Below are positions 1-64,000 of a stretch of 64,000 nt of DNA, piece after piece. This DNA comes from Acidobacteriota bacterium (GTDB lineage Bacteria; Acidobacteriota; Thermoanaerobaculia; Multivoradales; JAGPDF01): assembly GCA_039933785.1 (NCBI GenBank), contig JBDTNL010000009.1:8964-72963 (forward strand), given 5' to 3'. Position 1 is the stretch's first letter; the number at the start of each line of letters is the position of its first letter. A program made the position numbers and the translations under genes. The notes beneath the pieces are model-generated. The model saw only the letters and a program-made list of their open reading frames with translations. It had not been told where the DNA came from and did not search any database.

Positions 1-600
1 GACCGCCACGTTGAACCCCGGCTCCAGAGAGGCCGCGACGAGCCCGGCAATCAAGGCCCGGACTCCGAATCGCCGGGCGAGCAGGCTCGTCGCAATCGCG
101 CCGGCGGCGGGCAGTGCGAAGAGGGCCACCAGCGTCCGCGCATCCATCGGGGACAAGATCAGCGGTGAACGAAGCAGAAATTGAGCGCCGAGAAAGAACG
201 GCACCGTGGTTTCAGGGCCGAGCTCCTTGGCGTCGCCGCCAATGCCTCGCCAGCGCAAGAACGCGGCCAAGGCCAACGTCGCGACCAAGAGCCCGGTGAC
301 CACCGCGGCGCGCGCGGGTCCGGGCGGCAGGATCCAGGCCGCGGTCACGATCAATGCCGCGGCACCGGCGATCGCCCGAGGCTCCGGCGCCAGAGCGGCG
401 GCCGCGCCGAGAGCACCGGCGGCCACGCGGGCGAGGAACAGGCCCTCGGCGCGGCCATCTCCCGGCGGGCCGAACGCGGCATGGGATGCCATTGCCGCCG
501 AGGCGGTCAGAGGCAGCAGAATTCGCGCCGCCGTCTCGAGCGCCGCGGAGCCGCTGCGGTCGAATGGCGCAAGGGAAGAACGCATGGTTGCAGGCCGCAT
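1..600 (-). CDS. Hypothetical multi-pass membrane protein, 3' end truncated by the window edge (start 600 or 585)
   Basis: Read manually: open frame from ATG 600 ([13 protein letters not shown]...) to position 1 with no stop; Ala/Leu-rich hydrophobic segments; divergent from serS. Absent from the ORF track because it runs off the edge. Confidence 0.65.
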
Positions 601-659
601 CTTATCGTCTGGCTTTGTTTACGGACCTCGCGGATACGGCGCTGATAAACTGCCGCATC

Positions 660-1943
660 ATGTTGTCGCGGGATCTTCTTCGAGAGCACCCCGAGCGCGT
701 TCAGAGCGCTTTCGAGCACCGCGGCGGCGGCCTCGATCTGCTCGTCGACTGGCAGCGCCTGGATGGCGAACGCCGCCGCCTGCTAGTCGAGGTCGAGGAC
801 CTCAAGCGCCGGCGCAACGAAGCCAGCAAGGCTATCGGGGCGTTGAAGTCGAAGGGTGTCGACGCCGCTGCCGAAATGGAGGCCGTCGGACGCCTCAAGG
901 CCGGCATCGAAGATGACGAGGCTGCCGTGGCGGCGGTCGAGCGCGATCTCGCCGTGGTCGAGCTTCGGCTGCCCAACCTGCCGCACGAGAGCGTGCCGGT
1001 CGGGCGCGACGCCGAAGCGAATCGCGTCGAGAGAACCGTCGGCGACCCGCCGAAGTTCGCCTTCGAGCCCAAGGCCCATTGGGACCTCGGCCCGGCGCTC
1101 GGCATCCTCGATTTCGAGCGCGGCGCCAAGCTCGCCGGGGCGCGTTTCACTGCGTCCTTCGGTGCTGGAGCGCAGCTCGAGCGCGCACTCATCTCGTTCA
1201 TGCTTGACCTGCACACGCGCCAGCACGGCTACACCGAGGTGCTGCCGCCGTTCTTGGTCAACTCCGCCGCGCTGACCGGCACCGGACAGCTCCCCAAGTT
1301 CGCCGAGGACCTGTTCCGCATTGCCGACCGCGACTTGTGGCTCATCCCGACGGCCGAGGTGCCGCTCACCAACCTGCATGCCGGCGAGTTGCTCGAGGAG
1401 AGCGCGCTGCCGGTGCGCTACACCGCGCACACGCCGTGTTTCCGCGCCGAGGCCGGCAGCTACGGCAAGGACGTACGCGGTCTCATCCGCCAGCATCAGT
1501 TCAACAAGGTCGAGCTCGTGCAGCTGACGTCTCAAGAGACCAGCTATCAAGCGCTGGAAGAGCTCACCGGCCACGCCGAGAAGATCCTCCAGGCCCTGGC
1601 GCTGCCTTACCGCGTGCTCTGCCTCTCGACCGGGGACATGGGTTTCTCCGCCGCCAAGACCTACGACCTCGAGGTCTGGCTGCCGGGCCAGAACGCGTAC
1701 CGCGAAATCTCGAGCTGCAGCAATTGTGAGGACTTCCAGGCCCGCCGCGCCGACTTGCGCTATCGCCCGTCCGGCGGCGGCAAGCCCAAGCTCGTGCACA
1801 CGCTGAACGGTTCAGGGCTCGCGGTCGGTCGGACGCTGATCGCGATTCTCGAGAACTACCAGCAGGCCGACGGCACGGTCGTGGTCCCCGAAGCGCTGCG
1901 CCCTTACATGGGTGGGTTGGAACGAATCAGTACTCGTACCTGA
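660..1943 (+). CDS. serS: Serine--tRNA ligase
   Basis: N-terminal coiled coil, [60 protein letters not shown]; start ATG 660 (MLSRDLLRE). Confidence 0.98.
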
Positions 1944-1982
1944 GAACTCCGCGGCGCCAGTCGCACTCCTGGGAGGAACCAA

Positions 1983-4900
1983 GTGCACGAAGGTAGTGTT
2001 CTCGATCGGTCGAGGGTTCGTCGACGCGTCGCGGTTGCAAGTGCATGCACGCTTCTCTTTGGGCTGGCGCTGCCCGCCAAGTCCGACTCGCTGCCAGAGC
2101 TCCTGGCTGACCTAAACGCCACCGTGGATAGCGCGCCCGAAGGCGGGGCGCCGCGCGCGGATTTCGCCCCTGTCGGAAAGCGCCTGGTGTTCGGAGCGTC
2201 TGCCTTGGGGTTATTTGTTCGGCCGTGGGTGACCGATGGTACGGCGCAGGGCACTCGTCCCTTGGTTGACGTCGAGGGAGATTGCTGCAATGTGCTGGGC
2301 AGCGCGAAAGGCGTGGCGTTCTTTCTGGGAGGCAGCGACAGCGATACCTACTTTCTGGCCAGGCTCTGGCGCTCCGACGGGACACGCGAGGGAACATTTC
2401 GCGTGGGCGCGGGAATGGACTACTTCGGCGACGCCCCCGGACAGTATGCGCTGACGCCCAAGGGGATCGTTTTCAGTGGATGCATTGCGAATCGCTGTGG
2501 GGTCATTCTTAGCGACGGTACGCTGGCCGGAACTCGTCAACTCACACCCGACTACCCGGCGGAGGGATTTGCCCTTTCCGGTCAACGCCTTTTCTACGTG
2601 ACATCGCAGCTCGAAGTCATCGCCTACGACCTTGGCACTGGGAAGTCCGAGACGCTGCCGGTGCAGATTGCACCAAACATGCACCCCTTGGTGGTTGGCG
2701 GGCGAGTCTTCTTGCTCGCGGCGCCCCAGGGGCAGGCTGTTTGGTCGAGCGACGGAACGGCTGCTGGTACTCACCGGATTGCGGCGGCCCTTGGAATTCT
2801 CGACTACTGGACCGGGATAGTGGCCTACGGCAACGGCGTGGCCTTCGTGGGGTCCAATCGCCCGCAAACGAATCAGCTTTGGTTCAGCGACGGCACCGAG
2901 ACTGGGTCGTTCCCTTTGGGTATTCCCTGGTCGTGGGAATCGCAGCCACCCTTGAAGCCGGCAGCCCTAGGAGACCGAGTGGTGCTCGCCGCGAGCGCAG
3001 ATTCAGGACCAGTTCGTCTGTGGGTTGGGCAGGGCAAGAAGGCGCCATCGCCGATCACCGCGGGATGTCCTGGAGGTTGTGGCACGCCGGTCGATCAGAC
3101 TTTTGTACGGGTGGGGAACAGGCTCGTTTTCGTGGCCAACGACGGCCTCTCCGGAAGTGAGATCTGGTCCACGGACGGCACTCCCGCCGGGACCCGTCGC
3201 CTCGCCGACATCTGCCACGGTGCCTGCAGCTCTGGGATCACGAACCTCCGCGGAGCCTTGGGTCTTGCTCTCTTCGTTGCCCGGTCGTCGAATCAGCAGG
3301 GCGATGAATTGTGGGCCAGCGACGGCACGCCCGCAGGCACGCGAAGGATCAGCCAATTCGCCGCAGGGACCCCATTCGAGATCGATGTCAACGGCGACGT
3401 GAACCTCGCGGGCGAAATCTCGAACGGAGCGTTCACGTTCCTTGCCCAGGACCTACAGAAGCGCGTGCAGGTGTGGTCGACGACCGGAACTCTTGCCTCG
3501 ACTCGGCAAGTGGCGCTGCTCGATTCCAACGGCGGCAGTTCGGCCCCAAGCGACATGAGCGCCTTGGCGACCGGGGTCGTATTCTCGGCTTGCGGTGGAG
3601 ATCGGGTTCGCATCTTTCGCAGCGATGGCGCGACGGCGGGCACCTCGGTCCTGGCTGACCCCGATCCGCCACTCCCTTGCGGGGCGGTGCCGAACCCTCC
3701 CGGGCTGAGCACCGCGGCATCGGGAGCCCAAGTATTCTTCCTCCGGGCCGAGACTTCGAGCACCGCTCTCTGGCGGGTTGGCGCGGATGGTAGTGGCCTG
3801 ACGAAACTCGCGACCTTTGACGGCTCCCAGGCCGGGCCGCTGGTCCCCTATTCGGGAGGTGTCGCGTTACTAACCCGTCTTCCCGCGCCGGATGAGCTGT
3901 GGACTAGCGACGGGACGCTGGCCGGCACCCACGGCGTCATTCTGCCGAGCAATCAGAATTATTTTTCCGGGCTCCACACGGCGCTCGGAAGATTCTTCTT
4001 CAGCAGTCAACCGAGCGGGCCTGGTGAGCTGAGGCTGTGGGTCAGCGACGGCACGCAAGATGGCACAGTGGAAATCGGCAGCGTCGGACTTAATTCGGAG
4101 CTCGTATCGCTCGGCGGTAAGGCGTATTTTCTGAGCGGCACCGGGCTCTGGTCTACCGATGGCACGGCCTCGGGAACGGGGCCCGTGGGCGAGGATGCCA
4201 ACGAGTTTTCCAACGAATCCGGATTGGTTGCGATGGGCGGCAGCTTGTATTTCCTGACGGTGGATTGGAACAGCGCGGGCCGCATCTCCCGCTCCGACGG
4301 CACGGCGCTCGGCACGACGCCGATCGCGGACCTGCCCCGATACTTCGATCCGACCCAGCAAACGCCGGTCTACAAACTCATTGCGACGACATCCAGACTG
4401 TTCTTTGTGTGGATTGATTCGCAGCACGGCAAGGAGCTCTGGACCAGCGACGGTACCGCTGCCGGATCACGTCTCGTGGTTGATCTCGACGCCGGACCCG
4501 ACTCATCCTCGCCTACGGAGCTCACACCCGCCGATGACCAGCTGTACTTCACGGCGACGGATGGCTTGCACGGGGCCGAGCTTTTCCGCACGGACGGGAC
4601 GGCTCAAGGCACGCAACTCGTGCGTGACATCGCGCCGGGCTTGATTGACGCGAGCCCCGAACAACTCACCGTGTCCGGCGACAAGCTGTTTTTCAGCGCC
4701 GACGATGCGCTGCATGGGCGTGAACCCTGGGCGCTCTCGTTTTCGCAGCCTCGGATCTGCGCGGCAAGCGATACCCGACTTTGCCTATTTGGTGGTCGCT
4801 ACGCGGTCGAGGCCAGTTGGCGGGACTTCACCGGTGGTTCCGGTGTGGGGCACACGCACTCGTTCACCAGCGACACCGGGGCCTTCTGGTTCTTCGACCC

Positions 4901-5510
4901 CAACAACATCGAAGTCGTCCTCAAGGTCCTGGACGGGACCGCGCTCAATAGCCATCGGTGGGTGTTCTATGGCGCCCTGTCGAACGTCGAATACGCGCTG
5001 ACCATTACCGATGTCCTGACGGGCGATGCGGTTCGGTACGTCAATCCTCCGGGCAATTTGGCGAGCGTGGGCGACACGGTGGCTTTCGGTTCGGGTGGCG
5101 CGAGGGCGGGTGTGCATCGCGCCGAGCCGGCGTTCACGCCGGCAGGGATTCGGGGGGCAGTTTCGTCACCCTCCTCCTGCGTTCCGGGAGGCACTCGCCT
5201 ATGCCTGCAAGGCGGGCGCTTCGCGGTCGACGCTTCATGGAAGGACTTCGCTGGCCACACCGGCAGCGGTCAAACGGTGCCGGTGACGGCGGATACGGGT
5301 GCGTTCTGGTTCTTCGCGTCGAGCAATCTCGAGCTCATCGTGAAGGTGCTCGATGGAACGACGCTGAACGGCAAGTACTGGGTCTTCTTTGGTGCGTTGT
5401 CGAACGTCGACTATACGGTCACCGTGACCGACACTGCCACCGGCGCGCAGCGCATCTACCACAACCCTGCGGGGCGCCAGGCCAGCGTGGCCGACACGGC
5501 GGCGTTCTAG
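1983..5510 (+). CDS. Secreted ELWxxDGT-repeat (beta-propeller) protein with two C-terminal ~110-aa cysteine-containing repeats
   Basis: Signal peptide, many (E)LWxSDGTxxGT repeats, GGAGG RBS before GTG 1983; C-terminal duplication CL.GGR.AV.ASW.DF...FWFF...N.E...KVLDG...WVF.GALSNV.Y...DT.AF. Confidence 0.85.
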   Translation: MHEGSVLDRSRVRRRVAVASACTLLFGLALPAKSDSLPELLADLNATVDSAPEGGAPRADFAPVGKRLVFGASALGLFVRPWVTDGTAQGTRPLVDVEGDCCNVLGSAKGVAFFLGGSDSDTYFLARLWRSDGTREGTFRVGAGMDYFGDAPGQYALTPKGIVFSGCIANRCGVILSDGTLAGTRQLTPDYPAEGFALSGQRLFYVTSQLEVIAYDLGTGKSETLPVQIAPNMHPLVVGGRVFLLAAPQGQAVWSSDGTAAGTHRIAAALGILDYWTGIVAYGNGVAFVGSNRPQTNQLWFSDGTETGSFPLGIPWSWESQPPLKPAALGDRVVLAASADSGPVRLWVGQGKKAPSPITAGCPGGCGTPVDQTFVRVGNRLVFVANDGLSGSEIWSTDGTPAGTRRLADICHGACSSGITNLRGALGLALFVARSSNQQGDELWASDGTPAGTRRISQFAAGTPFEIDVNGDVNLAGEISNGAFTFLAQDLQKRVQVWSTTGTLASTRQVALLDSNGGSSAPSDMSALATGVVFSACGGDRVRIFRSDGATAGTSVLADPDPPLPCGAVPNPPGLSTAASGAQVFFLRAETSSTALWRVGADGSGLTKLATFDGSQAGPLVPYSGGVALLTRLPAPDELWTSDGTLAGTHGVILPSNQNYFSGLHTALGRFFFSSQPSGPGELRLWVSDGTQDGTVEIGSVGLNSELVSLGGKAYFLSGTGLWSTDGTASGTGPVGEDANEFSNESGLVAMGGSLYFLTVDWNSAGRISRSDGTALGTTPIADLPRYFDPTQQTPVYKLIATTSRLFFVWIDSQHGKELWTSDGTAAGSRLVVDLDAGPDSSSPTELTPADDQLYFTATDGLHGAELFRTDGTAQGTQLVRDIAPGLIDASPEQLTVSGDKLFFSADDALHGREPWALSFSQPRICAASDTRLCLFGGRYAVEASWRDFTGGSGVGHTHSFTSDTGAFWFFDPNNIEVVLKVLDGTALNSHRWVFYGALSNVEYALTITDVLTGDAVRYVNPPGNLASVGDTVAFGSGGARAGVHRAEPAFTPAGIRGAVSSPSSCVPGGTRLCLQGGRFAVDASWKDFAGHTGSGQTVPVTADTGAFWFFASSNLELIVKVLDGTTLNGKYWVFFGALSNVDYTVTVTDTATGAQRIYHNPAGRQASVADTAAF
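4758..5507 (+). repeat. Tandem protein-domain duplication (4758-5087 and 5178-5507, 110 aa each)
   Basis: Two colinear copies visible in the translation, each starting with Cys and ending DTxAF. Confidence 0.85.
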
Positions 5511-5575
5511 GCCGCGTCGTCGGACCTGCTACAGTCTCCGCCCAGGAATTCCAACCCCCCAAGGGAGGTCGCACC

Positions 5576-6544
5576 ATGCGTCAAACCACTGCGTTCTTGT
5601 TGGGCACGATGCTGGTCGCCACGGCAGCCGTCGCCCAAGTGCCTCATCCACGTTACTCGGCCCTCGCTCCCGCCGATGCCCGGCTCGAGGACGACGAGGC
5701 TCGGGTCGCCGAAGCCGCGCCGGACATCGCCTTCTACGGTGAAAACGGCTCGATCGAGCTCGGCCACCGCTGCGGCACCGACGCGCTGTCGGCGGAGCAG
5801 ATGGCTGACGTCGATCGTCAGATCGCGCCGATCCTGGCCGCCCAGCGGGCGATCGATCCCGCGGCCGCGCCGGTGAATACCATCGAGATCGCGCTCTGGA
5901 ACGTGTTCCTGGGCTCCAAGGGGAAGCTCACCTCTCCGCAGCTGGTGAAGGCGCTTCAGGTGCTCAACAGCTCCTACGCCGGCGCCGGCATCGTCTTCAA
6001 GTACAAGGGCAACCGGTACACGCTGATCGACGCGGCCCAGCTTCCCGCGGCGTACAACCTGGTGAAGGGCAGTGCGGCGGAGAAGTCGTTGAAGATTCAG
6101 TTCCGCGCCGATCCCAAGAAGTATCTCAACATTTACACCGCGAACCTTAAGGGCAATCTCCTGGGATGGGCGACGTTCCCGCAAGACGTGAGGACCAAGG
6201 CGAGCTATGACGGCGTCGTCTTGCTCTTCAGCTCATTTCCCCAGGGTTCTGCCGTCCCCTACAACCTGGGCGACACGGCCGTGCACGAGGTCGGACACTG
6301 GCTCGGCCTGTACCACACGTTCCAGGGTGGCTGCGCCAACCCTGGAGACCAGGTGGGCGACACCCCGGCGGAGCAGTCCCCGGCTTTCGGGTGCCCGGTC
6401 GGCCGCAACACATGCCCCGCTGCGGGTCTCGATCCGATCAAGAACTTCATGGACTACACCGATGACCCCTGCATGAATACGTTCACGGCCGGACAGCGCG
6501 CCCGCATGAAGGCGCAGGTCATCGCGTTCCGCCCCGGGATCTGA
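5576..6544 (+). CDS. Secreted zinc metalloprotease, M43 (ulilysin/pappalysin-like)
   Basis: Signal peptide, RCGT cysteine-switch propeptide, HEVGHWLGLYH zinc motif, NFMDY Met-turn; GGAGG RBS before ATG 5576. Confidence 0.9.
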   Translation: MRQTTAFLLGTMLVATAAVAQVPHPRYSALAPADARLEDDEARVAEAAPDIAFYGENGSIELGHRCGTDALSAEQMADVDRQIAPILAAQRAIDPAAAPVNTIEIALWNVFLGSKGKLTSPQLVKALQVLNSSYAGAGIVFKYKGNRYTLIDAAQLPAAYNLVKGSAAEKSLKIQFRADPKKYLNIYTANLKGNLLGWATFPQDVRTKASYDGVVLLFSSFPQGSAVPYNLGDTAVHEVGHWLGLYHTFQGGCANPGDQVGDTPAEQSPAFGCPVGRNTCPAAGLDPIKNFMDYTDDPCMNTFTAGQRARMKAQVIAFRPGI

Positions 6545-6558
6545 TTTCTCGACCGCAA

Positions 6559-6613
6559 GGCGGTGAATCGCCCGGCGCCCAGAGCGCCCGCTCGATTCAC
6601 CGCCGCGGTTTTC
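6559..6613 (+). terminator. Stem-loop after the M43 gene (possible terminator)
   Basis: Inverted repeat GGCGGTGAATCG...CGATTCACCGCC followed by GCGGTTTTC; the loop is long. Confidence 0.4.
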
Positions 6614-6680
6614 ACTTCGGCGAGGAGCGAGCGCCCGCTCGGATCCCAGGTTTCTTCTCCAACACAGATGAGCACTCGCA

Positions 6681-6770
6681 GGAGGGGTGGCCGAGCGGTT
6701 TAAGGCAGCGGTCTTGAAAACCGCCGAACCTGAAAGGGTTCCGTGGGTTCGAATCCCACCCCCTCCGCCA
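6681..6770 (+). tRNA. tRNA-Ser(TGA)
   Basis: GGAGGGG/CCCCTCC acceptor stem, anticodon arm GCGGT-CTTGAAA-ACCGC, long variable arm, GGTTCGAATCC T-arm, encoded CCA. Confidence 0.97.
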
Positions 6771-6847
6771 GTCACCGGGGGACCTCAGCTAAGGAGTACC
6801 TCATCGAGGTCTGGAGTCCGGTTCCGTGGGACGATTTCGATCCGGTC

Positions 6848-7957
6848 ATGGACTCTTCGCCCTACGATCACATCGCCGCAGTCGTTAGGGCCATTCCCCT
6901 CGGTCGCGTTGCAACCTACGGGCAGGTCGCCGCCCTCGCCGGATTGCCCGGCCGTGCCCGCCAGGTGGGCTACGCCATGCGCTCGTTGCCCGACGGTAGC
7001 GACGTGCCGTGGCAGCGCGTGGTAAACGCCTCGGGCGAGGTGAGTCGCCGGGCTGGCGAGGACGTGCTCGGCCCGAGCCAGGGGTTTCAGCGGCATCTCC
7101 TCCAGGAGGAAGGCGTGGTGTTCTCTCTGGCCGGACGCATCGATCTCGAACGCCACGGTTGGGATCCCTCGGTGAAGATCGGGCGCTCGCGCCGTTCCCG
7201 GAAAACAGTCCGTCTCCGGAAGCTGTCGGTCATCAGTGAGCTCGCGGTGCTCGATGCGCGGCTGCGCTCGCTGGGTTCGCCGGAGCGTGCCGACAGCGAG
7301 AAGCGTTACCTCAAGAGCGCCTTGGTGTTTCGGGGAGTCGACGTGCCGACCGTGCGGCGCGAGGCACGAACCTGGGTGAAGGCTCATCCCGAGGCGACGC
7401 GTATGGAGCTGATGGGACTGGCCCGGGCCATGTGGCGCAAGGATGTCCATGAGCTGCGCAGCCTGGCGCTCGAGATCTTGCGGTTGCGCCGCGAGGTACT
7501 GGAAAGCGCCGACGCGAAGACAATCGAGTGGATGCTGCGCCGGGCCAAGACGTGGGCGCACGTCGACTTCATTGCTCCGCACCTGTTGGCCGAGCTCGTG
7601 GAACGCGATGCCAAGCTCCTGAGGGTTCTCGACCGGTTCGCGTGCGACGGCGATTTCTGGATTCAGCGCTCGGCTCTTCTCGCGCTGTTGCCGTCGCTCG
7701 CCCGGGAGGATCGCCACTGGCCGCGCTTCGAGCGCTACGCCGACCGCCTGCTCGAGGCGCGCGAGTTCTTCCTGCGCAAGGCGATCGGTTGGGTGCTGCG
7801 TGAAGTTGCGAAGCGCGACCCGCGGCGAGTCGAGCGCTACGTCGAGGCGCGCCTCGACCGCATGTCGGGAGTCACGCTGCGGGAGGCTCTGCGGCGCCTG
7901 CCCGAGCGCTCGCGGAAGCGACTGATGTCGCGCAGACAGACAAAAAAGCCGCGGTGA
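6848..7957 (+). CDS. Fusion of an alkyltransferase-like (ATL/MGMT-family DNA-binding) domain and an AlkD-like DNA alkylation repair domain
   Basis: IPLGRVATYGQVA...ARQVG...VPWQRVVNASG (Trp at the position of the MGMT catalytic Cys), then YLKS..FRGV..P..R, TWAHVD, DFWIQRS, EFFLRKAIGWVLRE, LREA with no intervening stop. Confidence 0.85.
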   Translation: MDSSPYDHIAAVVRAIPLGRVATYGQVAALAGLPGRARQVGYAMRSLPDGSDVPWQRVVNASGEVSRRAGEDVLGPSQGFQRHLLQEEGVVFSLAGRIDLERHGWDPSVKIGRSRRSRKTVRLRKLSVISELAVLDARLRSLGSPERADSEKRYLKSALVFRGVDVPTVRREARTWVKAHPEATRMELMGLARAMWRKDVHELRSLALEILRLRREVLESADAKTIEWMLRRAKTWAHVDFIAPHLLAELVERDAKLLRVLDRFACDGDFWIQRSALLALLPSLAREDRHWPRFERYADRLLEAREFFLRKAIGWVLREVAKRDPRRVERYVEARLDRMSGVTLREALRRLPERSRKRLMSRRQTKKPR

Positions 7958-7978
7958 CTCCTGGCGAATCACCGCGGC
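7942..7978 (-). terminator. Rho-independent terminator of the ECF sigma operon
   Basis: Minus strand GCCGCGGTGA...TCACCGCGGC followed by TTTTTT. Confidence 0.7.
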
Positions 7979-8029
7979 GGCAGAGTCGGCACGGGTCCAC
8001 TCGGACGACGCGCCGGGTAAAAATGGCGG

Positions 8030-8788
8030 TTACCGGTTGCGATTCTCGATTTTCTTCTGCAGCTCGGCCAGCCGCTTCTCGAGGTCGGCGAGCCGCTTCT
8101 CGAGCTCGGCCTCTCGGGCGCTGCGCAACACCATCACGCGATCGCGCATCGCAGGATCGCTGCCCATGGCGGCGACACGCTGGCGCACCGTCTGCATGGC
8201 CTCGTCCATCGCTGCGGCCTCCTGGGGCGAGAGCGCGTGCGACATCTTGCGCGGCAGGCTGCCGAACTCGAACACCTGACGGTTCTTCTCGATCACCGTG
8301 GCGGTCAGTTTCTCGAGCTTGCCGTCGCGGTAGAGCTCGAGGTCGAGTAGATCGCCGTCCTTCTTCTGGCGGACGGACGTCGAGACGTCCCAGGTGCTGC
8401 CGACCTCGTCGCCGCCGATACTGGTGAGGATGTCGCCGGCCTTTACTCCGGCCTTGGCCGCGGGACTGTCAGGCTCGACTCGCGACACCATGACGCCGGC
8501 GGTTCCGGCCACTCCGAAGTGCTCGCGCAGCTCCGGCGTGAGATCCATGAGGTTCACTCCGAGAAAGCCCTTGCCGAGCTGCTGCTCGTCGATCTTCATC
8601 CGTTCGGGCAGGCCATCGCCGGACCAGAAGGCGCCGTTGCCGTCGGCGCCGACCACGACCACGCGCGGCTTGCTGATGATCTTCTCCTTCACGACATCGA
8701 TCTTTGGTTCGCCATCCGCCCAAGCGGCGACTGGGAGAGCCAGCAGACAGAGCACGGAGAGAGCAGTACGTCGATTGAGATTGAGCAT
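8030..8788 (-). CDS. Exported PDZ-domain protein with C-terminal coiled coil
   Basis: Signal peptide (AAWA), GFLGV...GVMVSRVEPDSPAAKAGVKAGDIL PDZ signature, no protease domain; AGGAG RBS. Confidence 0.8.
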   Translation of the reverse strand: MLNLNRRTALSVLCLLALPVAAWADGEPKIDVVKEKIISKPRVVVVGADGNGAFWSGDGLPERMKIDEQQLGKGFLGVNLMDLTPELREHFGVAGTAGVMVSRVEPDSPAAKAGVKAGDILTSIGGDEVGSTWDVSTSVRQKKDGDLLDLELYRDGKLEKLTATVIEKNRQVFEFGSLPRKMSHALSPQEAAAMDEAMQTVRQRVAAMGSDPAMRDRVMVLRSAREAELEKRLADLEKRLAELQKKIENRNR

Positions 8789-8808
8789 GAACGTTCTCCT
8801 TCGAGACT

Positions 8809-9249
8809 TCAATTGCGAACGGTGCTCGCGGGGACCGCGGCGCCGGGCTTGAGGTTGGATGGATGGGTCGTGACGCTTGGATCGAGTCGCAAGACGACGT
8901 CGACGTCGTCGTCGCCGCCGAGATAGACCATGGCGGGTTGTTCGGTCGAGAGCCGCTTGATCTCGGCCAGCTCGCGTTCGAGCTCTTCGTGCTCGAAGCG
9001 CAGGGCGCTCACTTGCCCGCGAATCTCCTGGCGTTGGTGGGTGCGTTCGAGGATGCCGGCGCTCAAGACGGTGAGCAGTACGACGCTCGCCGCCAGCAAC
9101 ACCGTCGCGCGCGACCAACCGGGGACTGGAGCCGCGCTCGCCGACCAGGCCTCGGCCAGCACCGCGGCCGTGAAGCCGGCGCGGGCTTGCTCGCGCGGCA
9201 GAGACTCGAGCGCGGCGAGGACTTCGCAGTCCTCGGTCTCGGGCTTCAT
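8809..9249 (-). CDS. Putative single-pass membrane anti-sigma factor
   Basis: Overlaps the ECF sigma stop (ATGA); short cytoplasmic N-terminus, one TM helix, coiled coil. Confidence 0.6.
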   Translation of the reverse strand: MKPETEDCEVLAALESLPREQARAGFTAAVLAEAWSASAAPVPGWSRATVLLAASVVLLTVLSAGILERTHQRQEIRGQVSALRFEHEELERELAEIKRLSTEQPAMVYLGGDDDVDVVLRLDPSVTTHPSNLKPGAAVPASTVRN

Positions 9250-9863
9250 GACGATTCTCCCTTCCAGTAGCTGCGCAGGCGCTCGCGCAGGCGCAGGTGG
9301 CCGCGATGGACACGGGACTTGACGGTGCCCTCGCTGCAACCGAGCGACCGGGCGATCTCCTGATACGTCCAGCCCTCGACCCCGTGCAGCACCACTGCGG
9401 CGCGAAACTGCAATGGCAGCTCGGAGAGGGCTCGCTGCACCTCTCGCTGGGCTTCCTGCTGCAGCAGGCGCGCCGGGGCGGAGGCATGGCTGTGAGGCTC
9501 GCTCATCGGATACGGGGCTCGTATGGACACCTGTGAGAAGAGCCGGAACCGCCGCTCGCGTCGTTCCTCGGTGCGAGCCAGATTGGTCGCGATCCGATAG
9601 AGGTAGGGCAGCAGCCGGCCCTCTTCGCGATAGCGCGAGGCCGTCTGGAACAGCCGTAGGAACGCCTCTTGCGCCATCTCCTCGCCCCGGTCGCGATGGC
9701 CAGTGATGCGAGCCAAGTAGTTGACCAGGCAGTCTTTGTGGCGATCCACCAGGCTGCCGAGGGCGGTCTGGTCGCCGCTCTTGAGGCGGGCCATCAACTG
9801 GCTGTCCGAAGCCTCGACGGCGGTTCCGGTCGCTGCGTCGGGGATCAGGCTGTCGGCCGTCAT
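9246..9863 (-). CDS. ECF RNA polymerase sigma-70 factor
   Basis: Region 2 (EEMAQEAFLR...YLYRIATNLAR) and region 4 (YQEIARSLGCSEGTVKSRVHRG). Confidence 0.92.
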   Translation of the reverse strand: MTADSLIPDAATGTAVEASDSQLMARLKSGDQTALGSLVDRHKDCLVNYLARITGHRDRGEEMAQEAFLRLFQTASRYREEGRLLPYLYRIATNLARTEERRERRFRLFSQVSIRAPYPMSEPHSHASAPARLLQQEAQREVQRALSELPLQFRAAVVLHGVEGWTYQEIARSLGCSEGTVKSRVHRGHLRLRERLRSYWKGESS

Positions 9864-9883
9864 CACTGCTTCCACGACCGTAC

Positions 9884-9909
9884 TAACGCGGGAGGGGATA
9901 AAAGGTTCC
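9884..9909 (-). promoter_or_regulatory. Putative autoregulatory ECF promoter
   Basis: Minus strand GGAAC-N16-CGTTA about 20 nt upstream of ATG 9863, matching the AAC/CGT ECF consensus. Confidence 0.6.
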
Positions 9910-9946
9910 CGCGTTCTTCTCACCCGGGCGCGGCGGCGCCCTGCCC

Positions 9947-12727
9947 TTACGGTTTCGGCAATTCGGTCAGATCCCCGGCGACCACCAGGTTCATCTGTGC
10001 AGGGTGCATGTGCGCCTGGATGGCAGCGTTCACCTGCTCGCGGGTGACCTTGCGGATGCGGTTCGGGAATTCGTCGAGATAGGCAGGCCCGTAGCCGAAC
10101 TTCTCGGCCGTGGCGAGTGCCGTCGCGACCCCGGCGTTGTTGCCCAGGCGGACCTGGAAGTTGCCGGCGAAGTAACTCTTTTGCACTGCAACCTCGTCTT
10201 CGGTGATGCCTTCCCGGCAGTACTTTTCGATCTCGTCGCGCGTCGAATGCAACGCCTTGGCGAGATTTGCCGGCGCGACTGCGACGCTGACCTCCCAGAA
10301 TCCGTCCAGGAAGTCCGTCAGGAGGAACCGCGAGGACAGGTTATAGGACAAGCCCTCCGTGTCGCGCACCCGCACGCCCAGGCGCGAGGACATTCCGGAT
10401 TGGCCGAGCGCCGCGTTGGCGAGGAGCGCCGCGTCGTAGTCGGGATCGTTGCGGCGAAGGCCGCTCGCGAAGCCGAACATGAGGGTCATGTTGGCCTTTC
10501 CCGGGATGGTTTCAATCGACGACTGCGCCTTGCCGGGGCTCACTCGCGCGGTCGAAGGGGTAGGTCGCGTGCCCTTGGGCAAGGCGCCGAACAGCGCCGC
10601 GACGTCGCGGGCCACGGCCTTCGAGTCGACATCGCCCACCACGGTGAGGATCAGGCTTGACCCGACATAGCGCTGCTGATGAAACGAGCGCAGCTCCGCG
10701 ACCGTGGCGCGCTCGAGACTCGAGACCTGCTCCTTGGCCGAGGGGGCGTGGTTGGGGTGGCCTTCGGGGAAGATCAACCGCTGCAGTTTTTGAATCGCCC
10801 GATCGTCGGTGTCGTCGTCCGAGAGCAAGATGGCGTTCTTTTCCTCTGCCTTCGCCTTCCCGAGCTCGTCCTCACTCCAGGCGGGCTCCTCGAGCTCCTC
10901 GGCCAGCACTCCAAGCAGGAGATGGGTGTCGCGCGACAGGCCGCCGCCCGCGATCGCGATCTCGGTGCCACGGTTGGTGAGTGCGAGGCGCGCCCCGGCG
11001 CCGTCGAGCTGCGCCGCCAGGACCTGCTTGTCGCGGTGCTTGGTGCCGCGTTGCACCATGTCGGCGGCGAGTTGGGGTAGCGCCGGATGTCCGGAGGGCG
11101 CCGTTACATCGCCGGCCAGCAGCACCCCGCCCACGGCAACGGTCGGTACTTGATGATTCTCGACTATGTCCAGGATGATGCCGTTCGCCAGCACCTTGTG
11201 GAGAGTGCGCGCGGCGAAGGTCGTCGAGGGCACGGTTGCCACGGCGGCGGCCGGCGCTGGGGTCGAAGTCGCCTGCGGACTTGCCGCCGTGCCCGGTGGC
11301 GAGTCTGGGGCCGGGCTCGTGGCTGCGGCCGCCGCCGCGACAGGCGCGGTCTCGGCCGCCGTGGGGACGAACCAGCCCACGGTGGCGTGATCGGCTACGA
11401 GGTACGTCCTAGCGACGCGTTGCACGTCGGACGCGCTCACCGCCTTCAGCATGTCGACGTAACCCAGGAACCACTTCCAGTTTGCAGAAGCCACGGCCTC
11501 GCCGAGCGACTGCGCGAACGGGTAGGCGCCGTCGCGGCTACGAATGATGCCGACCTCGATCTGCCGCTTGGCGCGCTCGAGCTCGGTCGTGGTGACGCCC
11601 TCGCTCACCACCTTGGCGAGCGCGGCTTTCAATGCATCCTCGACCTGCTGCTGCGTCTTCCCGTCGCCGACCGTCGCCTGCACCATGAATGGGTAGGGAT
11701 CGCGCAGGGTCTGGTTCCAGGCCGCGGCGTCGGACGCGAGGCCGGTCTCGACCAGGGCCTGATGCAGGCGCGAGTTGATCCCGTCGCCGAGGATCTCAGC
11801 GAGCACGTCGAGCGGAATGAAGTCCGGGTGCAGCGCGCCCGGACGGATGTAGCCGATCTGCACCACGCCGACCTGCCCCGGACGCTTGACCAGCGTGCGC
11901 CGTTCGCCCTCCTGTGGCGGCTCGACCGTGATCACCTGTGGAATCGGATGGCTCGAGCGCGGCAGCGCGCCGAACTGTTGATCGAAGAGCGCCAGGGCCG
12001 CTGCTGGATCGAAGTCGCCGACCAGGATGGCCTCGGAATTGTCCGGCCAGAAGAAATCGCGATAGTGCTGGCGCAAGGTGTCCGTGGAAACCCCCTCGAT
12101 ATCCGAGCGGTAGCCGACGGTCGACCAGTGGTAGGGATGCGCCTGGATGGCTGTCGCCACCACCTCCTTGTCGAGCGCCTCGTACGGACTGTTCTCACCG
12201 ATCTCGTATTCGTTGCGCACCACGGTCATCTCGGGGCGCCGTTCCTCGTCCAGAATCAGGCCCCGCGCGAGCCGGTCGGCTTCGATCCGCATGGCGAGCT
12301 CGAGCTTGTCCGACGGCAGCGTCGAGTAGCCGTTCATGCGATCGAACCAGGTCGTCATGTTGGTGGTTGAGAAGTCCGCACCGGCCTCGAAGAGGACTTC
12401 CTGGAACGTCTTGTGGCCCTTGGCGCGGCCGAAGTTCTCGGTGCTCTTGTTGAACAGCATGTGCTCCAGGAGATGCGCCGAACCGGTGTTGCCCGGCGCC
12501 TCGTTGCGCGAGCCCACGTGGTAGACGACGAGGAAGGTGAACACCGGAGCGGCGTGGTTCGGCGCCAGCAGCAGGGTCATCCCATTGCTCTTGAGGCGGT
12601 ATTGCGTGACCCCCTGGAGCGAGTCGAGCTGTTCGACGTTCGCCGGGAGGATGGTCGCGGCCGAGGCCGTGAGCGGGAGCGCGAGTAGGGCGGAGAGAAC
12701 GAGGAGCGTGGACGAACGACGCGACAT
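9947..12727 (-). CDS. M16 family (pitrilysin-like) zinc peptidase, exported, two-half architecture
   Basis: Signal peptide, GSRNE..GNTGSAHLLEH (HxxEH), Ala/Pro linker, second M16 half with SRL..RVR..EGLSY. Confidence 0.9.
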   Translation of the reverse strand: MSRRSSTLLVLSALLALPLTASAATILPANVEQLDSLQGVTQYRLKSNGMTLLLAPNHAAPVFTFLVVYHVGSRNEAPGNTGSAHLLEHMLFNKSTENFGRAKGHKTFQEVLFEAGADFSTTNMTTWFDRMNGYSTLPSDKLELAMRIEADRLARGLILDEERRPEMTVVRNEYEIGENSPYEALDKEVVATAIQAHPYHWSTVGYRSDIEGVSTDTLRQHYRDFFWPDNSEAILVGDFDPAAALALFDQQFGALPRSSHPIPQVITVEPPQEGERRTLVKRPGQVGVVQIGYIRPGALHPDFIPLDVLAEILGDGINSRLHQALVETGLASDAAAWNQTLRDPYPFMVQATVGDGKTQQQVEDALKAALAKVVSEGVTTTELERAKRQIEVGIIRSRDGAYPFAQSLGEAVASANWKWFLGYVDMLKAVSASDVQRVARTYLVADHATVGWFVPTAAETAPVAAAAAATSPAPDSPPGTAASPQATSTPAPAAAVATVPSTTFAARTLHKVLANGIILDIVENHQVPTVAVGGVLLAGDVTAPSGHPALPQLAADMVQRGTKHRDKQVLAAQLDGAGARLALTNRGTEIAIAGGGLSRDTHLLLGVLAEELEEPAWSEDELGKAKAEEKNAILLSDDDTDDRAIQKLQRLIFPEGHPNHAPSAKEQVSSLERATVAELRSFHQQRYVGSSLILTVVGDVDSKAVARDVAALFGALPKGTRPTPSTARVSPGKAQSSIETIPGKANMTLMFGFASGLRRNDPDYDAALLANAALGQSGMSSRLGVRVRDTEGLSYNLSSRFLLTDFLDGFWEVSVAVAPANLAKALHSTRDEIEKYCREGITEDEVAVQKSYFAGNFQVRLGNNAGVATALATAEKFGYGPAYLDEFPNRIRKVTREQVNAAIQAHMHPAQMNLVVAGDLTELPKP

Positions 12728-12809
12728 GGGGCGGTCTCCTTGCGGGGTTCGCGGACAGCCTACGCGAGAATCTAGCCTGCCGGCAGAGCCCCGGGCCGAA
12801 CCGGCAGGC

Positions 12810-13706
12810 TCAGAAACGGACGATCGCAGGCTTGATTAACGCCCGCCCGACGATGCCGAGCTTTTGCGGCAGAGACAGCCGCACGCGGCCGTGGAACACG
12901 TCGTAGCGGCGCCGCACGATCTCGTCGAGCACGCCGACGTAGACCGCCCCGAGCAGAGCCACGGTGCGCGCGGCGTCGGGTTCGACTTCGCCAGGCAGCG
13001 GCGAAGCCGCGAGGAAATTGCCACGCGCGCGCTCGGCCTGAAAAGCGAGCAACTGGCGCACGCCCGGCGCCTCGAGGCCGCGGCGGAGCGCGCCTTCGTC
13101 GACGCCGAAGCGCTGCAACTCTTCCTGCGGCAGATACACGCGATCGCGGCCGAGATCCTCGTCGACGTCGCGCAGAATGTTGGTGAGCTGCAGGCCCATG
13201 GCGAGGTGTCGCCCATGCTCGTGCGCCGCGGGGGTGAGCGGGCCGAAGATCGCAAGCGAGATCTCGCTGATCGAGACCGCCACTTCGCGACAGTACTGCT
13301 CGAGATCGGCAAAGGTCGAATAGCGGGTCTGCACGAGATCGCGACGGCAGCCGGCGATCAGATCGGCGAATCCCTGCCGCGGAATCGGGAATTCCTCGAG
13401 CGCGGCGGCGAGGGCTCGCGAGACCACGTGTCGCGGTACGCCCGAGTACGTGCGTTCGAGCTCAGCTTCCCAGGCATCGAGCGCCGCCGGCCGGTCTTCG
13501 ATGCCCTCCTCGTCCGCGAGGTCGTCGGCCCAGCGGCAGAACGCATACGCCGCGTACACGGCGTCGCGCTTGGGCTGGGGCAGAAAACGAAAGCCGATCG
13601 AGAAGTTGGCGCCCCGGCTATGGGTGAGGTCGCGGACAAAAGCGCGATCGGCGGCGATCGTCGCGGCGAGAGCGGGCAGCTCCTCCCGCGGTATGGAAGC
13701 CGGCAT
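12810..13706 (-). CDS. Squalene/phytoene synthase family protein (HpnD/CrtB-like); alternative start 13715
   Basis: YAFCRWADDLAD, YC..VA, LQLTNILRDVDEDLGRDRVYLP motifs. Confidence 0.88.
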   Translation of the reverse strand: MPASIPREELPALAATIAADRAFVRDLTHSRGANFSIGFRFLPQPKRDAVYAAYAFCRWADDLADEEGIEDRPAALDAWEAELERTYSGVPRHVVSRALAAALEEFPIPRQGFADLIAGCRRDLVQTRYSTFADLEQYCREVAVSISEISLAIFGPLTPAAHEHGRHLAMGLQLTNILRDVDEDLGRDRVYLPQEELQRFGVDEGALRRGLEAPGVRQLLAFQAERARGNFLAASPLPGEVEPDAARTVALLGAVYVGVLDEIVRRRYDVFHGRVRLSLPQKLGIVGRALIKPAIVRF

Positions 13707-13762
13707 GGGCGGCATCTTACCGGCTGGGCGACGTGGCGGAAGAGCTTCCGCGGTGAGCTCCG

Positions 13763-14941
13763 CTAGATTCTGGTGCCGCCGATCTCTCCCAACTCCTGAG
13801 TCGCTTCAACCTTGCCCTGAGGCGGGCGGCACCAATGCCCTGGCAGGGCGTGGCGGCAAGGGGTATGGCGCCGCCAAGCGCGCTCGACGAACGGAAACAG
13901 CAGGCGCTTCCAGAGCGCGAAGCGGTGCCATTTCGCGAGGTAGGAATCGAAATCGCCGCGCGCGGCAAGGCGGGTGAACAAACCGAGCCCGAAATTGCCC
14001 CCGCGCTCGTACAGAAAACGGTTGACCAGACTGGTGCGCTGCTTGCGCTGCAGGCCTTGTTCCCAGAGCTCATCGAAGGAAGAGCCGTTCAGGAGCGCGC
14101 GTGCAGCGAAGCCGCCGCTGGTGATCGCGTAGCGGATGCCGAGGCCGAACAGGTAGTCCTGAAAGCCGGCCGCCTCGCCAGCGTAGAGCGTGGCGCCGAT
14201 CGATGCCGTGCTCTTGAGCGTGAAGTTCATGTAGGAATAGGCGGTTCTTGCGTCTTGCGGAACGAACGACTCGATTTCCTGAAAGCGCCGCAGGCAGGCC
14301 TCGTAGCGCTCGTCGATCGACTTGAAGTCGGCCACGATCGCCGCGCCGTAGGTGGCGAAACCGTGGCGGACGAAGAGGTAGGCATAGCCGCCCGGAGCGA
14401 GCCGCTGATCAAACAGCACCCAGGTGCGATCCGAGAGCGTGGTGTTGAAGGTCATCTCGCGCGCCAACCCATCGCACGCTGCCGGACCGGTGGCCGCGAT
14501 ATCCACGTCTCCTGGCTTGAGGCGCGAGCCGAAGCGGATCTCGGCTCCGGCCTCTTGCGCCTGCGCGAGGAGGCCGCGATCGAGGGTGCCGTCGGTCGGC
14601 CCGCGGCGGAGAAAGTAGCCGTATGGACGGCTGGACTTGACCGGTCGCGCGCGCAGCTTGTGGTCGAACAGGACGGCGTCGTTCGCCGGCTCAAAATCGA
14701 AGTTGATCTCGATTCCGAGCTCCTGCAGGAGCTCGGTTGCATCCCGCGCTTCGCTCGAATTCTCGAGCACCTGGAAGTCGCCGATGAAGCGGTGTCCGAC
14801 GCGGTCGCGCGCCTCGTGCACTTCGACCGCGCGGCCGGCGCGGGCGAGAACGATCGCGGCGGTCAACCCGGCAGGCCCGGCGCCCGCAATGCGCAGCGGA
14901 CGACCTCGGTCTGAACCGCTGCCGCGAACCGTTTTCGACAA
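13763..14941 (-). CDS. FAD-dependent oxidoreductase (geranylgeranyl reductase-like)
   Basis: GAGPAG Rossmann motif, GGYAYLF, GEAAG..D.LFG.GIRYAI.SG motif. Confidence 0.75.
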   Translation of the reverse strand: MSKTVRGSGSDRGRPLRIAGAGPAGLTAAIVLARAGRAVEVHEARDRVGHRFIGDFQVLENSSEARDATELLQELGIEINFDFEPANDAVLFDHKLRARPVKSSRPYGYFLRRGPTDGTLDRGLLAQAQEAGAEIRFGSRLKPGDVDIAATGPAACDGLAREMTFNTTLSDRTWVLFDQRLAPGGYAYLFVRHGFATYGAAIVADFKSIDERYEACLRRFQEIESFVPQDARTAYSYMNFTLKSTASIGATLYAGEAAGFQDYLFGLGIRYAITSGGFAARALLNGSSFDELWEQGLQRKQRTSLVNRFLYERGGNFGLGLFTRLAARGDFDSYLAKWHRFALWKRLLFPFVERAWRRHTPCRHALPGHWCRPPQGKVEATQELGEIGGTRI

Positions 14942-14950
14942 GACGGCCTG

Positions 14951-15283
14951 CTACTGCGGTGGCGGCGAGGACTCGCCGGAGGCGGGCTGCGGTTCGGTGC
15001 CGTTGGCGATCGCCTGGCGATCGGCTTCGTACTGCTTGACCGCGTCCTCTTTTTCCTTGTCGGTGGTGGCGTTGGTCGTCGCGTCCTGCAGGCGCTGTGC
15101 AGCGGCCGCGGCGCGATCCGAGGCTTGCTGCGTGACGTTGCGCGCGGTCGAGGCCTCGGCCGCGGCCACGTTGGTCCCCGCGCTTCCGCCATGGTCGACG
15201 CGCTTCTCGTTGCAGGCGCTGAGCGACAAGACGGCGAGGGCCAGAGCGGCAGGCGCGATGAATCGGTAGCGAAGCTCGGTCAT
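14951..15283 (-). CDS. Small lipoprotein of unknown function
   Basis: Hydrophobic signal ending in LSAC lipobox; GAGG RBS. Confidence 0.7.
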   Translation of the reverse strand: MTELRYRFIAPAALALAVLSLSACNEKRVDHGGSAGTNVAAAEASTARNVTQQASDRAAAAAQRLQDATTNATTDKEKEDAVKQYEADRQAIANGTEPQPASGESSPPPQ

Positions 15284-15349
15284 GGGAATCCTCCCTCAGG
15301 TTTGCCGGGTGCGTCTCGCATCGTAGCGCAGGCGCCGGCGCGCGGTCAC

Positions 15350-16297
15350 TCAGGTGAAGAAATAGCGCGTCAGATGAAACAACACCGGCGCCGCGAAGCA
15401 CAGCGAGTCGATGCGGTCGAGAATCCCGCCGTGCCCCTCGATCAACGCGCCGTAGTCCTTGATCCCGCGGTCGCGCTTGATCGCCGACATGGTGAGACCG
15501 CCGGCGAAACCCAGCAGGCAGATGAGCAGCGAGATGCCGGCGGCCTGGCGCGGAGTGAAAGGTGTCAGGCGCCAAAGCGCGGTGCCGAGCAGGGTGGCGC
15601 TCAGCACGCCGCCGATGAACCCCTCCCAGGTCTTGTTGGGGCTCACGTCCGGAGCGATCTTGTGCTTGCCGAGGAGCTTGCCCCAGATGTACTGGAGCAC
15701 ATCGGAGAGCTGTACGACGACGATCAGAAAGAGCAGCAGGCGCGCGCCGTGCCCCTCGTGGCCGGGAATCTCGAGCATCAGCAGCGCCGGCGCGTGGCTC
15801 ACGCAATAGACGCAAACCATCAAGCCCCACTGGATCTTGGCGGTGCGTTCGAGGAAGCGCTCGGTGTCGCCGGAGAGCGCGCTGCGGATCGGAACGAACA
15901 AGAACGCGTAGACCGGAATGAGGATGCTCCACAGACCGTACCAGCCGATTCCGATCAGTACGTACTGAAGCGGCGTGATGACGAAGAACGTCCAGAAGAG
16001 CGTCGCGTGATCACCGCGCCGAGTGGGTGTGATGGTGATGAATTCCCGCAGCGCCAGGAGCGACAGCAGGCCGAAGAGGACGGTCGCAGTGACACTTCCG
16101 AAGAGCAGCGCCGCGGCCAGCACTGCCGCCATCACCCACCAGGCCTTGATGCGCGCATTGGCGTTCGCCACCGTCGCGCGCCCAGATTCCGACCGGATGG
16201 TGCGGGCGAGGATGGCGCCGGTGATCGACGCCATCGTGAGCAGGCCGAGCACGCCGGCGAAGCTCCACAGCAGCTCCGGATCGAGGTTGGCGATCAT
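15350..16297 (-). CDS. Phosphatidate cytidylyltransferase (CdsA/YnbB-like)
   Basis: SPNKTWEG and SAIKRDRGIKDYG.LI.GHGGILDRIDS signature. Confidence 0.92.
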   Translation of the reverse strand: MIANLDPELLWSFAGVLGLLTMASITGAILARTIRSESGRATVANANARIKAWWVMAAVLAAALLFGSVTATVLFGLLSLLALREFITITPTRRGDHATLFWTFFVITPLQYVLIGIGWYGLWSILIPVYAFLFVPIRSALSGDTERFLERTAKIQWGLMVCVYCVSHAPALLMLEIPGHEGHGARLLLFLIVVVQLSDVLQYIWGKLLGKHKIAPDVSPNKTWEGFIGGVLSATLLGTALWRLTPFTPRQAAGISLLICLLGFAGGLTMSAIKRDRGIKDYGALIEGHGGILDRIDSLCFAAPVLFHLTRYFFT

Positions 16298-16965
16298 GCT
16301 CTGCGCAGAGCGACGATCGCCGCGCGCGCCCGCTCGAGAAACGCGTCGCGCGCTTCCCCTGCGGCGAGTCGAAGCGGCGATCCAAACGTGGCGGTGGCGA
16401 GCAGTGGCACGGGTAGGAATTCTCCTTTGGGCAGGATGCGGCCGAGATTCTCGAGATAGACCGGAACCAGCTCGAGAGTCGGCTTCGCCTTGGCAAGGTA
16501 GTAGAGGCCGCTCTTGAAGCGCGCCGGCTCCTCACCGCTGCCGCGCGTGCCCTCGGGGAAGAGGATGACCGAGAATTCGACGCTCATCTCGGCGAGCGTC
16601 GCCTCGACCACGGCGCGGGCTCGCGCCATACGCTCGGCATCGGATGACTGCGCGGCTGGCGTCGCCCGATCGATCAGCACCGCGCGAAAGACGCGCTGCG
16701 AGAGAAAGCGTCGGACGGCCGACTTCACCCAATAGTCCCGCGCGGCGATGGGTCGAGCGACGGCGCGCCAGCTGCGTGGCAGCGCGGCCCAGATCACCAC
16801 GGGATCGAGGTGGCTCGTGTGATTGGCGAAGAAGATGCACTGGCGTCCAGGCGGGCTTCCTGGCCCGGGACCGACCCAGCGGGCCCCGGCGCCGCAGATC
16901 AAGCGCACGGCCGTCGCCAGCGGCCCCGCGAGCCAATGCGGTGCAGGCGCCGTGAACTCGCTCAT
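16294..16965 (-). CDS. Lysophospholipid/1-acylglycerol-3-phosphate acyltransferase (PlsC family)
   Basis: NHTSHLD and FPEGTR motifs; ATGA overlaps with both neighbours. Confidence 0.9.
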   Translation of the reverse strand: MSEFTAPAPHWLAGPLATAVRLICGAGARWVGPGPGSPPGRQCIFFANHTSHLDPVVIWAALPRSWRAVARPIAARDYWVKSAVRRFLSQRVFRAVLIDRATPAAQSSDAERMARARAVVEATLAEMSVEFSVILFPEGTRGSGEEPARFKSGLYYLAKAKPTLELVPVYLENLGRILPKGEFLPVPLLATATFGSPLRLAAGEARDAFLERARAAIVALRRA

Positions 16966-17648
16966 GCGGCTTTGAGCACCGCCGCGATCCGATAGAGGCG
17001 CCGTGCGATGGTGACCGCACAGCCGAGCACGACGAGACCGAGCGCCGCGGCGAGCCCCCGGGGCGGCAGCGCCAGAGCTCGCTCGCCCGCGGCGAGCAAG
17101 CACGCGACGGTCATGGTGGCCATGCGGTGCGGCTTGGCCATCGGCCCGAGGAAGCACTGGCCCGCGCCGGCTTCTGCGCCGAGCACCCGCACGTAGGCGG
17201 TCAGCAATGCGAGCGCCGCTGCCAGCCAGCCGAGCTCGACGGCGTGCGGCACGGTCGTCGTCCCGTAGCCGACGCCGAGCAACACGAGGACGTCGGCGAG
17301 CCGATCCGGCAGGTCGTTGTAGAGATTTCCAAGCGGCCCGCCCATGCCGCCTTCGACAGCCACCATCCCGTCCATGAGATTGCACAACAGCCGGATCTGG
17401 ATGCCCGCGGCCGCCACGAGGTAGAGGGCGACTGCAGTTGCCATGGACTCGGTTCGCGCGGCACAAACGAGCGCGACACCGCTCCCGCCGGCCGCGACCA
17501 CGCTCAGCACGGAGATCGCGTTGGGCGACACCCGCCAACGCACGAGCGCTCGCGACAGCGCCGCGGCCCAGGCGGTGTCGCGCGAGGACAGCGGCCGCCG
17601 GGCGCCCGGCTTGGCGGCGCTGGGCGGCTTGGCTGGCGATCCGTTCAC
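16962..17648 (-). CDS. CDP-alcohol phosphatidyltransferase family protein (YnbA-like)
   Basis: SPNAIS, NLMDGMVA...G.LYNDLPDRLAD motif, GPMAK..R. Confidence 0.88.
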   Translation of the reverse strand: MNGSPAKPPSAAKPGARRPLSSRDTAWAAALSRALVRWRVSPNAISVLSVVAAGGSGVALVCAARTESMATAVALYLVAAAGIQIRLLCNLMDGMVAVEGGMGGPLGNLYNDLPDRLADVLVLLGVGYGTTTVPHAVELGWLAAALALLTAYVRVLGAEAGAGQCFLGPMAKPHRMATMTVACLLAAGERALALPPRGLAAALGLVVLGCAVTIARRLYRIAAVLKAA

Positions 17649-18829
17649 GCCAGCAGCCGCAGCAACTCGCCTTGCGGCGCGGCGCCGGTGATCTCGGCGG
17701 CATCCGGGCGCAGCAGGATGTTGATCTCGGAGCGCACGCCGAAGTCGCCGGCGAAATAGATTCCGGGCTCGATCGAGAAGCAGGTCATGGCGATCAGTGG
17801 CCGAGTGTCGTGGGTCTCGAGATTGTCCATGTTGGCGCCCGGGCCGTGATCGGTGGTGTGAATCGAGTGACCGGTGCGGTGTATGAACTGACTGCCATAA
17901 CCCGCGGCTTCGATCACCGCGCGCGCCGCGTCGTCGACTTCGAAGCCGCGCACCATCTGCTGCGGGTAGCGCTCCTCAACGAGCTTGGCGCCGGCGTCGC
18001 GTGCGGCGGTGCAGACGCCCCAGACCTGGGCCTGGCGATCGGTGGGTGCGCCGGCGCACACGCCGCACCAGCAGATGTCGGCGTAGACGCTTCCCGGCAG
18101 GCTCTCCTTGGCCCAGAGATCGATGAGCAGGAAGTCACCTCGACGAATGGGCTGCGAGAGCTCGGCGTTCGGGATGTAGTGCGGATCGGCGCTGTTGGCG
18201 TTCACACCCACGATCGGCGCGTCCTCGGCGATCAGATGCTCTTGGGCGAACGCGTTGGTGATGAACTGCTGGACCTCGAACTCCGAGATCGCGCGTCCGG
18301 CCCGCAGCGCATCGCCGGTAAACGCGAAGGCCTCCTTCACGATGCGATGCAGATGCACGTTGGCTCGACGATGACCGGCCGCCTGCTCGGGCGTCCAGAC
18401 GGCGGCGAAGCGCTGCACCAGATCGGCCGCTGAGATCAGTTCGCAGCCCGCCGCCCGGAGGGTCTCGGCGGTCCCCGCATCGAGTCGCGAGACCGCCGGC
18501 AGCTCGTTTCTAGGGCTGTACTGCGCGGCCAACCGTTTGCATCCCGCGACCAGGGCCGTAAGTCCCGCCGCGTGCTCGGCCCAGCGGGTGTAAAGCACCT
18601 TCTTGCCCGGCAAGTGGTCGAGCATCGCCGGCTCGAGGCCGTGCGAGAGCTTGCTCGGCTCGCCCGTCCGCGGCACCAGGTAGTAGCAGCGCCGCGAGAC
18701 CAGGCGATCGCCGAGCCCGAGGAAATCCTTGCTGATCGGATCGTTCGTCTGGAAGCACATGAAGAGCCAACCGTCGAGGTCGGCTTCGGCGAGAGCGGAC
18801 TGAATGTCGGGAATGCGTTCGGCGAGCAT
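17645..18829 (-). CDS. M24 family metallopeptidase (Xaa-Pro aminopeptidase-like)
   Basis: PHY, IDLW..YAD, HRTGHSI, FSIEPGIY..GVRSE pita-bread metal ligands. Confidence 0.9.
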   Translation of the reverse strand: MLAERIPDIQSALAEADLDGWLFMCFQTNDPISKDFLGLGDRLVSRRCYYLVPRTGEPSKLSHGLEPAMLDHLPGKKVLYTRWAEHAAGLTALVAGCKRLAAQYSPRNELPAVSRLDAGTAETLRAAGCELISAADLVQRFAAVWTPEQAAGHRRANVHLHRIVKEAFAFTGDALRAGRAISEFEVQQFITNAFAQEHLIAEDAPIVGVNANSADPHYIPNAELSQPIRRGDFLLIDLWAKESLPGSVYADICWCGVCAGAPTDRQAQVWGVCTAARDAGAKLVEERYPQQMVRGFEVDDAARAVIEAAGYGSQFIHRTGHSIHTTDHGPGANMDNLETHDTRPLIAMTCFSIEPGIYFAGDFGVRSEINILLRPDAAEITGAAPQGELLRLLA

Positions 18830-18931
18830 GCTCGAGGTCTCCTGGAGGTTGCGGGGATCGTAGCAGCGCCTCGAAACCTCGTGCTATCCTCAAGCAATCA
18901 AGAGACTTCGACCTCAAGAGGAAATGTTTCC

Positions 18932-19876
18932 ATGAAGCGAATCGGCATCCTCCACGGCAAGGAAAACACCTTCCCGCCGGCGCTCATCGAGCGCATCAAT
19001 CAGCTCCGCCCGGACGGCATCGTCGCTGAGTCGGTGCGCATCGACAAGCTCGAGCAGGGCGAGCCCAGTGGCTACGCCGTGATCCTGGATCGCATTTCGC
19101 AGGACGTGCCGTTTTATCGCGCGTTCCTGAAGAACGCCGCGCTCAACGGGACCGCGGTGGTGAACAACCCCTTCTGGTGGAGCGCCGACGAGAAGTTCTT
19201 CAACAACTGCTTGGCGACCAAGGTTGGCGTCGAAGTGCCAAAGACCGTCCTGTTGCCCTCGAATCAGCATCCGCCGGACACCAGCGCCGAGTCGTTCCGC
19301 AACCTCGCGTATCCGCTCGACTGGCCGGGGATCTTCGACTACATCGGTTTCCCGGCGTACTTCAAGCCCCATTCGGGCGGTGGTTGGAAGAACGTCTACA
19401 AGTGCGAGGACGCGGCGGATTTCTTCGCCAAGTATGCGGAGACCGGCGAGCTCGTCATGCTGCTGCAGGAAGAGATCAAGTTCGACGACTACTTCCGCTG
19501 CTACTGCATCGGTGGGCGCGACGTTCTAATCATGCCGTACGAGCCGCGCAACCCGCATCACCTGCGCTACGTCGTGGATCGTCCGCCGGCGAGCGCCGCA
19601 CTACTCGAGCGGGTGCACCGCGACACCTTGAAGCTCAATCACGCACTGGGCTACGACTTCAACACCGTGGAATTCGCGGTGCGTGACGGCATTCCGATCG
19701 CGATTGATTTCTGCAACCCGGCGCCCGACGCCGACCGTCCGTCGGTGGGGGAGAAGAACTTCGCCTGGGTCCTGGATGCCGCGGCCAACATGCTGATCCG
19801 CAAGGCGCAGGAGCAAAAGGACGGTCAGAACAATTTGACCTGGGGCACGTTCGTGAAGGATTTCGCGCGCGGCTGA
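18932..19876 (+). CDS. RimK/glutathione-synthetase-like ATP-grasp amidoligase
   Basis: VVNNP...ADEKF, VPKT, GFPAYFKPHSGGGW, LLQE, NTVEF, IDFCNP; GAGG RBS before ATG 18932. Confidence 0.85.
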   Translation: MKRIGILHGKENTFPPALIERINQLRPDGIVAESVRIDKLEQGEPSGYAVILDRISQDVPFYRAFLKNAALNGTAVVNNPFWWSADEKFFNNCLATKVGVEVPKTVLLPSNQHPPDTSAESFRNLAYPLDWPGIFDYIGFPAYFKPHSGGGWKNVYKCEDAADFFAKYAETGELVMLLQEEIKFDDYFRCYCIGGRDVLIMPYEPRNPHHLRYVVDRPPASAALLERVHRDTLKLNHALGYDFNTVEFAVRDGIPIAIDFCNPAPDADRPSVGEKNFAWVLDAAANMLIRKAQEQKDGQNNLTWGTFVKDFARG

Positions 19877-19892
19877 GGAAAGGACGAGAGCC

Positions 19893-21008
<1,116 letters not shown>

Positions 21009-21034
21009 AGTCCGATATCCTTTCGAGGGCAGTT

Positions 21035-21268
21035 ATGGATCGCGAGACCGTCGACGAAATCAAGCGCCACTTTGGAATCGTGGCCGAGGACCTCCGATCC
21101 GATCTTCGGCTCCTGGCGGACGGTGTCGCCTCGCTGGCTCAATCGACGCGGGCGGAATTCAAGGGGGTGCGAGAGGAGATCGGTGAGGTCAAGGCCATGA
21201 TCCGACTTTCCTATCGCGAGTTGGACGGTCGCCTGCTAGAACGCGTCGAAGCCCGCGTGGGAAACTGA
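21035..21268 (+). CDS. Small coiled-coil hypothetical protein (77 aa)
   Basis: MDRETVDEIKRHFGIVAEDLRSD...; GAGG RBS; fills the gap between ybdK and the next gene. Confidence 0.6.
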   Translation: MDRETVDEIKRHFGIVAEDLRSDLRLLADGVASLAQSTRAEFKGVREEIGEVKAMIRLSYRELDGRLLERVEARVGN

Positions 21269-21282
21269 GCGCAGAACCGCGC

Positions 21283-22470
21283 ATGGTCCCCGAGCTACGA
21301 CGGGCGTACAACGCCGCCTTCACCGCCGAACGGTACTCAGCTCTCCTCGCCTGGTTGGAACGCGAGGGCGGTTGCCCGGTCGACTTTCGGGTCAGTGAGA
21401 CGCCGGTCTTTCTCGCCGACGAGGTTGCCGAGGATCTTCAGGTCGGCGCGCGTGAGATCCAGCGCCAACTTGCCACGCCCGAGTATGCGGCGTATTCCAA
21501 GGGCGCCATTCCCGCCGGGCGCTCGGTTCCGGGAGACGCGCGGCGACATCCGGTTTTTCTTCAGATTGACTTCGCCCTGGCGCTCGGACCGGATGGCAAG
21601 GTGGTGCCGAGGCTGATCGAGCTCCAAGGCTTCCCTTCGCTCTATGGTTTTCAGTGGCATCTCGCGCGCGGCTACGGCGAGCACTTCGAAATGCCAGCGG
21701 GCTGGCATCCGTATTTCTCGGGCTTTCGCGAGGACACGTACGCGGCTCGTCTGCGAGAAGCGGTGGTCGGGAATCTCGATCCGCAGCAAGTCGTGCTTCT
21801 CGAAGTGGATCCCCAGCATCAGAAGACGCGGATCGACTTCGCGGTCACCGAGAAGTTGACTGGAATCCCGACCGTCGACGCGCTCGAGGTGAAGCGGCGT
21901 GGCCGCAAGTTGTTCTACACCCGTGGCGGCCGCGAGATCGAGATCCGCCGCATCTACAACCGGGTCATCTTCGACGAGCTCGAGCGCAAGGGCATCGACC
22001 TCTCATCCATCTTCGGCTCCGACATCGAAGCGGAGTGGCTCGGCCATCCGAACTGGTTTTTTCGCATCAGCAAGTACTCGCTGCCGTACCTGCGTGGCGA
22101 GTTCGTCCCGGAGTGCCATTTCGTGAGCGATCTGGTCGAGATCCCCGACGACCTTGAGGACTTCGTGTTGAAGCCGATCTACTCCTTCGCCGGTCTCGGC
22201 GTCGAAGTGGATGTCACGCGCCAGAAGATCGCGGCGGTGCGTGAACCGCGCAATTGGATTCTGCAGCGCAAAGTTGCCTACGCGCCGCTGGTGGAGACTC
22301 CTGACGGCTTCTCCAAGGTGGAGGTCCGCATGATGTTCCTCTGGCAGGACGAGCCGGTCCTGGTCAACAGCCTGGCGCGCATGAGCAAGGGCAAGATGAT
22401 CGGCGTCGATTTCAACAAGGACAAGACCTGGATCGGGGCGAGCGTCGCGTTCCACTCGCCGGGCGTGTGA
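21283..22470 (+). CDS. Circularly permuted ATP-grasp-like (glutathionylspermidine synthase-like) amidoligase
   Basis: N-terminal IDF...LIELQ metal-binding strands, IYNRV, ISK.SLP.L, VLKP.YSFAG.GV, ILQRKV, EVR. Confidence 0.7.
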   Translation: MVPELRRAYNAAFTAERYSALLAWLEREGGCPVDFRVSETPVFLADEVAEDLQVGAREIQRQLATPEYAAYSKGAIPAGRSVPGDARRHPVFLQIDFALALGPDGKVVPRLIELQGFPSLYGFQWHLARGYGEHFEMPAGWHPYFSGFREDTYAARLREAVVGNLDPQQVVLLEVDPQHQKTRIDFAVTEKLTGIPTVDALEVKRRGRKLFYTRGGREIEIRRIYNRVIFDELERKGIDLSSIFGSDIEAEWLGHPNWFFRISKYSLPYLRGEFVPECHFVSDLVEIPDDLEDFVLKPIYSFAGLGVEVDVTRQKIAAVREPRNWILQRKVAYAPLVETPDGFSKVEVRMMFLWQDEPVLVNSLARMSKGKMIGVDFNKDKTWIGASVAFHSPGV

Positions 22471-24068
22471 ATCGACGGCTGATCGCGCTGATCCTGGTCC
22501 TGGCCACGGTCGCGGTCTTCCTCCCCAGTCTTGACAACGGCTTCGTCGGCTACGACGACGGCCTGTACGTCACCCAGAACGCGGAGGTGCAACGCGGTCT
22601 GACCGGTGATGGCATCGCCTGGGCGCTGACCGCGAAGGTGGCCGGCAACTGGCATCCGTTGACGCTGTGGTCCCACCTGCTCGACTGCACGCTCTTCGGG
22701 TTGAATCCCCGTGGCCATCACCTGACGAATCTCTTGTTGCATGCGGCGAATACCGTGCTGCTGTTTCTGCTCTTCTTTCGGCTTACGGCTACGCTATGGC
22801 GGTCGGCGGCGCTTGCGGCCCTGTGGGCGCTTCATCCGCTGCGTGTCGAGTCGGTAGCTTGGGTGGCGGAGCGCAAGGACGTGCTGGCGGGTCTCTTCTT
22901 TCTGTTGGCGTTGCTCGGGTACGAGCGCTGGTCTCGCGACCGCTCACGCACGGCGTACCTGCTCGTGATCGGCGCGATGGCGCTGGGGCTCATGGCGAAG
23001 CCGATGCTGGTCACGTTGCCGGGCGTTCTCCTGCTGCTCGACTTCTGGCCGCTTGGCCGCACGCGCTCGGGTGCAGGCTGGTGGATCGCTCTGAAGCCGC
23101 TGCTGATCGAAAAGCTGCCACTCTTTGCGCTCAGCGCAGCCAGCAGCTGGATCACCCTGCGCTACCAGGAGGCGGCTCTGGTGTCGGGGATGAATCTCTC
23201 GCTGTGGGGCCGGCTCGCCAACCTGGTGCTCGCTCCCGCGCAATACATCCGGGTGACTCTGTGGCCGAGCGGCCTCGCCGTGTTGTATCCATTGCCCGAC
23301 GACTTGCCGATCGGCAAGACGCTGTTGGCCGTGCTGGTTCTTGCGACGGTGAGCGTCTTGGCGTTTCACTGGCGGCGCACCGCGCCGTTCCTCGGGGTCG
23401 GCTGGTTGTGGTTTCTCGGCATGTTGGTGCCGGTGGTTGGAGTCGTCCAGGTGGGCGCTCAAGCGTGGGCTGATCGCTACACCTACCTGCCAGGGATCGG
23501 GTTGTTGGTGATGCTCGTTTGGAGTGCGACGGCGCTGGTCGAGAAACTCCCTCGGCGGCTTCGAGTTCCCTTGGCAGCCGGCCTGACGACCGTCCTGCTT
23601 GCTGGCTGCGCGGTCGCCACCCGGCGTCAGATTGCCTATTGGCACGACGACACCGCGCTTTGGCGCCGGGCCGTAGCGGTCACCGGGGAGAACTATGTTG
23701 CCGAGCTAAATCTCGCGCTCGAACTCGTTCACGATGGCGATCGAGCCTCGGCGCTCGAGCATTTTGAACGCGCGCAACGAATTGCTCCTGAATCGATGGA
23801 AGTGCAGGCCGGCTTCGGCGCCGCGCTCGGCGAGTGGGGACGTCCGGCGGAGGCGGTGCCCCATTTTCGCGCGGCGATCCGATTGCGCCCGGGCGATCCG
23901 CGACCCCGCGTCGATCTCGCGCGCGCGTTGATCGGTCTCGGCGACCGCCGGCAAGCGATCGAAGAGTTGCGCCGCGCCCTGGAGGTCGATCCGACGCTCC
24001 CCGGCGTGGCGGAGGCTCTTCGCCGACTGGAGGCGGAGGCCGCGAGCTCAGCCACGGAGCGGCCCTGA
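22467..24068 (+). CDS. TMTC-like membrane glycosyltransferase (GT-C) with C-terminal TPR repeats
   Basis: F..YDD, WHPLT..SH, H..N..LH, HPLRVESVAW..ERKD, ADRYTYLP, W.D...LW, then TPRs. Confidence 0.82.
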   Translation: MNRRLIALILVLATVAVFLPSLDNGFVGYDDGLYVTQNAEVQRGLTGDGIAWALTAKVAGNWHPLTLWSHLLDCTLFGLNPRGHHLTNLLLHAANTVLLFLLFFRLTATLWRSAALAALWALHPLRVESVAWVAERKDVLAGLFFLLALLGYERWSRDRSRTAYLLVIGAMALGLMAKPMLVTLPGVLLLLDFWPLGRTRSGAGWWIALKPLLIEKLPLFALSAASSWITLRYQEAALVSGMNLSLWGRLANLVLAPAQYIRVTLWPSGLAVLYPLPDDLPIGKTLLAVLVLATVSVLAFHWRRTAPFLGVGWLWFLGMLVPVVGVVQVGAQAWADRYTYLPGIGLLVMLVWSATALVEKLPRRLRVPLAAGLTTVLLAGCAVATRRQIAYWHDDTALWRRAVAVTGENYVAELNLALELVHDGDRASALEHFERAQRIAPESMEVQAGFGAALGEWGRPAEAVPHFRAAIRLRPGDPRPRVDLARALIGLGDRRQAIEELRRALEVDPTLPGVAEALRRLEAEAASSATERP

Positions 24069-24130
24069 GGCTCGCCGGAACTGGGGCGGGCGAGCGGGTC
24101 TAGAATGACTGACTGACGAGGTCGACGCAC

Positions 24131-25741
24131 ATGAGCCCTTCGGGAAAAATCGGACGCTACGAAATCACCGGCCAGCTCGGCCGCGGCGGCATGGGCGTCG
24201 TGCATTCGGCGCACGATCCGGCGCTCGACCGTGCCGTGGCGGTGAAGGTGCTGCACTTCGAGTCCGAGTCGGTGCTCAATTCTGGGCCCGACATGGAGGC
24301 GCGTTTCCTGCGCGAGGCGCGGCTCGCGGCGCGACTGCAGCATCCCTCGGTGGCGACGGTGTACGACGCCGGCCGCGAAGGCGACAGCCTGTATCTGGTG
24401 ATGGAGTTGGTCGACGGCGAGTCGCTGGCGCGCAAGCTCCAGCGCGGAGAGTTCCCCGAGCCCGAGCAGTCGATGCGCATCGTGGCGGCGGTCGCCGACG
24501 CGCTCGCCGCGGCGCACAAGGTGGGCATCGTCCACCGCGACGTGAAGCCGGCGAACATCCTCATGGCGAAAAACGGCGGCATCAAGGTCAGCGACTTCGG
24601 AATCGCCAAGGCGGTTGGGGAGTCGACCGAGCTGACCCGCACCGGCTCAGTGCTCGGGAGCCCGGCCTACATGGCGCCTGAGCAGGTCCAGGGTCAGGAG
24701 GTCGATGCCCGGGCGGATTTGTTCTCGCTCGGGGTCGTCCTCTATGAGTTGCTGCTGCACCGCAAGCCGTTCCCGGCGGATACCGTCACCACGCTGATCT
24801 ACCAGATCCTTCATCAGGACCCGTTCGCCGATTCCGCCACCTTCCGCGCGCTCGGCGAGGACGTGGGCGGTTTCCTGCGTTGGACCCTGGCCAAGAACCC
24901 GGCGGATCGGATTCCCGATGCGACGACGTTCGCGGCGAAGGCGCGCGCCTTGGCCGATCGCGTGCCCTCGGCGGCGGAGCTCACGGCACCGACGGTGATT
25001 CTGCCGACCAAGCTGGGTTCCGCAACTGCTACTGCGACGGCGCCCGTGGTGCCGCGCCGGTCACGAATTGGGTTTTGGGTCGCGGTCGCGGCTGCGTTGA
25101 CGGCCGCGCTCACCGCTGCCTACTGGTGGGGTACCCGGCCTCCGGCGATTCCTCCGAGTGTCGAGGTCACGCGGGTCGCGACGACGCCGGCACCGGCCGG
25201 GCCGGTGCCGCCCAAGGTTGCTGCCGTTCCCACTCCCGCTCCGGAGCCCGGTTCGACACCCCATGTCGCGGAGCCCGCGCCTGCCCCGCTGGCCAGCGTG
25301 CCGTCGGCAAATCGACCGCAGAAGGTCTCTCGCCCCGTAGCGGTAGCTCCTCTCGAACCCAGGAAAGAGGGCGCGAGCGGCGGTCCGGAGCATGTGCCCG
25401 CTCCCAAGCCGGAGCCGCCTGCCTTGGCGCCGGCCGAGGTCAAGCCGCCGCCAGCGTACGCGCCTCCGGTGGCGGTGTCGAAGACGTTTACCTGCCGCAA
25501 GGCGGCCGAGTTCAACGTCTCCCCGGAGGAGTCACATGTTTTGATCGAAGGCAAGGACATCGGTATCGCGGACGACTGGGATGGTTCCGGCGGAGGCAAG
25601 GACTACCCGTTGGCGGTGGGATCCTACGTGTCCTGCTTCATCCTCCAGGACTACAAGACCGCCTGTGTGCGGCTCACGATGGACCCCAAGGCCGGGGACG
25701 ACGTGTGCGATGTCGACACCGAGCTCGAAAAGAGCAAGTAG
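24131..25741 (+). CDS. Hanks-type Ser/Thr protein kinase, single TM helix, Pro-rich linker, PEGA-like extracytoplasmic domain
   Basis: LGRGGMG, VAVK, HRDVKPAN, DFG, YMAPE, DLFSLG; TM FWVAVAAALTAALTAAYWW. Confidence 0.92.
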   Translation: MSPSGKIGRYEITGQLGRGGMGVVHSAHDPALDRAVAVKVLHFESESVLNSGPDMEARFLREARLAARLQHPSVATVYDAGREGDSLYLVMELVDGESLARKLQRGEFPEPEQSMRIVAAVADALAAAHKVGIVHRDVKPANILMAKNGGIKVSDFGIAKAVGESTELTRTGSVLGSPAYMAPEQVQGQEVDARADLFSLGVVLYELLLHRKPFPADTVTTLIYQILHQDPFADSATFRALGEDVGGFLRWTLAKNPADRIPDATTFAAKARALADRVPSAAELTAPTVILPTKLGSATATATAPVVPRRSRIGFWVAVAAALTAALTAAYWWGTRPPAIPPSVEVTRVATTPAPAGPVPPKVAAVPTPAPEPGSTPHVAEPAPAPLASVPSANRPQKVSRPVAVAPLEPRKEGASGGPEHVPAPKPEPPALAPAEVKPPPAYAPPVAVSKTFTCRKAAEFNVSPEESHVLIEGKDIGIADDWDGSGGGKDYPLAVGSYVSCFILQDYKTACVRLTMDPKAGDDVCDVDTELEKSK

Positions 25742-25860
25742 AGCAACGGTGCGATAGAACTTGGGGAACTCCTTGGGGACAGGCCGGGTCGAACGGATTG
25801 GCGCCGGCGATCGGGCAGGCGCGTCGGGCGAGTCTGTAGTATCCTTCTAAGCCCCTGAAG

Positions 25861-26904
25861 ATGCTGGACAAATTGGAGAATCCCACCCGTCTGAAGCAGC
25901 GTCTCCTGCGCGAGGCGGTGCAGGAGAATGTGGACGTGGTGCAGGGCAAGTGGCCGCGGCGCACGGAGCGCAAGCGGCCCTGGGCGCTCGGCGCCGGCGC
26001 TCTCGTATTGGCCCCAGCTCTCTTACTGCTCGGCTCCAGCCGAACCTCTTCAGTGACTGGCGGGGGCGCCGCGCGGACAGCAGCCGATTCTCCGAAGGTT
26101 TTGGCGACCGCTCCCGCTGCGACCGAAGCGCGGCCGTCGCTGCCGCAGGCCATCGATCCGGCGGTGTTTCCGCTCGCGGTGAAGCGGGTCGTGGTCGACG
26201 CGGGACACGGCGGTGAGAATCGCGGCACGATCTCGCCCCGCGGGTTGATCGAGAAGGACCTGACGCTCGATGTCGGCATGCGTCTGGCCCTCCTCCTGCA
26301 TGGCGCAGGCTTCGAAGTCATCCTCACCCGGCAGCAGGACGAGAGCGTCTCGCTGGCGCGGCGCACCGAGATCGCCAACGCCGCGAAGGCCGATGCTTTC
26401 GTGTCGATTCACGTCAATTGGTTCACCACCCGGGAGAGCCGCGCGGTCGAGACGTACTACCTCGGACCGACGGCCGACCCCGAGCTCAATCGCCTGGCCG
26501 CCGCCGAGAATGGCGAGTCGGGTTACGCGCTCGCCGACTTCAAGCGGCTCCTGGAGGGCGTATACGCGGGCGTGCGCGAGGAACAGTCGCGTCAACTCGC
26601 CGACGCGATCGACGGCGCCTTGTTCCGTTCGCTACGAGCCGTGAACCCGACACTGAAGGATCGCGGTGTCAAGACCGCGCCCTTCGTGGTCCTCGTGGGC
26701 ACGCAGATGCCCGCCATCCTGGCCGAGGTCTCGTGTCTCTCGAACGCCGAGGAGGCCGATCTCTTGTCCGACGACAGCTACCGTCAGCGCATCGCGGTGG
26801 CGCTCTTCGCCGGCGTCAAGGCCTTCGCCGAGCGCACGGGCAGCGAGAGCGTCGCTCCAACGGTTCGCGTGGCGCAGAAAATCGGTCCTCAGAAAGGAAC
26901 CTGA
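25861..26904 (+). CDS. N-acetylmuramoyl-L-alanine amidase (Amidase_3), membrane-anchored
   Basis: VVDAGHGG, EK..TL, LTR, R..IAN, FVSIHVN, A..EN inhibitory helix, APFVVL....P.IL.E; basic ~40-aa N-terminus followed by a hydrophobic helix. Confidence 0.92.
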   Translation: MLDKLENPTRLKQRLLREAVQENVDVVQGKWPRRTERKRPWALGAGALVLAPALLLLGSSRTSSVTGGGAARTAADSPKVLATAPAATEARPSLPQAIDPAVFPLAVKRVVVDAGHGGENRGTISPRGLIEKDLTLDVGMRLALLLHGAGFEVILTRQQDESVSLARRTEIANAAKADAFVSIHVNWFTTRESRAVETYYLGPTADPELNRLAAAENGESGYALADFKRLLEGVYAGVREEQSRQLADAIDGALFRSLRAVNPTLKDRGVKTAPFVVLVGTQMPAILAEVSCLSNAEEADLLSDDSYRQRIAVALFAGVKAFAERTGSESVAPTVRVAQKIGPQKGT

Positions 26905-26908
26905 TTCG

Positions 26909-27937
26909 ATGACCTCGGATGCAGTGCTCTACGCCGGAATCGACCTCGGTACTTCTCGCAGCTCGATCTCGGCCTCGAATGGGCAGCGCCACGTCGTCGA
27001 CAGCTTCGTCGGCTGGCCGGTCGACATGGTGGCGCGCAAGGTACTGAAGAAGTCCGTGGTCATCGGGCGCGAGGCGCTCGAGAATCGTCTGATGCTGGAT
27101 CTGCATCGTCCGCTCGAGCGCGGCCTGATCAAGGAAGGCTCGGAGAAGGACGAGGCTGCGGTGCGCGAGCTGCTCATCCATCTCCTCGGCTTGGTGGGCG
27201 TCGACGCAGGCAACTCCGGTGGCCACAAGGTGAGAGCCGTGGTCGGGGTCCCGGCCGAAGCCTTGCGCGTGAACAAGCAGGCGCTCCGAAACGCGATGCG
27301 CGGACTGACCGGAAGTCTGATGATCGTCTCGGAGCCCTTCTCGGTGGCCTACGGGATGGAGGCGCTGGTGCACACCATGATCATCGACATCGGTGCGGGC
27401 ACCACGGACTTCTGCGTCATGAATGGCCGCTACCCGACCGAGGAAGATCAGCGCACGCTCACCAATGCAGGCGATCAAGTCGACGAGCAGCTATATAAGA
27501 TGATTCGCGATCGCCACCCCACGGCGCGCTTCTCGATCCACATGGTACGCGAGTGGAAAGAGCGGTGGAGCTTCGTTGGTGAGCCGCGTGAACGCGTGCT
27601 GGTAACCGCGCCCGTCGACGGCAAGCCGACGCAGATCGACATCACCGACGAGGTGCGCGCGGCCTGCGAATCGCTGCTGCCGCCGATCACCGAGACCATG
27701 GTCGACTTGTTGTCGCGGGTCGAGCCCGAGTTTCAAGCCAAGGTGCGGGACAACGTCATCCTCTCGGGAGGTGGCGGGCTTATCCGAGGCCTCGACGAGC
27801 GCCTCGCGAAGGCTCTGCAGGACCTTGGCGGCGGTCGAGTTCGAGTGGTCAAGGATCCAATCTACGTGGGCTCCGACGGCGGGTTGGCGATTGCCGGCGA
27901 CGCTCCCGAGTCGGATTGGGAGAAGTTGTCGTCATGA
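26909..27937 (+). CDS. mamK: MamK-like bacterial actin (342 aa)
   Basis: GIDLGTS, AVVGVPA, VSEPFSVAYG, IIDIGAGTTDFC.M.G..P.EEDQ.TL..AG..VDE.L, KE..SFVG, ACE.L.P.I.E, NVILSGGG..IRGL, VKDP...G..GGL..A...P...W. These match the MamK sequence as I recall it much better than MreB. AAGGA RBS before ATG 26909. Confidence 0.82.
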   Translation: MTSDAVLYAGIDLGTSRSSISASNGQRHVVDSFVGWPVDMVARKVLKKSVVIGREALENRLMLDLHRPLERGLIKEGSEKDEAAVRELLIHLLGLVGVDAGNSGGHKVRAVVGVPAEALRVNKQALRNAMRGLTGSLMIVSEPFSVAYGMEALVHTMIIDIGAGTTDFCVMNGRYPTEEDQRTLTNAGDQVDEQLYKMIRDRHPTARFSIHMVREWKERWSFVGEPRERVLVTAPVDGKPTQIDITDEVRAACESLLPPITETMVDLLSRVEPEFQAKVRDNVILSGGGGLIRGLDERLAKALQDLGGGRVRVVKDPIYVGSDGGLAIAGDAPESDWEKLSS

Positions 27938-27951
27938 GGGACATACCGCGC

Positions 27952-27980
27952 TTGACTTGCCGTCGAGCGGCGGATAACGT
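27952..27980 (+). promoter_or_regulatory. Putative sigma-70 promoter of the TPR-tonB-exbBDD operon
   Basis: TTGACT-N17-TAACGT in the intergenic region. Confidence 0.5.
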
Positions 27981-28043
27981 GCGCTCGTCTGTGACGATTC
28001 CGACGCGAGTCTGACAATCTGACCTGTCTTTTAAGGATCAGCT

Positions 28044-28868
28044 ATGCGCCGTGCTTTCTCGAGTGTTTGCCTCCTTGCAGTAGCTCTCGTGCCGCTCGTC
28101 GGGTGCCAGAAGATGCAGGCCCGCGTCGAGTTAAAAAAAGGCAACGAGCTCTACAAGGAAGAGGCCTATCGCGAGGCGATGTCCCAGTTCCAAAAGGGCA
28201 TCGAGCTCGATCCTGCGGCGACCTTTGCGTGGCGGTCGGTCGGACTTTCTGCGATGGCGGTTTACCGCCCCGGAGCGAAGTCGGCGGACAACGACAAGTA
28301 TGCCGAAACCGCCATCGACGCTTTCAAGAAGTACCTCGAGGCCTACCCGAGCGATGGCAAGGTCCAGGACTACCTGATGACCATGCTCATCAACAGCGAG
28401 CGTTACGACGACGCCCTGACTATGATGAAGGCCGAGTTGGTGAAGAATCCCAACAAGCCGGGACTCAACCAGGGCATCGTCAATACCCTGGCTAAGGCCG
28501 GACGCCTCAACGAGGCGTACGACTGGGCCCTTCGTCAAGGTGGCACGCCGGATCCGGCGGTCTTCTACAGTATCGGTGTTGCCTGTTGGGACAAGGCGTA
28601 CTACGACCCGATGCTCGACGCGACCGCGCGCGGCAAGATCGTCGACACCGGCCTGGCGGCGACCAAACGCTCGCTCGACATGAAGCCCGACTACTTCGAG
28701 GCGATGGCTTACTACAACCTACTCTTCCGCGAGAAGGCTAAGCTCGAGGTCGATCCGGCCGCGGCGAACGAGTACATCGCGAAGGCCGTCGAGTGGACGA
28801 ACAAGGCGATCGCGTTGCGCGAGCTGCAGAAGAACAAAGACGCAGCGGCTGCTAAGAAGGTCAGCTAG
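28044..28868 (+). CDS. TPR-repeat lipoprotein
   Basis: LVGC lipobox; TPR-like helices (GNELYK..AY..A..QF.K.IELDP; P.YFEAMAYYNL). Confidence 0.8.
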   Translation: MRRAFSSVCLLAVALVPLVGCQKMQARVELKKGNELYKEEAYREAMSQFQKGIELDPAATFAWRSVGLSAMAVYRPGAKSADNDKYAETAIDAFKKYLEAYPSDGKVQDYLMTMLINSERYDDALTMMKAELVKNPNKPGLNQGIVNTLAKAGRLNEAYDWALRQGGTPDPAVFYSIGVACWDKAYYDPMLDATARGKIVDTGLAATKRSLDMKPDYFEAMAYYNLLFREKAKLEVDPAAANEYIAKAVEWTNKAIALRELQKNKDAAAAKKVS

Positions 28869-28897
28869 CTGCTCGCCTGATCGCCGAGGATTCTGAA

Positions 28898-29620
28898 ATG
28901 TTCGAAAGTGCGCTGATCGAATCGGGCCAGAAGATCGACAAGAAGAAGCTGAAGTGGATTCCGCTGGCGCTGATTATCCACGGTGTCGTCTTGGTCACCG
29001 TGGTGGTGGGCCAGTACTGGAGCGTGGATCCGGTGCCCGAGCCGCCTATCCAGGTGAGCTTCTTCTCGGCGGCGACGCCACCGCCACCGCCTCCGCCTCC
29101 TCCGCCTCCTCCGCCGCCGGCTCCAAAGCCCGTAGTGCAAGAGACTCATCCGATCGAAGTTCCGACCGAACCCGTACAGCCGGTCGTGGTGCCTGAGAAG
29201 GTGCCCGAAGCGCCGGCCACTCCGACGCAGGATGCCGGAGTCGAGGGTGGAGTCGAAGGTGGCGTCCCCGGTGGCGTGCCCGGCGGTGTGGCGGGCGGCG
29301 TTCCAGGCGGCGTCGAAGGCGGCACCGAAGAAATCCTGCGCGTCGGCGGAGCCATCAACAAGCCGGAAATCCTTACCCGCGTTCAGCCGGTGTACACCGA
29401 GGCTGCGCGTCGCGCCCGCATCCAGGGCGTGGTTATCGTGGAAACCATCATCGACAAAACGGGCAGCGTCACCAACGTCAGGGTCCTCAAGGCGCTGCCC
29501 ATGGGTCTGGATAACGCGGCGGTAGAGGCCGTGAAGAAGTGGAAGTTCAAGCCCGCCGATCTCAATGGGCGGCCGGTGAACGTTTACTTCGTGCTTACGG
29601 TCAACTTCACGCTGCAGTAA
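28898..29620 (+). CDS. tonB: Energy transducer TonB
   Basis: TM helix with conserved His, 14-Pro tract, GGVxGG repeats, C-terminal PVYTEAARRARIQGVV...AVKKWKFKP domain. Confidence 0.9.
   Translation: MFESALIESGQKIDKKKLKWIPLALIIHGVVLVTVVVGQYWSVDPVPEPPIQVSFFSAATPPPPPPPPPPPPPPAPKPVVQETHPIEVPTEPVQPVVVPEKVPEAPATPTQDAGVEGGVEGGVPGGVPGGVAGGVPGGVEGGTEEILRVGGAINKPEILTRVQPVYTEAARRARIQGVVIVETIIDKTGSVTNVRVLKALPMGLDNAAVEAVKKWKFKPADLNGRPVNVYFVLTVNFTLQ
29078..29323 (+). repeat. Low-complexity coding repeats in TonB (poly-Pro 29078-29119; GGVx repeats 29237-29323)
   Basis: 14 consecutive CCN codons and tandem Gly-Gly-Val-X units. Confidence 0.85.
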
Positions 29621-29647
29621 ACAAAAATTCCTAGGAGGAGCAGAGTC

Positions 29648-30346
29648 ATGGGATTGGATCTCTCAGAAATTCTAAGGAACATGTCGGGCGTTGGACTGTC
29701 CGTCATGGTGGTCCTTCTTCTGTGCTCGATCTGGTCGGTCTACGTATGCATCGAGCGCCTCATGTACTTCCGCAAGGCCAAGCAGCAGTCGCTGGTCTTC
29801 GCCAAGCAGGTGACGCAGTACCTGGCGCAGGATCGCGTCAGCGATGCGATCGAAGCCTCGCGCAAGTACAAGAACAGCCACCTTGCCCGCGTTACCCGCG
29901 CCGGACTAATCGAGTTCCAACTCGTCGACAGCAAGCCGGGCGCGCTCTCGGGCGCCGATGTGGTCGAAGCCGCGCGCCGGGCGATCGAGCGCGAGACGCT
30001 GATCACCTACTCGGATTTCAAGAAGGGCACCGGCAGCCTGGCGACCATCGCCACGACGGCGCCCTTTATCGGCCTGCTCGGCACTGTGATCGGAATCATC
30101 GCCGCGTTCCACGGCATGGCGACGAGCGGTTCGGGCGGCATCGGGGCGGTCTCGCAAGGTATTTCTGAAGCCCTGGTGGCCACGGCGCTCGGCCTGATGG
30201 TGGCCATTCCAGCGGCTTGGATGTACAACTACTTCACGAATGTGCTCGAGCGCTTCCAGGTCGAGATGTCCAACTCATCGTCGGAGTTGATCGACTTCTT
30301 CATCAAGAAGCACGGAGGCAGCGATGCAGTTGGGGTCCGGCAGTAA
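29648..30346 (+). CDS. exbB: MotA/TolQ/ExbB proton channel protein
   Basis: LATIATTAPFIGLLGTVIGII.AF...GISEALVATALGL.VAIPA...YN. Confidence 0.93.
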   Translation: MGLDLSEILRNMSGVGLSVMVVLLLCSIWSVYVCIERLMYFRKAKQQSLVFAKQVTQYLAQDRVSDAIEASRKYKNSHLARVTRAGLIEFQLVDSKPGALSGADVVEAARRAIERETLITYSDFKKGTGSLATIATTAPFIGLLGTVIGIIAAFHGMATSGSGGIGAVSQGISEALVATALGLMVAIPAAWMYNYFTNVLERFQVEMSNSSSELIDFFIKKHGGSDAVGVRQ

Positions 30347-30785
30347 GGGCAACTACGGCTCCGGCTTCCAGATGGGCTCGTTCGAAGTCAAGAGCGAGAT
30401 CAACGTCACGCCGCTCGTCGATGTCTGCTTGGTGTTGCTGATCATCTTCATGGTGGTCACGCCGCTGCTCCAATCAGGTGTCGATGTTCAGCTGCCCTCG
30501 ACGTTGAAGCCGGAGAAGATCGCGGAAAGCTCGAAGCAGGTGAACGTCGCGATCAAGTCGAACGGCGACATCTTCCTCGGCCAGAACTGGGTTCCGGCGG
30601 AGAAGTTCGGCGCCCAGATGAAGGACTTGTTCACGCAGTCGCCCGAGAAGGACATCGTGATCAAGGCGGACCGCCGGCTAAAGTACAAGGACGTGCGCAA
30701 GGTAATGGAAATGGTCAACGACGCCGGCTACAGCGGCGTCGGCTTGATCACGACCCGCAAGGACACGTCGGCCGGCTCACACTGA
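30324..30785 (+). CDS. exbD: ExbD/TolR family protein (copy 1)
   Basis: EINVTPLVDVCLVLLIIFMV with the essential Asp; IKAD..L.Y. Confidence 0.92.
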   Translation: MQLGSGSKGNYGSGFQMGSFEVKSEINVTPLVDVCLVLLIIFMVVTPLLQSGVDVQLPSTLKPEKIAESSKQVNVAIKSNGDIFLGQNWVPAEKFGAQMKDLFTQSPEKDIVIKADRRLKYKDVRKVMEMVNDAGYSGVGLITTRKDTSAGSH

Positions 30786-30816
30786 CCGACGGCGATTCGG
30801 GAAGAGGAGAAGCGTC

Positions 30817-31269
30817 ATGGGAATGGGTGGTGGTGGAGGCAAGGGCCTCAAGAGCGAGATCAACGTCACGCCGTTGGTCGACGTGGTGCTGGTGTTGCTC
30901 ATCATCTTCATGGTGATCATCCCGATGACGCAGGTTGGCTACGCCGTGAACACGCCTCCCAAAGTCGAGACCAAGATGCCGCAGCCGCAGGACAACGATC
31001 AGTTGATCGTGCGGCTCGACGCCAACGGCAGCATCTTCATCAACAAGGAGGCAGTGCCCGAGGCGCAATTCGCCGGTCGGTTCCGCGAGGTGATCAGGAA
31101 CCGCGAGACCAAGATCGTGTTCTTCGCCGCCGACGGCGAGATCACGTACGACCGGGTGGCGAGCGTGATGGACTTGTGCCGCGAAGCTGGCGCCAAGAAC
31201 CTCGGCATCGTGTTCGACGATTTGAAGCCCGGTCCGGGCGCGGCGATAGCGGTAGGCCTCGCTCAGTGA
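30817..31269 (+). CDS. exbD: ExbD/TolR family protein (copy 2)
   Basis: EINVTPLVDVVLVLLIIFMV; AD..I.Y..V..VMD. Confidence 0.92.
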   Translation: MGMGGGGGKGLKSEINVTPLVDVVLVLLIIFMVIIPMTQVGYAVNTPPKVETKMPQPQDNDQLIVRLDANGSIFINKEAVPEAQFAGRFREVIRNRETKIVFFAADGEITYDRVASVMDLCREAGAKNLGIVFDDLKPGPGAAIAVGLAQ

Positions 31270-31274
31270 TCCCG

Positions 31275-31304
31275 CGTGACGCTCCGGTTCGCCGGAGCGT
31301 TACG
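31275..31304 (+). terminator. Stem-loop with TTCG loop ending the exbBDD operon
   Basis: CGTGACGCTCCGG-TTCG-CCGGAGCGTTACG; no strong U-tract. Confidence 0.55.
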
Positions 31305-31436
31305 TCAGAAGACCTGTTGTTCGAACGCCGCACGGCGGGCTGATCCAGCTCGCCGTGCTCGTGTGTAGAGCGGAAGCAGCACTCCGCTCCGCCCACGATC
31401 CGCCTGACCAATTCCGTTCCCTTCCTGGAGGAGAGT

Positions 31437-33878
<2,442 letters not shown>

Positions 33879-33903
33879 TCTCGATCCAACCCCGTCCTGT
33901 CTC

Positions 33904-33945
33904 GTCGGCTGGCTCCCTGCGGGGGCCAGCCGATTGTGTTTTTTG
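33904..33945 (+). terminator. Rho-independent terminator after hppA
   Basis: TCGGCTGGCTCC...GGGGCCAGCCGA followed by TTGTGTTTTTT. Confidence 0.75.
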
Positions 33946-34055
33946 TACGATCAGCGCGGCTTGCCGGTGGCGGCTGGGGTAGGCTGAGGGCGGTCTCTGG
34001 CTTGCTCTGCGGCTGGGCCGCGTTGGGAGCTCTTGGGATGGATTCCGTAGCCGCG

Positions 34056-35543
34056 ATGTCCGACCCCATGAGCTTGCTCCGTGAGTGCGAGCAATCGTTC
34101 CGGCTCAACCACTATGCAGAAGCGCTGGACCTGGCGACGAGGGCACTCGCCTTGTTTCGGCTTGGGGACGACAAGCCGGGCGAGGCTCTGGCGCTCGGCT
34201 GGGCCGGCGGCTGCCTGACCCAACAGAGCCGCTACCAGGAAGCCATCGAGAATCTCAAGGACGGCATCGCGCTCTGCGAGCAGCTGGGGCGGATGGATCT
34301 TGCCGGCCGGGCGTTCAACTATCTGGCCATCGTGTTCGAGGAGCTCGGTGATACCGAGCGCGCCATCGAGGTCTACGAGCAGGGCCTCACCGTGGTCCGC
34401 GCTGTCGGCCAGACGGAGCTCGAGGGACGACTGCTGGCGAATCTCGGCGACCTCTACGTCACGATGGGTGACTACGCCAAGGCGTTTCCCATGGTGGAGA
34501 TGGCGAGCGAGCTCCTAAAGGCTCGCGGCGAGGACGCGCTCTACGGCTGGTGTCTGTGGGCGATCGCCCGCATCCACGACCACCGCGGCGAGGATGCCAC
34601 CGCGCGCGACTATTTCGAGCGTTCGCTGGTTGCCGCCGAGAAGGGCGGCGCCCTCCGCACCCAGGCCGAGGTGCGGACAGGCCTCGGCTCACTGCTGGTC
34701 AAGGGCGGTGACTACGAGGGCGGCGTCGCCCAGCTGTATCGTGCGCTCGATCTCGCCGAGCAGGCCGGTGTCCGGCGCGAGATCTTCAAGACCCAACACG
34801 CGCTCGCCGAGGCACACGAGAAATTCGGTCGGCACGAAGACGCACTGCGGCACTTCAAGGCCTTCCATCAGGTCCGTTCCGAGATGTACGACGAGGTCGC
34901 CAAGGCCAAGGTCAGCAGTCTGGCTGCGGCGATGGAGCTCGAACGCGAGCGGCTGGAACGGGAAATGTCGCGCCTGCGCAACATCGAGCTCGCCGAGGCG
35001 CTCAGACAGCTCGAGCTCCAAGCCGAAGAGCTGCGCCGGCTGACCACGCGGGACGCGCTCACCGGAGTATTCAATCGCCGCTACCTCGACGAGGTCCTTC
35101 CCGGCGAGCTCGAACGATGCCGCCGCTACCGGACGCCGTTTTCGTTGGCCATGGCCGACGTCGACCACTTCAAGCAGGTGAACGACACGCTCTCGCATGC
35201 GGTGGGCGATCAGGTTCTGCGCCGGCTCGCGGAGCTCATGACGACCGAGCTCCGCCAGAGCGACCTGATGGCCCGCTACGGCGGCGAGGAGTTCGTCCTC
35301 GCCTTCCCGGAGACGGCACTGATCGGTGCCATCGAAGTCTGCGAGCGCATGCGCAAGGCGATCGAAGGCCACGCCTGGTCGGCCATCCACCCGGAGCTCC
35401 AAGTGCGGATCAGCTTCGGCGTGGTCGGCGACCAGGGTGCCATGGGCCGCGGCAGCCTGCCGGACTGGGAGCGTCTGCTGCTGCTCGCTGATACCCGGCT
35501 CTACGAGGCCAAGCAGAACGGCCGCAACCGGGTTTGCGGCTAA
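34056..35543 (+). CDS. Diguanylate cyclase with N-terminal TPR repeats (start uncertain: 34038 or 34056)
   Basis: TPR array, coiled coil, DALTG.FNRR, D.DHFKQVND, RQSD I-site, RYGGEEF. Confidence 0.9.
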   Translation: MSDPMSLLRECEQSFRLNHYAEALDLATRALALFRLGDDKPGEALALGWAGGCLTQQSRYQEAIENLKDGIALCEQLGRMDLAGRAFNYLAIVFEELGDTERAIEVYEQGLTVVRAVGQTELEGRLLANLGDLYVTMGDYAKAFPMVEMASELLKARGEDALYGWCLWAIARIHDHRGEDATARDYFERSLVAAEKGGALRTQAEVRTGLGSLLVKGGDYEGGVAQLYRALDLAEQAGVRREIFKTQHALAEAHEKFGRHEDALRHFKAFHQVRSEMYDEVAKAKVSSLAAAMELERERLEREMSRLRNIELAEALRQLELQAEELRRLTTRDALTGVFNRRYLDEVLPGELERCRRYRTPFSLAMADVDHFKQVNDTLSHAVGDQVLRRLAELMTTELRQSDLMARYGGEEFVLAFPETALIGAIEVCERMRKAIEGHAWSAIHPELQVRISFGVVGDQGAMGRGSLPDWERLLLLADTRLYEAKQNGRNRVCG

Positions 35544-35565
35544 CGCCGAACGGCGCGCCTACGGG

Positions 35566-36369
35566 TCACCGCCCGCGCGCGATCGCCCGTCGGGCGATGC
35601 GGTCGATCAGCCCCGGCGCGATCAAGCGGAGCCAGCGTCCCAGCCTTCCCCGCGCCGAAAGGATCACGAGTCTCCTGCGGCCCCGCATGGCTGCCAAGAT
35701 GCGCTGCGCGCACTCCTCGGTCGACATGACTCGGGCTTCCTGAACCGGGCTCAAGCCCAGCGGCCGACCGTCCACCCCGATGGCGCGCTCGCGGCTCTCC
35801 GAGCGCACGAAGTCGGGCGCGACGACGGTGACATCGATTCCGCTGCCCATGAGCTCGACACGGAGTGAATCGAGGAACCCAACCTGGGCGTGCTTGCTTG
35901 CCGCATAGCCGGTGCGAGTAGGCACGCCGGTGAGTCCTGCGACGCTTGCGATACCCACGATCTGACCGCCCACGTTGCGCAGGTGTGGCAAGGCCGCGGC
36001 GCAGAGATACACGCCGCCGAGATAGTTCACTCGCATCATGCGCTCGAAAACAGCGAAGTCGGTGAGCTCGGCGAACGGCGCCCACATCGAGATTCCGGCG
36101 TTCCACACCAGCGCGTCGACCGCGTCAAAGGCCTCCACGGCGCGCGCGATCAGGGCGTGGCAGGCCATCTCCTCGGCGACGTCGGTGGGGACCACGATCG
36201 CTTCGGCGCCGAGTGCCCGGCAGGAGACCGCAGTGCCCTCTAGTCGCTCGCGATCCCGCGCGGCGAGCACGAGGCGGGGCCGCTCCGCCGCGATCGCGAG
36301 CGCCAGGCCGCGGCCGATGCCCGCGGACGCACCGGTGATCACCACGACCTTGCCGGTATAGGTGCTCAC
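35566..36369 (-). CDS. SDR family oxidoreductase
   Basis: TGASAGIG, NAG, YAASK. Confidence 0.92.
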   Translation of the reverse strand: MSTYTGKVVVITGASAGIGRGLALAIAAERPRLVLAARDRERLEGTAVSCRALGAEAIVVPTDVAEEMACHALIARAVEAFDAVDALVWNAGISMWAPFAELTDFAVFERMMRVNYLGGVYLCAAALPHLRNVGGQIVGIASVAGLTGVPTRTGYAASKHAQVGFLDSLRVELMGSGIDVTVVAPDFVRSESRERAIGVDGRPLGLSPVQEARVMSTEECAQRILAAMRGRRRLVILSARGRLGRWLRLIAPGLIDRIARRAIARGR

Positions 36370-37334
36370 TAGAGACCCTCTCGCTGGCCCTCAATGGCCA
36401 GCCGCATACCTGCGGCTTCAATCGCCCGCCTGGCGGCGCTGTCTGGATCTGCGGCGGGGTTGCTGTGGTTGAGGTGGATGAACACCACCTTGCGTCTCTC
36501 GTTCTCCGGCAGCGCGGCCAGACGTTCCATGGTGAGCCGGATGAGCGGGTGTGGAATCTCCTCGAGCTTTCGCCCCGGCAGCTCGTGCTCGTCGAAGAAC
36601 GTCCCGTCGAGAAACGCCACGTCCACGCGGCGCAGAACGTCCTCGAGCTTCTGGTCCCAGGCTTCCCAACGGTCGATGTCGGGCAGGTACAAGGCGGAGC
36701 GGTGTGGGCCGCGAACCAGAAAAGCGTAGGTGTCCGTGTACTCGGCCCGGTGCGGCACCGCGATCGGAGTAATCGAGAGCCCGGGAGCGAGGGCGATCGC
36801 CGTCCCCGCAGCAAACCTCTCGAGACGAATGTGCCCGAGCCTCACCAGCAGCTCCCAGGGAGCGTTCTTCTCGAGAAACGCGGCCATGCTCGCCGAGGCC
36901 ATGACTCGCTGGCCCTCGGCCGCGTAGGCCTCGCGGCCGAGCTGGAGCAGGCCGGTGTAGTGGCCCATATGGGCGTGGGTCAGAAAGATGGCGTCGAAGA
37001 GCGGAGGTCGGCCCGCGGGCTGGGGCGCGCCCGGTGGATTGCCCGCGGCGCGCGCCACCTGCTCACTAAAGTCGGGCGTGGCGTCGATCAGCCAGCGTTT
37101 GCCGGTCGCGGGGTCCGCGATTAACAGGGAGGACACCAGGCGTCGTCGTGAAGGGTTCTGGCGTGCCGCCTCATCCTCCGGCAGATGGGCCGCGATCTGT
37201 GGGATCCCGGCGTCCTGGGCGGTGCCCAAAACGAGGAGATAGGGCGGCGGTGCGGCGGGGCTCTGGATCGTGCTCGGCGCCGCACCCTGAACTAGGGCCG
37301 CGAGACAGAGGACGGCGCGAGCGTATTGAAGCAT
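36369..37334 (-). CDS. MBL-fold metallo-hydrolase, PqqB-like, with putative signal peptide
   Basis: LGTAQDAGIPQ, IDATPD, LTHAHMGHYTG, VPHR.E, DGTF, IPHP, IHLNHSNP. Confidence 0.82.
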   Translation of the reverse strand: MLQYARAVLCLAALVQGAAPSTIQSPAAPPPYLLVLGTAQDAGIPQIAAHLPEDEAARQNPSRRRLVSSLLIADPATGKRWLIDATPDFSEQVARAAGNPPGAPQPAGRPPLFDAIFLTHAHMGHYTGLLQLGREAYAAEGQRVMASASMAAFLEKNAPWELLVRLGHIRLERFAAGTAIALAPGLSITPIAVPHRAEYTDTYAFLVRGPHRSALYLPDIDRWEAWDQKLEDVLRRVDVAFLDGTFFDEHELPGRKLEEIPHPLIRLTMERLAALPENERRKVVFIHLNHSNPAADPDSAARRAIEAAGMRLAIEGQREGL

Positions 37335-37346
37335 GAAGACTCTTCG

Positions 37347-38327
37347 CTACCCGAGAAGCTCCTCCACCGCGGCGCGCTCTTCGCGGAGCTCCTTCTCGGA
37401 TACCGCCATCTTCTCCTGGCTGAAGGCGTCGATCGCGAGACCCTGGACGATCTGATAGCTCCCGCCCTTGCAGGTGCAGGGATAGGAGTAGACGACTCCT
37501 TCCTTGACGCCGTAGCTGCCGTCGGACGGAACGCCCATGCTCACCCAGTCGCCATCGGCCGTGCCGAGGGCCCAACTGCGCATGTGGTCGATGGCCGCCG
37601 AGGCCGCCGAGGCGGCGGAGGAAGCGCCGCGCGCCTTGATGATCGCCGCGCCGCGCTGCTGCACGGTGGGGATGAACGTGCCGCGATACCAGTCTTGAGC
37701 GACCTGACTGGTGGCTGCCTTGCCGCCCACCGTGCAATGCGCGATGTCCGGGTACTGGGTCGCCGAATGGTTGCCCCAGATGGTCATGCGACGGATGTCG
37801 TTCACGTGCGCCCCGGTCTTCTCGCCGAGCTGCGAGAGGGCGCGATTGTGATCGAGGCGGGTCATGGCGGTGAACTGGCGGCGGTCGAGCTTCGGAGCAT
37901 TGGCCGCGGCGATCAGCGCGTTGGTGTTGGCCGGGTTGCCGACCACCAGGACCTTGACGTCACGTGAGGCGCCGTCGCTCAGGGCCTTGCCCTGCGGCCC
38001 GAAGATGGCGCCGTTGGCCGACAACAGATCTTTGCGTTCCATGCCCGGACCGCGGGGTCGCGCACCGACCAGCAGTGCGTAGTCGACTCCGGCGAACCCC
38101 TCGTTTGGATCGGCGGTCTTCACTATCCCCTCGATGAGCGGGAAAGCACAGTCCCGAAGCTCCATGCACACGCCTTCGAGCGTGTCGAGGGCCGGCGGAA
38201 TCTCGATCAGGTGGAGGATGACGGGCTGCTCACTGCCGAGCATGTCGCCGGCGGCGATACGAAAGGCGAGGGCGTAGCCGATGTTGCCGGCGGCCCCGGT
38301 GATGGCAATGCGGACGGGCTTTTTCAT
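37347..38327 (-). CDS. mdh: Malate dehydrogenase
   Basis: [59 protein letters not shown]. Confidence 0.97.
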
Positions 38328-38356
38328 GAGTGGATTCTATTTCAGGAAGGACGGAC

Positions 38357-38386
38357 GTAGGGGGCGAGGCATGCCTCGCCCCCTAC
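38357..38386. repeat. GTAG-type REP-like perfect palindrome (30 bp)
   Basis: GTAGGGGGCGAGGCATGCCTCGCCCCCTAC, intergenic, exactly self-complementary. Confidence 0.7.
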
Positions 38387-38399
38387 TGTGGCCGCGGAC

Positions 38400-39878
38400 C
38401 TACTTGGCCGGGGTGTTCAGCTTGCTGTGGCTCCGGCTGTAGCCGAAGTAGAAGATGAAACCGATCACCAGCCAGATGATCAGGCGCATCCAGTTCGTCC
38501 AACCCAGGCCGTAGATCATGGCGCCGCATACCACCACGCCGAGCGTCGATACGACTGGCAATGCCGGTACCGTGAAGCCGCGCGGAATGTCGGGCCGGCG
38601 GTTCCTCATGATCCATACGCCGATGCAGACCAGGATGAAGGCAAACAGCGTCCCGATGCTGGTCATCTCGCCGACCACGTCCTCGGGAATGAAGGCCGCG
38701 AAGAGCGCGGTGAAGAAGAAGAACAACCAGTTGGACTTGTACGGGGTCTTGAATCGTGGATGGACATCCGAGAAGACCTTGGGGACCAACCCGTCGCGGC
38801 TCATCGAATAGAACACGCGCGACTGACCGAGCAGCATGACCAGGATCACCGAGGAGAACCCGGCGAGAATCGCCACGGTGACGAAGTTTGAAAGCCAAGC
38901 GTAGCCCGGCATGTACTTCGTGATCGCGAACGCCACCGACGCCTCGCGCCCTGCGGAGCGGAAATCCTCGACCGTGGCGACGCCACTCAGGACATAAGAG
39001 AACAGCACGTAGAGGATGGTGCAGACGACGAGCGAGCCCAGAATGCCGATCGGCATGTCGCGCTTCGGATCCTTGGCTTCCTGTGCCGCGGTCGACACGG
39101 CATCGAAGCCGATGAAGGCGAAGAACACGACACCGGCAGCGCCCAGGATGCCCATGATGCCGCCATAGGCGTGGTGGATACCCTGCGGTGTCACATAAAC
39201 CGTGGGCTGGGGAATGAAGGGTGTGTGGTTCGCCGGGTTGATGAAGCCCCAACCGATGAAGATGACCATGATCACGATCGCGACCTTCGTGATCACGATC
39301 AGACCGTTCACAAACGCCGACTCCTGTGTGCCGCGCACGAGAAGCGCGGTAAGGATCACTAGAATGCCGACCGCGGGAATGTTCATGATCCCGTGCACGC
39401 TCGGGTCGGCCGCCATGTGCTCGAAGGGCGAGTGGCACCATTGATAGGGCACGTGCCAGCCGACGAACGAGAGCACTCGGTTGAAGTACTCGCTCCAGGC
39501 GATCGCAACGGTGGCGGCGCCGACCGCGTATTCGAGCACCAAGTCCCAGCCGATGATCCAGGCGACGAGCTCGCCCATGGTGGCGTAGGAATAGGTGTAG
39601 GCGCTACCGGCGATGGGGATCATGGAGGCGAATTCGGCGTAGCAGAGGCCGGCGAACGCGCAGCCGACGCCCGCCACCATGAAGGCGATGACGACGGAAG
39701 GACCGGCGCGGTCGGCAATGGCGGCTGCGGTGCGTACGAACAGGCCGGCGCCGATGATGGCGCCGATGCCGAGCGCGACCAGGGCCCAGGGGCCGAGGGT
39801 GCGTTTCAGCGTCCCTTCACCGGTCGCCGCTCCCTCGACCAGCAATTGATCGATCGACTTCGTTCGAAATAAGGACAT
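38400..39878 (-). CDS. APC family amino acid permease (CAT-like)
   Basis: GIGAIIGAG, CYAEFAS.IP.AGSAYTY, FFAFIGFDAV, EAKDP.R, SRDGL.P. Confidence 0.93.
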   Translation of the reverse strand: MSLFRTKSIDQLLVEGAATGEGTLKRTLGPWALVALGIGAIIGAGLFVRTAAAIADRAGPSVVIAFMVAGVGCAFAGLCYAEFASMIPIAGSAYTYSYATMGELVAWIIGWDLVLEYAVGAATVAIAWSEYFNRVLSFVGWHVPYQWCHSPFEHMAADPSVHGIMNIPAVGILVILTALLVRGTQESAFVNGLIVITKVAIVIMVIFIGWGFINPANHTPFIPQPTVYVTPQGIHHAYGGIMGILGAAGVVFFAFIGFDAVSTAAQEAKDPKRDMPIGILGSLVVCTILYVLFSYVLSGVATVEDFRSAGREASVAFAITKYMPGYAWLSNFVTVAILAGFSSVILVMLLGQSRVFYSMSRDGLVPKVFSDVHPRFKTPYKSNWLFFFFTALFAAFIPEDVVGEMTSIGTLFAFILVCIGVWIMRNRRPDIPRGFTVPALPVVSTLGVVVCGAMIYGLGWTNWMRLIIWLVIGFIFYFGYSRSHSKLNTPAK

Positions 39879-39902
39879 CCGGTAGATCCTCCCTTGTGCG
39901 GT

Positions 39903-41420
39903 TTACGCCGCCTTGCGACGCCAGAGCAGGTAGACGGGAATTCCCGTCAAGACGATGACCAATCCCGGCCAGCTGGTGGAGGTGCGGTAGAACAGCAGCA
40001 CCAGCAGGATGGCCGAGGCAGCCAGGATGTAGAGCGCCGGGACCAGCGGATAGCCGAACGCCTTGTAGGGCCGTTCGACGTTGGGTTGCGTCCTGCGCAG
40101 CCGGAAGATGCCGGCGATGGTCAGCACATAGAAGATGAGCACCGCGAACACCACATAGTCGAGCAGCGCGCCGTACAGGTTGCCGTAGCTCACGGCGCCG
40201 GCGGCGTCGACCTTGCGCGTGCGCATGAGGATCAGGACGCAGGCCCAGAGCCCCTGCAGGATCAGGCCCGCGGCGGGCACGCGATGGGCATTGAGCGTGC
40301 CGGTGCGCCTGAAGAAGAGGCCGTCCTTGGCCATGGCGTAGTAGACGCGCGCGCCGCTCAGAATCAGCCCGTTGTTGCAACCGAAGGTCGAGATCACGAT
40401 CGCGATTGCCATGATCGTGGCGCCGACGGGGCCGAACATGTGACCGAGCGCCGCCGTCGCCACGCGATCGTCAGGAGCGTTCTGGATCTGCTGGAAGGTC
40501 AGCGTGCACATGTAGGCCACGTTGGCAAGGATGTAGAGCGTGATCACCAGCATGGTGCCGGCGGCGAGCGAGAGCGGGATGTTGCGCTTCGGGTTCTTGA
40601 CCTCGCCGGCGGTAAAGGTGATGTTGTTCCAGGCGTCAGAGGAGAATAGCGAGCCGACCTGGGAGACGCAGTAGGCGACGAAGATTCCAAAGGCACCGGC
40701 GCTCGCGATGGTGGCGGAAACGAAGGAGAGGTCCGGCTTCAGCGGCACAACGTCGCGCAGAGTCCAGAAACCGGAGAAGTTCGAGGCCATTGCCTCGGCG
40801 TTGCGGCCGAAGATGATGCCGACCACGATCAACAACAGGAGTGACGCGGTCTTCGTGACCGTGAAGGTGTTCTGGATCATCTTCCCGAGATGGATGCCGC
40901 GGGTGTTGAGCCAGGTGATGAAGATCACCATGACGATGCCCACCAGCTGCTGACGCGAGATGCTGATCGCGTAGCCCGAGGAGATGTCGAGCGGCGGCAG
41001 CACCCACTCCGTGGCGCCTATGCCTGGGACGAGAACGCCGAGATAGCGTGAGAACCCGACCGCCACCGCGGCGATTGTTCCGGTCTGGATGACCAGGAAC
41101 AGCGTCCATCCATAGAGAAAGCCCCAAAGGGGCGAATACGCCTCGCGCAAGTAGACATACTGACCACCGGCCTGCGGCATCATCGCCGCGAGCTCACCGT
41201 AAGACAGCGCCGCGGTGATGGTCAGCAGCCCGGTGACGATCCACACCATCAACAGATTGCCGGGCGACCCCACGGTCCGCGCGATGTCGGCCGAGACGAT
41301 GAAGATGCCCGAGCCGATCATCGACCCGGCGACGATCATCGTCGAGTCGAGCAGTCCCAACTCGCGAACGAATCCGCTCGCGCCGTCCGCAGCTGCTTCA
41401 CTCGCCGCTTGATTCGCCAT
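39903..41420 (-). CDS. APC family amino acid permease (LAT-like)
   Basis: GSMIGSGIF, YGELAAM.P.AGGQYVY, GEVKNP.RN.P, ARVYYAMA.DG; start MANQAASE with GGAGG RBS. Confidence 0.92.
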   Translation of the reverse strand: MANQAASEAAADGASGFVRELGLLDSTMIVAGSMIGSGIFIVSADIARTVGSPGNLLMVWIVTGLLTITAALSYGELAAMMPQAGGQYVYLREAYSPLWGFLYGWTLFLVIQTGTIAAVAVGFSRYLGVLVPGIGATEWVLPPLDISSGYAISISRQQLVGIVMVIFITWLNTRGIHLGKMIQNTFTVTKTASLLLLIVVGIIFGRNAEAMASNFSGFWTLRDVVPLKPDLSFVSATIASAGAFGIFVAYCVSQVGSLFSSDAWNNITFTAGEVKNPKRNIPLSLAAGTMLVITLYILANVAYMCTLTFQQIQNAPDDRVATAALGHMFGPVGATIMAIAIVISTFGCNNGLILSGARVYYAMAKDGLFFRRTGTLNAHRVPAAGLILQGLWACVLILMRTRKVDAAGAVSYGNLYGALLDYVVFAVLIFYVLTIAGIFRLRRTQPNVERPYKAFGYPLVPALYILAASAILLVLLFYRTSTSWPGLVIVLTGIPVYLLWRRKAA

Positions 41421-41582
41421 CCGCCGCGTTCCTCCAACCTCGATTGCGTGATTTTCCACGAGTTTAGCGGCTGCGGAGGGGCTTGGGAAGAAGATGGGGC
41501 CGAAGGGCGTCCGGCTTGGGCAGGCCGGAGGCGCTCGGTCCCCTCTCGAGGTCGCTTCGAAACATCGGCTGTACGGTCCGCG

Positions 41583-41618
41583 TATACCGAGTATGGATAT
41601 AACGAGAGTCGATATACT
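41583..41618 (+). promoter_or_regulatory. Candidate PadR operator and -10 box
   Basis: 15-bp imperfect direct repeats TATACCGAGTATGGA/TATAACGAGAGTCGA overlapping TATACT, which lies 6 nt before the padR ATG. Confidence 0.45.
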
Positions 41619-41624
41619 GACCCC

Positions 41625-41966
41625 ATGGAACCCAACGATCTGCTGCCTCTCCCTGCTCCTGTGTTCCACATCCTGGTGGCGCTCGCCGAGGGCGAACGTC
41701 ACGGCTACTCGATCATGCGCGACGCCGAAGAGCGAACCCACGGGGCCCTGCGCCTGAGTCCGGGCACGCTCTACGGATCCATCCGGAGGATGCTCGAGCA
41801 GGGGCTGATCGAAGAGGTAGAGCGCCGTGCGCCGGCCGACGACGAGCGCCGTCGCTACTATCGATTGACGAAGTTCGGACGCCGCACGGCCGAGGCCGAG
41901 GCCTCTCGCCTGGCCGAGCTGCTGGGAAAGGCACGCGCCCATGGGCTCCTTACGCAACGCGGTTGA
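41625..41966 (+). CDS. PadR family transcriptional regulator
   Basis: IL.AL..G.RHGYSI, GTLYGSI.RM...GLI, RRRYYRLT..G. Confidence 0.92.
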   Translation: MEPNDLLPLPAPVFHILVALAEGERHGYSIMRDAEERTHGALRLSPGTLYGSIRRMLEQGLIEEVERRAPADDERRRYYRLTKFGRRTAEAEASRLAELLGKARAHGLLTQRG

Positions 41967-44610
41967 GCGCATTTACTCACGTCTGCTGTCGCTCTTTCCT
42001 GGCGAGTTCAGGGCCGAGTACGGCGAGGAAATGGCCGACCTCGCGCGCGAGCGTAGTCGGCGGGAGAGGCCGCTGGGACTCCTCTTGGTCCTGCTCCTGG
42101 ATGCGCTGAAGACCGCCCCTCGCGAGCACCTGATCCTGTGGTCGAGCGAGGTCCGGGTGGCCTTTCGCGGCCTCCGCCGGAGGCCGGGCTTCACTATGGT
42201 CGCGGCGGGATCGCTGGCGATCGGTTTGGGCGCGAGTGCGGCCATCTTCTGCGTCGCCGACGCGATTCTGTTGCGACCCCTGCCGATCGACCATCCGGAG
42301 CGCGTCGTTTCGTTGCGCAGTCAGTCCGAGGATTCTCCCATCGGGGTGTCGTTCCAAAGTGTCTCCTATCCCGACTACGCGGACTTGCGGCTTCGGAGTC
42401 GATCGTTTTCTGGCCTCGTCGCCTTCCAGACCGCGAGCGTTGCACTCGCTCCGCAGCCCGACTCGGCGGCGCGCCTGACCCTCGGCCTGCTGGTGAGCGA
42501 CAACTTCTTTTCGACGCTGGGTGTCGAGCCGCGACTTGGGCGAGGGTTCCGTCCCGATGAGAACGCAGTGCCGGGCCGCGACGCCGTGGCCGTGTTGAGC
42601 GACGGCACGTGGCGGAACGCCTTCGCGGGCGATCCCGAGATCGTGGGCAAGACCGTGCGCCTGAACGGAGTGACCTTCACGGTCGTCGGCGTGACGCCGC
42701 CGAAGTTCACCAGCATCGACCCCTTCGTGCGCCCCGCCGTTTATGTGCCCCTGATGATGGCGCCGATGGTGTCGGGTGCGGGTGGAAAACGCATGCTCGA
42801 GGCGCGAGATGCGCGGAGCCTTGCGGTCAAGGGCCGCCTCCTTCCCGGTGTGAGCCCGCGACAGGCCGAGGCCGAATCGAAGGCGATCGCCGTCGATCTC
42901 GCTCGAAGCTATCCGGCCACCAACCACGATCAATCGCTCGCGGTGCGCACCGAGCTCGCCGCCCGCATCGAGAGCTCGCCCGGCGACGCCCGCATGGTGA
43001 CCTTGCTGGTGGGGCTCGTCCTGCTGGTCATGCTCATCGCCTGCGCCAACGTGGCGAGCCTGCTGCTCAGTCGAGCCGGCACACGGAGCGCAGAGCTGGC
43101 TCTACGAACGGCGATCGGAGCGAGCCCGATGCGAGTCGTGCGTCAGCTGCTGACTGAGAGCCTGTTGCTGGCGCTCCTCGGCGCGGTCATGGGAGCAGCG
43201 GTTGCCGGCGCGGGGGTCCGACTGTTCTCGCACATGGCACCACCGACCGATCTGCCGATCGAAGTCACGATTCGACTGGACTCTCGTGTCCTCGCCTGCG
43301 GCTTGGTACTTGCGGCCGGCAGCGTCCTCCTGTTCGGATTGATTCCGGCGCTGCGCGCGGCGCGATCGAACCTGGTTCGCGACCTCAAGAGCGGCGATGC
43401 GGGACCAGGTGCGGATGGCCGAATCCCGCGTCTGCTCGGCCGGCAGGTCCTGGTCATCGTACAGGTTGCCCTGTCCCTCACACTGCTGGTTGCCGCCGCG
43501 TCTCTATTGGGGAGCTTCCGGCGCTATCTGAGTAGCGATCCCGGATTTCGCCGCGCAGGGGTCTACATGTTGAGCTTGGACCCGACGGTCCTTCAGTACC
43601 CCGCCGATCGCGTTGCGGACTTCTACCATCAACTTTCGGGGCGAGTCGCGACGCTTCCCGGTGTTGAAAGCGCCACGCTCTCCTACGGCGTGCCTTTTGG
43701 CGATCGCTTCGAGTTCTTGAACCTGGTGCCGCAGGGCGAAACGTTGCCCGCGGGCAAGAAAGCGTTGTCAGTGCTGGGTGCGACCGTGGACGAGCACTAC
43801 TTCTCGACCCTGCTCGTGCCGATCGTTTCCGGACGCGACTTCCTGAACCAAGACACGGAACGATCGCCCCGCGTGGTCATCGTCAACCAGGAGTTCGAGC
43901 GCCGCCATTGGCCGGGCGGCTCGGCGCTCGGGAAACGCATTCGCTTGGCGGACGAAGGCGCCGGGGTGGAGGCCGAGGTCGTCGGCGTCGCGCGCACTCA
44001 CCGCTACTTGTGGGTGGGAGAGACTCCGCGCGAGTTCGTTTATCTCCCGTTCGCACAGTCGAAGCGCCAGCGCATGACGCTCTTGGTCGCCACAACTGGT
44101 GATCCGGCCAGCATCGGGCCCGCCCTCCGGTCCGTGGTGCGAACGGTTGACCCCAACGTCCCGATGCTCGACGCCTCGACTATGGAGGACTTCTTCGCCA
44201 TCCGTGCCGTGAATCTCTCCAACACCCTGGTCGAGGCCGTGTCCGCTATGGGTCTGGCAGGCTTCGCGCTGGCACTCGTCGGCCTGTTTGGGCTGATGAG
44301 CTCGACCGTGACGCGGCGGCTGCGCGAGATCGGAGTGCGCATGGCGATCGGCGCCACTCGTCATTCGGTGTCGAACATGGTCGTGCGCGAGGGCCTGTGG
44401 CTGGTGATGGCGGGCGTGCTGCTGGGGGTCGCGGGGGGAGCCGGCGTGCTGGTGTTGCTTACCGGACTCGTGGAAGGAACCCGGCTTGACGATCCGCTTC
44501 TGTTTCTACTGCTGCCGCTCTGCCTGGTCGCGACGGCGACTCTGGCTCTGGTGCAGCCGGCGCGTCGCGCGGCTGCGGTCGACCCGGTGGTCACTCTGCG
44601 ACAGTCTTAA
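41941..44610 (+). CDS. ADOP-type duplicated MacB/FtsX-like permease
   Basis: Two MacB periplasmic/FtsX halves, LIACANVA.LLL.R, EIGVRMAIGA, RRAA.VDP...LR; adjacent to padR with no ABC ATPase gene. Confidence 0.9.
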   Translation: MGSLRNAVERIYSRLLSLFPGEFRAEYGEEMADLARERSRRERPLGLLLVLLLDALKTAPREHLILWSSEVRVAFRGLRRRPGFTMVAAGSLAIGLGASAAIFCVADAILLRPLPIDHPERVVSLRSQSEDSPIGVSFQSVSYPDYADLRLRSRSFSGLVAFQTASVALAPQPDSAARLTLGLLVSDNFFSTLGVEPRLGRGFRPDENAVPGRDAVAVLSDGTWRNAFAGDPEIVGKTVRLNGVTFTVVGVTPPKFTSIDPFVRPAVYVPLMMAPMVSGAGGKRMLEARDARSLAVKGRLLPGVSPRQAEAESKAIAVDLARSYPATNHDQSLAVRTELAARIESSPGDARMVTLLVGLVLLVMLIACANVASLLLSRAGTRSAELALRTAIGASPMRVVRQLLTESLLLALLGAVMGAAVAGAGVRLFSHMAPPTDLPIEVTIRLDSRVLACGLVLAAGSVLLFGLIPALRAARSNLVRDLKSGDAGPGADGRIPRLLGRQVLVIVQVALSLTLLVAAASLLGSFRRYLSSDPGFRRAGVYMLSLDPTVLQYPADRVADFYHQLSGRVATLPGVESATLSYGVPFGDRFEFLNLVPQGETLPAGKKALSVLGATVDEHYFSTLLVPIVSGRDFLNQDTERSPRVVIVNQEFERRHWPGGSALGKRIRLADEGAGVEAEVVGVARTHRYLWVGETPREFVYLPFAQSKRQRMTLLVATTGDPASIGPALRSVVRTVDPNVPMLDASTMEDFFAIRAVNLSNTLVEAVSAMGLAGFALALVGLFGLMSSTVTRRLREIGVRMAIGATRHSVSNMVVREGLWLVMAGVLLGVAGGAGVLVLLTGLVEGTRLDDPLLFLLLPLCLVATATLALVQPARRAAAVDPVVTLRQS

Positions 44611-45248
44611 GCTCTAGCGCGCCGCGAGCGCAGGATCTCGACGATCGCCGGCAGGATCGAAACGAAGATCACCGCCAGAATCACCAGCGAGAAGTTCTTC
44701 TGCACGAACGGCAGATTGCCGAAGAAATAGCCGGCGAGGGTGCAGACCAGGACCCAGAGCGCGCCGCCGGCGAGGCTGAAGGCGAGGAATCTCGAGTAGC
44801 GCATGCTGCCGACCCCGGCGACGAACGGCGCGAACGTCCGCACGATCGGCACGAAGCGCGCCATGACTAACGTCTTGCCGCCGTATTTCTCGTAGAACGC
44901 GTGGGTGCGATCGAGGTGCTGTTGCTTGACGAACGGCACCTTGCCGCCGCCGGCGAGCTTCGGTCCGAGCAGATAGCCGACGGCGTAGTTGACGTTGTCG
45001 CCCAGCACGGCGGCGGCGAAGAGGCCGGGGATCAACCAGTCGAGTCGCATCGCGCCGGCTCCGGCGAAGGCCCCGGCCGCGAACAGGAGCGAGTCGCCGG
45101 GCAGGAACGGCGTGACGACCAGCCCGGTTTCGCAGAAAACGGTGAGAAACAGCAGGCCATACGTCCACGCGCCGTAGGTCTCGAGGATGGCCTTGAGATG
45201 CGTATCGAGGTGGAGGAAGAGATCCACCGCTTTGTGCAGGAGCTCCAT
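44607..45248 (-). CDS. dedA: DedA family membrane protein
   Basis: ETGLVVTPFLPGDSLLF, YGGKT..MARFVP.VRTFAPFVAG. Confidence 0.93.
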   Translation of the reverse strand: MELLHKAVDLFLHLDTHLKAILETYGAWTYGLLFLTVFCETGLVVTPFLPGDSLLFAAGAFAGAGAMRLDWLIPGLFAAAVLGDNVNYAVGYLLGPKLAGGGKVPFVKQQHLDRTHAFYEKYGGKTLVMARFVPIVRTFAPFVAGVGSMRYSRFLAFSLAGGALWVLVCTLAGYFFGNLPFVQKNFSLVILAVIFVSILPAIVEILRSRRARA

Positions 45249-45264
45249 AGAGCCGGCTACGGTA

Positions 45265-45825
45265 TCACTTGGGCCAGAGCCACCCGAAGGTCCCCGCTGT
45301 CAGCAGGGCGTAGATCAGGCCGTCGAAGACCGAGAGCAGGGTGGTGCTCCAGCGGCGCCGGTACCAGATTGAAAACTGCAGGAGCGCCAGCGCATACCCG
45401 AGGAAGGCCGTGGTGCCCACGAAGCGGAAGACTTCGAGGTATTGCGCTCCGGGAGCGAGTGCGTGGCCGGTGAGATAGGCCGCGAAGACCCCGACCACCA
45501 GCGAATACACGAACCAGAGCAGCATCGCCGAGCCCATCGCATATTGGCCCTTGGGACCAACCGTCATGGTGGCGACCGGCCCGGCGTCCATCTTGGCCTT
45601 GAACGCGGGATCCTTCATCGCCGCCATCGAGGAGGCGTGCGGAAGGCTGTAGTCGCCGGGCGGAATTTCGAACGGTCGCAGCGCCGCCATGATCTCGTCC
45701 TCCTTGGCGAGGGTCTGAAAATCGTTGGCGTGATAGCCGAGCGCCATGTGGATGATCGAGCTCGCGAGGAAGACGATAACGGCGGAGAGCGCGATCGGGA
45801 GCCAAAGCGAGAGCAGGGACACCAT
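45265..45825 (-). CDS. Hypothetical membrane protein (about 4 TM helices)
   Basis: 186-aa ORF with GGAGG RBS and hydrophobic helices. Confidence 0.75.
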   Translation of the reverse strand: MVSLLSLWLPIALSAVIVFLASSIIHMALGYHANDFQTLAKEDEIMAALRPFEIPPGDYSLPHASSMAAMKDPAFKAKMDAGPVATMTVGPKGQYAMGSAMLLWFVYSLVVGVFAAYLTGHALAPGAQYLEVFRFVGTTAFLGYALALLQFSIWYRRRWSTTLLSVFDGLIYALLTAGTFGWLWPK

Positions 45826-45984
45826 GGGGAGCCTCCTTTTTTGCCGCGGGTTGTTGGTCGCCAGGCCCGCACTGTACCGCGAGACCTGGAGAACCGCACC
45901 TGCCGGCGCACGGCTTGACCCTCGCGTGTTGTGGCCCCCCCGATGCTCTGTGAGACTGCGAGTGCCGGTTTCCGGGGGTACGTG

Positions 45985-48720
45985 ATGGCGCGAGGACGTA
46001 GAGATTGGGATGTCTCGATGGCCGGGGTGGCATTGTTGCTGGCCGGCTTTTTCGGTGGCGCGCCGGCTGAAGCCGAACCGCGCCTGGTGGCCGACCTCAA
46101 TACGGCGCCCGGCCAGCTGCTTGTCGGCCCGGGCGGTCGAGGGTTAGAGCACGACGGCATCGAGTATTTCCCGGCCGCCGACGCCCAGCACGGAGGCGAG
46201 CTCTGGCGCTCGGACGGCAGCGCCGCCGGCACCTATCGCTTGACCGACGTCTGCCCCGGGGTTTGCACCAGCGCCGTGGCACCGGTTTTCTACGCCAATG
46301 GGTTGGTCTATTTCACCGCGACCGATGGCGAGCGCGGTAGCGAAATCTGGCGCACCGACGGGACGCCGGGGGCCGAAGAGTTGTTCGTCGACCTCTGCCA
46401 AGGTCCGTGCAGCACGGACGCCCTAGGATTCATCGAATGGAAGGGGACGTTTTGGTTCGTGGTCAACCCGACCGGAGCGGGCCCCGCGCTCTGGCGGACC
46501 GACGGAACTGCTGAGGGCACGCAAGTGGTTGCCGAGTTGTGTTCCGATCTGTCGATTTGCGGCCTCGATGCCAACTCGCAGACGTTCCTCGGATTGCCCG
46601 ACCCTTCCGATCAAGGACTGCTCCTCACCGTCTATCGCAGCGATCTGCCGGCGATCTTCCGCACCGACGGCACCGCGACGGGAACCGTCCTCTTGCACCA
46701 GATGGCTCCGAGGAGTACGCCGCTCTTCCAGGCCGCGCCCCGGGCCGCCCGGACAGGCAACTCCGACCGGTTGTACTTTCTGGATGGCGACGTGCTCTGG
46801 GTGAGCGACGGCACGGTTGCCGGCACCCATGCCGTGCGCGACATCGCGCCCTTGGTGCAACAGGTCTACATCCAGTCGAGCAAGGTGGTCGATGGGGTCT
46901 TCTATGCGACCTTCGGCTACGGCGAGTGGCTCCGTTCGGACGGCACCGAGGGTGGCACTCAGGTGCTGGCGCAGGTCGCGCCGGCTTCGACTCCGATCCT
47001 CGCCAGCCTCGGCGGATTCGTCTATGCGGTGACGACCGACGGTATATGGCGCACTGCGGGAACGCCCTCAACGACGACCAAGGTGGCTCCGCTTCATGGC
47101 TACGTGCTGTCAGTCCTCGAGCAGCCTCAGCGTCTCTTCATCGTGATCTATGTCGACGCTCCGGTCCTCTGGACGAGCGACGGCACCGCCGCGGGGACTC
47201 GGCCCGTGACCCGCGGGGTCGACGCGTCCCCAATCAACACCTTCAATGGCGGAATTCTGTTCGCCGGGCCCTCGAGTGCGCTCTGGAAGGTCGGCCCAGC
47301 CGGTGTGTCGGCGGAGAGGCTGCACGAGTTTCAGCCGGCCGACGGCCCCTCGGGCCCGCGTGGACAGGCGGTGGTCGGGCGGCACCTACTGATGTACTCC
47401 CAGGTCGGCCCGGGGAACACGCGGTTGATGTCCTCGGACGGCACTACCCATGGCACTGTCGAGGTTAGCTCCGCCGTACGGGAGCCCATCGACAGCCTCG
47501 ACGAGCCGCGCGAGCACGATTTCACCGTGGTGGGCTCGCGCGCGTTCTTCTCCGCCAACCGCCGATTTTGGGCCACCGATGGCTCCAGGCTGGGCACTCG
47601 CGCGCTGCAGAAGCGATCGGGTGGCCTCGGTTCCGCCGTCCCGATCGCCGCGGTGGGTGATGGCTTGTTGTTCTCTGGCCATACCGGAAGCGCCGTGCAC
47701 TGCGATCCGGGTGAGAGCGAGCCCTGGATGACCGATGGAACGCGACTCGGGACGCGTCGAATCGTCGACCTCAACCCATTCCTGACGCTCGCCAACTCGC
47801 CGCCCTGCGATGACGTGACGCTCTCCTCGGAGCCGGGCCCGGGAGTGGGTCTCGGGGGCCTGGCTTTCTTCGCTGCCGACGATCTCATCCACGGGCGAGA
47901 GCTCTTCGCCACCGACGGCACAACGAGCGGAACCCGTCTAGTCGCCGACATCAATCTCGGGCAGGTGCCCAACACGGTGACCGACCCCGACGTATCCCCG
48001 CACGCTCCGGAGGTGATCGGGTTGGGTTCGTCGCCCTCCGATTTCGCCCGCCTCGGCAGCTCGGTGCTCTTCGTGGCCGACGACGGCCGGACGGGTCGAG
48101 AGCTCTGGATCACCAATGGGCGGCGCCGTGGTACCCATCGGATTGCCGACCTCGCGCTGGGCCCGGAAAGCTCGTCGCCGCGGAGCCTCGTGACCATGGG
48201 GGGCTTGGTGTACTTCTTCGCTCGGCACGACGGTACTGAGGCCTTGTATCGCACCGACGGCACGGGCGGAGGTACCCGGTTGGTGAGCACGCTCGAGCTC
48301 GACGGCGCGCTCTCGCTGCCCGAGACCTTGGTCGCGGTGGGCGACAAAGTGTTCTTCTCCGCCTGGAACCGATCAACCGGCAAGGAGCTCTGGACCAGCC
48401 AGGGCACGGTCGAATCCACCCGGATGGTGGTGAACCTGCGGCTGGGTGAACGTGGCTCGAGCCCGCAGAACCTGGCGGCTGCGGGTGGAGTCCTGGTCTT
48501 TGCCGCAGAAGACGGCGCGTCGGGCATGGAGCCGTGGCGAAGCGATGGCACCGCCGACGGCACGTTCCGGCTTGGCGACATCGCCGCCGGATCGGCCGCG
48601 AGCAATCCGGGCCCGTTCTCGGTCGTCGATGGCCAGGTTCTGTTCGGGGTCGACGACGGAATCCACGGTCGGGAGTTGTGGTCCATACCGCTCGCCGAGC
48701 TTGCAGACCGCCTTCGCTGA
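45985..48720 (+). CDS. Secreted ELWxxDGT-repeat protein (start uncertain: 45985 or 46018)
   Basis: Signal peptide (AEA), HG.ELWRSDG..AGT repeats throughout. Confidence 0.85.
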   Translation: MARGRRDWDVSMAGVALLLAGFFGGAPAEAEPRLVADLNTAPGQLLVGPGGRGLEHDGIEYFPAADAQHGGELWRSDGSAAGTYRLTDVCPGVCTSAVAPVFYANGLVYFTATDGERGSEIWRTDGTPGAEELFVDLCQGPCSTDALGFIEWKGTFWFVVNPTGAGPALWRTDGTAEGTQVVAELCSDLSICGLDANSQTFLGLPDPSDQGLLLTVYRSDLPAIFRTDGTATGTVLLHQMAPRSTPLFQAAPRAARTGNSDRLYFLDGDVLWVSDGTVAGTHAVRDIAPLVQQVYIQSSKVVDGVFYATFGYGEWLRSDGTEGGTQVLAQVAPASTPILASLGGFVYAVTTDGIWRTAGTPSTTTKVAPLHGYVLSVLEQPQRLFIVIYVDAPVLWTSDGTAAGTRPVTRGVDASPINTFNGGILFAGPSSALWKVGPAGVSAERLHEFQPADGPSGPRGQAVVGRHLLMYSQVGPGNTRLMSSDGTTHGTVEVSSAVREPIDSLDEPREHDFTVVGSRAFFSANRRFWATDGSRLGTRALQKRSGGLGSAVPIAAVGDGLLFSGHTGSAVHCDPGESEPWMTDGTRLGTRRIVDLNPFLTLANSPPCDDVTLSSEPGPGVGLGGLAFFAADDLIHGRELFATDGTTSGTRLVADINLGQVPNTVTDPDVSPHAPEVIGLGSSPSDFARLGSSVLFVADDGRTGRELWITNGRRRGTHRIADLALGPESSSPRSLVTMGGLVYFFARHDGTEALYRTDGTGGGTRLVSTLELDGALSLPETLVAVGDKVFFSAWNRSTGKELWTSQGTVESTRMVVNLRLGERGSSPQNLAAAGGVLVFAAEDGASGMEPWRSDGTADGTFRLGDIAAGSAASNPGPFSVVDGQVLFGVDDGIHGRELWSIPLAELADRLR

Positions 48721-48810
48721 GCCCAGATTGGGCCTGCTGCATTGCTTTAGCCCAGTCCCTTTGCAAGACTGCGGCGAACCGCAACAGTCCCTATTCGCTC
48801 GGGAGGACAG

Positions 48811-50592
48811 ATGTTCCAGGGCATCTTCCGCAGGAAGTCGTTGAACGCGATTCTGTCCTCGGCCGAGGAGGGGCAGGGCTTCACTACCCTCAAACGGTCG
48901 CTGGGCGCCTTTCAACTGACGCTCTTGGGCATCGGCGCCATCATCGGCGCCGGCATCTTCTCGACCGTCGGCACCGCGGCGGCGGGCGGCGCCGATCACC
49001 CGGGCGCCGGTCCGGCGATCATTCTGTCGTTCGTGCTCACGGCCATCACTTGCGGCTTCGCCGCTCTGTGCTATGCCGAGTTCACTTCGATGGTGCCGAT
49101 CTCCGGCTCGGCCTACACGTACGCCTACGCGACGCTAGGCGAGCTGATCGGTTGGATCATCGGCTGGGACCTGATCATCGAGTACGCGGTCGGCAACGTC
49201 GCGGTGGCGATTTCCTGGTCGGGGTACTTCCAGGAGCTGATGCGCGGCTTCGGGATCTCCTTCCCTGCCTGGCTCGCGACCGACTATCGAAGCGCCGCTC
49301 AGGCGGCCCGGCAGGTGGCGGAGGGGGCCGCGGCGGGAACGCCGGTGATCGATGGCGCGATCCTCCAGGGCGCGGAGGCGCTGGCGAAGGCGCCGCACTT
49401 CCTGGGCCTTCCGATGGTATTCAACCTCCCGGCCTTCCTGATCGTCATGCTCGTCACCTGGGTGCTGGTGGTAGGTATTCGCGAGAGCGCCTGGTTCAAT
49501 TCATCGATGGTGATCCTGAAGCTCGCCATCATCACGTTCTTCATCGCCATGGGCTCCTACTATGTGAAGCCGGCGAACTGGCATCCCTTCGCGCCCAATG
49601 GGATGCACGGCGTCTTCGGCGCCGCGGCGATCATCTTCTTCGCCTATATCGGCTTCGACGCGGTGTCAACGGCGGCCGAGGAAGCAAAGAACCCCGGCCG
49701 CGATCTGCCACGCGCCATTCTTGGTAGCCTGGTGGTCTGCACCGTGATCTACATCGCGGTCGCTGCGGTGCTGACAGGCATGCTGCCGTGGCAGCAGCTC
49801 GGCACCGCCGAACCTCTGGCAACCGCCTTCTCCGCCCTGAATCTCAGGTGGCCCGCGCTGGTGATCTCGCTCGGTGCGGTGTTCGCCACGACCTCGGTGC
49901 TGATCGTGTTCCAGCTCGGCCAGCCGCGCATCTTCTTCTCCATGGCGCGCGACGGTCTGCTGCCCAAGTGGGCCGCCAAGGTGCATCCCAAGTACCGCAC
50001 GCCGTACATCACTACCATCATCACCGGGGTGCTGGTGGGGGTATTCGCTGGGGTCGCCAACATCAACGAGGTGGTCGAGCTGACCAATATCGGTACGCTC
50101 TTTGCGTTCGTGCTGGTGTGCTTCGGCGTCACCATCCTGCGCTATCGCGAACCCGATCGGCCGCGCACTTTCAAGGTCTGGGGTGGCGCGTGGCTGGTGC
50201 CGATGCTCGGCGCCGCCTCCTGTCTCTTCCTGATGTTCTACTTGCCGCCGGCTTCCTGGTGGCGCTTCTTCGGCTGGCTGGTCCTCGGCATGTCGGTCTA
50301 CTTTTCCTACGGCTATCAGAACAGCACGGTGGGTAGGGAAGGCGGTCGGCCAGCCTTCGCGACCGGTCCGCAGAAACTGCTGGCCTTCGGTACGTTCCTC
50401 GTCGCCTGCGGGCTGTTCGTCATTCCCCACGATGCAGGTCCGCTGCAGCTCTTCCACGAGATGGTGACCCGCGCCGAGGGCGACCACACGCGAGCCCTGG
50501 TCGGTCTGTCCTTGATCGGCATCGGACTGCTGGGCGCGATCGCCGGCGCCCTCGGCGGCTCGAGCGGTGACGGGAGAGCCGCGGCTCGCTGA
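48811..50592 (+). CDS. APC family amino acid permease (CAT-like) with C-terminal extension
   Basis: GIGAIIGAGIF, CYAEF..M.P.SGSAYTY, FFAYIGFDAV, ARDGLLP; two extra TM helices at the C-terminus. Confidence 0.92.
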   Translation: MFQGIFRRKSLNAILSSAEEGQGFTTLKRSLGAFQLTLLGIGAIIGAGIFSTVGTAAAGGADHPGAGPAIILSFVLTAITCGFAALCYAEFTSMVPISGSAYTYAYATLGELIGWIIGWDLIIEYAVGNVAVAISWSGYFQELMRGFGISFPAWLATDYRSAAQAARQVAEGAAAGTPVIDGAILQGAEALAKAPHFLGLPMVFNLPAFLIVMLVTWVLVVGIRESAWFNSSMVILKLAIITFFIAMGSYYVKPANWHPFAPNGMHGVFGAAAIIFFAYIGFDAVSTAAEEAKNPGRDLPRAILGSLVVCTVIYIAVAAVLTGMLPWQQLGTAEPLATAFSALNLRWPALVISLGAVFATTSVLIVFQLGQPRIFFSMARDGLLPKWAAKVHPKYRTPYITTIITGVLVGVFAGVANINEVVELTNIGTLFAFVLVCFGVTILRYREPDRPRTFKVWGGAWLVPMLGAASCLFLMFYLPPASWWRFFGWLVLGMSVYFSYGYQNSTVGREGGRPAFATGPQKLLAFGTFLVACGLFVIPHDAGPLQLFHEMVTRAEGDHTRALVGLSLIGIGLLGAIAGALGGSSGDGRAAAR

Positions 50593-52072
50593 CGTGCCGG
50601 CTCCTGACCTACGGCGCGAGCTCACGCTACTCGTCCTCTCGCGCTACCCACTGGTGGTGGTCGAGGGGACCGACGAGGCGCGCATCGAGCGCTTGCTGCG
50701 CCAAGTGGCGCGGGATCTCTCGACACCGCTCCTCGAGTGGAGCGCGACGCATGGTCTGCATCGCGAAGACGCTGGAGTGCTCGAAGGCACGACCGATCCG
50801 GCGCGGGCCCTCGAGCGGCTGGCGAACCTGCAAGGCGAGGTCATCGGCCTCTTCAACGACCTGGCACCGTTCCTCGAGCGCCCCGAGATCGCGCGCCGCG
50901 TGCGCGAGCTCGCGAAGAGCTTCGCCGGCGGCCGTAGCACTCTTGTGCTGAGCGGCGTCCAGGTGACGCTTCCCGCCGAGCTCGATCACTGCGCCGCCTG
51001 GGTGCGGCTCGACCCGCCGCTGGAGGACGAGCTCCAGACCGTGGTCCGCACGACCGCCGCCGAGCTTCGCGGGCGCCGTATGACGGTTGAGCTCTCCGAG
51101 GCCGACATCGCGGCGGCGGCGCGCGCTCTCCATGGCCTGGACGCCGACGAGGCGCGCAGGTTGCTGCTCCAGGCCGGCCTTTCGGACGGCCGTCTCGACG
51201 CCTCCGATCTACCTCGATTGCTGCTCGGTAAGCGCCAGCGGCTATCCGCAACTGGCGCCCTCGAGTGGCGGGACACCCACGGTGGCCTCTCGACGCTCGG
51301 CGGCGCGCCGCACTTCAAGCGCTGGGCCGCTCTGCGCTGCGAGGCGTTCAGTGAAGAGGCCAAGCGCTTTGGGCTCGACGCCCCGCGCGGCGCGCTCCTC
51401 ACCGGCGTGCCGGGTACCGGGAAAAGCCTGGCCTGCGCCGCGGTGGCGGGCGAGTGGAAACTTCCGTTGCTCTATCTCGACGTCGGCCGCCTCTACCAGA
51501 AGTACGTCGGCGACACCGAGGCCACGCTGCGGCGGTCTCTCGCCACGGCCGAGGCGCTCGCTCCCTCCGTGTTGTGGATCGACGAAGTGGAGAAGGCGCT
51601 CGCCACGGGCCACGGCGGGGAAGACGGCGGCCTGTCGCAGCGCATTCTGGGAACAGTGCTCACTTGGATGCAGGAGCGCAAGGCGCCGGTGTTTATTCTC
51701 GCGACCGCCAACAATCTGGACGCGCTGCCGATCGAGACCGTGCGCCGGGGCCGTTTCGACGAGGTCTTCTTCTTCGACCTGCCGACCGCTGAAGAGCGAC
51801 GCGAGATCTTCGGCTTGCAGCTCGCTCGCCGCGGCCGTGCTCCGGCGGAGTTCGATCTCGAGACGCTGGCCACGGCCGCCGGAAACTTCTCTGGCGCCGA
51901 GATCGAAGGCGCGATCGTGGCCGCGTTGTACCGCGCCTTTGGCGCGCGCAGCCAGTTGACCGCGGACCTGATCCTCGAAGAGATTCGCTTCACACGCCCC
52001 CTGGCCCAGCTCCGGCGGGAAGAAGTCGAGCGCCTGCGCGCCTGGGGACGCCAGCACGCCGTCCCGGCCTGA
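50567..52072 (+). CDS. Ycf46-like AAA+ ATPase
   Basis: Degenerate N-terminal P-loop domain, GVPGTGKS Walker A, LWIDE Walker B, ATAN, RRGRFDE, C-terminal LR.W...A.PA. Confidence 0.85.
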   Translation: MTGEPRLADVPAPDLRRELTLLVLSRYPLVVVEGTDEARIERLLRQVARDLSTPLLEWSATHGLHREDAGVLEGTTDPARALERLANLQGEVIGLFNDLAPFLERPEIARRVRELAKSFAGGRSTLVLSGVQVTLPAELDHCAAWVRLDPPLEDELQTVVRTTAAELRGRRMTVELSEADIAAAARALHGLDADEARRLLLQAGLSDGRLDASDLPRLLLGKRQRLSATGALEWRDTHGGLSTLGGAPHFKRWAALRCEAFSEEAKRFGLDAPRGALLTGVPGTGKSLACAAVAGEWKLPLLYLDVGRLYQKYVGDTEATLRRSLATAEALAPSVLWIDEVEKALATGHGGEDGGLSQRILGTVLTWMQERKAPVFILATANNLDALPIETVRRGRFDEVFFFDLPTAEERREIFGLQLARRGRAPAEFDLETLATAAGNFSGAEIEGAIVAALYRAFGARSQLTADLILEEIRFTRPLAQLRREEVERLRAWGRQHAVPA

Positions 52073-52077
52073 CGGGG

Positions 52078-52449
52078 TCAGAGCGCCTGGATTCGATCCG
52101 GCCAGACGAACCCGGCGCGCGCCCGTGGGCTCCGCAGCACGGACGGCTTCCACCCCAAGAGGTCGGGATTGCGTGCCGCGAATTCTTCCCAGGGCTCCCC
52201 AGGCGCCGCGGTGTTGCGTCGCTCTTCGATCAGGAGCAGGAACGCCCAGGTGATCGTGACGTGGTAGAGCTCAGGCTGGCCTTGCGCCGCGGCATATCGC
52301 CGTAGACTTGCGGTGAATCGGCCCAGGGCCTCGAGAGGGGCGAATCGTTCGAGGTAGATCCAGGCCACCCGAACGTGATCACGATGATGGAGTGTTCCGC
52401 TGGCCAGCGTGCAGGCGTCGAATTCGGCAAGGAATTGTTCGTCATTCAT
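52078..52449 (-). CDS. Hypothetical protein (HHxDHxRxAW...YHxTITWA motif)
   Basis: 123-aa ORF with an ATGA overlap with the upstream gene. Confidence 0.7.
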   Translation of the reverse strand: MNDEQFLAEFDACTLASGTLHHRDHVRVAWIYLERFAPLEALGRFTASLRRYAAAQGQPELYHVTITWAFLLLIEERRNTAAPGEPWEEFAARNPDLLGWKPSVLRSPRARAGFVWPDRIQAL

Positions 52450-52757
52450 GCGGGCTTCCTCCGGCGTCGTGAGGGCGCCTTAGCGGTTTCCGTTTCGCCC
52501 TCGACCAGCCGGTGGCTGGCGCTGGCGTCGAGGTCCAGCCGATAGATGCGCTTGAGATCGGCGATGCGCTTGCGGGAGTCCTCGCCGAACGGCGGCTTGC
52601 CTTCGAAGGCGTGCAGCACGATGCCCTCGAGCAGGTCTCCGAGGCTGAGGTCGTGGTATTCGGCGAGCGCCTTCAAGACCTTGAGCAACCGCTTCTCGAG
52701 ACGTACGCCGGTTTGCACGCGCTCGACGACCAGGGACTTCGGGTTCGTTGCTTTCAT
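52446..52757 (-). CDS. Small ribbon-helix-helix-like protein
   Basis: ERVQTGVRLEKRLLKVLKALAE..D.SLGDLLE has a strand-helix-helix pattern. Confidence 0.65.
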   Translation of the reverse strand: MKATNPKSLVVERVQTGVRLEKRLLKVLKALAEYHDLSLGDLLEGIVLHAFEGKPPFGEDSRKRIADLKRIYRLDLDASASHRLVEGETETAKAPSRRRRKPA

Positions 52758-52811
52758 GGTATTAATGTACCACGGTACCAAGAAATGCAAAAGGCTAGAA
52801 TCCGCGGCGCC

Positions 52812-53948
52812 ATGACCGAGCACGAGTCCTCCCCCGCGAAGCCCGCGGCGAAATCCGTGGCGTTGCCCCCGGCGTTCCTGGTCCGCGCAGTGCTCGGCCT
52901 GCGTGCCTTCTTCCTGCGGGTTGCCGACCGGGTCGTGCCAGCACAACTGGCGCTGGGCGACCAGATCATCGGGCTCGGCAGGACGCATGCGCTTCGCGCC
53001 GCGGTGCGATTCGGGATCGCCGATCGCCTGGCGTCGGGTCCGCAGACCGCCGCGGCCCTCGCCGCGGAGATCGGCGTCGACGCCGACACTCTGCACCGTT
53101 TGTTGCGTGCGCTCGCGGCCGCCCGCATCCTGCGCCTCGACCGCCAGGGCCGCTTTCACAACACCCGTCTCTCCGTGGCTCTGTGCCGCGGTGCAGCCAG
53201 ATCGATGGCCGATTTCGCGGAGTACTTCGGCTCAGCCTCGAATGCCGCCGCGTGGGTGGATTTCGAGGCCACGGTCAGAACCGGTGCTAACGCATTCGAG
53301 CGCGTGCACGGAATGAGCATCTGGGACTGGCTAGAAAGACATCCAGACGAACGCTCGACCTTCGCCGGTGCCATGGCCTCGCTGACCGAGCTCGAGGCTC
53401 CGATCCTGGCGAAGCTCTACCCGTTCGGCGAGCTCGAGTGTCTGTGCGACGTGGGCGGTGGTCGCGGTACGCTGCTGGCGGCGGTTCTCGGCCGCCACCC
53501 GAGGCTCCGAGCGGTTCTGTTCGAGAGCGCGGGAGTGCTCGAGGTCGCTCGCCCGTATCTGGCCGGCCACGGTGTCTTGGAACGAGTAGAGCTCTCGCCG
53601 GGCTGCTTTTTCGAAACCATACCCTCGGGCTGCGATGCCTACCTGCTCAAGAACATTCTCCACGACTGGGACGATGAGCGCTGCCGGTCGATTCTCGGCC
53701 GTTGTCGCGCCGCGATGAGCCCGCGCGCGGGCCCGCAACGGCTGTTGGTGATCGAGGAGTTGGTGGAGAGAAACGCCACCACCGGCACCGGGCCGTTTGC
53801 CGACCTGCAGATGATGACGGTGTGTTGCGAGGGGCGCGAACGTTCCCGCGAGGAGTATGCGGCGCTCTTCGAGAGCAGCGGATTCGCCTTGCGTCGCGTG
53901 TTCGGAATTGGCGCGGGCAGCAGTGTGATCGAGGGCGTGGCGAAATGA
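52812..53948 (+). CDS. SAM-dependent O-methyltransferase (Methyltransf_2 with dimerisation domain)
   Basis: DVGGGRG, G.FF, Y.LKNILHDWDD, G.ERS..EY..L. Confidence 0.9.
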   Translation: MTEHESSPAKPAAKSVALPPAFLVRAVLGLRAFFLRVADRVVPAQLALGDQIIGLGRTHALRAAVRFGIADRLASGPQTAAALAAEIGVDADTLHRLLRALAAARILRLDRQGRFHNTRLSVALCRGAARSMADFAEYFGSASNAAAWVDFEATVRTGANAFERVHGMSIWDWLERHPDERSTFAGAMASLTELEAPILAKLYPFGELECLCDVGGGRGTLLAAVLGRHPRLRAVLFESAGVLEVARPYLAGHGVLERVELSPGCFFETIPSGCDAYLLKNILHDWDDERCRSILGRCRAAMSPRAGPQRLLVIEELVERNATTGTGPFADLQMMTVCCEGRERSREEYAALFESSGFALRRVFGIGAGSSVIEGVAK

Positions 53949-56056
53949 GCGGCAGAAACCGGCGGGCAATCGTTCTCCTATCGGTTTCGGCGGTGACGGG
54001 CGCGGCGTTCGCCGCTTCCACACCGCCGCGCGGCGTGGTGCCGGCCGACGTGCTGACCTATCCCTCGATCGCCGGTCTCGCCGTCTCTCCGGACGGCACG
54101 CAGGTCGTCTATGTGGTGGAGAAGTCGAGCCCCAGTGGCGACGGATACGTGCACCAGATGTTTCTCCTCGCTACGGACGGCAAGAGCCCGGCGCGCTCGC
54201 TTTCGCGTGCCGACGCATTCGACGATGCGCCTGAGTTCTCTCCCAATGGCCGCTACCTGGCCTTTCTCGCCGATGACGGCCGGGGTACGCAGCTCCGGGT
54301 CTTGCGGCTGGGCTCCAAGACCTCGCGCGTGGTCACCCACTTCGAGAGCGGCGTCGGAGAGTTCGCCTGGGCGCCCGATTCGAGCCGATTCGCGGTGTCT
54401 GCCTTCGCCGGCGCAGCGATCCACAAGGCCCGAGAGCGTGGCTGGCGCGCCAGACATCGCCGTGAGGCGGGCAGCCGCAAGCCGGTGGAGCCTCGGGACT
54501 ACGACGAGAGCGCCCCGATTGTGGTCGACCGCAGCGTGCCCCGGCGGGACGGCGAGGGCTGGCTGGACCACCAGCACAGCCAGCTTTGGATCGTCGGCCG
54601 CGACGGCGGCATCCCCCGCGCTGTCACCGACGACGGCTTCGACAACGTCGAGCCGAGCTGGAGCCCGGACGGCACCTGGATCGCCTTCACCTCGAATCGC
54701 GAACCCGATCCCGACCTGAGCGACAACACCGACATCTTCCTGGTGCGGCCGGACAGTCGTGACCTGCGGCGGTTCGCAGGCGGACCGGGCCCCGATTCGG
54801 AGCCCACGTGGTCGCGTCATGGCGATCGTCTCGCCTGGTTGAGCTCGCCGCTACCGAACGACTACTACCTCAATGCTCGTCTGGTGGTGGCGGCGTTGGC
54901 TGGTGGGGACCCCGTGGACCTGACCACGGGAATGAGTGTTGGCCTCGCCGAGGATTGGGTTCAGGTCTCCTCCTCGCGGGCGCGGCCGATCTGGTCGGGC
55001 GATGACGCGACTCTCTATGCGCCCTTCGAAAGGCGTGGCACTTCCTACCTCGCCGCCCTCTCGAGTACCCACGCGGGAGAGCCGGTGCGCGAGATCTCGC
55101 AGGGCCCTTCGACGCTGGACTTCGTGCGCTACAACGCGGGCGAGCACGCGGGCTTCGTCTTCGCCCGCGGCGACGCCTCCCATCCGTCAGAAGTGTTTGC
55201 CTTGGCCGAACCGCGGGTCGAGTCCCTCGCCCAGCCGCGGCGGCTCACGTCCGTGCACGCGAAGTGGCTGGCTGGACGGGTGCTGTCGCAACCCTCGCGC
55301 CTGCTGGCGAAGTCGCGCGACGGCGAACCCGTGGAAAGTTGGCTCTATCCGCCCTTGGGTGTCGAGTCGGGCAAGCGCTATCCCCTGATCGTGTACTTGC
55401 ACGGCGGCCCCGAGGCCTTTGATGGCGAGTACTTCGACGAGGGCCTCGAGAATCAGATTTTTCCCGGTGCAGGCTTCGGCGTGCTGCGAGTCAACTATCG
55501 CGGCAGCACCTCATACGGCGAGGCGTTCTCCGCGGCGATTCGCGGCGACTGGCACCGCCGCGAGCACGACGACATCATGGCGGCGCTCGATGTGGCGCAG
55601 CTGCAGCCGTGGGTTGACAATGCACGGCTCGGAATCGGCGGCTGGTCCTACGGCGGCATTCAGACGGTCTGGGTGCTGGGCCACACCGATCGCTTCAAGG
55701 CGGCAGCGCCAGAACGATTCGAGGTCGACTATCTGAGCGCCTTCGGTGAAGACCACTGGCTTGCCCAGTACCTCGCCGAGCTCGGCGACCCGTCCGCGCA
55801 CGAGGATCTGTACCGGAGGCTCTCGCCGATCACGTACGTGCAGTCCATTCGGACGCCCCTGTTGTTGATCGCCGGCGAGGACGACCTCAACTGCCCGCTG
55901 CCGCAGGCGCTACAGCTTTACGCCAGGCTCAAGGCGCGCCAGGCGCCGGTGGAACTGGTGGTCTATCCCGGGGAGTCTCATACGTTCGCACGGCCGGACC
56001 ACCTTCGGAATCGATTGGAACGCCTGGTGCGCTGGTTCGATTCGCGGCTGCGCTGA
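53945..56056 (+). CDS. S9 family (prolyl oligopeptidase/acylaminoacyl) peptidase with PD40 propeller, exported
   Basis: SPDG repeats, HGGP, NYRGS..YG, GWSYGG nucleophile, catalytic Asp (GEDD) and His (YPGESH). Confidence 0.92.
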   Translation: MSGRNRRAIVLLSVSAVTGAAFAASTPPRGVVPADVLTYPSIAGLAVSPDGTQVVYVVEKSSPSGDGYVHQMFLLATDGKSPARSLSRADAFDDAPEFSPNGRYLAFLADDGRGTQLRVLRLGSKTSRVVTHFESGVGEFAWAPDSSRFAVSAFAGAAIHKARERGWRARHRREAGSRKPVEPRDYDESAPIVVDRSVPRRDGEGWLDHQHSQLWIVGRDGGIPRAVTDDGFDNVEPSWSPDGTWIAFTSNREPDPDLSDNTDIFLVRPDSRDLRRFAGGPGPDSEPTWSRHGDRLAWLSSPLPNDYYLNARLVVAALAGGDPVDLTTGMSVGLAEDWVQVSSSRARPIWSGDDATLYAPFERRGTSYLAALSSTHAGEPVREISQGPSTLDFVRYNAGEHAGFVFARGDASHPSEVFALAEPRVESLAQPRRLTSVHAKWLAGRVLSQPSRLLAKSRDGEPVESWLYPPLGVESGKRYPLIVYLHGGPEAFDGEYFDEGLENQIFPGAGFGVLRVNYRGSTSYGEAFSAAIRGDWHRREHDDIMAALDVAQLQPWVDNARLGIGGWSYGGIQTVWVLGHTDRFKAAAPERFEVDYLSAFGEDHWLAQYLAELGDPSAHEDLYRRLSPITYVQSIRTPLLLIAGEDDLNCPLPQALQLYARLKARQAPVELVVYPGESHTFARPDHLRNRLERLVRWFDSRLR

Positions 56057-56081
56057 AAGACGCGGCCCCGGGGCCGGCGGG

Positions 56082-58271
56082 CTACGCCCCCTTGGCGCCG
56101 CTCGCAAGCTGGCGCAGAACCTGGCTCTCCGGGAATTTCCGCCGCGCGAACGCCAGGATAGTCGCGGCCCCCCGATCGTCGCGCAGGATCCGATACGTGG
56201 TGATCGCCGCGGCGTAGGCGGCCGGCGTGGGAATGGTTTCGACCAGGTGTTGCAGTGTCTGCCCCGCTTCCGGCGCGCGCCCGGTGAGGGCATAGAGCAG
56301 CGCGAGGTTGGCATACGCGTGCACGTCGTCCGGGAATAGGCGGATCTCCTCTCGGAACGAGGCCTCGGCCGCGGCGCTGTCGCCGAGATCCGCCTGAACC
56401 TTGCCCCGGATCAGGTTGAGGCCCTGAATCAGATCCTGCTCCTTGGCCTCGCGCTTGCCGTACACCTCTTCGGCCTTGGTGATCTCAGCCAGAGCGCCCT
56501 CGTAGTCGTGACGGGCGTGGAGGACCTGAGCGAGGGTGATCATGGGCATGACGCGCAGGTTCTTCTCTTCGAGCGCCAGGCGCGCCTCACGCTCGGCCTC
56601 GCCGAGGTCGTTGCGCTGGAGGGCGATCTGGGCCAGCAGGCCATGGGCGAATGAGCTGTTGGTCGAGGCCGCGAGCCGGGCGTGGGCCGCTGCCTCATCG
56701 AGGCGGCCCATCTCGAAGAGCAGGGACGACACCTCGACGGCGACATGCGGAGCGCCGCCCGAACGGCGCAGAGCCTCCTGGTAGGCGGCGAGCGACTCTT
56801 CGAGCCGGCCGAGCTTGTGCGTGGCCTTGCCGAGGAACTCCCAGCCGTCGACCATCTGCGGGTTGTGCTCGACCACCCGCCGGAAGACCACCGCGGCGTC
56901 GGCATATCGGCGGTCATGGAGCGCCGTGAAGCCCACCGCGAGGTCGGAGAGTGTGGGGATCTGGCTCCGCGGATCGGGCAGCGGCCCGCCGGTCGACGGC
57001 CCGGAGCTCAGATAGCCGAGCGAGGCCATCGCCTTGCGGGTCTCGTCGTCGACCGCCGAGGGCGGCTTCAGGGTCCGGTCGTAGGCCTCGAGCTCCTGCC
57101 GCATCTCGGAATACATGCGGCGCTGGTCGGTGAGCACGTTGTGGGTCTCGCGCGGATCGGCGACCAGATCGTAGAGCTCCGGAGACGGACCGGCGATCAT
57201 CTGGTGGGTCGAATCCGTGAGCGAGGCGAGGTCGCTCCAGCCGAAGTGAAGGCGCGGATAGAAGGTCTCCGAGTAGATGCGCCGCGGCTTGGCCGCCGGG
57301 TCGGCGAGGGCGAGCAGCGAGCTGCCGCGCAGGGTCGGCTGCGGCGGCAGGCCGAGCAACCGGATCAGGGTGGGCACCACGTCGGTGAGCTCTGCCGGCG
57401 CGTCGACCGTGGTCCCGGCGAGACGTGAGCTCGGCAGCTTGAGCACCAGCGGCACGTGGATATCCTCGGTGTAGAGCAACACACCGTGCTCCTGTTCGCC
57501 GTGATCGCCCAGGCCCTCGCCGTGGTCGGCGAGCAGCACGACGAGCGCGCGATCGTAGACGCCGAGCGCGCGAAGCTCGGTCACCAGCTCGGCGACGATG
57601 CTATCGGCGGTCGCGATCTCGCCGTCATAGGGCAAGGCATAGCGCGAGCGATAGGGCTCCGGCGGCTCATAAGGCGAGTGCGGCTCGTAGAGGTGAAGGA
57701 AGAGAAAGAAGGGCTTGACGGCGGCACCTCGGAGCCACGGCAGCACGGCGTGGAGCGTCTCCTGTCCCGGCCGTTGCAAGCCGCCGAGGCCGGTGCCGGC
57801 GCGAAATTCGATGGTGTCCTCGTAGAGATCGAACGCGGTCGAGAGCCCGGTTTTGCCTTGGAGGACGAAAGCGGAGACCCCGGCGCCGGTCGCGTAGCCG
57901 GCGTCCTTCAGCATCTGGGGCAGGAAGGGCAACTCGTGCCGGGCGATCTTCGCCGGATCTAGGCCATAGCCCACGTTGTCGCGTACCCCGTGTGCCGCCG
58001 GTAGCAGGCCGGTGAGAATCGAGCTGTGCGACGGCAGCGTCAGCGGTGTATGCGAGTAGGCCTTGGTGTAGAGCACGCCGTCGCGCCGCAGAGCGTCGAT
58101 CGCCGGCGTGTCGACGCCCTTGTACCCAAAGACCGGCAAATGGTCCGCGCGCAGGGTGTCGATCGAGATCAGCACGACGGGGGTGCCAGCTGGCACGCGC
58201 TCGGTGGTCGGTGACCGCGCGCAGGCGGCGAGGAGCGCGTAAAGGAAGATGGAAGCGAGCCGGTGGCGCAT
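56082..58271 (-). CDS. Sulfatase-like (alkaline phosphatase superfamily) lipoprotein with C-terminal TPRs
   Basis: LAAC lipobox, SIDTLRADH, PLTLPSH.SILTG, HLYEPH.PY, ADHGE, SLGY, then TPRs. Confidence 0.88.
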   Translation of the reverse strand: MRHRLASIFLYALLAACARSPTTERVPAGTPVVLISIDTLRADHLPVFGYKGVDTPAIDALRRDGVLYTKAYSHTPLTLPSHSSILTGLLPAAHGVRDNVGYGLDPAKIARHELPFLPQMLKDAGYATGAGVSAFVLQGKTGLSTAFDLYEDTIEFRAGTGLGGLQRPGQETLHAVLPWLRGAAVKPFFLFLHLYEPHSPYEPPEPYRSRYALPYDGEIATADSIVAELVTELRALGVYDRALVVLLADHGEGLGDHGEQEHGVLLYTEDIHVPLVLKLPSSRLAGTTVDAPAELTDVVPTLIRLLGLPPQPTLRGSSLLALADPAAKPRRIYSETFYPRLHFGWSDLASLTDSTHQMIAGPSPELYDLVADPRETHNVLTDQRRMYSEMRQELEAYDRTLKPPSAVDDETRKAMASLGYLSSGPSTGGPLPDPRSQIPTLSDLAVGFTALHDRRYADAAVVFRRVVEHNPQMVDGWEFLGKATHKLGRLEESLAAYQEALRRSGGAPHVAVEVSSLLFEMGRLDEAAAHARLAASTNSSFAHGLLAQIALQRNDLGEAEREARLALEEKNLRVMPMITLAQVLHARHDYEGALAEITKAEEVYGKREAKEQDLIQGLNLIRGKVQADLGDSAAAEASFREEIRLFPDDVHAYANLALLYALTGRAPEAGQTLQHLVETIPTPAAYAAAITTYRILRDDRGAATILAFARRKFPESQVLRQLASGAKGA

Positions 58272-58295
58272 CGGAACTCGGAGTCTAACGCGCAG

Positions 58296-58326
58296 AAATG
58301 AAAAGGGCGCCCCGACGGGGCGCCCT
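58296..58326 (-). terminator. Rho-independent terminator after the TonB-dependent receptor gene
   Basis: AGGGCGCCCC/GGGGCGCCCT stem followed on the minus strand by TTTCATTT. Confidence 0.7.
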
Positions 58327-58352
58327 GGAACAGCGGCGAGGGTTGTTGAGCT

Positions 58353-61235
58353 CTAGCGGAAGTGGAGCGCCACACCCCAGCGGAAGACTCTCGGACTGAG
58401 CCGCTCGACGACTTCGTATGAAGTGGCGAGGTCATCCACGCTCGACGGCGCCTTCGGATTACGCTGTAACACCGGCTGGGAGTTCGCCAGGTTGAAGCCC
58501 TCGAGGCTAAAGGTCAATCCAAGCTCGCCTACCTTCACTTCCTTTTCGACGCGTGCGTCGACGGTGTACACGTTGTCGTAGCGGAAGTCGTTGAGCGACG
58601 GCGTCAGCTGAAGCCCACGAACGTTGGCTGCAGTCGTGGGCGCGAAGGGATAGCCCTCGCGGCCATTGATGCTGGCAGCGACGTTGAAGCCCCAACGTTT
58701 CTCGGGCGCGATCTGGTAGAGCCCGTTGACGTTGAACGACCAGCGGCTGTTGATCAGCACCAGCTTGTGCGTGCCGTAGCTGGTTTCGACGAAGATGTCG
58801 TTGTCGTCGCCGTAGTAGCCGGTGCCGATCGACACTTTGTTCGTCGGATCGTCTTCGGCCTTGAATTTCTTGCCGATCTTGAGCTTGTTGTCGCCATAGT
58901 TGAAATTGCCGCGCATGCTCCAGTGATTGGCGAGCGGCTTCTGGAACCCAATGTTGATGCCGGCGTAGTTGATCGAGCGATCGCCGTTGGCGAGCTCGTT
59001 GCCTCCCGTGGCCGTGACGTTATCTTTCAGGCCGTACTGCGGCACGGTCACGCTTTGCCCGTTGGGGAGAATCCTGGTCAGGGTCTTGGTCTGCTCGTAG
59101 TCGGAGGCGGTGACCGGCCGCGTCATGCCGTTCTCGTCAACCACCAAGGTGCGCTGTTCGAGCAGGTTGTTCGTGCGCCGGAAGGTCAGGTTCGCCGACA
59201 CATTGAAGTTGTTGGCGAACGCGTGCTGCGCCGAGAAGGTGAGCTCCTGCGTCTTGTAGGGATCGAAGCCCTTCTGCAGACGGTTCGCGGACTTCGTCGG
59301 GTCAGCCAAATTTACGTTGGCGATGTAGTAATACGACAGCGAACCCGCCTCGTTGGGGTCGAACTTGTGGTTGTGATTCGCGTCGGTGAAGTAGTAGTAA
59401 ACGTAGCTGTACGGCGCGGTCGGGCTGACGTAGTTCGCCACCCATTGGCCGAGCTGGGCCGCGTACTGCGAATACGTGCCGCGCAGCAGGGTGCGACGGT
59501 TCTGGCCGAGGGCATAGGTGACGCCGAGACGCGGCGTGATCGAGGCCCAGTCCAGGCCGTTGGCGTTGTCACCCTTGAAATCGATCACCGGCAACAAGCC
59601 ATTCGGCGCTTCCGGGTTGCCGGGGTCGTGCACGGGATTGTTCTTGGCCGTCTGCTTGTCCCACCGCACGCCGCCGGTGATCGTCCAGCGATCCGCGGTG
59701 AGCGTGTCCTGGGCCCAGGCCGCCTGGTATTTGCTCTTTACCGACACGTTGTGGCGGATCCACTCGACGACCGCGAGGTCGTCCCCCGCGTCGCAAAGAC
59801 CGAGTCCCTGGCAGGTCTCGACCAAGCGGCCGTTGGGTAGGGTCGAGATCGAGTCGTTCTCCTGCGTGCGATAGCTGCCGCCGAACTTGAGCTCGTGGTC
59901 CCAGCCGCCGGTGCGGAAGAACGACGTGCCGTCGAGCTTGGCCTGGTCGATGGCCGCGGTCTGGTCGAAGATGAAGAAGCTGCCCTGCCAGACCCCATTC
60001 TCGTCGAGGAACACGTCGGCGTTGTTGCCGCCCTTGGGATGCAGGGTGAAGGCGCCCGGGTCGTGCGAGTACAAGCCGTTGAGCATGAAGCTCGAGCCGA
60101 AGAGCTGTGTGTCCTCGATCTTCCACTTCTCGGACGGCGTCGTCTGATCCCAGGTGGTCTCGGGCGTGCGATCGAAGCCCGCGCCGCGGCCGTTCTTGAG
60201 CTTGTTGTTCTTCCAGTAGTGGACGGTGCCGGAGTTCGTGCCGAACTGGAAGTTCACCTTGGCGTTGTCGTCCTTGATCTTGGTGGCGTCGAGCTGGCCC
60301 GAGACACCGACGATGTTGCCGATGTCGTTCTCGCCGTACGAGCCCCAGATCCAGAGGTGATCGGCCATCAGCGGACCGCCGATGTTGCCGCCGTATTCCT
60401 TGATGTCGTCGATCTGGTTGCCGTTGACTTCCTTGGGCTGCGACTGCCAGCTGCCCTGGGTCTTCAGGTACCGGGCGTCACCGCGCCACTCGTTGGTGCC
60501 GCGCTTGGTGATCTGGTTGATGGTGACCCCGGCGGTCTGGATCGAGACGTCGGTCGATGCCGTGGTGACCTGCACTTCTTCGTAGGCGCCGAAATCGAAG
60601 TAGGTGGCCGAGCCGCCCACCGCCGCCATGTCGGTCAGGATCATGCCGTCGACCGAGAAGGTGTTGTCCGACGCCGTGGCGCCGCCGACCAGAAAGTTCG
60701 ACTGCTGGCCGCTCTCGTTGCCGCCCACGTTGACGCGGTCGACTTGGACGCCGGGAGCCTGGCTGAGCAGCGACCAGGGGTCGCGCGCCGTCGGCACCTG
60801 TTCGAGATCCTTGGCGCCGAGCGAGATGCCGTGATCGAGCTCGCGCGGGTTGAGGAGCGGCTTCTCGGCGGTCACCACGATGGTTTCCTTGAGATCGCTA
60901 CTGAGTGTGAGCTCGACTTGCGCCTTGCCGCCCAAGCGCACTCCGATGCCCTTCTGCTCGACCGCGGAGAAGCCCGAGAGCTCCGCCTTCAGAGAATATT
61001 GGCCGGGGTACAGGCCGTTGAAACGGAACGATCCGTTTTCATCGGACTGGCCAGCCTGGTCGCCGGAGGCGCCGCTCAAGGTCAAGGTGACGCCGGGCAG
61101 CGGTGTGCCCTTTTCGTCCATCACCTTGCCGTAGAGGTCGCCGGTCTGTTGCTGGGCGACCGAGACCCCTGACACCGCCAAGCAGAAGGCGGCAATCAGG
61201 ACGAACGCGGTTCGCAACTCTTTGAAAAAGCGCAT
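58353..61235 (-). CDS. Oar-like TonB-dependent receptor with N-terminal carboxypeptidase-regulatory-like domain
   Basis: Signal peptide, G.V.D..G.PLPG.T domain, plug (P.ARDP...L...PGV; IN.ITKRGTN), beta-barrel ending PR.FRWGVALHF. Confidence 0.9.
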   Translation of the reverse strand: MRFFKELRTAFVLIAAFCLAVSGVSVAQQQTGDLYGKVMDEKGTPLPGVTLTLSGASGDQAGQSDENGSFRFNGLYPGQYSLKAELSGFSAVEQKGIGVRLGGKAQVELTLSSDLKETIVVTAEKPLLNPRELDHGISLGAKDLEQVPTARDPWSLLSQAPGVQVDRVNVGGNESGQQSNFLVGGATASDNTFSVDGMILTDMAAVGGSATYFDFGAYEEVQVTTASTDVSIQTAGVTINQITKRGTNEWRGDARYLKTQGSWQSQPKEVNGNQIDDIKEYGGNIGGPLMADHLWIWGSYGENDIGNIVGVSGQLDATKIKDDNAKVNFQFGTNSGTVHYWKNNKLKNGRGAGFDRTPETTWDQTTPSEKWKIEDTQLFGSSFMLNGLYSHDPGAFTLHPKGGNNADVFLDENGVWQGSFFIFDQTAAIDQAKLDGTSFFRTGGWDHELKFGGSYRTQENDSISTLPNGRLVETCQGLGLCDAGDDLAVVEWIRHNVSVKSKYQAAWAQDTLTADRWTITGGVRWDKQTAKNNPVHDPGNPEAPNGLLPVIDFKGDNANGLDWASITPRLGVTYALGQNRRTLLRGTYSQYAAQLGQWVANYVSPTAPYSYVYYYFTDANHNHKFDPNEAGSLSYYYIANVNLADPTKSANRLQKGFDPYKTQELTFSAQHAFANNFNVSANLTFRRTNNLLEQRTLVVDENGMTRPVTASDYEQTKTLTRILPNGQSVTVPQYGLKDNVTATGGNELANGDRSINYAGINIGFQKPLANHWSMRGNFNYGDNKLKIGKKFKAEDDPTNKVSIGTGYYGDDNDIFVETSYGTHKLVLINSRWSFNVNGLYQIAPEKRWGFNVAASINGREGYPFAPTTAANVRGLQLTPSLNDFRYDNVYTVDARVEKEVKVGELGLTFSLEGFNLANSQPVLQRNPKAPSSVDDLATSYEVVERLSPRVFRWGVALHFR

Positions 61236-61390
61236 GGCCCGTTCCCCTTTTCTGAGTCCCCGGTCCAGGGCACGAAGGCCCAGAATCCGTGGATGAATGA
61301 ACATCTTGTATGGCCGGGATGATAGCAGAGCCGTACGAGACGGACGGGGGGTGGGACGACTGGAAGAGGACTCGTTCTAGACTGCCCGCG

Positions 61391-63511
61391 ATGCGTTGCA
61401 CGACCGTTTCGAGGGCTCGGTGGGGCCATGGCGGGGGCCGGAAAACCGGCGCTCTGGCGGTGCTCCTCGCGCTGGTCGCGGGGCCGGCAATCGGCATCCT
61501 GGACGCTCGTCCGGCGGGGGCTGCGGCCCCCGACCTGGTGTTGATCACCATCGATACCCTGCGTGCCGATGCCACCGGTTTCGGCGGCAATCGACGGGGC
61601 ACGACTCCGAACCTCGATCGCCTGGCCGCTGCGGGCCGAGTCTTCACCGACGCCCACGCGCACAGCGTGGTGACGCTGCCCTCGCACACCAATATCCTCA
61701 CTGGGTTGTATCCCTACCAGCACGGTGTACGGGACAACAGTGGTTTCAAGCTGCCGCCCACCGTCGAGACAGTGGCGACCATGCTGACGCGTGCTGGCTA
61801 CGCGACCGCGGCCTTCGTCGGCGCGTACCCGCTGGACTCTCAGTTCGGACTGGCGCGTGGATTCTCGGTCTACGACGATCACTACCCGAAGGGCTCACGG
61901 CCCGACGAGTTCGTGATGCCCGAGCGGCGCGGCGACGAAGTCGTTCGCCTGGCGCGCGCCTGGTGGGACAAGGCGCGGGGCAAGCCGCGCTTCTTGTGGA
62001 TTCACCTCTACGATCCGCACGCGCCGTACTCGCCTCCCGAGCCGTTCGCGACGCGTTTCAAGGACGCGCCCTACCTCGGCGACGTGGCGTCGGCGGATGC
62101 CTACCTCGGACCCTTCCTCGACAGCTTTCTCGCCGGTCACGAGCCGCCGGCCCTGGTTGTGGTCACGGCGGATCACGGCGAGGCCCTGGGAGAGCACGGC
62201 GAGGAGACCCACGGACTCTTCGCTTACGAATCGACGCTCAAGGTGCCGCTGCTGCTCTGGGGCGCCGGCGTCATCCCCGGGCGCGACCCGCGGGCGGCGC
62301 GGCACGTCGACATCTACCCGACCCTCCTCGCCGCGGCCGGGATCGTCTCTCCGGCGGCGCAGCCGCGCCCTGGACTGTCGCTGCTGGCGCCGGCCATCGT
62401 CGAACCCTCGTACTTCGAAGCTCTGTCGACGGCGCTCAACCGCGGCTGGGCGCCGCTGCGCGGCATCCTGCGCGCCGGACAGAAGCTGATCGCATTACCC
62501 TTGCCCGAGCTTTACGATCTGCCGCGCGATCCCGCCGAGACCAGCAACCTGGTCGATCGCGAACGCCGCAGCGCGGCTGAGCTCCGAGCGCTTTTGCCGC
62601 CGGAATCCACTTGGCCGCCGCCCCGCGATCGGGTGCCGTCGGAGCAATCCTCGGCGCTGGCGAGCCTCGGCTACGTGGCGGGATCGGCGGGCAAGACGAT
62701 GAACTGGGGACCGAACGACGATCCCAAGCGGCTGGTGGCGTTGGATCACAAGATCATGCAGCTCATCGGGCTCTACACCACCGGTGACCTCGATCGAGCC
62801 GTGGCCCTCGGCAGGGAAGTCGTGGCCGAACGGCCCCAGATGCCGCTCGGCCACTCGCTCCTGGCGCAGGCCCTACTTCAGGCGCATAAGGAGTCCGATG
62901 CGCTGGTGGTGATGGAAAAGGCGCGCACCTCGGGTGTGGCGTCGGAGCCTTTGCTCCGCCAATTGGGCTTGACGCTGGCCGAGACCGGCCGTGCCCGCGA
63001 GGCGCTCGAAGTCCTCGCGCCCTTCGGCCAGAGCGACGACATCGAGGGGGTCAATGCGTGGGCTCTGGCGCTCTCGGAAGCGGGCCGCCAGACCGATGCC
63101 GAGGCCGCGCTCGCTCGCTCGCTGGCGCTCGACGCGGACAATGCCCCGGCGATCGAACTCCAGGGCCTGGTGGCGTTGCGCCGCCAACGCTTCGCCGAGG
63201 CGCGTGAGCGGAGCGAGGCCGCGCTGCGCCTCAATCCGGCCCTGCCGCGGGCCTGGAACAATCTCGGCGTGGCGCTCTATCAGCTGGGGGATGTCGATGG
63301 CGCTCTCGCCGCGTGGCAGAAGGCGGTCGATCACGATCCTCGGCTCATCGATGCCTTGTGGAACCTGGGCCTCAAGAGTCTCGAGCGCGAACGGTACGAT
63401 CAGGCGCGCAAGGCACTGGAGGGCTTCGTGGCGGTGGCGCCGGAGAATCGATATCGCGACGACCTGGCGCGCGCCCGGGACATCCTGAAACGATTCGGCG
63501 GACCGGGCTGA
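61391..63511 (+). CDS. Sulfatase-like hydrolase/transferase with C-terminal TPRs (start uncertain)
   Basis: TIDTLRAD, VTLPSHTNILTG, HLYDPH.PY, ADHGE, SLGYV, then TPRs. Confidence 0.88.
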   Translation: MRCTTVSRARWGHGGGRKTGALAVLLALVAGPAIGILDARPAGAAAPDLVLITIDTLRADATGFGGNRRGTTPNLDRLAAAGRVFTDAHAHSVVTLPSHTNILTGLYPYQHGVRDNSGFKLPPTVETVATMLTRAGYATAAFVGAYPLDSQFGLARGFSVYDDHYPKGSRPDEFVMPERRGDEVVRLARAWWDKARGKPRFLWIHLYDPHAPYSPPEPFATRFKDAPYLGDVASADAYLGPFLDSFLAGHEPPALVVVTADHGEALGEHGEETHGLFAYESTLKVPLLLWGAGVIPGRDPRAARHVDIYPTLLAAAGIVSPAAQPRPGLSLLAPAIVEPSYFEALSTALNRGWAPLRGILRAGQKLIALPLPELYDLPRDPAETSNLVDRERRSAAELRALLPPESTWPPPRDRVPSEQSSALASLGYVAGSAGKTMNWGPNDDPKRLVALDHKIMQLIGLYTTGDLDRAVALGREVVAERPQMPLGHSLLAQALLQAHKESDALVVMEKARTSGVASEPLLRQLGLTLAETGRAREALEVLAPFGQSDDIEGVNAWALALSEAGRQTDAEAALARSLALDADNAPAIELQGLVALRRQRFAEARERSEAALRLNPALPRAWNNLGVALYQLGDVDGALAAWQKAVDHDPRLIDALWNLGLKSLERERYDQARKALEGFVAVAPENRYRDDLARARDILKRFGGPG

Positions 63512-63546
63512 TCCGCCTCTGGCCCGAGCTCTCGAAAGAACCGACC

Positions 63547-64000
63547 ATGACTGATCGTAGGAAGACAGCGTGCGTGCTGGCGATTCTCCTGGGGCTCATC
63601 GTCGCCGGCTGCCGGCCGAAGACGAGTGTGACTAGTGTTCCCGCGGGGACGCCGATCGTGCTCATTTCGATCGACACTCTGCGGGCCGATCATCTGCCAG
63701 CCTATGGCTACAACGGCGTCGCGACGCCGGCGATCGATGCTCTACGCCAGGATGCGGTGCTGTTCGAACACGCGTACAGCCACACCCCACTCACCCTGCC
63801 CTCGCACACGGCACTGTTGACGGGCCTGCTGCCCTCGGTCACCGGCGTGCGCGACAACGTCGGCTACACGCTCGACGCCAAGCGGGTCCAAGACGGCGAG
63901 TTGCCCTACCTGCCGTTTCTCTTGCAGCGGAAGGGCTACAAGACGGGAGCCGCGGTCTCCGCCTACGTCCTGCGCTCGATCACCGGGCTCGCGACGGGAT
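63547..64000 (+). CDS. Sulfatase-like lipoprotein, truncated by the window edge
   Basis: Read manually: MTDRRKTACVLAILLGLIVAGC (lipobox), SIDTLRADH, TPLTLPSHTALLTG; close paralog of 56082-58271. Confidence 0.85.
   Translation, partial: MTDRRKTACVLAILLGLIVAGCRPKTSVTSVPAGTPIVLISIDTLRADHLPAYGYNGVATPAIDALRQDAVLFEHAYSHTPLTLPSHTALLTGLLPSVTGVRDNVGYTLDAKRVQDGELPYLPFLLQRKGYKTGAAVSAYVLRSITGLATG

What the first reader, a model, noticed from the sequence alone, without database searches (positions are those of the whole stretch)
25861..27937. MamK-type actin outside a magnetosome island, coupled to a membrane-anchored peptidoglycan amidase
Seen: the 342-aa protein has actin phosphate loops (GIDLGTS, DIGAGTTD, SGGG) plus the catalytic-Glu segment VSEPF.VAYG, P.EEDQ.TL..AG, KE..SFVG and a C-terminal P...W..L. 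By my recollection these align colinearly with MamK rather than MreB, FtsA or ParM. There is no mreC/mreD and no other mam gene in the 64 kb. Its ATG is 4 bp after the amidase stop and its RBS lies inside the amidase gene. The amidase has a basic ~40-aa N-terminal tail and a TM-like helix instead of a typical cleavable signal plus AMIN domain. Known: MamK filaments position magnetosomes. Inference: here the filament may bind the amidase's cytoplasmic tail and direct peptidoglycan cleavage along a track (shape, branching, division or insertion of a trans-envelope machine), which would be an undescribed role for a MamK-family actin.
Basis: partly seen in the sequence, partly recalled or inferred. 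Interest (0 to 1): 0.85.

Follow-up and report, generated by a model that had tools for sequence, protein, structure and literature searches.

The report
Amidase-coupled MamK-like actin gene pair
A bacterial actin closely related to the magnetosome protein MamK sits in a tight two-gene unit with a cell-wall-cutting amidase that carries a conserved cytoplasmic tail. The same pair recurs in many non-magnetic bacterial phyla, which suggests an undescribed link between a cytoskeletal filament and a wall hydrolase.

Summary
Window 25861-26904 encodes an Amidase_3 protein of 347 aa. Its stop lies 4 nt before the ATG of a 342-aa actin-fold ATPase (26909-27937). That actin scores far better as MamK than as BeeR or MreB.

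The genome is a 92.8% complete MAG, probably Thermoanaerobaculia. It has its own mreBCD and no magnetosome-specific gene above cut-off.

The pair is not a local oddity:
- An amidase lies directly upstream in 33 of 33 loci from the same phylum.
- It does so in 78 of 80 loci from other phyla; the two misses are cut by contig ends.
- It does so in 20 of 20 further loci of this actin type, against 0 of 41 other MamK-family loci.

The amidase-linked actins form one clade, separate from magnetosome MamKs. The amidase tree mirrors the actin tree, and no third gene travels with the pair.

The amidases share an N-terminal amphipathic motif with an invariant Asn, a basic cluster, a hydrophobic segment, a variable linker, and a catalytic domain with the AmiA/B/C-type insert.

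Best reading: the filament binds the cytoplasmic tail and positions the periplasmic amidase. I found no paper that describes this pairing.

The parts
25861..26904 (+). Amidase gene (347 aa, P0002): N-terminal tail, hydrophobic segment, linker, and Amidase_3 domain.
   Evidence: ORF and translation. Pfam Amidase_3 154.2 bits at residues 110-320. An ortholog lies directly upstream of the actin in 33/33, 78/80 and 20/20 loci.
25888..25941 (+). Conserved cytoplasmic tail motif, residues 10-27 (RLKQRLLREAVQENVDVV). Family pattern: [KR]-x-x-hyd-hyd-x-x-hyd-x-x-[ED]-N-hyd.
   Evidence: In 90 aligned tails, K/R at position 12 is 90/90, hydrophobic residues at 15, 16 and 19 are 90/90, and Asn23 is 90/90. 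Hydrophobic moment is 0.44-0.51. An HMM of the motif hits only this ORF in the whole genome (E 2.8e-6; next best 0.49).
25978..26040 (+). Hydrophobic segment, residues 40-60 (PWALGAGALVLAPALLLLGSS), preceded by a basic cluster. Probably an N-in/C-out signal anchor.
   Evidence: across 88 orthologs: median uncharged stretch 18 aa, median KD 2.3, net charge +5 upstream and 0 downstream. A strict RR-x-hyd-hyd pattern occurs in only 9 of 88.
26041..26175 (+). Variable, Ala/Pro/Ser/Thr/Gly-rich periplasmic linker, residues 61-105.
   Evidence: This region is poorly alignable and varies in length among orthologs.
26188..26820 (+). Amidase_3 catalytic domain, residues 110-320. His116, Glu131, His184 and Glu289 are invariant.
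   Evidence: for the domain. Invariant columns come from the 88-sequence alignment A5. These residues align to the GHGG / EK / SIH / E motifs of AmiA 8c2o.
26467..26646 (+). Insert of about 60 aa, residues 203-262. It corresponds to the regulatory (blocking/interaction helix) region of AmiA/B/C.
   Evidence: The protein aligns in one stretch through this region to AmiA 8c2o, AmiC 4bin and AmiB 3ne8/8c0j. It splits in two around the region against CwlV 1jwq and 5emi. The insert is conserved in the family (N217 invariant, E216 nearly so).
26893..26899 (+). Shine-Dalgarno-like AAAGGAA for the actin gene, inside the amidase 3' end.
   Evidence: Read directly from the sequence; 9 nt before the ATG at 26909.
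26909..27937 (+). MamK-family actin-like ATPase gene (342 aa, P0001), a member of the amidase-linked clade.
   Evidence: 40% identical to a verified Magnetospirillum-type MamK. The clade has SH-aLRT 99 and UFBoot 97 / SH-aLRT 87.
26936..26956 (+). Phosphate-1 loop, GIDLGTS (residues 10-16).
   Evidence: G10, D12, L13, G14, T15 and S16 are invariant in 90 orthologs.
27386..27409 (+). Phosphate-2 loop, DIGAGTTD (residues 160-167).
   Evidence: D160, G162, A163, G164, T165 and D167 are invariant in 90 orthologs.

Best explanation
This is a self-contained, translationally coupled two-gene module. It encodes a cytoplasmic MamK-family actin-like filament protein and a bitopic peptidoglycan amidase.

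Shown:
- The module is conserved as a unit across many non-magnetotactic phyla.
- Its actins form their own clade within the MamK family.
- Its amidases share a unique N-terminal amphipathic motif, a basic cluster, a hydrophobic segment, and an AmiA/B/C-like catalytic domain with intact metal and catalytic residues and the regulatory insert.

Inferred:
- The amidase is anchored N-in/C-out.
- Its tail helix docks on the filament, much as FtsN's tail docks on FtsA, RodZ on MreB and ParR on ParM.
- The filament therefore tethers, clusters or moves the amidase along the inner membrane and decides where peptidoglycan cross-links are cut.
- Equivalently, the amidase tail ties the filament to the membrane, since the actin has no membrane-binding segment of its own.
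- Because the regulatory insert is present, activity probably still needs relief of autoinhibition, by a LytM-type factor or by clustering.
For: Family assignment:
- MamK 376.9 bits, BeeR 212.8, MreB 76.6. PDB MamK 267 bits.

Not a magnetosome gene:
- No Mam family is above cut-off.
- A verified mamAB operon finds only generic weak hits in the genome.
- Orthologs occur in 40 of 41 genomes of the order.

Linkage:
- An amidase lies directly upstream in 33/33, 78/80 (both misses are cut by contig ends) and 20/20 loci of this actin type, against 0/41 other MamK-family loci.
- The amidase stop lies at most 74 nt before the actin's GxDLGT loop in 107 of 111 loci.
- No third gene is conserved with the pair.
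- Neighbouring genes are housekeeping genes.

One clade and co-inheritance:
- Actin trees.
- The amidase tree repeats the same groupings: L026 basal in the same 15-row subclade, and the pairs L039+L092, L103+L107, L115+L116 and L091+L096.

Tail:
- Asn23 is invariant in 90/90 tails and the hydrophobic residues follow a helical periodicity.
- The motif is unique in the genome.
- The adjacent linker is hypervariable.

Anchor:
- Charge bias and hydrophobicity fit a signal anchor.

Amidase competence and insert.

Genome background:
- A second, conventional Amidase_3 with a signal peptide exists on C30.
- mreBCD is present.
- Seven M23/LytM-domain proteins are encoded elsewhere.
Against:
- Only six actin positions separate the amidase-linked clade from other MamKs, and all are conservative changes. 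No obvious dedicated docking surface stands out.
- In the window's own protein the hydrophobic stretch is only moderately hydrophobic (KD 1.57) and follows RR..RKR. A cleavable Tat or Sec signal is therefore not excluded, and TatC is present.
- The tail could instead bind the membrane or another protein.
- One 98%-complete genome of the same order (G321) lacks the actin, and only 25 of 301 sampled genomes of the phylum have it. The module is therefore accessory.
- There is no expression evidence.
Confidence: 0.55

Rival explanations
1. The two genes are co-expressed but do not touch. They serve one process, for example late division or cell separation. The conserved tail binds something else, such as a divisome protein or the membrane surface.
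For: Operon linkage alone does not prove contact. The actin shows few clade-specific surface changes. The amidase has the AmiA/B/C-type regulatory insert, which in known systems is addressed from the periplasm by LytM factors, and seven M23 proteins are encoded elsewhere.
Against: No other gene is conserved with the pair in any phylum. The two trees mirror each other. The tail motif is strictly tied to amidases that sit next to this actin clade in every locus examined. The actin lacks any membrane-binding segment of its own.
Confidence: 0.22
2. The N-terminal region is a long export signal (Tat or Sec) that is cleaved. The conserved n-region motif is a recognition site used before export, and the mature amidase is a soluble periplasmic enzyme. 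Any contact with the actin-fold ATPase would be transient, chaperone-like or for site-specific delivery.
For: E. coli AmiA and AmiC are Tat substrates (recalled knowledge). The window protein has RR and RKR just before a moderately hydrophobic stretch (KD 1.57) followed by small residues (GSS). Several close orthologs have RR directly before the hydrophobic stretch. TatC is present in the genome.
Against: A strict RR-x-hyd-hyd pattern occurs in only 9 of 88 orthologs. Many orthologs have no RR at all (KK or a single R). Many also have very hydrophobic 14-20-aa segments (median KD 2.3, up to about 3) with no small-x-small site. Pfam found no TAT_signal. This fits an uncleaved signal anchor better.
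Confidence: 0.12
3. The pair is a mobile-element cassette, with plasmid or phage segregation by the actin and lysis or wall penetration by the amidase.
For: ParM and Alp actins are often on mobile elements (recalled). The pair sits in different genomic contexts in different lineages, and its tree suggests some cross-phylum transfer.
Against: Flanking genes are housekeeping genes: DNA polymerase I, citrate synthase, thiamine-phosphate synthase and sensor kinases. No recurrent integrase, transposase or phage gene cluster appeared. The pair is near-universal and single-copy within a whole order (40/41).
Confidence: 0.03
4. It is a remnant or silent part of a magnetosome gene cluster, and the actin is a true MamK.
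For: Best family hit and best structure hit are MamK.
Against: No MamI, MamP, MamQ or MamO is above cut-off. MamI, J, L, N, P, R and B from a verified operon give no tblastn hit. The actin lies outside all clades that hold magnetosome-linked MamKs.
Confidence: 0.01

Closest known systems
MamK (magnetosome actin; PDB 5jyg, 5ljv; NCBIfam NF040964)
   Same: Same actin subfamily. The match is colinear and full length, at 40% identity to a verified MamK. The ATPase motifs and the catalytic-Glu segment are conserved. Other members of the amidase-linked clade exceed NCBI's MamK cut-off (412-441 bits).
   Different: It is not in a mam operon and has no MamJ, MamL or MamI partners. It forms a separate clade. 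It is always preceded by an amidase, which none of 41 other MamK-family loci have. The window protein scores 376.9 bits, below the cut-off of 400.
BeeR (Verrucomicrobiota three-stranded tubular actin; PDB 8r2n; PMC11929497, whole text read)
   Same: It is also a MamK-related actin found in non-magnetotactic bacteria with unknown function.
   Different: The match is much more distant (212.8 bits against a cut-off of 530; 140.6 bits to 8r2n). The window actin has no 30-50-aa disordered N-terminal extension. The paper does not mention an amidase.
Bbp, the 'big bacteria protein' (PMC10580974, section 9 and passages read), and saltatorellin (bioRxiv 10.1101/817700, passages read)
   Same: Both are MamK-like actins outside magnetosomes, each present in addition to MreB.
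   Different: The bbp operon is bbp plus a hypothetical gene plus a Kelch-like gene. 'Amidase' occurs 0 times in either text. I had no sequences for either, so membership of the amidase-linked clade could not be tested. Supplements were closed.
FtsA-FtsN, MreB-RodZ and ParM-ParR (actin-like filament plus a partner that docks by a short peptide or domain)
   Same: The proposed logic is the same: a short cytoplasmic segment of a bitopic protein (FtsN, RodZ) or an adaptor helix (ParR) binds an actin-like filament and couples it to periplasmic wall enzymes or cargo. This comparison rests on recalled knowledge.
   Different: Here the bitopic partner would itself be the hydrolase. The tail motif is unrelated to those partners. 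No binding has been shown.
AmiA/AmiB/AmiC cell-separation amidases with FtsEX-EnvC/NlpD control (PDB 8c2o, 4bin, 3ne8, 8c0j)
   Same: Amidase_3 fold with the same metal and catalytic residues and the same regulatory insert region.
   Different: It has no AMIN domain or conventional signal peptide and carries the conserved cytoplasmic tail instead. It scores far below the NCBIfam cut-offs (AmiA 86.6/400, AmiC 79.1/700, AmiB 74.7/532). The genome has a separate conventional paralog.

Membership tests
MamK family (NCBIfam NF040964, subfamily model) | HMM score at or above the curated cut-off (400 bits) | tested here: not met
   The window protein scores 376.9 bits. Clade-mates in other phyla score 408-441 bits, above cut-off. 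Verified magnetosome MamKs score 485-549 bits.
MamK family (NCBIfam NF040964, subfamily model) | Actin-fold ATPase with phosphate-1, phosphate-2 and adenosine motifs and a catalytic Glu, and closest solved relative is MamK | tested here: met
   5jyg gives 267 bits over residues 7-340, against BeeR 140.6 and MreB 55.1.
Magnetosome MamK in the functional sense | Encoded in a magnetosome gene cluster with mamI/E/J/L/M/O/P/Q/B, in a genome that holds that gene set | tested here: not met
   The positive-control operon L144 scores above all these cut-offs.
Magnetosome MamK in the functional sense | Groups inside clades of magnetosome-linked MamKs | tested here: not met
   It forms a separate clade with all amidase-linked actins, with SH-aLRT 99 and UFBoot 97 / SH-aLRT 87.
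Magnetosome MamK in the functional sense | ATP-dependent polymerisation into filaments | not testable with these tools
   Needs biochemistry or imaging.
MreB | MreB-specific HMM above cut-off and linkage to mreC/mreD | tested here: not met
   PRK13927 scores 76.6 against a cut-off of 293, and TIGR00904 scores 59.1 against 365.75. The true mreB (496 bits), mreC and mreD are on contig C7.
BeeR (NF053558) | HMM score at or above 530 bits; N-terminal disordered extension | tested here: not met
   212.8 bits. The actin motifs start at residue 10.
AmiA/B/C-type division amidases | Amidase_3 domain with Zn ligands, catalytic Glu and the regulatory insert | tested here: met
   The insert was judged by alignment only; no 3-D model could be made.
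AmiA/B/C-type division amidases | Cleavable Sec/Tat signal plus (for AmiB/C) an AMIN targeting domain; equivalog HMM above cut-off | tested here: not met
   No AMIN or TAT_signal hit. AmiA 86.6/400, AmiC 79.1/700, AmiB 74.7/532. The N-terminus looks like a signal anchor across the family. Cleavage itself is not testable here.
Bbp / saltatorellin | Sequence membership of those published clades | not testable with these tools
   No sequences were available. A grep for the termini implied by the published saltatorellin primers found nothing among the 297 proteins held.

The most novel reading that the evidence does not exclude
A third kind of actin-guided cell-wall machine. A cytoplasmic, possibly treadmilling MamK-type filament carries a peptidoglycan amidase directly as its transmembrane cargo, through a dedicated tail helix. 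Filament position or polymerisation state would then dictate where, and perhaps whether, the wall is cut. That would be inside-out control of a hydrolase by an actin instead of by FtsEX-EnvC. This would also give a first function for the large population of non-magnetosome MamK-like actins. It would suggest that magnetosome MamK is a specialised offshoot of a wall-associated cytoskeleton, or the reverse.
Probability: 0.3. Interest if true: 0.85.

Novelty: new variant of a known kind. Interest (0 to 1): 0.72.

Why it matters
MamK-related actins outside magnetotactic bacteria (BeeR, Bbp, saltatorellin) are known, but none has a function or a partner.

This subfamily comes with a fixed, recognisable partner: a wall amidase with a conserved cytoplasmic docking-type peptide. 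That turns 'what do these filaments do?' into a direct experiment covering binding, localisation, and deletion in cultured carriers such as strain NaphS2.

If the link holds, it adds a new way for bacteria to place a potentially lethal hydrolase, alongside the MreB elongasome and the FtsA/FtsEX divisome routes.

It also bears on annotation. These proteins are currently named either 'rod shape-determining protein' or 'MamK family'. MamK alone should therefore not be used as a marker for magnetotaxis.

Tried and rejected
**Approaches that gave nothing**
- Magnetosome reading: rejected.
- MreB paralog reading: rejected.
- Mobile-element reading: no support in the flanks.
- Conserved third gene: none found. 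The window's kinase, TPR, TonB and other neighbours are not conserved with the pair, even in relatives.
- Other carriers of the tail motif in this genome: none.
- ESM Atlas look-alikes of the tail: no usable feature hit, only generic helices by structure.
- Expression: no RNA holder listed.
- Promoter and terminator scan of 24000-29000: 0 promoter-like sites and 3 terminator-like sites, all on the minus strand and at chance level.
- Saltatorellin: a grep for the termini implied by the published primers found nothing among the held proteins.
- Tail-actin covariation: not attempted, because about 110 pairs are too few.
- Natural amidase-actin fusions: the long MamK-like forms have N-terminal parts without Pfam domains, apart from one FtsZ fusion, so they offer no fusion evidence. 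The 'longer' mode of the search for homologous proteins was not run, so I cannot say that no fused form exists.
- Supplements of the Bbp, BeeR and saltatorellin papers were closed. They may hold trees or sequences that bear on whether those families overlap this clade.
Full report
**What is there**

The + strand holds an ORF at 25861..26904 (347 aa, P0002) and, after a TGA stop and 4 nt, an ORF from ATG 26909 to 27937 (342 aa, P0001). An AAAGGAA stretch lies 9 nt before that ATG, inside the first gene.

P0002 has one Pfam domain, Amidase_3 at residues 110-320 (154 bits).

P0001 is an actin-fold ATPase:
- NCBIfam: MamK 376.9 bits (cut-off 400), BeeR 212.8, MreB 76.6.
- Solved structures: MamK 5jyg 267 bits over residues 7-340, BeeR 8r2n 140.6, MreB 1jce 55.

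**Genome background**

The window lies on contig C9 of a 4.23-Mb, 150-contig assembly that is 92.8% complete. Named close homologues of the actin are labelled Thermoanaerobaculia or Acidobacteriota, so I infer that taxon.

A canonical mreB (496 bits), followed by mreC (114.8) and mreD (32.3), sits on contig C7.

The magnetosome families are absent or far below cut-off:

| Family | Result in this genome |
|---|---|
| MamI | no hit |
| MamP | 28.8 bits, cut-off 300 |
| MamQ | 94.7 bits, cut-off 250 |
| MamO | 82.6 bits, cut-off 800 |

As a positive control I fetched a real mamAB operon, L144. Its MamI, E, J, K, L, M, O, P, Q and B all pass their cut-offs. A tblastn of its proteins against the window's genome found only generic weak matches (LemA, TPR, HtrA, CDF, MFS) and the actin itself at 40% identity. 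There was nothing for MamI, J, L, N, P, R or B.

**The pair is conserved, and widely**

- Orthologues of the actin (63-75% identical) occur in 40 of 41 genomes of the window's order and nearby families. The one miss is 65% complete.
- Only 25 of 301 sampled genomes of the phylum have it. One that lacks it, G321, is a 98%-complete genome of the same order.
- In all 33 of 33 loci from these two searches (own locus included), a homologue of the amidase lies directly upstream on the same strand.
- A scan of one genome per species with a 52%-identical representative (P0126) returned 80 loci in named MAGs and isolates. The labels include Thermodesulfobacteriota 30, Pseudomonadota 26, Nitrospirota 5, Methylomirabilota 2, Chrysiogenota 1, Aminicenantes and others.
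- Of those 80 loci, 78 have the amidase directly upstream. In the other two the actin starts less than 80 nt from the contig end.
- The MamK HMM was then run over Rhodospirillales, Nitrospirota and Desulfobacterota samples. It gave two score classes.
- Among 61 of those loci, the amidase is present in 20 of 20 where the actin is at least 50% identical to P0001, and in 0 of 41 of the rest.
- The rest include verified magnetosome clusters: L128-L143 and L192.
- The amidase stop lies at most 74 nt before the actin's GxDLGT codons in 107 of 111 loci. The genes therefore abut or overlap almost everywhere.

**Nothing else travels with the pair**

Clustering all ORFs in the 80 loci found only the amidase and actin clusters to be widespread. 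The window's kinase (Pkinase), TPR protein, TonB and other neighbours are not conserved beside the pair, either in other phyla or in close relatives. Recurrent neighbours in sublineages are housekeeping genes such as DNA polymerase I, citrate synthase, thiamine-phosphate synthase and a sensor kinase.

**Phylogeny**

The first tree was a quick IQ-TREE run (LG+G4, 121 rows, own MreB as outgroup).
- Rows were thinned before building: 112 to 32 amidase-linked rows at 72% identity, 17 to 4 mam-linked, 23 to 14 others, and 70 of 150 database representatives that align over at least 300 residues.
- All 32 amidase-linked actins plus 4 representatives of unknown context form one clade with SH-aLRT 99.
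- Inside it, the window's Thermoanaerobaculia subclade has support 100 and a multi-phylum subclade has 98.
- Magnetosome-linked MamKs fall elsewhere.

A careful run on 69 hand-picked rows gave UFBoot 97 / SH-aLRT 87 for the same clade. Its bootstrap had not fully settled.

The amidase tree (33 rows, quick) repeats the same groupings, including cross-phylum pairs. The two genes have therefore been inherited, and probably transferred, together.

**The amidase**

Across 88-90 orthologues the N-terminus reads [KR]-x-x-hyd-hyd-x-x-hyd-x-x-[ED]-N-hyd.
- K/R12, hydrophobic residues at 15, 16 and 19, and Asn23 are each present in 90 of 90 tails. The spacing puts them on one helical face (hydrophobic moment 0.44-0.51).
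- A basic cluster follows, then an uncharged hydrophobic stretch. Its median length is 18 aa and median KD 2.3, with net charge +5 before and 0 after.
- A hypervariable linker comes next.
- The catalytic domain has invariant H116, E131, H184 and E289.

The protein aligns in one piece, through a roughly 60-aa insert (residues 203-262), to E. coli AmiA, AmiC and AmiB. Unregulated amidases (CwlV, 5emi) align in two pieces around the insert. It therefore carries the region that forms the autoinhibitory and interaction helices in those enzymes; the function of that region is recalled knowledge.

An HMM of the tail motif finds only this ORF in the genome. The genome also has a conventional Amidase_3 with a signal peptide and a long N-terminal domain on C30, and seven M23/LytM-domain proteins.

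**Interpretation**

The conserved facts are:
- a filament-type ATPase with no membrane-binding segment;
- a hydrolase whose only conserved cytoplasmic feature is an amphipathic peptide;
- strict co-occurrence and tight coupling of the two genes;
- no third partner.

These are best explained by direct docking of the tail on the filament, which would place or move the periplasmic amidase. This is an inference, by analogy with FtsN-FtsA, RodZ-MreB and ParR-ParM.

The main rivals are co-expression without contact, and a cleavable export signal. For the window's own protein the second is not excluded: RR/RKR precede a stretch of only moderate hydrophobicity, and TatC is present. Across the family, however, a strict twin-arginine pattern occurs in only 9 of 88 orthologues.

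**Literature**

- No paper in the searched library holds both 'MamK-like' and 'amidase'.
- The searches listed none that links a MamK-type actin to an amidase.
- BeeR (PMC11929497, whole text read) is reported as a MamK-related actin of non-magnetotactic bacteria with unknown function.
- Bbp (PMC10580974, section 9 and passages read) has a different operon.
- Saltatorellin (bioRxiv 10.1101/817700, passages read) forms filaments in E. coli.
- 'Amidase' occurs 0 times in the Bbp and saltatorellin texts.
- Supplements were closed, and subscription journals are not in the library.

**Verdict**

The family assignment and the 'outside a magnetosome island' claim are right. The proposed tail-filament contact is plausible and now better motivated, but it is unproven. 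I rate it a new variant of a known kind, with high specialist interest.

Noticed in passing
P0194 (database representative, 768 aa): A natural FtsZ-MamK fusion: Tubulin/FtsZ domains at residues 4-307 and a MamK-like actin domain at 435-753. It groups inside the clade that holds Rhodospirillales magnetosome MamKs.
   Followed up: partly
P0134-P0157 (database representatives, 523-1232 aa): A well-supported clade of 14 representatives (SH-aLRT 99) has a C-terminal MamK-like domain and N-terminal extensions of about 190-900 aa. Pfam recognises no domain in the extensions of the eight scanned.
   Followed up: partly
L193 (G1158:C12:27000-46999), about 8714-11373, minus strand: Two tandem MamK-like genes, each 50% identical to a verified MamK, are separated by a 160-aa ORF with a faint intermediate-filament-like (coiled-coil) hit. 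No other alphaproteobacterial-type Mam hit lies within 20 kb.
   Followed up: partly
L194 (G957:C1:42000-61999), 6907-10214, plus strand: Another cassette type: a MamK-like gene (44% identical to P0001) preceded by overlapping 651-aa and 117-aa ORFs with no Pfam family and no amidase. Related loci L179-L182, L184 and L186 form their own clade.
   Followed up: partly
window 24131-25741 (+): A Ser/Thr protein kinase (Pkinase, 184 bits) with a Pro/Ala-rich C-terminal half lies directly upstream of the amidase. It is not conserved beside the pair in relatives.
   Followed up: partly
window 28044-31269 (+), then 31437-33878 (+): The region holds a TPR-like lipoprotein candidate, a TonB homologue (TonB_C, 78.9 bits) and three small ORFs that look like ExbB/ExbD by eye. 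A large polytopic membrane protein that looks like a proton pyrophosphatase follows. Only TonB_C and a weak TPR hit were checked.
   Followed up: partly
G321 (same order, 2 contigs, 98% complete): This near-closed genome of the same order has no match to the actin at E<=1e-20. The module can therefore be lost.
   Followed up: no
G000:C2:127045-128121 and C2:132051-132611: An HtrA/PDZ protease and a LemA-family gene about 4 kb apart produced the weak MamE/O/P and MamQ hits. Both are far below cut-off and look generic.
   Followed up: no
L039 and L040 (same phylum as the window, other families): In both trees their actin and amidase group with the multi-phylum subclade rather than with the window's subclade; L039 pairs with L092 from a Thermodesulfobacteriota MAG. 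This hints at transfer of the whole pair between phyla.
   Followed up: partly
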